A DNA stretch of 32,000 nt from a bacterium (GTDB taxonomy: Bacteria; UBP7; UBA6624; JBBIMK01), in assembly GCA_037444445.1 (NCBI GenBank), contig JBBIMK010000022.1, positions 1,014-33,013 on the forward strand, written 5' to 3'. Below, piece by piece: positions 1 to 32,000 of this stretch. Numbering within the stretch: the first letter of the stretch is position 1; each line of letters begins with the position of its first letter. Both the position numbers and the translations under genes were made by a program. Under the pieces are notes generated by a model. It did not search any database. It was not told the origin of the DNA and saw only the letters and a list, made by a program, of their open reading frames with translations.

Positions 1-303
1 CCACAGGAGTGTGATTGGTACGACATTGTTTGTGGTTGTATTTCTACATGGGGAATGGCCGGCGGGGTGGGAACCGCGGCTGGGACTATCGGTAAGGCAA
101 TCATAACAGGTGGAAAATTTGCAGCAAGAGCATTTTGGCCGGCGGCCGCAGTAGGAGGAGGACTTGCGCTGATCTGCATGCTGCTCAATTATTTGGCGCT
201 CTGTGACTACGAATCGCCCCCTACCGAGTATAGTCCTGGTATCCCTGTTCCCTGCCCTGACTGCGATCGTGAATACAGCATTCCTTACTTATCGATACCA
301 TAG
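1..303 (+). CDS. hypothetical Gly/Cys-rich small membrane-associated protein; 5' end possibly outside window
   Basis: Frame 1 has no stop from base 1 to the ATG at 55, and there is no spaced SD before 55, so the ORF may continue upstream. Stop at 301-303. Gly-zipper-like GGVGTAAGTIGKAIITGG, then hydrophobic AAAVGGGLALICMLLNYLAL, then a Cys/Pro-rich tail (PCPDCD). No family recognised. Confidence 0.4.
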   Translation, partial: PQECDWYDIVCGCISTWGMAGGVGTAAGTIGKAIITGGKFAARAFWPAAAVGGGLALICMLLNYLALCDYESPPTEYSPGIPVPCPDCDREYSIPYLSIP

Positions 304-361
304 TGGACGAAAACTTGTGTTATGTAAGTGAAATAGTATCGGTGTATAAGGGGCCTCGCTC

Positions 362-1186
362 ATGATAATCGAGGAGTTTTTCATCCAGACACCCACTCCA
401 ATTCATATACGGGAAAATAGCATGTTCTGGTCAATCATAGCAGTTCTTTTCTTGCTTGGTCTGGCGCTATGGGCGGTGGGTTGCAACTATTTTTCTCAGC
501 CCTTTACCCCGCGTTCTTCCAAATGGCTACCTGCCTCATTCCATCCTGAAAACTGGACGCTTGTTGAAAAATTGTTCTTCTTGTCCTTCAATTCTCCACT
601 CTACTCAGCCGGATATTTGTGGATAGTGTTCATAGTGACTGGGGTGTTATTCCCCGAGCAACTTGATGGTCAGAACGTTGAAAAGGTTATGGAATATGTA
701 GGCGTCGTTTTCGTAATTACCAATTTGGCAATGCCCTGGTTAGTTGGTTTTTCCCTTGAAAATCTGAAAAGGCCTTTGCACTCTGCCATCCCCTCTCCTT
801 TTCCTTTCGCGACTCTTTTGAGCCTGTGCGTATTCACCTGGAGCGTTTACTTCGTAGGTAAGCATACGGATATTACACTGCAGAGGTCGCTCCTCATTGG
901 AGCCATTCTATGCTTTTTATGGGCTTTTGTTCTGGCCATGATCGTAAAGAATTTTCTCGTTGAGATAGCAAGAGACCTTCCCAAATTGCCTAATTCTATC
1001 GCTGGCATGTTATTCATCATTCTTTTATTCGGAGCCTTCTTCTTGGTTACAGTAAGTTTCAAAATAGTCAGTTTTATTCCATTTTGGTCCCTCACAGTGG
1101 TCAATTTTGGGTTCACATTTCCTGTGCTCTTAAACAGTCTATATCAATCCTATCTGCAAGCATCTGCAAAGCGAGAAAAAATGTGA
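362..1186 (+). CDS. polytopic integral membrane protein, unknown family
   Basis: 274-aa ORF with about 7-8 hydrophobic helices (FWSIIAVLFLLGLALWAVG, LLIGAILCFLWAFVLAMIV, IAGMLFIILLFGAFFLVTVSF and others). No catalytic motif recognised. Clearly AT-richer than neighbouring genes. Alternative start ATG at 422. Confidence 0.6.
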   Translation: MIIEEFFIQTPTPIHIRENSMFWSIIAVLFLLGLALWAVGCNYFSQPFTPRSSKWLPASFHPENWTLVEKLFFLSFNSPLYSAGYLWIVFIVTGVLFPEQLDGQNVEKVMEYVGVVFVITNLAMPWLVGFSLENLKRPLHSAIPSPFPFATLLSLCVFTWSVYFVGKHTDITLQRSLLIGAILCFLWAFVLAMIVKNFLVEIARDLPKLPNSIAGMLFIILLFGAFFLVTVSFKIVSFIPFWSLTVVNFGFTFPVLLNSLYQSYLQASAKREKM

Positions 1187-1241
1187 TGGGGAAACTCCGG
1201 GGCCAGCATTTCTTTTAAGCCCTTTTTCTGTTCTTGAGCGA

Positions 1242-1259
1242 GGCTCGGGGTTCCGAGCC
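1242..1259. terminator. GC-rich hairpin between convergent genes (possible terminator)
   Basis: ggctcgg-ggtt-ccgagcc gives a 7-bp perfect stem with a 4-nt loop. It lies between the stop of 362-1186 (+) and the stop of 1346-2449 (-). No U-tract follows on either strand, so function is uncertain. Confidence 0.25.
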
Positions 1260-1296
1260 GGGTTCGGGACTTCTCTACCTCATCTCACACCTGAAG

Positions 1297-1319
1297 TTTT
1301 TGGGGGCTGACCCCGGAAA
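1297..1319. repeat. degenerate remnant of the GGGGTCTGACCCC REP family
   Basis: tttttgggggctgaccccggaaa. The core ggggctgacccc matches the REP core minus one base, and the T-rich/A-rich flanks are retained. The outer AATAA arms are absent. Intergenic. Confidence 0.4.
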
Positions 1320-1345
1320 TGCTCCTTCCACTGACTTCATAAAAT

Positions 1346-2449
1346 CTAAAGGGCGGTAAAGAGAGTGTCTATATCCGATGGCTCAATGACGAAATGGGGG
1401 GAAAAGCGAATCCATCCATCCCGAAGGGAGCAGAAGATGCCCTTCTCTTGCAGGCTTTGATAAACCGCTTCTGCGGATGGGTGAGAGGGGCGAGCGGAAA
1501 GGATTCCCGATGTAGTTTTCCCCGCCCCACCCGTTAGAATCTCCCATCCTCTTTGCATCAAGCCATTCTGAAGATGCTGGGTGAGGGATAAAATCAGTCT
1601 CTCCCGCTCTTCCGGGGCTGTCTGGAGCAAGAAGGAAAGGCTTTCGTGCATGCCATAGAAGCCGGGGAGGTTACGGGTTCCCGCCTCAAAGCGGGCGGCA
1701 CTGGGTTTCCAGGCGCGTAAGCCACCGAGGTTGGAAAAACTTGCCCACGGGACGCTGAGCCAGCCGAGGAGGGCTGGCTTCAGATGAGGTAAAATCTCCC
1801 GCCGAATATATAAAAAACCCGTTCCCTTTGGCGAAAGGAGCCACTTTCCCCCGCCGGAGGCAAAGAAGTCAACTCCAGCAGAGCGGATGTCCAGATTTAG
1901 AGCCCCCACACCCTGCATCGCGTCCACCACAAAGAAAATCCCCCTTTCCCTGCATACCTTTCCAATGACTTCCAGGTCCACACGATAGCCGGTTAAAAAA
2001 TGAACCCAATCCACCGTGATGGCTCGGGTTTTGGAGTCCACTTTTTCTAAGATTGCCTCCTCCAGCCCGGGTGCATAAAGATGGTCCACAAACCTCAGTT
2101 CCACCTGCCCCTGAAGCACCAGCCAGGGATACAGGTTAGATGGAAAGGAGGAGCGAGGAAGGATGAGGTTGTCACCCTCCTCCCAGGGGATGGAAGTCAG
2201 GGCGATATGGAGGCCGGTGGTAGTATTGGGAGTGAGGGCAATTTCATCTTCATCAGCGGAAATGAGGGTTGCCAGCATTTTCCTCACGGAGCCTAATTGG
2301 GCTTCCCACTCTTCCTTGGGCACCTCTCCGATTTCAGAAGTGCGTAGCAGGTGCTGATGAACGGCTTGAAGCGTCCTGCGGGAGAGAAGCCCCGTGGATG
2401 CGAAATTCAAGTATACCTGCCCCGGGGGAAATAAAAAATCCCCCTTCAT
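1346..2449 (-). CDS. class V aminotransferase / cysteine desulfurase-like PLP-dependent enzyme
   Basis: 367-aa ORF. Shows the fold-type I class V pattern FFVVDAMQGVGALNLD...DFFASGGGKWLLSPKGTGFLYIRRE, with the candidate PLP lysine in GGKW. AAGGAG lies upstream of the ATG. Confidence 0.75.
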   Translation of the reverse strand: MKGDFLFPPGQVYLNFASTGLLSRRTLQAVHQHLLRTSEIGEVPKEEWEAQLGSVRKMLATLISADEDEIALTPNTTTGLHIALTSIPWEEGDNLILPRSSFPSNLYPWLVLQGQVELRFVDHLYAPGLEEAILEKVDSKTRAITVDWVHFLTGYRVDLEVIGKVCRERGIFFVVDAMQGVGALNLDIRSAGVDFFASGGGKWLLSPKGTGFLYIRREILPHLKPALLGWLSVPWASFSNLGGLRAWKPSAARFEAGTRNLPGFYGMHESLSFLLQTAPEERERLILSLTQHLQNGLMQRGWEILTGGAGKTTSGILSARPSHPSAEAVYQSLQEKGIFCSLRDGWIRFSPHFVIEPSDIDTLFTAL

Positions 2450-2583
2450 AAAAAGGACATCTCCTTACAGTACAAACCCATCACACAATAAGAAGCGAGG
2501 AGTAAGAGAATGGGAAGGAGTGGAGACGGTAAAATCTCCTGCCATAAACCACCCTCCATTTACCGCTACTTATGAGCATTTCA

Positions 2584-3096
2584 CTACCCATAATAGAGGT
2601 GGCATTGAGCCTTATGCTTTTTACACCTGGCGTTAAAGCGGTAGTAGTGCCCTCGCCAGCGGAAGGTGAGAGTTCCATCTCCGTTGTGGGCGAGATGGGA
2701 CTCTTCCCCATTATTATCCCCTATACCGACGATGAAAAGAAGGGGAGAATGGGAGTCGTTGCGGAACCATTCCAGGTCAGCCTCTGAAGGGCCCCAGGAC
2801 TTTTGCCCGTTGACTTCCGGGTGGGAATGGTAGAAGCCGAGGAAGCGGAGGTGAAGGGTTTCAGCAAGCGTCCTCGTCCGGCGATATGCCCGCTTCTCCT
2901 CGGTGAAGGTGAACCAGGTTCGCTTTCGCTGCCCTCCTTTATACGCCCTTGCGGCAATAACCCGATACCCAGCGCCTTTCACCCACCGTCCAAACAGCAT
3001 TCCTACACGCTCTTCCTTATATTTCGCACAATACCCCCGTCGGGAATGAAGGGCAATTTTATCCAGAATCCCCGGGGCGAAAAAAATTCGGCACAT
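2584..3096 (-). CDS. JAB/MPN (JAMM) domain metalloprotease
   Basis: 170-aa ORF. Conserved Glu in KEERVGMLFG. JAMM zinc motif HSHPEVNGQKSWGPSEAD (HxH...PSxxD). Strong SD AGGAGG 7 nt upstream of the ATG. Confidence 0.7.
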   Translation of the reverse strand: MCRIFFAPGILDKIALHSRRGYCAKYKEERVGMLFGRWVKGAGYRVIAARAYKGGQRKRTWFTFTEEKRAYRRTRTLAETLHLRFLGFYHSHPEVNGQKSWGPSEADLEWFRNDSHSPLLFIVGIGDNNGEESHLAHNGDGTLTFRWRGHYYRFNARCKKHKAQCHLYYG

Positions 3097-3231
3097 CTCT
3101 CTCCCTCCTCACTACCCCTTATTTTACCACTGGAAGTCAAAGCAGGGTAGAAGGATGCTTTCAAGATACAGGCAGAGACTCGGAGGCATCAGGTTCTCCC
3201 CTGCACGGCTTTCCTGTATAATGGAGTCAGG

Positions 3232-3897
3232 ATGGCAGAAGCGGGTATCGCCACTGAGATTCAGGGTTTGACGAAGCGATATGGTGTTCTCTACGCCCTT
3301 CAAAATCTCACAGAGTCGGTGAAGAAGGGGGAATTTATCTGTATTCTGGGTCCCAATGGGGCAGGGAAAACGACTTTATTGAAAATCCTTTCTACGCTGG
3401 CGAAGCCTACCTCTGGAAGAGCCATTATTTTCGGGAATGATGTGGTGGAAGAGCCGGAGAAAGTTCGGGCATCCCTGCGTTACCTCTCTCACCAGCCGGG
3501 GCTGTATGAGGAGTTCACCCCACTGGAAAATCTCTGGTTTTACGGGGGGTTGTACGGGGTGAAGGCTGGCAAAAAGGAGTATAAGCAAGCCCTGGAAAAT
3601 TTCGGTCTATCCGCGAGAAGCCAGGACCGGGTCAGGGGCTTCTCCAGAGGGATGAAGCAGAGGCTGGCTCTGGCACGGGTGTTCCTGGATCCACCGCCTC
3701 TCCTCCTCCTGGATGAGCCCTACACAGGGTTGGACTCAGAGGGGGCTCAAATCCTTCAAAAAATGCTGGAGACATATCATCAGAGTGAAGGGACGGTGCT
3801 GATGAGCACTCACCACCCGGAGGGTGAAATCCCACCTTTCTCTCGCGTCTGGCGTCTGGAAAAGGGATGCCTCACCGGCGCCCCCAACTCATTATGA
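3232..3897 (+). CDS. ccmA: heme exporter ABC ATPase CcmA
   Basis: Walker A GPNGAGKTT, signature-like FSRGMKQRLALAR, Walker B LLLLDEP. About 220 aa and first in a ccmA-B-C-D gene order. GGAG lies 5 nt upstream of the ATG. Confidence 0.8.
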   Translation: MAEAGIATEIQGLTKRYGVLYALQNLTESVKKGEFICILGPNGAGKTTLLKILSTLAKPTSGRAIIFGNDVVEEPEKVRASLRYLSHQPGLYEEFTPLENLWFYGGLYGVKAGKKEYKQALENFGLSARSQDRVRGFSRGMKQRLALARVFLDPPPLLLLDEPYTGLDSEGAQILQKMLETYHQSEGTVLMSTHHPEGEIPPFSRVWRLEKGCLTGAPNSL

Positions 3898-3930
3898 GAA
3901 AAATACCTGCCACTAACCAGTTGAACCAGT

Positions 3931-4602
3931 ATGTTCCGAATCCTGCGAATCCTGCTGATTAAGGACCTTCTCATGGAGGCACGGGGTAAGGAAATTCTCG
4001 TGGCATCCATCGTTTTTGCCCTTCTCTTCCTCTTTCTGCTTTATTTTGCCCTCCCCATCACTCAATCGCCGATAGAATCCACCAACGGTGCTTTCTGGGT
4101 GGTAGTTTTCTTCGCTTCTACCCTCGCCTTCTCCAGAAGTTTTGCGAAGGAAAGGGACACGGGGTCGCTGGAAACCCTTCTTCTGGCTCCGGTGGATAGG
4201 AGCCTGATTTTCATCTCCAAAGCCCTCTCCAATCTCATCTTTGTGGCGTTCGTCATTACCATCGCCCTGCCTGCATTCGCTATCTTCTACAACTTTTCTT
4301 TTCTTCCCGTGCTTCTTCCGTTCTTAGGTATTGTGACGGTCACCACGGTGGGGCTGGTGACAGCGGGAACCTTTATGGGCACTCTCACCATGCAATCCAG
4401 AGCCAGGGAAATGCTACTTCTGTTGCTTCTTTTCCCCCTGCTTATCCCGCTGTTTATGGGTGCGGTGAATGCCTCCGCCACGCTCCTGAAAGCCGGCTCA
4501 ACGGAGGAAGCCACTTCCACCTGGAGGTGGATTTTCTTCTTCTTTGACCTGTTCCTCCCCGCCCTCATGGTTGTTCTGTTTGACTTCCTCGTGGAAGAAT
4601 GA
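3931..4602 (+). CDS. ccmB: heme exporter membrane protein CcmB
   Basis: 223 aa with about six hydrophobic segments, located between ccmA and ccmC. Called from size, topology and synteny rather than a diagnostic motif. Confidence 0.65.
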   Translation: MFRILRILLIKDLLMEARGKEILVASIVFALLFLFLLYFALPITQSPIESTNGAFWVVVFFASTLAFSRSFAKERDTGSLETLLLAPVDRSLIFISKALSNLIFVAFVITIALPAFAIFYNFSFLPVLLPFLGIVTVTTVGLVTAGTFMGTLTMQSRAREMLLLLLLFPLLIPLFMGAVNASATLLKAGSTEEATSTWRWIFFFFDLFLPALMVVLFDFLVEE

Positions 4603-4666
4603 GAAAAGAGCGGGAAGAGAGGGGGGAGAAAAAGGGTAGAATAAAAGAAGGGAAGGTGAAAAACAG

Positions 4667-5344
4667 ATGAAATCACACGCCATCGGGTATGTGGTGGCAG
4701 GGATTTTCGCCCTGCTCAGTCTTTTACTTTTTCCTTTTGCTTTTTATCAGTCGCTGGTGAAAGCCCCGCCGGAAGCCACTATGGGTCATGCCATGCGCAT
4801 CTTTTACATCCACTTTCCCATGGCAATCCTCACCTTCACCGGCTACGGCGCCTGCGCTCTTTTTTCTTTTGTCTATCTATGGAAGCGAACCCCTGAACTG
4901 GATGTTCTGGCTGTGGCGGGTGCAGAAGTGGGCGTGCTGTTTAACACCCTCGTCCTCGCCACAGGTATGATATGGGCAAAATACGCCTGGGGAACCTGGT
5001 GGACCTGGGATCCGCGTCTGACTGCCACCTTCATCCTCTGGTTTTTATTCATCGGCTATCACCTGTTAAGGGCGAGCCTGGAAAACCCGGAGGTTCGGGC
5101 GCGATTCTCCGCCGTCCTCGCTATTCTCGCCACCCTGGACATTCCCATCATCTTCCTATCCGTCCGCATCTGGCGCGGAATCCACCCCAATGTCCTTCAG
5201 GGTCCCAATAAAATTCAGATGGAGCCTGCAATGATTCAAGCCTGGTTGACTTCTCTTCTTGCCTTCTGGATTTTTGGGCTGGCTATTCTCATCTTTCGCT
5301 CCCTGCTCGGACTTCAGGAATTGCAAAGAAAACCTGTTCCTTAA
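4667..5344 (+). CDS. ccmC: heme exporter / heme lyase subunit CcmC
   Basis: 225 aa. Tryptophan-rich WWD motif WGTWWTWDPRLTA with flanking His residues (IHFPMA, RGIHPN) and a multi-pass membrane profile. Confidence 0.85.
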   Translation: MKSHAIGYVVAGIFALLSLLLFPFAFYQSLVKAPPEATMGHAMRIFYIHFPMAILTFTGYGACALFSFVYLWKRTPELDVLAVAGAEVGVLFNTLVLATGMIWAKYAWGTWWTWDPRLTATFILWFLFIGYHLLRASLENPEVRARFSAVLAILATLDIPIIFLSVRIWRGIHPNVLQGPNKIQMEPAMIQAWLTSLLAFWIFGLAILIFRSLLGLQELQRKPVP

Positions 5345-5360
5345 AAGGAGGAGGAAAGAA

Positions 5361-5486
5361 ATGGACCCTGCCGTGGTCAAGCAACTCCGCTTTTTAACCT
5401 GGGCTTATAGTCTTGTCTGGAGTGTTCTGGCTGTTTATCTCCTCTACCTGACTTACCGGTTATTTCAGAAGAGAGGAGGTTCGTAG
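5361..5486 (+). CDS. ccmD: CcmD-like single-pass small membrane protein
   Basis: 41-aa ORF starting at ATG 5361, preceded by AAGGAGGAGG. This is an internal start of track ORF 5259-5486. Single TM FLTWAYSLVWSVLAVYLLYL followed by a basic tail. Position immediately after ccmC. Confidence 0.5.
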   Translation: MDPAVVKQLRFLTWAYSLVWSVLAVYLLYLTYRLFQKRGGS

Positions 5487-5508
5487 CCACACCATTTTCC
5501 TGAGGGTA

Positions 5509-7401
5509 ATGCCTGACCTCAGAAGGTTATCCATCCTGCTTTTCTTCTTTCATCTTGTTTCCACCGCTTACTTTACCCAGAAGCCTTTAGATTATTTTTC
5601 CGGTGGTTGGAACCAGAAGAGCCGGTTCAATCTGGTTCGCGCCCTCGTAGAGCAGAAGACAGTTTCCATTGACGCTTACCATCTGAACACGGGGGATAAA
5701 TCTTACAGAGATGGGCATTACTATTCCGATAAAGCCCCCGGGCTTTCTGTTATAGCCTACCCCTTCTATCTTCCAATCTACTGGATAGAGCGGACATTTT
5801 TTCCGGGGGAATTGCAGAAGAACGACCCCCCCAGTGGCTTCAATCTCTGGTGGGTGACATTCTGGACGGTGATGCTTCCCTCCTCCCTTCTCGTGGTGGT
5901 TCTCTTCCGCCTCACATACCGGATCACTGGCAATCTCAGGGGGGCGTTCTGGACCGCCTTCGTCTACGGATTCGGAACACTGGCGTTTCCGTTCTCCTCC
6001 ATTTTTGTGGGGCATCAGCCCGCCGGCGCCTTCGCTTTCTTCGCCTTCGCCTCCGCTTATTATGCCTTTACATCCGATTCTCGGTGGCGCCTCCTGCTAT
6101 CGGGCTTCCTCGCCGGCCTCGCCATTGCGATAGAATTCCCCCTGACTCTTTTCTTCCTCCTCCTGCTGGGCTACATCGGTTTGAAAGCATTCAGGGAAAA
6201 ATCTTCCCCCCTATCCACCACGCTACTTTATCTCGCCGGCAGTGTGCCCGTTGCCATCTTTCTATTGACTTATAACGCAGTGGCTTTTGGAAATCCCTTT
6301 CATATTTCCTATGAATATGTGGCAAGGCCGGAATTTGCGACGGGGCAGGCAGGAGGGTTCTTTGGCTTCCACCTCCCCCGGTGGAAGACCTTCCTTCATC
6401 TTCTGATAGGACCCTATCGGGGTCTTTTCTTCTTCTCCCCCGTTCTCCTCTCCTCCTTTGCCGGCATATATAGGGGAATCAAAAAACGAACAGCCATCGC
6501 CGAAATCCTGTTTTGCTTCTCCTATTTTTTCCTCACCCTTCTACTCAATTCCGGGTATTACGCATGGGAAGGTGGGAACTTAATCGGTCCCCGGCATCTC
6601 GTGGTTTCACTCCCTTTTCTGTCAGCCTGCATATCATTTTACTTTACAGAAAGAATCAGTCCCGCTTTTTTCTTTCTCTTTCTCCTTTCCTTCCTGAATA
6701 TGACTGCCCTGCGCCTGGCAGAGATATTTCCCGAAGCCTATTACAATCCCTTATGGGATGTGGCGTATAAAGGGCTTTTCCAGGGGGAGGCGATGCCGAT
6801 AATTATCCCGGCGCTGAAGGGCTTTACCGCTATTCTTCCTTTGCTTGCCCTCCTGCTGATGATGTTTCAATTTCTTCACCGAGAGCATCTGCTCCAATTC
6901 TCTGATTTTGCAGGTGTGGCGGTGTCTACTGAAACCTTTTATGCCATCCTGTATGTTCTTTACGGAGTCTTCCTCCTGAACCAGTCTTCGCTGTATCCTG
7001 CCCAATACCGGATACACACAGGGATTCGTTGGGTCAACGAGAAAATGTTTGAGGCAGGGTTTTTTCAGTCCTACCTGGAGAAATTGGAGCGAAACCCTGA
7101 AGATGTAGAAGCCAATGCAGTGGCGGGTTTATACTATTTTCGGAGGCATGAGTTTCAACAGGCTCTACCGTATTTAGAAAAAGCCTATCAGGGTGGAATT
7201 CACGACCCCTTCCTCTACCGGATGCTGGCAGGGGTTTATCTGATGCAAAATGAGACAGAAAAAGCCTTGAAAATCCTCCATCAATTTCTGAAGGATTTCC
7301 CCGAGAATCCCGATAGAGGGGAGGTGGAAGGGCTGATTCAACGCCTCACTTTTAGAACTCCAGCACCGGAGCCGGGTTCAGGAAATAAAAGCAAAGGATG
7401 A
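5509..7401 (+). CDS. polytopic membrane protein, GT-C/PMT_2-like glycosyltransferase fold with C-terminal TPR repeats
   Basis: 630 aa with at least 12 hydrophobic helices. First loop motif YYSDKAPGLS resembles the Asp-containing loop of GT-C (PMT/ArnT-like) enzymes. The C-terminal ~120 aa is TPR-like (ANAVAGLYYFRRHEFQQALPYLEKAYQ...MLAGVYLMQNETEKALKIL). Confidence 0.5.
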   Translation: MPDLRRLSILLFFFHLVSTAYFTQKPLDYFSGGWNQKSRFNLVRALVEQKTVSIDAYHLNTGDKSYRDGHYYSDKAPGLSVIAYPFYLPIYWIERTFFPGELQKNDPPSGFNLWWVTFWTVMLPSSLLVVVLFRLTYRITGNLRGAFWTAFVYGFGTLAFPFSSIFVGHQPAGAFAFFAFASAYYAFTSDSRWRLLLSGFLAGLAIAIEFPLTLFFLLLLGYIGLKAFREKSSPLSTTLLYLAGSVPVAIFLLTYNAVAFGNPFHISYEYVARPEFATGQAGGFFGFHLPRWKTFLHLLIGPYRGLFFFSPVLLSSFAGIYRGIKKRTAIAEILFCFSYFFLTLLLNSGYYAWEGGNLIGPRHLVVSLPFLSACISFYFTERISPAFFFLFLLSFLNMTALRLAEIFPEAYYNPLWDVAYKGLFQGEAMPIIIPALKGFTAILPLLALLLMMFQFLHREHLLQFSDFAGVAVSTETFYAILYVLYGVFLLNQSSLYPAQYRIHTGIRWVNEKMFEAGFFQSYLEKLERNPEDVEANAVAGLYYFRRHEFQQALPYLEKAYQGGIHDPFLYRMLAGVYLMQNETEKALKILHQFLKDFPENPDRGEVEGLIQRLTFRTPAPEPGSGNKSKG

Positions 7402-7417
7402 GTGGGGGAGCGCCATA

Positions 7418-8437
7418 ATGAAGCCTATCTACTGGGACAATGGCATAGTGAAATTACTGGACCAAAGGCTTTTGCCTGATAAAGAAGTTTATGTGGAAGT
7501 CAAATCGGTGAAGGAGATGGCGAACGCACTGCGAGAGATGAGAATACGGGGTGCGCCCAATGTGGGTATTGCCGGGGCGTATGGCATCGTTCTGGGCATC
7601 TGGAACTACTTCGGCTCGGTGGGTGACCTGCCGGAGGTGTACCACTCGTGGTGCGAGTGGCTTCAGAAAGCCCGCCCCACCGCCTACAACCTTGCGCGAG
7701 CCCTCTCGCTTTTCCGCCCGTTGTTCCAGCCTGAAAACCTGAGTTCTACCTCTTTATCCGAATTAAAAGAGCAATCGTTATACATCGCTCACGGGTTGGT
7801 TCAAGCAGAGGAATCCGCCTGCGAACGCATTGGGACCCACGGAGAGCGTTTGATTCCACCGCGGGGTCGCATTCTCACCCTGTGCAACACGGGGAGCCTG
7901 GCCGCTTACGGTATCGGAACTGCCCTCGGCATCATCCGGAAAGCCCATCAAGCCCGGAAAAATATCTTCGTCTGGGTGATGGAAACCCGCCCCTGGCTCC
8001 AGGGCGCCCGCCTCACCGCCTGGGAACTCCAGCAGGATAAAATCCCCTTCCGTCTGATTGTAGACTCCGTCGCCGGCCAACTGTTCAGGGAAAAGCAAGT
8101 GGATTTAGTGTTGGTGGGCGCCGACCGAATCGCCCATAACGGCGATACCGCTAACAAAATCGGCACTTACCCCCTGGCCATCCTCGCCCACTACCACGAC
8201 ATCCCCTTCTATGTGGCTGCGCCCAGAAGTACCTTTGAGACCACCCGCCACGACGGCTCCCACATCCCCATAGAAGAACGCCCGGAAGAGGAAGTCCTCA
8301 CCTTCCACGGCATCGCCGTGGCACCCCCACAAACCAGAGCCTACAACCCCGTCTTTGACATCACCCCCGCCTACCTCATCACCGCCTTCATCACCGACAC
8401 CGGCGTCTATTCTCCCTCCCAGATTCCCGCCCTCTAA
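7418..8437 (+). CDS. mtnA: S-methyl-5-thioribose-1-phosphate isomerase (eIF-2B alpha/beta/delta family)
   Basis: 339 aa. Motifs read: VKLLDQRLLP, MRIRGAPNVGIAGAYG, LTLCNTGSLA, VGADRIAHNGDTANKIGTY. These are typical of MtnA and the IF-2B family. Confidence 0.85.
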   Translation: MKPIYWDNGIVKLLDQRLLPDKEVYVEVKSVKEMANALREMRIRGAPNVGIAGAYGIVLGIWNYFGSVGDLPEVYHSWCEWLQKARPTAYNLARALSLFRPLFQPENLSSTSLSELKEQSLYIAHGLVQAEESACERIGTHGERLIPPRGRILTLCNTGSLAAYGIGTALGIIRKAHQARKNIFVWVMETRPWLQGARLTAWELQQDKIPFRLIVDSVAGQLFREKQVDLVLVGADRIAHNGDTANKIGTYPLAILAHYHDIPFYVAAPRSTFETTRHDGSHIPIEERPEEEVLTFHGIAVAPPQTRAYNPVFDITPAYLITAFITDTGVYSPSQIPAL

Positions 8438-8480
8438 AATAACTGAGATTTTGGGGTCTGACCCCATTTCCTCAATTATT
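8438..8480. repeat. REP/REPIN-like palindrome, copy 1 (arms A/A)
   Basis: aataactgag-atttt-GGGGTCTGACCCC-atttc-ctcaattatt. Starts directly after the mtnA stop (8435-8437) and lies upstream of RayT-like gene 1. Confidence 0.85.
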
Positions 8481-8505
8481 TTATAATTGAAGTAGTGAGA
8501 TAGAG

Positions 8506-9450
8506 ATGCCTCGCCCACCTCGCCTGGAATTTGAGGGTGCCTTCTACCATATCTTTTCCAGAGGGAATAACCGCCAGCCCATCTTTTACTCCGATGATGA
8601 CCGCAACTTCTTCCTGAAGGTTCTGGAGGAATGCCGGGAGAAATTTCAGGTGAAAATGTTCGCCTTCTGCCTGTTAACCACTCATTTCCACCTGCTCCTG
8701 GAAACGGAAAAGCCGAACCTCTCCAAACTCATGCATGACTTCCTCACCCGGTATGCCGTCTACATCAAGAGGAAGTATGCTGCGGAAGGGCATATATTTC
8801 AGGGGCGATATCACGCTATTTTGTGCGACAAGGACGCATATTTTCTGGCATTGACCCGGTATATCCACTTGAATCCTTATCGTGCAGGGTTGTGCGATAG
8901 GGCATCTGACTACCCCTGGAGCAGTTTTTCCGCTTATTTTAACTTACCCTGCAAATATCCACTGAAAATTGACACCTCTCCTCTCCTTCAGGTAGCGGGA
9001 GGGAGAGAAGCCTATTTCCGTTTCCTCCAAGATGAAATCGAAGGGCTCACACCGATGTGGGAACCCAGGGTTCATCGTGGTTTTCTGGGCTCTGCTGAAT
9101 TTATAAAAAAAGTGCTGGAAAGGGTGAAACGCAAGGGATGGGAAAAGATGAAACAGCGGGCTCTTCACGGGAGGTTCTGGCATCTGGAGAAAACCGCTCT
9201 GGAGCAACTGGTGAACGCAGTCAGCCAGTTTTACCAGATAAGTCCGGAAATGATTCGGGGGGCCTCTCGGGTCAGGAAAATAGCCAGAGCTCGGGGAGTT
9301 TTAGCCTATCTGGCGAGGCAAAAACTGGGGCTCAGTTTATCTTCTCTGGCGGAATATCTGGGTGGAGGGGAAGGGAAACTGTATTACTGGATGAGCAAGG
9401 TTCAGAGAAATGAAAAATGGAAACAAGAGGTGGAGAGAATTCTAAAATAA
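8506..9450 (+). CDS. REP-associated tyrosine (HUH/Y1, IS200-like) transposase-like protein with C-terminal DnaA-C-like HTH region
   Basis: 314 aa. N-terminal FYHIFSRGNNRQPIF, HUH motif THFHLLLE, GHIFQGRYHAIL, catalytic-Tyr region RYIHLNPYRAGL...YPWSS. C-terminal ARARGVLAYLARQKLGLSLSSLAEYLG resembles the DnaA domain IV-type HTH. No clear SD. Confidence 0.8.
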   Translation: MPRPPRLEFEGAFYHIFSRGNNRQPIFYSDDDRNFFLKVLEECREKFQVKMFAFCLLTTHFHLLLETEKPNLSKLMHDFLTRYAVYIKRKYAAEGHIFQGRYHAILCDKDAYFLALTRYIHLNPYRAGLCDRASDYPWSSFSAYFNLPCKYPLKIDTSPLLQVAGGREAYFRFLQDEIEGLTPMWEPRVHRGFLGSAEFIKKVLERVKRKGWEKMKQRALHGRFWHLEKTALEQLVNAVSQFYQISPEMIRGASRVRKIARARGVLAYLARQKLGLSLSSLAEYLGGGEGKLYYWMSKVQRNEKWKQEVERILK

Positions 9451-9489
9451 CTGAAATTTTGGGGTCTGACCCCAAACTATGACATTATT
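9446..9489. repeat. REP/REPIN-like palindrome, copy 2 (arms A/B chimera)
   Basis: aataactgaa-atttt-GGGGTCTGACCCC-aaact-atgacattatt. The TAA stop of 8506-9450 (9448-9450) lies inside the left arm. Confidence 0.85.
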
Positions 9490-9541
9490 TTGTAACTTTT
9501 TCCCCCGAGAGGAGTTGATATAGTATTGGAGGTGAAATAAA

Positions 9542-10417
9542 ATGACGGAGAAAATCCGCCGAATTTTTTTCTTGATGGTGGCTACGGTCTTCCTGGGGTT
9601 ATGGGTGTTTTCCCTCCCACTACTGGCTGGAGAAGCGGGGAAAGGGGAACGGGAGAAGATGATCTGGTTTGGCTCCTATCTTCAGCCCGCCAACCCTGAC
9701 ATCGCTAAAGGATTGTTGGAGGAGATTCAGCCCACGCCAGAACAGGTGCAGAAAATTCAAGCCCTGTATGAGGAGATGGGAAAAAATTTCCCACCCCTGG
9801 TGAAATCTTATCTGGACGGAATGAAGCAAATCGGAAAAACCATTTCCAAAAAGCCCCTCCAGGAAAAAGAACTGGACAATTCTTTGAAAGCATTCTTTGA
9901 GAACGAGCGAAAAATCTTAAAATCTGAAATTTCCTTCTGGGAATCCTTCCTGAAGATTTTAGGGGATGAGAAAGGAACTCATTTTATGGGGGGCTACTTT
10001 CAGCAAGCGAAGGAGAAAGGGCTAAGCCCGGTGCCGTTCATCGGCGCCATTCTGGCGCCCTTGCCCGAGGACACAGGGTCTGCTCTTGCCTTCTTCATTG
10101 AACTCCAGCCGGAGCAGTTGAACCAACTTACCCCTCTTCTCCCCAAATATGTAGACTCCTTCACTGCTCTGATTCCCGAATATGTGAACGGGCTGTCCTC
10201 GCTTATGCAAGAGTTCCAGAAGGGCTTCCCTTTCGCCTGGGATAAAATCCAGAAGAAAGCGGATGGACTTGTGGACACAGAAGCGAAATTGGTTCATCAT
10301 GAAGTGAGCCTCTGGAAGGATTTGAACGGAATCCTCACGGAGGACCAGGTAGCCATGTACTGGCCTGTATTCTTCTGGGAGAAGGTGAAGATGTTTCTTC
10401 CGGCGCCTCAAAAATAA
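9542..10417 (+). CDS. secreted protein with repeated LTXXQ-like (Spy/CpxP-type) motifs
   Basis: 291 aa. Signal-peptide-like N-terminus RRIFFLMVATVFLGLWVFSLPLLAGEA. Three helical segments carry xTPEQ/LQPEQ/LTEDQ motifs. Strong SD GGAGGTG 7 nt upstream of the ATG. Confidence 0.5.
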   Translation: MTEKIRRIFFLMVATVFLGLWVFSLPLLAGEAGKGEREKMIWFGSYLQPANPDIAKGLLEEIQPTPEQVQKIQALYEEMGKNFPPLVKSYLDGMKQIGKTISKKPLQEKELDNSLKAFFENERKILKSEISFWESFLKILGDEKGTHFMGGYFQQAKEKGLSPVPFIGAILAPLPEDTGSALAFFIELQPEQLNQLTPLLPKYVDSFTALIPEYVNGLSSLMQEFQKGFPFAWDKIQKKADGLVDTEAKLVHHEVSLWKDLNGILTEDQVAMYWPVFFWEKVKMFLPAPQK

Positions 10418-10455
10418 CTGAGATTTTGGGGTCTGACCCCATTTCCTCAGTTATT
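10413..10455. repeat. REP/REPIN-like palindrome, copy 3 (arms A/A)
   Basis: aataactgag-atttt-GGGGTCTGACCCC-atttc-ctcagttatt. It fills the whole gap between convergent genes. TAA 10415-10417 (+ gene) and TAA complement 10454-10456 (- gene) both lie in its arms. Confidence 0.9.
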
Positions 10456-11062
10456 ATAAGATGACGGTGGAACCGGAGAAAAGAGAGGCAAAGCGTTCCG
10501 CATCCTTCCGGTTTCCCACAATGTCACCCCAGTGCATAGGGACTACGGTAGCGGGATGAAAAGTATTGGCTGCCTTCGCCGCCTCCTCAGCGGTCATCAC
10601 ATAAACGCCGGAGACGGGCAAGAGGGCGATATCAATATTCTTCAGCCCATTCATTTCCGGGATGGCATCCGTATCGCCGGCGTGATAGATTCTCTTGCCA
10701 CCCACCGTGACCACATAACCCACCCATTGATTTTTTTTCGGGTGAAAGTCCTTATTCAGGTTATAGGCGGGCACCGCTTCTACGGTGACATCGCCCACGG
10801 TGAGAATGTCGCCGGGCTTCACAAACTTCAAACTTCCCGGCAACCCTTTGCAATCCGGAGTGGCAATGATGGCGGTCTGCTCCGTCGCCACCTTCTTCAC
10901 ATCCTCCACCGAGAAGTGGTCAAAATGAGAATGAGTAATGAGAATCAGGTCAGCCTTCTCCCCACTGGCGATTTTCCACGGGTCAAAATAAATCACCTTC
11001 CCGCCCATCTTCAGGTGAAAGGAGGCATGCCCCAGCCATTTCAATCCTTCTATACCTGCCAT
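10454..11062 (-). CDS. metallo-beta-lactamase-fold metal-dependent hydrolase (UPF0173-like)
   Basis: 202 aa. HxHxDH motif LILITHSHFDHF, a later His/Asp (YHAGDTD, VPMHWGD), and the size typical of small MBL-fold hydrolases. Confidence 0.8.
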   Translation of the reverse strand: MAGIEGLKWLGHASFHLKMGGKVIYFDPWKIASGEKADLILITHSHFDHFSVEDVKKVATEQTAIIATPDCKGLPGSLKFVKPGDILTVGDVTVEAVPAYNLNKDFHPKKNQWVGYVVTVGGKRIYHAGDTDAIPEMNGLKNIDIALLPVSGVYVMTAEEAAKAANTFHPATVVPMHWGDIVGNRKDAERFASLFSGSTVIL

Positions 11063-11199
11063 TTTTCATCACCCTAATAAAGTATACAGGTCGCCTGTGG
11101 AGGTGACAAGGGGAGCGACAGGTTCGCGCCGACTTCATCGGGACGAGGCTTACTCATCCCCTGCACCTCAGTTGTGAAACCGGATGCTGAACCCTGGAC

Positions 11200-11226
11200 T
11201 TGACTTGTTTTAAACTATGATATAAT
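11200..11226 (+). promoter_or_regulatory. sigma70-type promoter with extended -10 for the surface lipoprotein gene
   Basis: TTGACT (11200-11205), a 15-nt spacer, then TGaTATAAT (TG at 11218-11219, TATAAT at 11221-11226). The predicted TSS near 11233 leaves a ~36-nt leader containing GGAGG (11256-11260) before GTG 11269. Confidence 0.5.
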
Positions 11227-11268
11227 ACTATTTTGATGCTCGTCATTCACCATACGGAGGTGGAAATT

Positions 11269-14200
11269 GTGAAAAAGGGGAGCAGAGTTTTTTTCATCGG
11301 TGGGCTGGTGATTCTGTCGGTTTTCACGGGGTGCTGGGGGAATAACGCGCCGTTTCCACAACCCCCTGCCCCTGTGGCGTTTCTATCGGCTCTACCCGGT
11401 AATGGGCAGGCTATCCTGGACTGGAATGATTCCCCCGACCCCCATTTTGCGGGATATAATCTCTATCGCGCTCTGATTTCGGGAGGTCCCTATACGAAAC
11501 TCAACGCCACCCTGTTGTTAGGCTCTACTTACACCGATACTGGTTTGACCAACGGCACCACCTATTATTATGTGGTTCGTGTGATGAATAAGCAGGGTAT
11601 GGAGGGTCCGCCATCCGACCCAATCTCCGTGACGCCGAGGACGGATTTCACCCCTCCAGCCGCCCCTCAAGGGTTCACCGCCTTCGCCGGGGACAATTTC
11701 GTCCTCCTGAACTGGGCTCCCAACAACGAGCCCGACCTCTCCCATTACTTCCTTTACCGGAATACTTTCCCGGGCATTCCACAAACAGAAGCCTTCAGGA
11801 TTGCTCGCATCAACCCCGCGAACTCTTACAACGACGCCTCCGTCACCAACGGCACCACCTACTGGTATTGCGTCAGCGCTGTGGACACTTCTAATAACGA
11901 GAGCCCCTGCTCTATTGTTTTAATGGTAACCCCCGTATTAGACATCGTGGACCCGGTGGTGACGGTTCTTTCACCTAACGGCGGAGAGGTCATAGATAAC
12001 GGCTCGCCCACCCTACTCCAGTGGACTTCTTCGGATAATATCGGTGTTTTGGCCCAGGAGATTCGTTTATCCACCGATGGCGGTAATACTTATCCCACCG
12101 TGATTGCCACGGGTTTGCCCGGCGCCCAGCAATCCTACACCTGGAATGTGCCGAGCAATTTAGCCAGCACCACCGCCCGGATAAAAGTCATCGCCACGGA
12201 TGCTTCTGGAAATTCCGGTGAGGATGCTTCCGACGCCAACTTCACCATTCGGGACGGCGTTCCACCCTCTATACAGGTGAATTCCCCCAACGGGGATGAA
12301 ACATTTAATGCAGGCTCCCCGATGACCATTCAATGGACTTCTTCCGATAATATCGGCGTAACCGAGCAGAATGTTTTCCGCTCCTCCGATGGCGGAGCAA
12401 ACTGGCAGGCGGTGGAAGCCTGCCAGAACCTGCCCGGCAATGTTCAATCCTGCACTGTAACCCCGCCAGCAGATTTGAATAGCACCACTATGCGGGTGAA
12501 AGTAGAAGCAAAAGACGCAGCCGGCAACTCCAGCGAGGACGCCTCGGATGGCAACTTCACCATCCAGGATGTCACGAACCCCCTTGTTCAGGTTACTTAT
12601 CCCAACGGGGGTGAATCCTTCAATAACAATCAGCAGGTGGACATCACCTGGACCTCCAGCGACCCGAACCAGAGCAGTGGCTGGGGGCCCGCTGCGGTTG
12701 CAACCCAGACCGTGGCTTACTCCACGGATAATGGACAAACCTGGACTGACATAGGGGACTGTATCGGGCTTCCTGACACCGTTTTCAACTGCCCCTGGAC
12801 TGTTCCCAATGATGTGGCAACGACCCAGGCACTTGTGCGGGTCACCGTCACCGACACCGCCAATAATACCACTTCCGACTCTTCCGATGGCACTTTCACC
12901 ATCAATGACATCATTAACCCCACCGTCGCTGTGACTTCGCCCAACGGGGGTGAAACATTTAATGCAGGCTCCCCGATGACCATTCAATGGACTTCTTCCG
13001 ATAATATCGGCGTAACCGAGCAGAATGTTTTCCGCTCCTCCGATGGCGGAGCAAACTGGCAGGCGGTGGAAGCCTGCCAGAACCTGCCCGGCAATGTTCA
13101 ATCCTGCACTGTAACCCCGCCAGCAGATTTGAATAGCACCACTATGCGGGTGAAAGTAGAAGCAAAAGACGCAGCCGGCAACTCCAGCGAGGACGCCTCG
13201 GATGGCAACTTCACCATCCAGGATGTCACGAACCCCCTTGTTCAGGTTACTTATCCCAACGGGGGTGAATCCTTCAATAACAATCAGCAGGTGGACATCA
13301 CCTGGACCTCCAGCGACCCGAACCAGAGCAGTGGCTGGGGGCCCGCTGCGGTTGCAACCCAGACCGTGGCTTACTCCACGGATAATGGACAAACCTGGAC
13401 TGACATAGGGGACTGTATCGGGCTTCCTGACACCGTTTTCAACTGCCCCTGGACTGTTCCCAATGATGTGGCAACGACCCAGGCACTTGTGCGGGTCACC
13501 GTCACCGACACCGCAGGCTTGTCATCCTCCGACACCTCTGACGCTACTTTCACCATCGTGGATTCCATCCCCCCCAGTGTGACGGTGAATGCCCCCAACG
13601 GCGGTGAAAATGTTCCCGGCGGCGCTACTTATAACATCCAGTGGACCTCCAGCGATAACATCAGCATCACCGACCAGGATGCCTATGTTTCCACCGATTC
13701 CGGCGCCAACTGGGTGGCTATTTCTGAATGCCAGAATGTGGTGGGTCAGCAGTGCGCCTGGAATACACCCGCCATCAACAACACCACCTCCCGGGTTCGG
13801 GTTTGCGTCAATGATGGCGTCAACCCTGAAGTCTGCGACGATTCTGATGCGGATTTTTCTATCCTCACTGACACGACTCCACCGGAAACCACGATTACCT
13901 CCGGACCTGCCGAAGGCTCCTTCTCCAATCAAAATACCGCCACCTTTGAATTTACCGGTAATGACCCACCACCCAATCCTTCTGGTATCAACCGTCTTGA
14001 GTGCAACCTGGACAACGCTGGCTGGAATACCTGCACCTCACCTTTTACTACGCCGGCCCTCACGGATGGACTCCATAACTTCCAGGTCCGGGCTGTGGAT
14101 AACCTGGGCAACATAGATGCAACCCCGGATTTCAGAAACTGGACCGTGGATACTACACCTCCCGACCTCACCATCACCGCTCCCACTGCGAACGGCCATG

Positions 14201-15423
14201 TTGCCGGTGGAACAGGCTATCAAATCCAATGGACCTCCTCCGATGCAGTCTCTGGCCTGGCAGGCCACTCCAGCCTCCAGTATTCCACGGACAGCGGAAC
14301 GAACTGGACCGACATCCCCGAGGCGGAGTGTTCGGGCTACACCGCTCCCACCGCCCAGGATTGCACCTGGAATGTGCCGGCGAATCTCTGGACGCCGACC
14401 GCCACCGCAAAACTTCGCCTCACTGCTACAGATAATGCAGGAAACACCCGAACCTCTGAATCTGAACTCTTCTTATTTGACGATGTGAGCCCACCCACAC
14501 CACCCACTGTGATTGCTCCCAACGGTGGAGAAATGGTGGATGCCCCCTCCACCTATACCATTGAGTGGACCTCGCCCACGGATAATGTGGGAATCCAGAA
14601 CTGCGACATCCTGCTATCCACCGATGGCGGAGCCACCTACCCCACCACCATCGCCGCCGGCATCCCCTGCTCCACCTACGCCTGGAGTGTGAACCCTGAC
14701 CTCTTCACCGGCAAAGCCCGTATCCGCGTGGTCGCCCACGACCTCGCTGGTAATACCAGCGATGACGATTCTGACGCCAACTTCATTATCGTTTTCTACG
14801 AACGCTGGGAAAGTGAAGCAGACCCCACTGCATTTGGAGAACAACACCCCACAACCTTCCTAATGCGTTGGTGGCAATTCCTTTTTGGCGGTGATGCTAA
14901 CTGTCCAGGACCTCCAACCAATCCTTATAGATGGTATTTTGGAGATGACAATGGCGTCTTTGGTGCCCCACAGGGTAACCACTCTCCGAACTGGTTCCGC
15001 TGGGATGTGTGTAACAACGACCCGAATTACTATTATCCACCGGGTGATCAACTTGGCCTCGTTGCCGGGCCATTTGACTTCACCGATGCCACAGCGGGAA
15101 CTTTGAACCACAACTCCCAGTGGGCTTTTGACAACGAGGATATAGGCAGATTGCTCATCAGTGCTCCGCTGGCTTCCCCTACATCGGCGTGTAACACTGC
15201 TGCCACTTATTATTTGCTGGACCACATCACTGGCACAAGCCCGAACTTCGGAACGGCCTTTGAATCTATTTCTATTGACCTTTCCACCATCACCACTCCG
15301 GAGGGACCCGTTCTCGGCACCACCCGATGTATCGGTTTTATCACCTTTGATATAGATGGTGATGGAGACGGAGGAATCGGGTTCGGCTGGTTTATTGACG
15401 ACATCCGTGTAACCAAAAACTGA
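11269..15423 (+). CDS. large repeat-rich surface lipoprotein (FN3-like, many Ig-like SPNGGE/STDGG-type repeats, C-terminal jelly-roll-like domain)
   Basis: Track ORF 11233-15423. Preferred start is GTG 11269, 8 nt after GGAGG. Signal peptide plus lipobox-like VFTGC. Two FN3-like modules (YNLYRA...TTYYYVV, YFLYRN...TTYWYCV). About 10 repeats of ~105 aa (SPNGGE..W.SSDNIGV...STDGG..W...V.A.D.AGN). One ECNLD...C.SP...HNFQVRAVDNLGN Ig-like domain. C-terminus ends GFGWFIDDIRVTKN. Confidence 0.8.
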   Translation: MKKGSRVFFIGGLVILSVFTGCWGNNAPFPQPPAPVAFLSALPGNGQAILDWNDSPDPHFAGYNLYRALISGGPYTKLNATLLLGSTYTDTGLTNGTTYYYVVRVMNKQGMEGPPSDPISVTPRTDFTPPAAPQGFTAFAGDNFVLLNWAPNNEPDLSHYFLYRNTFPGIPQTEAFRIARINPANSYNDASVTNGTTYWYCVSAVDTSNNESPCSIVLMVTPVLDIVDPVVTVLSPNGGEVIDNGSPTLLQWTSSDNIGVLAQEIRLSTDGGNTYPTVIATGLPGAQQSYTWNVPSNLASTTARIKVIATDASGNSGEDASDANFTIRDGVPPSIQVNSPNGDETFNAGSPMTIQWTSSDNIGVTEQNVFRSSDGGANWQAVEACQNLPGNVQSCTVTPPADLNSTTMRVKVEAKDAAGNSSEDASDGNFTIQDVTNPLVQVTYPNGGESFNNNQQVDITWTSSDPNQSSGWGPAAVATQTVAYSTDNGQTWTDIGDCIGLPDTVFNCPWTVPNDVATTQALVRVTVTDTANNTTSDSSDGTFTINDIINPTVAVTSPNGGETFNAGSPMTIQWTSSDNIGVTEQNVFRSSDGGANWQAVEACQNLPGNVQSCTVTPPADLNSTTMRVKVEAKDAAGNSSEDASDGNFTIQDVTNPLVQVTYPNGGESFNNNQQVDITWTSSDPNQSSGWGPAAVATQTVAYSTDNGQTWTDIGDCIGLPDTVFNCPWTVPNDVATTQALVRVTVTDTAGLSSSDTSDATFTIVDSIPPSVTVNAPNGGENVPGGATYNIQWTSSDNISITDQDAYVSTDSGANWVAISECQNVVGQQCAWNTPAINNTTSRVRVCVNDGVNPEVCDDSDADFSILTDTTPPETTITSGPAEGSFSNQNTATFEFTGNDPPPNPSGINRLECNLDNAGWNTCTSPFTTPALTDGLHNFQVRAVDNLGNIDATPDFRNWTVDTTPPDLTITAPTANGHVAGGTGYQIQWTSSDAVSGLAGHSSLQYSTDSGTNWTDIPEAECSGYTAPTAQDCTWNVPANLWTPTATAKLRLTATDNAGNTRTSESELFLFDDVSPPTPPTVIAPNGGEMVDAPSTYTIEWTSPTDNVGIQNCDILLSTDGGATYPTTIAAGIPCSTYAWSVNPDLFTGKARIRVVAHDLAGNTSDDDSDANFIIVFYERWESEADPTAFGEQHPTTFLMRWWQFLFGGDANCPGPPTNPYRWYFGDDNGVFGAPQGNHSPNWFRWDVCNNDPNYYYPPGDQLGLVAGPFDFTDATAGTLNHNSQWAFDNEDIGRLLISAPLASPTSACNTAATYYLLDHITGTSPNFGTAFESISIDLSTITTPEGPVLGTTRCIGFITFDIDGDGDGGIGFGWFIDDIRVTKN
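12297..12860 (+). repeat. 564-bp exact direct repeat, copy 1 (within surface lipoprotein gene)
   Basis: Row-by-row comparison shows 12297-12860 is identical to 12951-13514 (offset 654 bp = 218 codons). Near-identity extends back to 12286 with one mismatch (12296 a versus 12950 g). Confidence 0.9.
12951..13514 (+). repeat. 564-bp exact direct repeat, copy 2
   Basis: Identical to 12297-12860. The 90 bp that follow each copy (12861-12950 versus 13515-13604) are diverged. Track ORFs 12548-12754 and 13202-13408 are identical, consistent with this. Confidence 0.9.
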
Positions 15424-15459
15424 ACATTCTCCCGCTGTTTTTTAGCGGGACAGGTTGCC

Positions 15460-15497
15460 CTGAGATTTTGGGGTCAGACCCCAAAATCTCAGTTATT
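15460..15497. repeat. REP/REPIN-like palindrome, copy 4 (perfect 16+1+16 hairpin; terminator-like)
   Basis: ctgagattttGGGGTCaGACCCCaaaatctcag followed by ttattttt. The left outer AATAA arm is missing. It lies 37 nt after the stop of the surface lipoprotein gene. A strong stem plus a T-rich tail on the + strand resembles an intrinsic terminator. A weaker hairpin cccgct-gtttttt-agcggg sits at 15431-15449. Confidence 0.85.
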
Positions 15498-15619
15498 TTT
15501 GCCTGTTGCCACTGAAAGCCTTTCGGGTGTAAACATTCTATCCTCCTTCTACCTCCTTTCCATTCTTTTTCTACTTCATTTTGCTCTACGCTTTTGTAGT
15601 AGAAGGACGGGTGGTAGAA

Positions 15620-16963
15620 ATGGGAGATAAAGAGGGAAAAGGGAATGGAGAAAAGGGAAAGGGGAATGGAGGAGGAATACTCGCTTTATGGATGTTTCCA
15701 CTGTGGGCGCTGGTTTCTTGCAGCGGTCCTACTGGCATCTCGCCTGGTCCTTTTCCCAGTTATGTAGAGGGGTATGTGCTGAGGGGTGGGAGTATTTCAC
15801 CCTCCGGTGAAGGCTCGCCCTCTTCGGCGAACTCCTGCGGTTCTCCTGCAGGCTATGAGCCTATAGCGGGAGCGAGCGTGAGCCTTCTGGCTTCCTCTTA
15901 CTTCACCACTACGAATTCTTCTGGATATTTTCGGCTGTATGCTCCACAGGGCAGTGAGACCCTTTCCGTATCCGGGACGGGCTATAAAACCACCACTTAT
16001 CCCGTAAATATACCGGAAACGGGGCCAGCAGGGTTCGGCACTCAGAATTGCATTTCTCTGCCGAGAGATGATACGACAGCGTTTGCAACTTCAATTTCAC
16101 AGGTGGATACGAGTGTGCCTTCCGCGATTGGAGTGTTTTCTGCTGTGGCGGATGCCACGGGAAAGCAGGTTCTGGGTATGCCTGCAAACTCATTCTCCGT
16201 CCGCATAGGGGATGAGAACGGGCTCAATTTCCAGCCCATTCCTATCCTCTCCGTTCAGCAACTTACAGGCTCGGGAGAAGCGTATGAGCCATTTTCCGCC
16301 GTCCTCGTTCTGGATGCCAGCGATTCTATGAATAACCCTGCAGGGGGTGGCAAGAGAAAAATTGACCTGGCGCGGGAGGCGGCAGAGTATTTCGTCCAGC
16401 ATAAAGCGAGTGGCGATGAGGTTGCCCTGATTATCTTTGACCACCGCATCACCTTCCATCAGGACTTCACCACGAATTCAGCGGTCCTTCTGCAGGCTTT
16501 GAAATCGTATGACCCCGACGACCCGGGATATAAATGGGGAGGGAGCACCGCTTATTACGATGCCGCCTACGAGGGAACCCAGCGCCTGAACCCTCGCTCA
16601 ACACGGAGAAAATATAATATCACCCTGACAGATGGCCTGGACAATTCCAGTGTTCACACCTATATGGAAGTGATACTGACCGCTCACAATGCGGGCATAC
16701 CGGTTTATACCGTGGGCGTGGGACCGGATGCGGATAAGCAGATTTTGAAGAACATCGCCGACGGCACGGGCGGGCAGTTCACTGAAGTGAACGATGCCAC
16801 GAAAATCCCCGATGCCTTCGCCGGCATCCTCACCCAGGCGCAGTATACCTACCGGCTTGTGCTGAATACTTCAGGACTGTCCACCGGTCAGCACACCATA
16901 GAACTGGCGGTGAACTTCGCCGGGATAACCGGCACCGCCTACCAGATTTTCACCCAGCCCTGA
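15620..16963 (+). CDS. von Willebrand factor A (VWA) domain lipoprotein with N-terminal CarboxypepD_reg-like domain
   Basis: Track ORF 15581-16963. Preferred start is ATG 15620. Lipobox ALVSC. IAGASVSLL...TNSSGYFRLYAP...TGYKTTT resembles a carboxypeptidase-regulatory-like beta-sandwich. VWA MIDAS motif VLVLDASDSM plus ITLTDGLDNSS and VYTVGVG. Confidence 0.75.
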   Translation: MGDKEGKGNGEKGKGNGGGILALWMFPLWALVSCSGPTGISPGPFPSYVEGYVLRGGSISPSGEGSPSSANSCGSPAGYEPIAGASVSLLASSYFTTTNSSGYFRLYAPQGSETLSVSGTGYKTTTYPVNIPETGPAGFGTQNCISLPRDDTTAFATSISQVDTSVPSAIGVFSAVADATGKQVLGMPANSFSVRIGDENGLNFQPIPILSVQQLTGSGEAYEPFSAVLVLDASDSMNNPAGGGKRKIDLAREAAEYFVQHKASGDEVALIIFDHRITFHQDFTTNSAVLLQALKSYDPDDPGYKWGGSTAYYDAAYEGTQRLNPRSTRRKYNITLTDGLDNSSVHTYMEVILTAHNAGIPVYTVGVGPDADKQILKNIADGTGGQFTEVNDATKIPDAFAGILTQAQYTYRLVLNTSGLSTGQHTIELAVNFAGITGTAYQIFTQP

Positions 16964-17007
16964 AATAACTGAACTTTTGGGGTCTGACCCCAAAAGGTGA
17001 CATTATT
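16964..17007. repeat. REP/REPIN-like palindrome, copy 5 (arms A/B chimera)
   Basis: aataactgaa-ctttt-GGGGTCTGACCCC-aaaag-gtgacattatt. Begins the base after the TGA stop (16961-16963) of the VWA gene and lies upstream of RayT-like gene 2. Confidence 0.85.
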
Positions 17008-17030
17008 TCGCGATATAATTTAGAATCAGG

Positions 17031-17972
17031 ATGCCGCGTTCACTTCGCATAGAATTTGAGGGGGCCTTTTATCACATTTACTCCCGAGGGAATAACCGTC
17101 AACCCATCTTTCGTGATGATAATGACTTCCTCTATTTCTTAAAAAATCTGGAAAAGCAGAGGGAAAAATTTCGGGTCCGGTTATATGCCTTTTCCCTTTT
17201 GAACACTCACTTCCATTTCCTACTGGAAACGGAGAAGGCGAATCTATCCCGAATGATGCACGATTTTTTGACAAAATATGCGGTCTATTTCAAGAAAAAG
17301 TATGCGGCGGAAGGGCATATATTTCAGGGGCGTTATCAAGCCATTCTGTGCGACCGGGATTCCTATTTACTGGCGCTGAGCCGATATATTCACTTAAACC
17401 CCTATCACGCAGGTCTGTGCGATGACCCTCTCCAGTATCCCTGGAGCAGTCTACCCGTCTACCTGGGTATGCCCTGCAAGTATTCATTAAAGGTGGAAAC
17501 AGCGCTGATTTTGCAGTTGATGGGAGGGGAGGCTCATTATCTAAAATATATTCGGGATGAAATCCAGGGGGCGAGCAAGCCATGGTGTCCAGCGCCCCGT
17601 TATTCTTTTTTAGGGTCGGGTGAATTCGTGAAAGGAGTTCTGGAGAAGTTAAAGGAGCGGAGGTGGGAAGCCCGTCATCTGGATAGTCTTCAGAAAAAGT
17701 TTGTGCTGGAGACAGGAGAGACCCCATTTAGAAATCTGGCCCGCCAAGTTTGCGAATTTTATCATATACCTGAGGAAAGCCTTTTCAGTAAGAGCCGAAA
17801 GAGAAAGGTGGTAAAGGCTCGCGGGGTTCTGGCTCTTCTATCAAAGGAAAGACTGGGGTTAAAACTCTCGGGTTTGAGTGAGAAATTGGGAATGGGGAAA
17901 AGAACGCTGCTCCGGTGTATGGAGAGGATAAGCAAGGATGAAAGGATAAAGAAGGATATGGAGGTGATTTAA
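17031..17972 (+). CDS. REP-associated tyrosine (HUH/Y1, IS200-like) transposase-like protein, paralog 2
   Basis: 313 aa and colinear with 8506-9450. The N-terminal ~150 aa are highly similar by eye (FYHIYSRGNNRQPIF, NTHFHFLLE, GHIFQGRYQAIL, RYIHLNPYHAGL...YPWSS). The C-terminal half is more diverged but keeps the ARGVLALLSKERLGLKLSGLSEKLG HTH-like segment. Confidence 0.8.
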   Translation: MPRSLRIEFEGAFYHIYSRGNNRQPIFRDDNDFLYFLKNLEKQREKFRVRLYAFSLLNTHFHFLLETEKANLSRMMHDFLTKYAVYFKKKYAAEGHIFQGRYQAILCDRDSYLLALSRYIHLNPYHAGLCDDPLQYPWSSLPVYLGMPCKYSLKVETALILQLMGGEAHYLKYIRDEIQGASKPWCPAPRYSFLGSGEFVKGVLEKLKERRWEARHLDSLQKKFVLETGETPFRNLARQVCEFYHIPEESLFSKSRKRKVVKARGVLALLSKERLGLKLSGLSEKLGMGKRTLLRCMERISKDERIKKDMEVI

Positions 17973-17973
17973 G

Positions 17974-18018
17974 AATAATGTCCATGTTTGGGGTCTGACC
18001 CCAAAAGGTGACATTATT
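17974..18018. repeat. REP/REPIN-like palindrome, copy 6 (arms B/B)
   Basis: aataatgtcc-atgttt-GGGGTCTGACCCC-aaaag-gtgacattatt. Fills almost the whole gap between stop 17970-17972 and the next ATG at 18028. Confidence 0.85.
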
Positions 18019-18027
18019 TGTTTCAGG

Positions 18028-18891
18028 ATGAAAAAAATAGGTTTTATCGGGCTGGGGAAGATGGGGAAGCCGATGGCACTGAACCTTTATCAAGCAGGTT
18101 TTCCTCTGATGGTGTATAACCGCACGCGGGCGAAGACGAAAGAGTTTGAGGAGAAAGGGGTGCCGGTGGCAGGCTCCATAAGGGAGTTATCCTCCTCCTC
18201 TCAAGTTATCATCACGATGTTGACCGATGAGCCCACGGTGGAGGAGGTGATACGCGGGGAGGGGGGAGTTTTATCCGGTGCATTACCTGAAACGATTCTG
18301 ATAGATATGACAACTGTCTCTCCATCTTTCTCACGAAAGATGCATGAATATCTGCGTCTGAAGGGCTTGAAATTTCTGGATGCGCCGGTTTTAGGGAGTG
18401 TTCGCCCGGCGGAGGAAGGAACCCTCATTATTATGGTGGGCGGGGAAAAGGAAGTGTATGAGGAATGCCGGCCCATTTTTGAGGCTCTGGGGAAGGATAT
18501 TTTCTACCTGGGGGGAAGCGGAATGGGCACTTCTATGAAATTAGTTGCCAACCTTCTATTGGGCGTTTTTATGAGTGGGACCGCTGAGGCATTCCATCTG
18601 GCGAAAAAGGAGGGGCTATCGCCCGAGCAAGTGGCTCAGGTTCTTTCCGCCTCTGTAATTATCTCTCCATCGCTGAAAGCAAAGTTTCCTCTTTTCTTGA
18701 AAGACCGGTATGAGCCTCATTTCTCACTACGGCACATGAGGAAGGACCTTCGGCTGATGCTGGATACTGCTGACGAATTAAATATAGAACTGCCTCTGGT
18801 GAAGGAGGCTCATCATCTTTATTCCGAGGCGGTGGAGGAAGGGTACGGCGACCTGGATTATTCCGCGGTGGTCAAGTATCTGGCGAGGTAA
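18028..18891 (+). CDS. NAD(P)-dependent oxidoreductase, 3-hydroxyisobutyrate dehydrogenase / 6-phosphogluconate dehydrogenase-like family
   Basis: 287 aa. Rossmann motif KIGFIGLGKMGKPMALNL, FLDAPVLGS, and MKLVANLL, typical of the HIBADH/tartronate semialdehyde reductase family. Confidence 0.8.
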   Translation: MKKIGFIGLGKMGKPMALNLYQAGFPLMVYNRTRAKTKEFEEKGVPVAGSIRELSSSSQVIITMLTDEPTVEEVIRGEGGVLSGALPETILIDMTTVSPSFSRKMHEYLRLKGLKFLDAPVLGSVRPAEEGTLIIMVGGEKEVYEECRPIFEALGKDIFYLGGSGMGTSMKLVANLLLGVFMSGTAEAFHLAKKEGLSPEQVAQVLSASVIISPSLKAKFPLFLKDRYEPHFSLRHMRKDLRLMLDTADELNIELPLVKEAHHLYSEAVEEGYGDLDYSAVVKYLAR

Positions 18892-18936
18892 ATAATGTCC
18901 ATATTTGGGGTCAGGCACCAAAAGGTGGCACATATT
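18891..18936. repeat. REP/REPIN-like palindrome, copy 7 (arms B/B, degenerate core)
   Basis: aataatgtcc-atattt-GGGGTCaGgCaCC-aaaag-gtggcacatatt. Overlaps the last base of stop 18889-18891 (+ gene) and the last 8 codons plus stop of the minus-strand gene ending at 18911. Confidence 0.7.
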
Positions 18937-19714
18937 TCTCGAGGAACAGGCGCAGTCGTTCCCGGAACACCCCTTCGGACATAAAGAGAAAGGTCCCATA
19001 AGCAGGCGTCTTGCACTCAGGCACCACCCGCTCCACGGCACCGGAAGGGAAAGCAGAGATAAACTTTTCCACCTCCACAAATCCCGGGGCATCCTTGCAC
19101 GCTCCCACCCACACGGGCACCCCTTTCCACCGGGAAACATTCTTCGCCATCAGTCCCTCCTCCCACCGAAACAGCATCGTCCTCGGCGTGGCAAACGCCA
19201 GCGCTCCTGGCTTCCACACCCCGGGTAAATACGCCACCACCTGCGCCGATGTCCAGCCAGACGCCACAATCCCCACCCGTCTCAAATCCAGATAATCCAG
19301 TCCTTTCAGTCCCTGCCACATCGCCTCAAAATCTTTCCCGATTCCTTCCAGCACCTCCCGGGGAAGATTCGCCGCCCGCTGAAGTTTCACCTCCTGATGC
19401 ACCGTCTCCCCATGCCCGCGAAGGTCAAAAACCACCACCGCATACCCCGCCTTCGTCAGCACCCCCGGTAAATGCTCCGTGCCAATGCTCCAGTCCACCT
19501 TACTCCCCCCATAATCGTGAACCAGAAAAATCACCGCAAACGGAGGCTTCACACGGTCCGTCTCATCCCCCTTCAATGTGGGAAGATAAATCCGATAAGA
19601 CAGGGTGAACCCATCCACCGTTTTGATGACCGGAAGTGCAGAGCCCTTTTTCTCCCCTTCTGCACCTGAAAAAGCCATTAGAAGAACGAGTGCCATCACT
19701 GCCCGCTTCATCAT
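18911..19714 (-). CDS. secreted alpha/beta-hydrolase-fold protein (dienelactone hydrolase-like), nucleophile motif not canonical
   Basis: Track ORF 18911-19774. Preferred start is ATG 19714 (MMKRAVMALVLLMAFSGA signal peptide), preceded by GGTGAAGAGG, which avoids overlap with the upstream gene stop at 19731. Motifs AVIFLVHDYGGS and VVVFDLRGHGET fit the fold. The expected GxSxG position reads VASGWTS. Confidence 0.6.
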   Translation of the reverse strand: MMKRAVMALVLLMAFSGAEGEKKGSALPVIKTVDGFTLSYRIYLPTLKGDETDRVKPPFAVIFLVHDYGGSKVDWSIGTEHLPGVLTKAGYAVVVFDLRGHGETVHQEVKLQRAANLPREVLEGIGKDFEAMWQGLKGLDYLDLRRVGIVASGWTSAQVVAYLPGVWKPGALAFATPRTMLFRWEEGLMAKNVSRWKGVPVWVGACKDAPGFVEVEKFISAFPSGAVERVVPECKTPAYGTFLFMSEGVFRERLRLFLEKYVPPFGA

Positions 19715-19730
19715 CCTCTTCACCACCCTT

Positions 19731-21758
19731 TTATGGCACAAACTCCGGGTCCACAAGTGACAACCCGATGTCATAATCCCCCGTCATCGTTCTGCTCCTG
19801 TCCCGATAGGCTACCAGAATTTCATCCACCGCTGTCCCCGCTCTCGGCATATGCTGCTCCCCGCGCTCGCTGGTAATCACAAATTCGCCCAGCACCCCAC
19901 CGGCGGGATTCCACATCGCACCAAAAATGTCAAACCCGGAATCTGCCACATTCCGCGTATCCATCCAGGCAACAAGGAATTTCTCCGTCTGCGGGTGATA
20001 CGCCACCGAGGTGAGGATTTTTGTGGATGGATAGGTGCTGATGGGAAAAACTGGCTCCACCGGCGGGGAGCCATCCGGGGGAACCAGACGGGCGTAAATG
20101 TCGTAATTCACCCCGGAAATCCGATGAAACGCCACAAGGAATCCGTAGGGAGATGGGGAGATGGAGGGTGCGCCAGCACTCTCCTCAAAATCCGCCACCA
20201 GAAATGAACCCCCAACTCCTCGTCCATCGCTGTCCAGCGCTAAGCCATATATGTCCGTCCCCGTAACCCCTGCCTGCTCATACACCATCAGGGCAGTTCG
20301 CGTGAAAGAGTTTACGGAAACCACCGGCTGGGAGGACGTTCCAGGACCGGAAACCAGCTGCCACGGGGGGGAAGCGGATAGGGCGGGACCGGTGAGCACG
20401 GAGGAGTATATCCTCCCCCCATCCACCCACACCGCAATCACCCGGTCCTCAGAACTCCCCATCCGAACCCGACTGCTGGCATTCAAACCCACACTCACCT
20501 CAATCATTCCACCTTCCACATACGGTGGACCGTCCTTCTTCACCGCCACGGCATAAATCCCGCTATTCCCGGAACCATCCACAGACTCAAATGCCACCAC
20601 AAATCGTCCCCAAACTCCCGGATACGCCACGGAAGGGCGGAGGAAATTCCTCCCCCCATCCTGTGCAATCGGAAACATCTCCCCCTGCGGGATTCCATCC
20701 CGGCTGACCCATTGTCCCCAGACTTCCCATCCTGTGCCCGCACTGCGTTGAAAAACCACAAGGAACCGGTCTTCACCAAACCGCACCGCAGGCTCCCGTT
20801 CATCCTCCGTTGAAATGACCCCGTATCTTCCGGGGCGCTCCGCCCGCTCTTCACTCCCACCACTCTCATTCCCCGCCACATCCACTGCGGTCACCACCAC
20901 ATAATACAATTTCCCATTCTCCAGGTTCCGAACCCGGACGGGAAAAGAAGGAGGAGCGGGAAGCAGGGATGCGTTCCATCGGCAATTGCAGGTCGCCGGG
21001 TCAATCCCTGCCTGCCCGGAGATATACACATTGTATCCCGCTACTCCATTTGCATCGGTTGACCCACTCCATTGAAGGAGAAGGCGCCGGTCTGCCGGGG
21101 TTAAACTCACCGTGGGCGCCCCTGGTGGCGTCTGGTCCACCACAAACACAAACTCCGCAGGCGTCGCATCCTCATTCCCCAATCCATCCCGCGCCCACAC
21201 CCGGAATGTGTGCTCCCCTTCTGTTAGATTGCCCATCGTCAACGGGCTTTCACAGGGCGTAACCTCCTGCCCATTGTGCTCACAGCGAAAGGTCGCTCCC
21301 TGCTCCGGAGAGCGAAACTGAAAAATCACCTGCGCCTGATGGATAAAACAAGGCTGAACAAGATTGCACGGTCCTGCCACGAGTTCCGTCTCCGGTCCTG
21401 TCCGGTCCACCACAAACACAAACTCCGCAGGCGTCGCATCCCTCTGTCCACCTCGCACCGCGCGAACACGAAAGGTATGCTGTCCCTCACCCAGACCGGA
21501 TATGCTCAGGGAATACGGGCTGGTGCAGGGGGAAAACTCCCCACCATCCAGCGCGCACTCAAACTGTGCCCCGGAAGGCGTGGAGGTGAAAGAAATCACC
21601 ACCTGCCCATCCCGGAAAACCGTCTGATTCGGCTCCCAACCGGTAATCTGTGTGTCCGGAACCACCGGCGGCGCGGAACCCCCACCTCCCCCACAACCCG
21701 TAAACACCACTCCCGCAAATACCACAACTCCAATAACCTTCCCTATCTTCATCCCCAT
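19731..21758 (-). CDS. surface lipoprotein: two Ig-like domains, one FN3-like domain and a ~7-repeat beta-propeller-like C-terminal region
   Basis: 675 aa. Signal peptide plus lipobox VFTGC followed by GGGGG. Two ~90-aa domains (FECALDGGEFSPCTSP...HTFRVRAVRGG..DATPAEFVFVVD; FRCEHNGQEVTPCESP...HTFRVWARDGLGNEDATPAEFVFVVD). FN3-like GYNVYISG...KLYYVVVTAVDVAGNES. Seven ~50-aa repeats of pattern P.V......FLV(A/V)(W/F)......DI(Y/F)G. Confidence 0.7.
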   Translation of the reverse strand: MGMKIGKVIGVVVFAGVVFTGCGGGGGSAPPVVPDTQITGWEPNQTVFRDGQVVISFTSTPSGAQFECALDGGEFSPCTSPYSLSISGLGEGQHTFRVRAVRGGQRDATPAEFVFVVDRTGPETELVAGPCNLVQPCFIHQAQVIFQFRSPEQGATFRCEHNGQEVTPCESPLTMGNLTEGEHTFRVWARDGLGNEDATPAEFVFVVDQTPPGAPTVSLTPADRRLLLQWSGSTDANGVAGYNVYISGQAGIDPATCNCRWNASLLPAPPSFPVRVRNLENGKLYYVVVTAVDVAGNESGGSEERAERPGRYGVISTEDEREPAVRFGEDRFLVVFQRSAGTGWEVWGQWVSRDGIPQGEMFPIAQDGGRNFLRPSVAYPGVWGRFVVAFESVDGSGNSGIYAVAVKKDGPPYVEGGMIEVSVGLNASSRVRMGSSEDRVIAVWVDGGRIYSSVLTGPALSASPPWQLVSGPGTSSQPVVSVNSFTRTALMVYEQAGVTGTDIYGLALDSDGRGVGGSFLVADFEESAGAPSISPSPYGFLVAFHRISGVNYDIYARLVPPDGSPPVEPVFPISTYPSTKILTSVAYHPQTEKFLVAWMDTRNVADSGFDIFGAMWNPAGGVLGEFVITSERGEQHMPRAGTAVDEILVAYRDRSRTMTGDYDIGLSLVDPEFVP
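21134..21171 (-). repeat. 38-bp exact repeat (copy 1) marking tandem Ig-like domain duplication
   Basis: ggtccaccacaaacacaaactccgcaggcgtcgcatcc is identical to 21404-21441, 270 bp (90 codons) away. On the coding strand it encodes DATPAEFVFVVD. Confidence 0.85.
21404..21441 (-). repeat. 38-bp exact repeat (copy 2)
   Basis: Identical to 21134-21171. Confidence 0.85.
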
Positions 21759-21812
21759 CTGAAATCGTAACCGGTCACACTCGGGAAAAAAGAGAAAGAA
21801 ACTTCCCCACCT

Positions 21813-21831
21813 CCCCCTCAGGGTGAGGGGG
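21813..21831 (-). terminator. hairpin between the giant gene and the downstream lipoprotein gene (possible partial terminator/attenuator)
   Basis: ccccctca-ggg-tgaggggg gives an 8-bp perfect stem with a 3-nt loop. On the minus strand a T-rich run (tttctttctctttttt) follows about 14 nt later, so the geometry is not canonical. Confidence 0.25.
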
Positions 21832-21865
21832 GACTTCCAGTGGGAAATCCCCCCTCATCAACCCC

Positions 21866-24800
21866 TTACGGGAACAATGGCCAGTCGGTGGCAGAGATGG
21901 TCACCGTTGCCTTCGACTTCGCAAAGGTATTTTCATCCTCCACGGTGAGCACGGTGTAGAACTGCCCGGGCGACTGGAAGAAGTGGGTGGGACCATTCGA
22001 GTCGTGGACTTCCACATACGGCAAAGCGGTGGTGGGTGGAACATCGTTGTCCACAAATCCGCCGTCGCCGAAGTGATAGTGCCAGCCGATATCCTGCCAT
22101 GGAGAGCCTGCACACAGGGATGCGCCGATGAACTCCACCGGGAAGCCACCCGCTGACGGGTCAGGCCAGCCATAGGACGGGTCAACCTTGTGGAACGCTG
22201 CCGCACAGCGCCCTTCGGTGACATAGATGTCCAGGGAAGCATCCGAGTTGGCGTGGGTAGGCGGAAGAGCCAGCCAGGCGGTAAACAGATCGTTGCAGTT
22301 CGCAAACGGTCCGCCAGGGATGGCATTCGCATCCAGAACCTCATCATCGCACACCTTCAGATACACATTCTTCAGACCATTGGTATTGAAGGTGAACGAA
22401 GGATTCTGCGCGGTGGAGTCACAACCCGCTGGATTGAGATTATCCGAGGTCTCCCAGCACCAGGAGATTTCCGACGGGTCATTCAGCCCCAGAGTCCCAT
22501 CGTCCGGGTCATCCGCAAATCCGTAGAAGTTGAAGGTCGCCGGTGTGGTGCCGTAGAGGCTCAACGCGCCGGTGATGCTGAATGGCGCTGAAATTCCCGT
22601 GTTCGCATTCGTGGCAAGCGCATCCGCATACGGCGGTGCAGGATGCCCGTCATCCGCAAAAGTGTAACCATCCGTCTCATTGACCTCCACCGTGATATAC
22701 GCCCAGGACTCGCTGTCATTTCCATCTATTCCGAAGTCACACGGGGAGCCAAACTCCACATCCGACTCATCCTGGATGCATACCGGAATGGTGTATTGCC
22801 CCTGAGGTGGCGTGAACACAGTCGGGTCAAACGGAACCAGAGCACCGGCTGAATACGGTCCTTCACCGGCATCGTTGAAGTCGCCGTCCAGGTTCAGGTC
22901 ATACCAGATTTCCACCCCTGTGGCATCCAGGTCGTCGGAAGTGGATGGCTCAGCGTAGAGACAGATGTTTTCAAACGGAAGATTGGGGGCACCGAAGCCA
23001 TTGAACCCGTTGACCAGATTGGACGGGAGCACTGAACCGATGAGATTGCAGTCCGAGCCGTTGGACTTGACCGAGAGGGTTGGCGGAATGTTATATACCA
23101 CCACCACATAGGCGGAGTAGGACTGCTGGCTTTCATCGTCGGTGACACGGAGCCAGGGACCATAAACGCCCGGTGCAGTGTAATTACAGTTGATGGGGGA
23201 ACCCGAGATATCCACACTGAAGGTGCCGGGATTCCCGCCGAGGTTGTCGCAATCCCAGTCATAGGTCACCGCTCCGCCATCCGGGTCCACGCCAATGGCA
23301 TCCAGGGTGAATCCAGTGGGACCGGGGGCGATGAACACATCGTTCAGGTTCTGAGCCCTACTCAGCGTGTTAAAACCGGTATTTTCCCGAATGTCGGCAG
23401 TGGGTTGGAGGCTGGAGAGGACGACCACCTGGGTGGTGGACATTGCCTGCGAGCCTTCGTCATCCGTCACCCTCAGCGCTGCGATGTAAACACCGGGCGT
23501 TGCGTAGGAGCAGTCAAAGTCAACACCCGTGCCATCCGAAGTGAAGTTCCCGGTGACCGGAGGAGATACAGCGCAATCCCACTCGCGATTTGTGATTGCC
23601 CCCGCATTGTCAATATCACTCGCCTGCGAGGTGAAGGAGGCGGTGAATGGAGCAGAACCCACCAGGTCTGACGGGTCATCGGGCGAATCCGGTCCGCCGC
23701 CATCCGTATCCCGCTCCCGAATGTTGGCATCCGGGTCCCACTCAAAGATGGTGACCATAAGGGAAGCGGTGGAAGAGTCTCCATCCGGGTCCGTCTCGGT
23801 CAGGGTGACGGTTTGCTGACCCGTGGCGGGGTAGGAGCAGGTGGTGGTTGCGCCCGGGGAGGTGCAGGAGGCACCCGCTCCCGTGGTGGTCCAGGAGCAG
23901 GTCACCGCACCGCCTTCAGGGTCCACCCCACGGCATATCAGGTCCACATTGTAGGTCGGAACGCCGGTGAGGTCATCCAGAGATGGGGATGGGTCGCCCA
24001 CATCCGCAGGGTTGTCGTTTTCGAGAATATATGCAGAGGGCGGAAGGTCCAGAATCATCACCTGCAGCGTTGCGGACCTGCTATTCCCCGTGCCGTCGGT
24101 GTTCGTCAGCGTGATGGTGAACTGTGCTGTACCGGATACATCCGCATCCGTGAAGGTGCAGGTGGTGGTGTCGCCCGGGGAGGTGCAGGTTCCTGAAGGA
24201 GCCACGGACCAGGTGGAGGTCACGCCCCGGTTGTTCTGCACCGGCGGATTGTCCAGATGCACATCATCATCCACCCCATAGGCTGTCAGATTCACCACAT
24301 AATTCGGCGGAACGATGCCGGTGAGGTCATTCAGCGTGGGGGTCGGATTCCCACCCGTTGCCACCCCGTCGTCTTCCAGAATGTAAGCGGATGGCGGTCG
24401 GTCAAAAATCACCACCGTGGCAGAGGCATCCGACCTGCAATCATCCGTGAAGTCGTTATAGCCCGGATTGTTCGGATTCTCCGGGTCTGAGAGAGTGCAG
24501 TTCTCCCGAACATTCCGAATCAGAATCACATATTGTCCCACAGCGGTGTAGGTGCAGGAAAGCGGGTCGGAGACATTCGTGGTGTTATTCACATCCGGGG
24601 TGGGGAAGGTGGACTGGTCCCAGGTGGCATCGCCTGCACCGGTGAAACGGCAATCCTTATACCGCTCCACCGCTGTTCCACCAGGCTCCACGCCGAAGGC
24701 ATTATAGTCGGTGGTGTAAGAGCCGGCGCCCAGCCCTCCGGTGAAATCATCCAGAGTGAGCGATGGGTCGCCCACATCCGCAGGGTCGGTCGTCTCACTC

Positions 24801-27800
24801 ACATAGGCGGATGGAGGATGCGCTCCGAGAACAACTACCCGGAAGCTGGCATTGGAGTTGTTGAACCCATCGTTGAGGGTGAACTGGACGGAGTAGGAAC
24901 CCGGTGCGTTATAAGTGTGCTGGCGGGCAAAGGAACCATTGGGAACACCCCCAACATTGAAGAACTCCGCCGAATCACCCCAGTTCCAGGTCACCGTGTA
25001 GGAAGTGTCCGGGTCAGAATCCTCCCACACACCTGTAGCGGTAATCGTGCAGGGCGCCGAGGCGCAGATGTGGATGTCTCCGCTAAATGGATTGGTGTTT
25101 GCATTCAGGAACGCATAGACGCTGGCCGGGTTGTTCGTGAACGGGGATGGGGTCATCCAGTAGGTCATCGTCGCAGTGGATTGCTGCCCTTCATCGTCCC
25201 GAACGGTAAGCGTGACCACTCGCTGTTCCATAATCCCATCACCGTTCACATCCGTGTCGCACACCCCATTGTCCACTACCCCAGAATCAAAACCCGATGT
25301 GAAGGATATGGAGGTGGTGGTGCCGATGTTCCCGGTGAAGGGCGCCTGCGCGCCACCAAAAAACGATGTGGCGCGCTCGTAGCCATCCGCATCTCCGCAT
25401 TCAATCGCCCACTCCATAGAAACGCCGGTGCTATCCGGGTCGTTGCCGTTGATGAAGAAGGTGATGGACAACGGGTCCGCAGGACCGGTGAACTCAAAGG
25501 GCGGGTCGCTGGCATTGTTGTTGCAGGCACTGCTGTCACCCGGGTTGGAGTCGGAGCAGGCATCATCGCCGGAAACCTGAATTTCCGCCCACGGGACATC
25601 GGTGGGAACCGCAAGGGTGATATGCGCACTGGCGGTCTGACCATCATCATCCGTGTAAGTCGCCGTGCACTCTATCTTCCCGACAGCATTGGGGGTGAGA
25701 GGCGGGGAAAGCGTCCAGGCATCCTCATCCGGCACCGGACCTTCCGCAAAATCCGCATTCCCTCCCACTGGGGCAGGCACATTGGCAGCCGGATCGCAGG
25801 ACCAGGAGATGGAATCCGCAGCAGGATTCTGGATGCCGTCCGGGTCATCCGCACGGACATAGAAGGTGAAGGTGGTTCCCGTATTGCCCACCGCATCGTT
25901 CACTGGCGCCGTGTTGTCCTCCACCCGGATGGAGAGGGCGGGTGGCTGTAGGGCATAGACATAAATGGTCACGGTAGCGGTGGAAGTATCCCCCTCATCA
26001 TCGGTGAAGGTGATGGTGCAGGTCCCGGAACCGGTGCTCACCGGCTGAAGCAGGTCAATCCTCTGCACATTGCTCCAGCCGTCATTGGGATTGGTTGCAA
26101 CATCCGGAGCGGTGAAAGAAAAGGTTGGAGTCAGAACGGTGACTGAAGCACCAAACAGACCACCGCAGGTGTCCACCGAAATTTGAGCAGGAGCAACCGC
26201 GGTATATCCATCCGGGTCATCGGCGCGGACATAGAGGGAGAAGAAATGGTCTCTCGGAGCCTGGGCATCCTCGCAATCCCCTCCGAGAACGGGTGAACCG
26301 TTCACAGAGCGCTCGCACGGGCGGTCCGAATCATTCGGCGGAGCAGAACCCGCATCGTTATCCGCATCGTCCCAGACGAGGGCATCAATCGCAGGTGGGG
26401 TGGAGACAATGATGAAAGTAACCGATGAAGTTGCAGTATTGCCCTCATCGTCCGTGTAAGACACATTGCAGGTTTGCGAGCCGACGGTTCCCGGGGGAAT
26501 GGTCAGCGTCCAGACATCCTGGTCGCCGGTAGCCTCCGGGTTGGACCCCGGGTCCAAATCCCCATCAAAGTCCGCATTGACTCCATCCGCAGAAGCGGCC
26601 GTGATTCCACCTGGGCAGGACACGGAGATAACATCCAGAGCAGGATTCTGGACGCCGTCCGGGTCATCTGCGCGGACATACAGCCACCAGGAGGAGCCCA
26701 CCACCGCCACCGCATCCGTGCGGGTGTTGTTCCCGAAACCGGAAGTCGTGTCGCTGTCCACCGGCTGAACATCCAGCGTCGGCGGGTCGGATACCACCAC
26801 CACCTCAAGAGTGTGCGTGGCGGTGGAACCTTCATCATCCGTGTAAACGAGCGTGATGCAGTAATGCCCCGGGTTGGTATAGGTGAAGGTCTGGCTATTC
26901 GGCGTGGCAAAAGGTCCAGGAACGGTAACATCTGCACCCGGGCCGAAGACCGAATCATCTGCCGTGGCAAGGCAACGGGACTGCAGGTCTTCTCCGGGCT
27001 GGGTGTCAAAATTATACGCCAGTGAAGTCCCTGCACCTGCTGTTCCGCCGTCCGCATCAAAGACATCCACAGAGAGGATGAAGGAGTTATTGGTGAGTGG
27101 CTGGACGGAGGCAGAGGTGAGATTGGCGGTGATGGTGGGGTCGGAGTTGAAGGCGGAAAGCGTGGCGTAAATGTCGGAGAAGGAGTTTTCATCATCCGTC
27201 ACCCGGATGTGAACCACATAGGTTCCACCCACAGTGTAAGAAACCGGTCCGAAAGTAAAGCACTGAGTAGCGGAGCCGGCAAAATCAAAGCCATCCGGGA
27301 ATCCAGGGCCAGGGTCATTATCGCCGTAGTTAAATGGGGATGGCGCGGGGTCAGCAGGGTCAGCAGGGTAGGCATCCAGGTTGATTTGAAAGGTTTTGCT
27401 GGTGGCATCGGGGTCCGGGTCATCCGGGTCGTCGGCGCAAACTTCAAAAGTGAATTGCCCGGAAACCGGAGTGGCAACCAGGTCATTCGGCGCTCCCACA
27501 TTGTCCGTTATGGTCGCTTCAATCGTTGGAGGCTCATTCCAGAGCGTCAAATCCAGACCTGCAAAAGCGGTATCGCCCTCCGCATCGGTATAGCGGACGC
27601 AGACGAAGTAGTGCCCGGGTGCGGTGTAAGTCCAGTTAGAAACCACAGGATTGGCAGGCGGATTGGCGACGGTGATTTCAGGGTTAAATCCGGTGGCATC
27701 GCACACATCATCATGGTCCACATCAATCGCGATTTCCCCTCCGGTATCCGGCGGGGTGGAGCCCGGTCCATCCGGGTCGTTCCAGTAGACGCAGAACTGC

Positions 27801-30800
27801 GCATTGGGCGAGGCAGAAGATACCGTGCCCCAGGGAGCAAAAAGGGTGGTAGGGGATGAGCAGTTCGGCGCAGTCCCTACATCCCCGTTGACTTCCACCG
27901 CGGGGAAGAGTTCGGTAATCTGAATCGTCTTATCCGCCCGGGCGGAATTCCCATTCGGGTCGGTGATGGTCACCACAATGTGCTTCGGCCCGGAGGAGGC
28001 GTAGGTGTGCTGGGCGCCATTGGGGTTCCAGGTAATTAGATTGGCACCTATGCCGACGCAGGCAGGGGCACCCGAAGTCAGGAGGGTATAGGTATTCAGA
28101 GCAACACTGGTGCACTGCCCGGTTTCCACCGGGGAGCCATCGCCCCAGTCAACGGAGACATCCAGGGTTTCCGGGGATGCCGTCCCATCATCCTGAACGC
28201 CGATTTGCAGGGTGATGGTATCGGATACAGAGGGGATGAGGAGGAATTCATCCATATTCGGGTTGACCGCAGGTCCAGCGGTGGCGGGCTTGGTGAGCAC
28301 ATCAATATGTACGCCGGGTGCTCTTGTTTCTGCATTGACCACGAGGATGGAAACCGCGGCGCAGGCGTGGTTGTCCTGACCGGCATCGGTATCATTATCC
28401 GGGTCGTTTGCCCACGGCTGGTCGTCATTATCAGTCACCCGGAGGGCGACGATATGAATCCCCTCGGTGAGGAATTCAAATCCCACATTGTTCACCTCAA
28501 CGCCGGTTTTATCCACCGTGAACGGGGTGCCGGGGCGGTAGCAGAAATCGAGGTTGTTGATGGAATTCGGGTCATTGGGGTTGGCAGGCTCAGGATAGTC
28601 AAAGTCCCACTCAAACAGCGGGAGTGGACTGGTGCCGGAGTCGGGGTCTTTGGAGTTGTTGGCGCGGAAGGTGGAAACCACCGGAGCAAGCCCGCCGAGG
28701 GGGTCCACATCTATGGTGGCGGAAGGTCGCTGGTCGCGGGCGGTGATGGTCGCCACCGCAAAGTCCTCAAGCCCGTCATTGTCCACCACGCGCAGATAGA
28801 TGGTGTAAATTCCGGGTTCCAGATAGGTGTAGGTCGCGGTGGCTCCGGATTTTGCACCCTCCCAGTCATCGGCATTCGGCTCCTCATTGAAGTCCCCGCC
28901 AGCGGATTCCAGAATCGTGCACTCGGTGGTGCCATCCCCATCTCCACCCAGCCCTTCGTGTGGAGCCGCAAGGGCATCGTTGTAGTCCGAACAGGTGAAA
29001 TCCCACTGATAGGAAACAATCCCCGCACCCGGGGTGTTCCCATCATCCGGGTCGTAAGAGGCATTGGCGTCGCAGGTGACGGTGAAGGGCGTGATACCGG
29101 TGGTGATGTCGCAGGTGAATTTCGCCACCGGCGGTGGGTTGACATTGATGTATATCCCGATGGCGACCGTGTCAGACAATCCTTCATCATCACAGACAAG
29201 CAGTCGCGCGGTATATACTCCGGAGGCGCTGGAGCCGAAGTTGGCAGTGAAGGTCGCCGGGTCGCTGGGGGCAGAGCAACCGTCATCAAAAGTTGAACCG
29301 GATGGTTCCACCTCCACACCCGCGGGAGCAGTGACCCCCGTATCCGGCGTAATCTGCCACTGATAGACCAAAATCACATTGGAATCATCCGGGTCGGAAG
29401 AGCCGGTGCCATCCAGGCTCACATTGCAGGGCGCAGTGCAGTAAACCGGCGTGGCAGTGGCAACCGCATCAGGCGGAGGATTGCCATTCACCACAATCAA
29501 AACCGTGGTGGAATCGGTTTGCCCTTCATCATCCGTCACCGTCAAGGTCACCTGAAGCGTTCCATCCGCATCGGTGGAGAAGGTGGCAGTATAGGTGGGA
29601 ACGACCCCACTGCTCGGCGTCACCGCGCCGGAAGTCAAACCGCTGGTCGCCCAGGACCAGTTCGTAATGGTATTGGTGCTGTCCGGGTCATACGAATCCA
29701 CACCCTGGCAGGTGAAGGAGAAGGGAGCGGTTCCGGATGTGGGGGCACAGGAGGCGACCGCCACGGGCGGAGGGTTGCTGGTTATCGTGAGGAACACCGT
29801 ATCGGTGTCCGTGTTGGCGGGTGTGTCGTCATCGGTGACTCTCACGGTTGCCACATAGGTGCCCGGGAGGATATAGGTGACGGACTGGGTGCAGGTGGTG
29901 CCGGTGGAGCCTTCGGAGGCAGGGCTGGAGAACTCCACACCGGAGGCATCCGAGAAGTCTCCATCCGAGTTGAAGTCCCAGGAGAAGTCGGCGATGCCGT
30001 CGTTGGAGCCTGGATTATCCGGGTCATCGGAGGCGCAGGCGTTGAGGGAAATGGTGCAGGAAGGAGTGGGAGAACCCGTGAGCGTGCAGGAGGTGGGGGA
30101 AGCCTGAAGAACGGCGATGGGCGGCGGGTTCACGCCCACGGAAATCATCATCGTGGAAGTGTCGGTGAAGGTGCCCTCGTCATCGCTCACCCGGAGGGTG
30201 ACCACATAAGTGCCCGCAGAAGTATAGGTGAAGGAGATGAGTTGCGTGGTATTCGGGCAGGTTCCACCATTCTCAACGGGGGGGTCGGAATAGTCCTGGT
30301 CCGAGTTGAAGTCCCACTCCCAGCAGGTGATACCGTCCTGCGGGTTAGCGTTGTCGGGGTCGTAAGAAGCGTTGCCGTCAAACTGAACCGTCAGGGGCGC
30401 ATTGCCCGAGACGGGTGAAGCGGTAAAGACAGAAACGGGTGGAATATCGGAACCGCCCACCACAATCTGGAGATGGTCGGTGCTGGTTAGCCCTTCGTTA
30501 TCCGTTACGGTGAGGCACACCGTGTAGGTGCCTACATCCGAATAAGTGTAAGACACGGTAGAGGCGGTGGAGTTCACATCCGAGCAGTCGCCATCCATGG
30601 GGTCGTCAAAGTCCCAGGCGTAGGTAAGGGCGCCTTCTCCATCCTGGTCAAAGGAGGAAAGGCCGGTGAAGGTGACGGTGAGAGGTTCACCTCCGTGGGT
30701 GCGGTCGGACTCAATGACCGCCACGGGCGGTGGATTGGAAAGAACGGTGACGAAGGAGGAGGCGGTGTCGGTCTGTGCCGGTGTGTCATCGTCAGTGACG

Positions 30801-32000
30801 GTGAGAATCAGGACATAGGTTCCGGCGGCGGTGTAGGTGCAGGTGGCGGTGGAAGCAGTGCCAGACTGCTCGGGTGTGCCGTCGGCGTTGCAGTCAAAGG
30901 CGTAGTTGGAGATGCCGCCGGTGGTGTTATCCGGGTCGTAGGAGTTGGAACCATCGGCGGTGACGGAGCAGGATGGAGATGAGCCTATGAGGGTGCAAGC
31001 GGATGGGGAGACACCTAAGACGGCTACGGGCGGCGGGTTCACATTGATGAACATAGAGATGGTGACCGTGTCGGTCAGGGAGTCATCATCCGTCACTGCA
31101 AGTTGGGCGTTATAGACGCCGGCGGCGTTGGAGTTGAAGTGAGCGATGAAGGAGGAGGAGGTGCTGGAGGTGGGGGTTACATTGCCATCGTTGGGTGTGA
31201 TGGTCCAGGAGTAGGCGGTAATCACATCGGTATCATCCGGGTCAAAGGAGTCGGAGCCGTCCAGGGTAACATCGCAGGGGGCGGTGCAGAAACCAGGGGT
31301 GGCGGTGGCGACGGCGACGGGCGGAGGATTGGCGCCCACATTCAGGATGGCGGATTCACTATCCGTGTTACCCTCGTCATCGGTTACGGTAAGGGTAACG
31401 GTGTAGAGGCCGGATGCGCTGCTGTTAAACGAAGCGGTGAAGATGATGCCGGTGCCGGAAGTGGGAGAAACATTGTTGGTCGGGGTGACGCTCCAGGAGT
31501 AGTTGGTGATAATGTTCGTAGCATCGGGGTCGGACGAGTCGGCGCCGGTGCAGGTGAAGGAGAAGGGAGCGGTTCCGAAGGTGGGGGTGCACTTGACACC
31601 GGCGACAGGGTCGGGGTTGCCGAGAATGGTGACCCACATCACGGTGGTGTTCGTGAGGCCATCGTTATCGGTGACGCGCAGTGAGACGGGCACAGGACCT
31701 ACATCCGTGGAGCCGTAGGTCCAGGTAATGGTGGTGGAGCCGTTCAGGGCTGAGTTGAAGGAGCCATCGCCGTCCGGGTCCCATTCGTAGTTCGTGATGC
31801 CCTGCCCGTCCGACGGAGGCATACCCTCGTCGGGGTCGTAAGACTTCCCACCATTGAAGGTGAGGACGCAGGAAGGAGTGGGAGCACCCGCGAGCATACA
31901 CGCAGTGGCGGGTGCGGTGATGACCGCCACAGGCGGCGGATTGACATTGATGTAGATGGAAACGGAGACGGTATCTGTGAGGCCGTCGTCGTCGGTGACC
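21866..32000 (-). CDS. giant PKD/Ig-like repeat surface protein (adhesin-like), N-terminus outside window
   Basis: The track start at 31930 is an internal GTG. The same frame stays open to base 32000 and reads ...VTDDDGLTDTVSVSIYINVNPPPVAV..., an ordinary repeat unit. So at least 3377 codons lie in the window. There are dozens of ~95-aa PKD-like units (W.F..DGDFS, SYDPD, Y...GTY.V.L.VTDDEG, NPPPVAV linkers). The C-terminal third holds more diverse beta-sandwich units (YVRADDPDG type). Stop at 21866-21868. Confidence 0.85.
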   Translation of the reverse strand, partial: VTDDDGLTDTVSVSIYINVNPPPVAVITAPATACMLAGAPTPSCVLTFNGGKSYDPDEGMPPSDGQGITNYEWDPDGDGSFNSALNGSTTITWTYGSTDVGPVPVSLRVTDNDGLTNTTVMWVTILGNPDPVAGVKCTPTFGTAPFSFTCTGADSSDPDATNIITNYSWSVTPTNNVSPTSGTGIIFTASFNSSASGLYTVTLTVTDDEGNTDSESAILNVGANPPPVAVATATPGFCTAPCDVTLDGSDSFDPDDTDVITAYSWTITPNDGNVTPTSSTSSSFIAHFNSNAAGVYNAQLAVTDDDSLTDTVTISMFINVNPPPVAVLGVSPSACTLIGSSPSCSVTADGSNSYDPDNTTGGISNYAFDCNADGTPEQSGTASTATCTYTAAGTYVLILTVTDDDTPAQTDTASSFVTVLSNPPPVAVIESDRTHGGEPLTVTFTGLSSFDQDGEGALTYAWDFDDPMDGDCSDVNSTASTVSYTYSDVGTYTVCLTVTDNEGLTSTDHLQIVVGGSDIPPVSVFTASPVSGNAPLTVQFDGNASYDPDNANPQDGITCWEWDFNSDQDYSDPPVENGGTCPNTTQLISFTYTSAGTYVVTLRVSDDEGTFTDTSTMMISVGVNPPPIAVLQASPTSCTLTGSPTPSCTISLNACASDDPDNPGSNDGIADFSWDFNSDGDFSDASGVEFSSPASEGSTGTTCTQSVTYILPGTYVATVRVTDDDTPANTDTDTVFLTITSNPPPVAVASCAPTSGTAPFSFTCQGVDSYDPDSTNTITNWSWATSGLTSGAVTPSSGVVPTYTATFSTDADGTLQVTLTVTDDEGQTDSTTVLIVVNGNPPPDAVATATPVYCTAPCNVSLDGTGSSDPDDSNVILVYQWQITPDTGVTAPAGVEVEPSGSTFDDGCSAPSDPATFTANFGSSASGVYTARLLVCDDEGLSDTVAIGIYINVNPPPVAKFTCDITTGITPFTVTCDANASYDPDDGNTPGAGIVSYQWDFTCSDYNDALAAPHEGLGGDGDGTTECTILESAGGDFNEEPNADDWEGAKSGATATYTYLEPGIYTIYLRVVDNDGLEDFAVATITARDQRPSATIDVDPLGGLAPVVSTFRANNSKDPDSGTSPLPLFEWDFDYPEPANPNDPNSINNLDFCYRPGTPFTVDKTGVEVNNVGFEFLTEGIHIVALRVTDNDDQPWANDPDNDTDAGQDNHACAAVSILVVNAETRAPGVHIDVLTKPATAGPAVNPNMDEFLLIPSVSDTITLQIGVQDDGTASPETLDVSVDWGDGSPVETGQCTSVALNTYTLLTSGAPACVGIGANLITWNPNGAQHTYASSGPKHIVVTITDPNGNSARADKTIQITELFPAVEVNGDVGTAPNCSSPTTLFAPWGTVSSASPNAQFCVYWNDPDGPGSTPPDTGGEIAIDVDHDDVCDATGFNPEITVANPPANPVVSNWTYTAPGHYFVCVRYTDAEGDTAFAGLDLTLWNEPPTIEATITDNVGAPNDLVATPVSGQFTFEVCADDPDDPDPDATSKTFQINLDAYPADPADPAPSPFNYGDNDPGPGFPDGFDFAGSATQCFTFGPVSYTVGGTYVVHIRVTDDENSFSDIYATLSAFNSDPTITANLTSASVQPLTNNSFILSVDVFDADGGTAGAGTSLAYNFDTQPGEDLQSRCLATADDSVFGPGADVTVPGPFATPNSQTFTYTNPGHYCITLVYTDDEGSTATHTLEVVVVSDPPTLDVQPVDSDTTSGFGNNTRTDAVAVVGSSWWLYVRADDPDGVQNPALDVISVSCPGGITAASADGVNADFDGDLDPGSNPEATGDQDVWTLTIPPGTVGSQTCNVSYTDDEGNTATSSVTFIIVSTPPAIDALVWDDADNDAGSAPPNDSDRPCERSVNGSPVLGGDCEDAQAPRDHFFSLYVRADDPDGYTAVAPAQISVDTCGGLFGASVTVLTPTFSFTAPDVATNPNDGWSNVQRIDLLQPVSTGSGTCTITFTDDEGDTSTATVTIYVYALQPPALSIRVEDNTAPVNDAVGNTGTTFTFYVRADDPDGIQNPAADSISWSCDPAANVPAPVGGNADFAEGPVPDEDAWTLSPPLTPNAVGKIECTATYTDDDGQTASAHITLAVPTDVPWAEIQVSGDDACSDSNPGDSSACNNNASDPPFEFTGPADPLSITFFINGNDPDSTGVSMEWAIECGDADGYERATSFFGGAQAPFTGNIGTTTSISFTSGFDSGVVDNGVCDTDVNGDGIMEQRVVTLTVRDDEGQQSTATMTYWMTPSPFTNNPASVYAFLNANTNPFSGDIHICASAPCTITATGVWEDSDPDTSYTVTWNWGDSAEFFNVGGVPNGSFARQHTYNAPGSYSVQFTLNDGFNNSNASFRVVVLGAHPPSAYVSETTDPADVGDPSLTLDDFTGGLGAGSYTTDYNAFGVEPGGTAVERYKDCRFTGAGDATWDQSTFPTPDVNNTTNVSDPLSCTYTAVGQYVILIRNVRENCTLSDPENPNNPGYNDFTDDCRSDASATVVIFDRPPSAYILEDDGVATGGNPTPTLNDLTGIVPPNYVVNLTAYGVDDDVHLDNPPVQNNRGVTSTWSVAPSGTCTSPGDTTTCTFTDADVSGTAQFTITLTNTDGTGNSRSATLQVMILDLPPSAYILENDNPADVGDPSPSLDDLTGVPTYNVDLICRGVDPEGGAVTCSWTTTGAGASCTSPGATTTCSYPATGQQTVTLTETDPDGDSSTASLMVTIFEWDPDANIRERDTDGGGPDSPDDPSDLVGSAPFTASFTSQASDIDNAGAITNREWDCAVSPPVTGNFTSDGTGVDFDCSYATPGVYIAALRVTDDEGSQAMSTTQVVVLSSLQPTADIRENTGFNTLSRAQNLNDVFIAPGPTGFTLDAIGVDPDGGAVTYDWDCDNLGGNPGTFSVDISGSPINCNYTAPGVYGPWLRVTDDESQQSYSAYVVVVYNIPPTLSVKSNGSDCNLIGSVLPSNLVNGFNGFGAPNLPFENICLYAEPSTSDDLDATGVEIWYDLNLDGDFNDAGEGPYSAGALVPFDPTVFTPPQGQYTIPVCIQDESDVEFGSPCDFGIDGNDSESWAYITVEVNETDGYTFADDGHPAPPYADALATNANTGISAPFSITGALSLYGTTPATFNFYGFADDPDDGTLGLNDPSEISWCWETSDNLNPAGCDSTAQNPSFTFNTNGLKNVYLKVCDDEVLDANAIPGGPFANCNDLFTAWLALPPTHANSDASLDIYVTEGRCAAAFHKVDPSYGWPDPSAGGFPVEFIGASLCAGSPWQDIGWHYHFGDGGFVDNDVPPTTALPYVEVHDSNGPTHFFQSPGQFYTVLTVEDENTFAKSKATVTISATDWPLFP

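Follow-up and report, generated by a model that had tools for sequence, protein, structure and literature searches.

The 32,000-nucleotide stretch of bacterial DNA analysed here (the window) carries eight copies of a palindrome of about 45 bases across 19 kb, and two genes, RayT1 and RayT2, each bracketed by two of the copies. The locus is probably a pair of TIRtrons, in which TIRYT genes are flanked by terminal recognition motifs, together with four gene-less copies. It reads as a TIRtron whose end motifs became full REP-like hairpins, and not as a classical GTAG-REP/RAYT. The features are given below in order of position, the palindromes without strand and with their single-stranded DNA folding scores.

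E0, 1293-1323: degenerate remnant; core GGGGGCTGACCCC at 1302-1314, a one-mismatch match; z = -0.7
E1, 8435-8483: palindrome upstream of RayT1; core 8453-8465; -10.6 kcal/mol, z = -4.6; MtnA stop TAA (8435-8437) within the left arm
Promoter-like site of RayT1, 8458-8487, plus strand: CTGACC-18 nt-TATAAT, 10/12 consensus, a consensus match only; predicted -35 hexamer within the E1 core, in its right half
RayT1, 8506-9450, plus strand: 314 aa; HUH/Y1 nuclease (residues ~1-145), linker, DnaA-domain-IV-like HTH (~230-300)
E2, 9443-9492: palindrome downstream of RayT1; core 9461-9473; -9.6 kcal/mol, z = -4.7; RayT1 stop TAA (9448-9450) within the left arm
E3, 10410-10458: orphan palindrome filling the gap between convergent genes and providing both stops (TAA 10415-10417; TTA 10454-10456, minus strand); core 10428-10440; -12.7 kcal/mol, z = -5.5
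E4, 15460-15501: orphan palindrome; core 15470-15482 with A as the central base; perfect 15-bp stem; -16.1 kcal/mol, z = -6.5
E5, 16961-17009: palindrome upstream of RayT2; core 16979-16991; -13.6 kcal/mol, z = -6.6; VWA gene stop TGA (16961-16963) abuts the left arm
Promoter-like site of RayT2, 16997-17026, plus strand: GTGACA-18 nt-TAGAAT, 10/12 consensus, a consensus match only; predicted -35 hexamer in the E5 right arm, -10 ending 5 nt before the ATG
RayT2, 17031-17972, plus strand: 313-aa paralog, 55% identical to RayT1, with the same two-domain architecture
E6, 17972-18019: palindrome downstream of RayT2; core 17990-18002; -13.1 kcal/mol, z = -5.3
E7, 18890-18936: variant palindrome; hybrid core GGGGTCAGGCACC at 18907-18919, with 2 changes; z = -2.6; HIBADH stop TAA (18889-18891) abuts the left arm, and the right half runs into the 3' end of ORF 18911-19774 (minus strand)

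With at most one mismatch allowed, the core GGGGTCWGACCCC was matched seven times in the window against 0.09 expected, a number reached in none of 100 shuffles. The first-pass annotation had described seven clear copies with an invariant core and a remnant near 1297. The remnant was recovered at its one-mismatch core, and six cores are exact (starting at 8453, 9461, 10428, 15470, 16979 and 17990), but the copy at 18891 has the variant core set between arms that are clearly of the family. Every core is the centre of an imperfect palindrome of 40-48 nt, built from an outer AAATAA/TTATTT, a variable middle and an inner TTTTGGGGTC-W-GACCCCAAAA. As single-stranded DNA the six intact copies fold with energies between -9.6 and -16.1 kcal/mol and z-scores between -4.6 and -6.6; E7 was weaker, and the remnant was on a par with shuffles. 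The palindromes form a genuine repeat family. We assign a negligible probability to a chance pattern or an assembly artefact, which was refuted by these core statistics and by independent Logan contigs (SRR11582170), where RayT1 and RayT2, with the palindromes that flank them, recur at 98% and 96% identity. A search of JGI metagenomes with the exact-arm pattern returned zero matches.

The palindromes lie between genes or touch stop codons, as had been claimed. The centres of seven of the eight are intergenic in a window that is 5.2% intergenic (P about 8e-9), the stop codons of upstream genes fall in or at the left arms, and a copy stands in seven of the eight gaps between 8.4 and 18.9 kb, in keeping with the earlier "almost every". 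Such a position at gene ends, with E4 scoring as terminator-like, would suit palindromes that act mainly as duplex regulatory sites (HTH operators, terminators or mRNA stabilisers) and were spread by recombination or selection and not by RayT. The same reading draws on the best promoter-like -35 hexamers of both RayT genes, which lie inside the upstream palindromes, and on the relatives of the family, where TTGACA follows GGGGTCAG by ~12 nt and GGGGTCAG is in some cases iterated in what resemble binding-site arrays. We nevertheless regard it as very improbable. In six of seven copies T-runs precede and A-runs follow the stem on both strands, which is the opposite of an intrinsic terminator, and the arms differ across lineages but stay complementary, which fits structure better than a fixed operator. 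Furthermore, the same core stands beside short RayT homologs in which Pfam and the family profile recognise no HTH, and the clean E3 indel described below looks like transposition.

Judged by sequence and structural model, RayT1 and RayT2 qualify as RayT-type HUH/Y1 proteins. The HUH/Y1 identity suggested by the first-pass annotation was upheld by Pfam Y1_Tnp (E 6e-13 and 2e-10) and by an alignment of 32 family members in which H60 and H62 (HUH), Y119 and W138/S139 are invariant; the Ser motif of both proteins is PWSS. An AF2 model of RayT1 (pLDDT 90) had as its top Foldseek match 4ER8, in which E. coli RayT is complexed with a REP hairpin (TM 0.70 over the 165-residue chain), and matches 2-25 were of the IS200/IS605 Y1/HUH fold. 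The HUH and catalytic Tyr of E. coli RayT (TnpA-REP, YafM) align with those of the window proteins, pairing HFH with HMH and RYIHLNP with DYIYINP, while sequence similarity to it is marginal (E 0.04-0.1 with a single sequence, 1e-5 with a profile). Against the NCBIfam model NF047646, 'REP-associated tyrosine transposase', RayT1 passed the cut-off of 80 with 83.5 bits and RayT2, at 65.5, fell below it. Both proteins carry at the C-terminus a Pfam Bac_DnaA_C HTH, and the C-terminal domain of RayT1 matches the DnaA DNA-binding domain (Foldseek TM 0.74; profile E 1e-12). This domain places them, as predicted proteins, in TnpA-REP subclass 2.1.2, a group with Bac_DnaA_C that is equivalent to the TIRYTs (Quentin, Siguier, Chandler & Fichant 2018, PMC6006769), and not among classical GTAG-REP RAYTs.

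On either side of TIRYT genes stand inverted repeats that contain the motif GGGGWSAS (Di Nocera, De Gregorio & Rocco 2013, PMC3733652). This motif was scored in the loci of 80 metagenomic relatives, with 75 loci counted on the 5' side and 73 on the 3' side. In 50/75 loci it preceded the start by 44-61 nt (mode 53) on the coding strand, and in 36/73 its complement lay on the stop or within 60 nt after it, against a background of 0.16 per kb. In these relatives GGGGTCAG precedes the start codon by ~53 nt, and CTGACCCC overlaps or follows the stop. The cores of the window match these positions: the GGGG of E1 begins 53 nt before the RayT1 ATG, the family's canonical left-end position, that of E5 begins 52 nt before the RayT2 ATG, and CTGACCCC of E2 begins 16 nt past the RayT1 stop, inside the right-end range of the family. 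The window core is the palindromic form of the family's GGGGWSAS terminal-repeat motif, and around RayT1, RayT2 and the three relatives nearest to them the GGGGTCAG/CTGACCCC ends each seem to have been completed to a hairpin-capable palindrome of 40-48 nt. The upstream cores of the window read GGGGTCTG on the coding strand, with T where canonical GGGGTCAG has A; should the central base be important, these cores would have a polarity inverted relative to L001-L003 and Collinsella.

The identical 13-nt core was also found on the flanks of shorter RayT homologs from Halomonas, Collinsella and a Clostridia MAG, and neither Pfam nor the family profile detected an HTH in these homologs. Across 206 core occurrences from many phyla the arms were variable yet complementary (43-54% paired, against 25-28% when shuffled). 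Within the RayT1/RayT2 clade the core halves covary, GGGGTC/GACCCC versus GGTGCC/GGCACC, and 2-3 pair types are seen at arm positions. This covariation is compatible alike with hairpin selection, fold-back copying and symmetric duplex-DNA binding, and cannot separate them.

The first-pass annotation had read the locus as a REP/RayT system. Its RayT-type proteins and its REPtron layout, with both Y1 genes bracketed by copies, stand; it had missed the Bac_DnaA_C HTH that marks the TIRYT, and inspection of the element sequences found no GTAG/CGTC tag beside the palindromes. A classical domesticated REP/REPIN-RAYT, in which a single-copy, vertically inherited RayT keeps a large genome-wide REP population, as in E. 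coli and Pseudomonas, would share with the window the gene-between-palindromes layout, the extragenic palindromes, the score of RayT1 above the RayT cut-off and the top structural match to E. coli RayT. We consider this unlikely all the same. The tag is missing, RayT2 lies under the model cut-off, the elements are single palindromes and not doublets, and the HTH points to a subclass around whose genes automatic and manual searches by its authors found no REP-like sequences (PMC6006769). E. coli RayT is likewise flanked by its cognate extragenic palindromes (REP/BIME), but it has 165 aa and no HTH, and the REPs of E. coli, of which there are hundreds, bear a 5' GTAG tag. The Pseudomonas REPIN-RAYT system (Bertels & Rainey 2011; Bertels et al. 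2017, PMC5581495) also has short extragenic palindromes, and a Y1 enzyme whose gene lies between two of these is presumed to mobilise the palindromes in trans; its REPINs, in contrast, are REP doublets and its RAYTs are single-copy and vertically inherited.

The window was compared with syntenic contigs from one metagenome sample (L201, L202 and L203; ~79-83% nucleotide identity), presumably from one sister organism. Best matches of MtnA reach only about 52%, barring one sister sequence at 84%. The sister contigs are without RayT1, RayT2 and four palindromes. At the RayT1 site L201 has a solo palindrome and no RayT1, and the difference is exactly the RayT1 cassette plus one palindrome. The orthologous L201 site lacks E3; the difference is a clean indel of 47-48 bp that has neither a target duplication nor flanking homology and resembles transposition. 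E5-RayT2-E6 is absent from the orthologous site in L202, where an unrelated 161-nt spacer and no solo palindrome is found, and E7 is absent in L202 and L203. A counterpart of the E0 remnant, TTTGGGGTCAGG, lies in the matching intergenic gap of L201, where synteny stops. These differences show recent gain or loss of palindromes and genes, and they support recent mobility. Each indel could be a gain here or a loss in the relative, and loss of RayT1 through recombination between E1 and E2 would look identical. Of the earlier description of the system as active or recently active and domesticated, recent activity is supported by presence and absence between the two genomes; the absence of both genes from orthologous sites of an ~80%-identical relative argues against stable vertical inheritance, and with it against domestication.

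The same comparison bears on a different use of the palindromes, in which RayT would cut the hairpin apex and swap halves, making the centre a recombination site, the palindromes landing pads and the flanked gene an excisable and integrable cassette. Among ~14 elements examined, E2 and E5 join the left arm of one subtype to the right arm of another, and E7 and the solo palindrome of L201, which share the hybrid core, independently have GGGGTC as the left half-core and GGCACC as the right one, the latter being the half-core of the sister systems L001 and L002. The RayT1 difference, one cassette and one palindrome with a single palindrome remaining, would also follow. However, the RayT1 indel junction is not placeable at the centre because a 35-nt direct repeat common to E1 and E2 bounds it, and homologous recombination or gene conversion among repeats yields the same hybrids. 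The Collinsella palindromes are each self-complementary as a unit, with no half-exchange seen among them, and the RayT2 site of L202 has no solo palindrome. Moreover, characterised Y1 transposases cleave next to hairpins and not within loops. We rate centre recombination, which would be closer to loop-nicking HUH Rep proteins or attC-type recombination than to IS608-type transposition, as unlikely.

For the TIRtron pair we infer binding, strand specificity, the cleavage site, a single-strand mechanism and a role for the HTH, the mechanism being modelled on the HUH/Y1 paradigm that IS608 and E. coli RayT provide. The protein would bind the hairpin form on transiently single-stranded DNA; Tyr119, helped by HUH-bound metal, would cleave and then rejoin. 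Short palindromes would be copied or moved in trans, MITE-like, possibly with movement of the gene cassettes themselves, and new copies would settle in intergenic DNA at gene ends. As the upstream palindrome overlaps the predicted promoter of the RayT gene itself, protein binding there could autoregulate expression.

The TIRYT/TIRtron class is known, and resembles the window in its RayT-like Y1 genes, longer than classical RAYTs, and in its GGGGWSAS inverted repeats, some of which are self-complementary and form moderately abundant dispersed families (PMC3733652); the window core GGGGTCAG/CTGACCCC fits the motif at the canonical start-codon distance. The window differs in that both ends are complete hairpin-forming palindromes, two paralogs 8.5 kb apart share one core, the upstream polarity is T rather than A, and the host belongs to a sparsely sampled lineage. 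Subclass 2.1.2 shares the Y1/HUH core, the Ser motif after the catalytic Tyr region and the Bac_DnaA_C-like HTH; unlike subclass 2.1 as published, the genes of the window and of L001-L003 are flanked by REP-like hairpins, which also stand as orphans. IS200/IS605 elements (IS608, ISDra2) share the Y1/HUH fold, carry same-strand hairpins at their two ends and, like the E3 indel, lack a target-site duplication. In contrast, IS200 TnpA acts as a dimer of ~130-150 aa without an HTH, and the copies of an IS in one genome are nearly identical, against 55% identity between RayT1 and RayT2.

The window was searched for the palindrome core GGGGTCWGACCCC with up to one mismatch allowed, and seven sites were recovered against 0.09 expected, six of them exact and one a remnant with a single mismatch. 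The positions of the palindromes, designated E0 to E7, and of the two Y1 transposase-like genes that lie among them are listed below.

Palindromes and Y1 transposase-like genes in the window (palindrome starts, with core positions).
1297, E0, remnant with a one-mismatch core at 1302 that reads GGGGGCTGACCCC
8438, E1, exact core at 8453
8506-9450, RayT1, ORF of the first RayT-like protein
9446, E2, exact core at 9461
10413, E3, exact core at 10428
15460, E4, exact core at 15470
16964, E5, exact core at 16979
17031-17972, RayT2, ORF of the second RayT-like protein
17974, E6, exact core at 17990
18889-18936, E7, divergent core GGGGTCAGGCACC

The first-pass annotation had described seven copies with an invariant core; the copy near 18891 (E7) is real, but its core is two positions away from that sequence. 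Every core centres an imperfect palindrome of 40-48 nt, in which an AAATAA/TTATTT outer stem is followed by a variable middle block and a TTTTGGGGTC-W-GACCCCAAAA inner stem. Single-stranded DNA folding gave -9.6 to -16.1 kcal/mol (z -4.6 to -6.6) for the six intact copies; E7 folded more weakly (z = -2.6) and the E0 remnant folded no better than shuffled sequences. The palindrome family was thereby confirmed as genuine. No known RNA was recognised in the window by Rfam or tRNA searches, the exact A-type arm joined to the core had no match in the metagenomes scanned, and the 13-nt core string was not found in the literature searched.

The palindromes had also been considered extragenic and to occupy most of the gaps, and this proved correct. 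With genes modelled as long ORFs and their Pfam matches, intergenic DNA accounted for 5.2% of the window, yet seven of the eight palindrome centres fell within it (P ~8e-9), and of the eight gaps in the 8.4-18.9 kb interval only one is free of a palindrome. The left arm holds or touches the stop codon of the upstream gene, while E3 spans the entire gap between two convergent genes and gives stop codons to both. The window carries eight copies in its 32 kb, four of them away from the RayT genes. Past 19 kb there are neither intergenic sites nor palindromes, because a 3354-aa ORF with repeats of ~290-340 nt (21866-31930, minus strand) occupies the last third of the window. A role as intrinsic terminators was rejected for most copies since, on both strands, T-runs precede and A-runs follow the stem, the reverse of an intrinsic terminator; terminator-like scores were confined to E4 (15460) and the E2 minus strand. 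As to the neighbouring genes, the loop of E7 contains the stop codon of an alpha/beta-hydrolase ORF (18911-19774, minus strand) and the HIBADH C-terminus diverges from that of its relatives a few codons ahead of the E7 start; the two gene ends seem to have been reshaped by E7. A gene at 11233-15423 encodes a 1396-aa Ig/BNR-repeat protein with 654-nt internal repeats, which include 87 nt at 100% identity (12538-12624 and 13192-13278) and suggest a recent internal duplication or conversion.

Each of the two Y1 genes is flanked on both sides by its cognate palindrome, RayT1 by E1 and E2 and RayT2 by E5 and E6, in agreement with the first-pass annotation. The proteins are 314 and 313 aa long and share 55% identity (~72% at the DNA level across the first 300 nt), in contrast to IS200/IS605 elements, where TnpA measures ~130-150 aa and copies are near-identical. 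Y1_Tnp (PF01797, cut-off 23 bits) was detected within the N-terminal 120 residues of both, at 49.5 and 41.5 bits, and Bac_DnaA_C (PF08299, cut-off 31.5 bits) near both C-termini, at 44.6 and 35.8 bits. The expectation that both proteins would match transposase and RayT models was therefore borne out for Y1_Tnp, while with the NCBIfam model NF047646, 'REP-associated tyrosine transposase' (cut-off 80 bits), it held for RayT1 (83.5 bits) and failed for RayT2 (65.5 bits). The catalytic tyrosine is retained: an alignment of 32 family members showed H60-F-H62 (HUH), Y119 (within RYIHLNP) and W138/S139 to be invariant, and, in an alignment with E. coli TnpA-REP (4ER8), the HUH and Tyr motifs correspond to HMH and DYIYINP. 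An AlphaFold model (pLDDT 90) was compared with the PDB using Foldseek, and the best match was 4er8_A, RayT bound to a REP hairpin (E 1e-7, TM 0.70), with the IS608 and ISDra2 TnpA structures ranking after it; the predicted fold is that of a RayT and not of an IS200 TnpA.

The C-terminal domain resembles the DnaA DNA-binding domain 3PVP (TM 0.74) and matched DnaA domain IV in a profile search (E 1e-12). It is nonetheless unlikely, on sequence grounds, that this helix-turn-helix (HTH) reads DnaA boxes, because no TTATNCACA-like box was visible on reading the palindrome arms and the 'DHTTV' base-contact stretch of DnaA is replaced in the family consensus (profile alignment). Duplex ends or the promoter may be what the HTH binds instead; according to a proposal by Quentin et al. 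(PMC6006769), it targets replication forks.

In a neighbour-joining tree RayT1 and RayT2 grouped with their closest database relatives, P0002, P0004 and P0005 (46-55% identity), encoded at loci L001-L003. Each of the three relatives has a ~40-nt palindrome directly before its start codon, with the same AATAA-type feet but a different core, GGTGCCAGGCACC at L001 and L002 and CTGGGTCAGACCCAG at L003; L001 carries a further palindrome at the 3' end of the gene and one orphan. The two palindrome halves covary among 14 elements of this clade: core position 2 pairs as T-A seven times and as C-G five times, core position 4 as G-C seven times and as T-A five times, and arm positions display two or three pair types. 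The core has undergone a compensatory change between the sister systems, GGGGTC versus GGTGCC. The SRA run SRR11582170, which has near-identical RayT1 and RayT2, also contains P0002 (L001) as a third paralog, 55% identical, the ORF of which runs through its downstream palindrome; its palindrome family has the core GGTGCCWGGCACC (L001 2821-2870, 3806-3841 and 4622-4670). The genome of origin of P0002 may differ from that of RayT1 and RayT2 (GC 49.6% vs 51.7%). The neighbours at L002 and L003 (a giant Ig protein, a hydrolase and a 600-740-aa protein, at 37-41% identity) are similar to those in the window; an anciently conserved locus for RayT2 was considered on this account and rejected, as the much closer contig L202 lacks RayT2 at the site.

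Quentin et al. (PMC6006769) place in TnpA-REP subclass 2.1.2 those long Y1 proteins whose C-terminus is Bac_DnaA_C-like, and equate subclass 2.1, the second largest RayT-like subclass (14.9% of strains surveyed), with the 'TIRYT' genes of Di Nocera et al. (PMC3733652). The latter are flanked by terminal inverted repeats sharing GGGGWSAS ('TIRtrons'), a subset of which is self-complementary and makes up families of moderate abundance (PMC3733652). In the literature searched, TIRYTs were named only in two computational studies, with no experiments on them reported there. The association was tested in 80 metagenomic loci encoding relatives at 32-43% identity. Of 75 loci, 50 have GGGGWSAS, almost always as GGGGTCAG, in coding-strand orientation at 44-61 nt ahead of the start codon (mode 53), and in 36 of 73 its complement CTGACCCC lay on the stop codon or up to 60 nt past it, against a GGGGWSAS background of 0.16 per kb. 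In 22 of the 73 loci (within L121-L200) CTGACCCC overlaps the stop and the TGA is inside the right-end motif (C-TGA-CCCC), and therefore the gene end is the element end in those loci.

In the window, the distance from the upstream GGGG to the ATG is 53 nt for RayT1 and 52 nt for RayT2, and the downstream CTGACCCC begins 16 and 23 nt past the respective stops. The upstream coding strand reads GGGGTCTG, with GGGGTCAG on the opposite strand of the palindrome, and GGGGTC-W-GACCCC is simply GGGGTCAG overlapping CTGACCCC. From the placement of the cores at the family distance and this composition, we conclude that the window palindromes are TIRYT end motifs extended to full palindromes. We assign the locus to the TIRYT/subclass 2.1.2 type, as a double TIRtron with REP-like hairpin ends, from its domain architecture, from the terminal motif and from homologs that bear the name 'RayT' or 'transposase'. 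The earlier description as a double REPtron was thus right in kind; it is refiled here as a TIRtron pair, the Bac_DnaA_C HTH having gone unnoticed. REP-like sequences were reported not to be found near subclass 2.1 genes (PMC6006769), whereas the genes in the window are flanked by clear hairpins. The central base of the core is also polar, the upstream cores having T on the coding strand, while in L001-L003 and Collinsella the upstream base is A and the downstream one mostly T.

Syntenic metagenome contigs of ~80% nucleotide identity allowed the same sites to be compared between relatives. L201 (a JGI contig) is syntenic with window 1361-11056 at ~79% nucleotide identity and encodes an MtnA homolog 84% identical to that in the window; other MtnA homologs reach only ~52% identity at best (Bipolaricaulota, Omnitrophota and others), the host lineage being sparsely sampled. 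In L201, MtnA is followed by a solo palindrome, AATAACACCACTTTTGGGGTCAGGCACCAAAAGTGGTATGAT, and at once by the next gene, RayT1 and one palindrome being absent as a 1008-bp unit bounded by a 35-nt left-arm-plus-core repeated in E1 and E2. E3 is also missing, through a clean 47-48-bp indel with no target duplication, and the convergent genes overlap by 23 nt. L202, from the same sample (81-83% identity), has a VWA gene, an unrelated 161-nt spacer and the HIBADH gene, without E5, RayT2 and E6, and E7 is missing from both L202 and a third relative, L203. Where the DNA can be compared, the relative carries one intact copy plus a remnant and the window seven plus one, and the L201/L202 sample gave no RayT above 55% identity to RayT1. 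An assembly artefact was excluded, since RayT1 and RayT2, each together with its flanking palindromes, recur at 98% and 96% identity in independent Logan contigs (SRR11582170); sister-strain Logan contigs break within palindromes, for which the window copies alone could account. On these empty-site comparisons of sequence, palindromes and RayT genes have been recently gained or lost, which upholds the suggestion in the first-pass annotation that the system was recently active. Elsewhere, synteny stops at the degenerate palindrome by the aminotransferase gene (window 1293-1323, L201:3975-4000), upstream of which the genes differ, and a rearrangement breakpoint may coincide with this old element. 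The gap downstream of HIBADH in L202 (2465-2620), the site of E7 in the window, holds three tandem ~50-nt units, CCCCCACCTGTATCCTCCCCCTTTTCTGACGAAAAAGGGGAGGGAAAATA, each with a hairpin and belonging to a separate REP-like repeat family.

The same comparisons bear on a classical, domesticated REP/REPIN-RAYT system, which we disfavour. Dense extragenic palindromes bracketing a RayT-like gene had led to that reading, but 'domesticated' is not supported, as both genes are missing from the orthologous sites of a close relative (L201, L202). Classical REPs have a GTAG or CGTC tag at the palindrome foot, whereas no GTAG/CTAC or CGTC/GACG was found beside the arms of E1-E7, the feet of which are AAATAA/TTATTT. 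REPIN-RAYT systems combine inverted REP doublets with a single-copy, vertically inherited RAYT at a stable locus; here, in contrast, no paired copies occur within 100 nt, all eight elements being single palindromes, and two paralogs lie within 8.5 kb.

The core was then sought in other phyla. A scan of species-representative genomes for KTTTGGGGTCWGACCCCAWW gave at least 117 loci, each of up to 8 kb and all from genomes other than the source genome. Among the matches listed, TTTGGGGTCWGACCCCA lies at the middle of palindromes that are longer and differ by lineage, in Halomonas, Fictibacillus, Collinsella, several Actinomycetota MAGs, Patescibacteria and Clostridia, often several per genome, and pairing at positions 10-16 from the centre was 43-54% versus 25-28% when shuffled (206 unique occurrences among the matches listed). 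At least seven of the 117 listed loci encode a RayT homolog, with the core on both sides in six of the seven. These homologs are 180-257 aa long, and no DnaA_C-type C-terminal domain was detected in them by Pfam or the family profile; because core-flanked homologs without a recognisable DnaA_C exist, core recognition is probably a property of the Y1 part. A core common to the RayT-flanking palindromes of Halomonas, Collinsella, Clostridia and this lineage suggests an unusually conserved recognition code. The Halomonas loci L016, L061 and L114 carry the core as doublets, GGGGTCAGACCCC-N12-GGGGTCTGACCCC, with opposite central bases. In L016 and L114 such doublets flank the RayT homolog on either side, and in L061 they follow it, with a single core upstream (homologs of 218-224 aa); these loci carry doublets elsewhere too.

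On the model of IS608 TnpA and E. coli RayT, the enzymes of the double TIRtron probably act in three steps. They would recognise the hairpin form in transiently single-stranded DNA; Tyr119 and the HUH-bound metal would make the cut; and the DNA would then be rejoined. Short palindromes would in this way be dispersed in trans, with gene cassettes possibly moved too. It could further be envisaged, although we consider it improbable, that the TCWGA hairpin apex is the site of strand exchange, RayT-DnaA_C enzymes cutting the loop and swapping palindrome halves. Exchange at the apex would explain why E2 and E5 have half-swapped arms, why the hybrid core GGGGTCAGGCACC recurs in E7 and in the solo palindrome of L201, and why the indel of the RayT1 cassette leaves one palindrome behind; however, ordinary recombination among repeats accounts for the same facts, and the RayT1 junction is ambiguous across 35 nt. 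If it were true, dispersed palindromes would be both products and landing pads, a gene between two of them would be an excisable, re-integrable cassette, and a hairpin-centred, site-specific-like mobility route undescribed for Y1 transposases would be at work. Insertion of each gene into the centre of a pre-existing palindrome was also considered and retained only as part of this improbable reading, as outer-arm complementarity was unsupportive and the indel junction was ambiguous over the same 35 nt.

General knowledge of TIRYT/RayT-type systems is left unchanged by this locus. Specialists would find use in its clear hairpin substrates in a subclass said to lack them, the core found across phyla, the sister systems that covary and the empty sites that point to recent mobility. 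Two intact paralogs sharing one 13-nt core with clear hairpin arms provide a clean pairing of substrate and enzyme, and make testable the binding and cutting of hairpins and the position of the cut, the contribution of the DnaA-like HTH and the possible origin of REP-like repeats from fused Y1 element ends.

The best promoter-like sites in the region have -35 hexamers that fall within the upstream palindromes, E1 and E5. Purely regulatory palindromes would leave unexplained the clean 47-48-bp indel, the covariation of the arms and the link to RayTs without a recognisable HTH; autoregulation through a palindrome-overlapping promoter is plausible as an added function of the TIRtron ends. Members of the wider TIRYT family (L121-L200, for example L142 and L162) have a TTGACA box ~12 nt past the upstream GGGGTCAG and frequently a -10-like box that stops only ~6-7 nt short of the ATG, which suggests a promoter built into the left end and leaderless mRNAs. 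In addition, GGGGTCAG is repeated two to four times at 17-25-nt spacing before the gene in L128, L156, L163, L165, L168 and L192, and CTGACCCC is repeated after the gene in L162, L165 and L197; these iterated motifs look like arrays of protein-binding sites.
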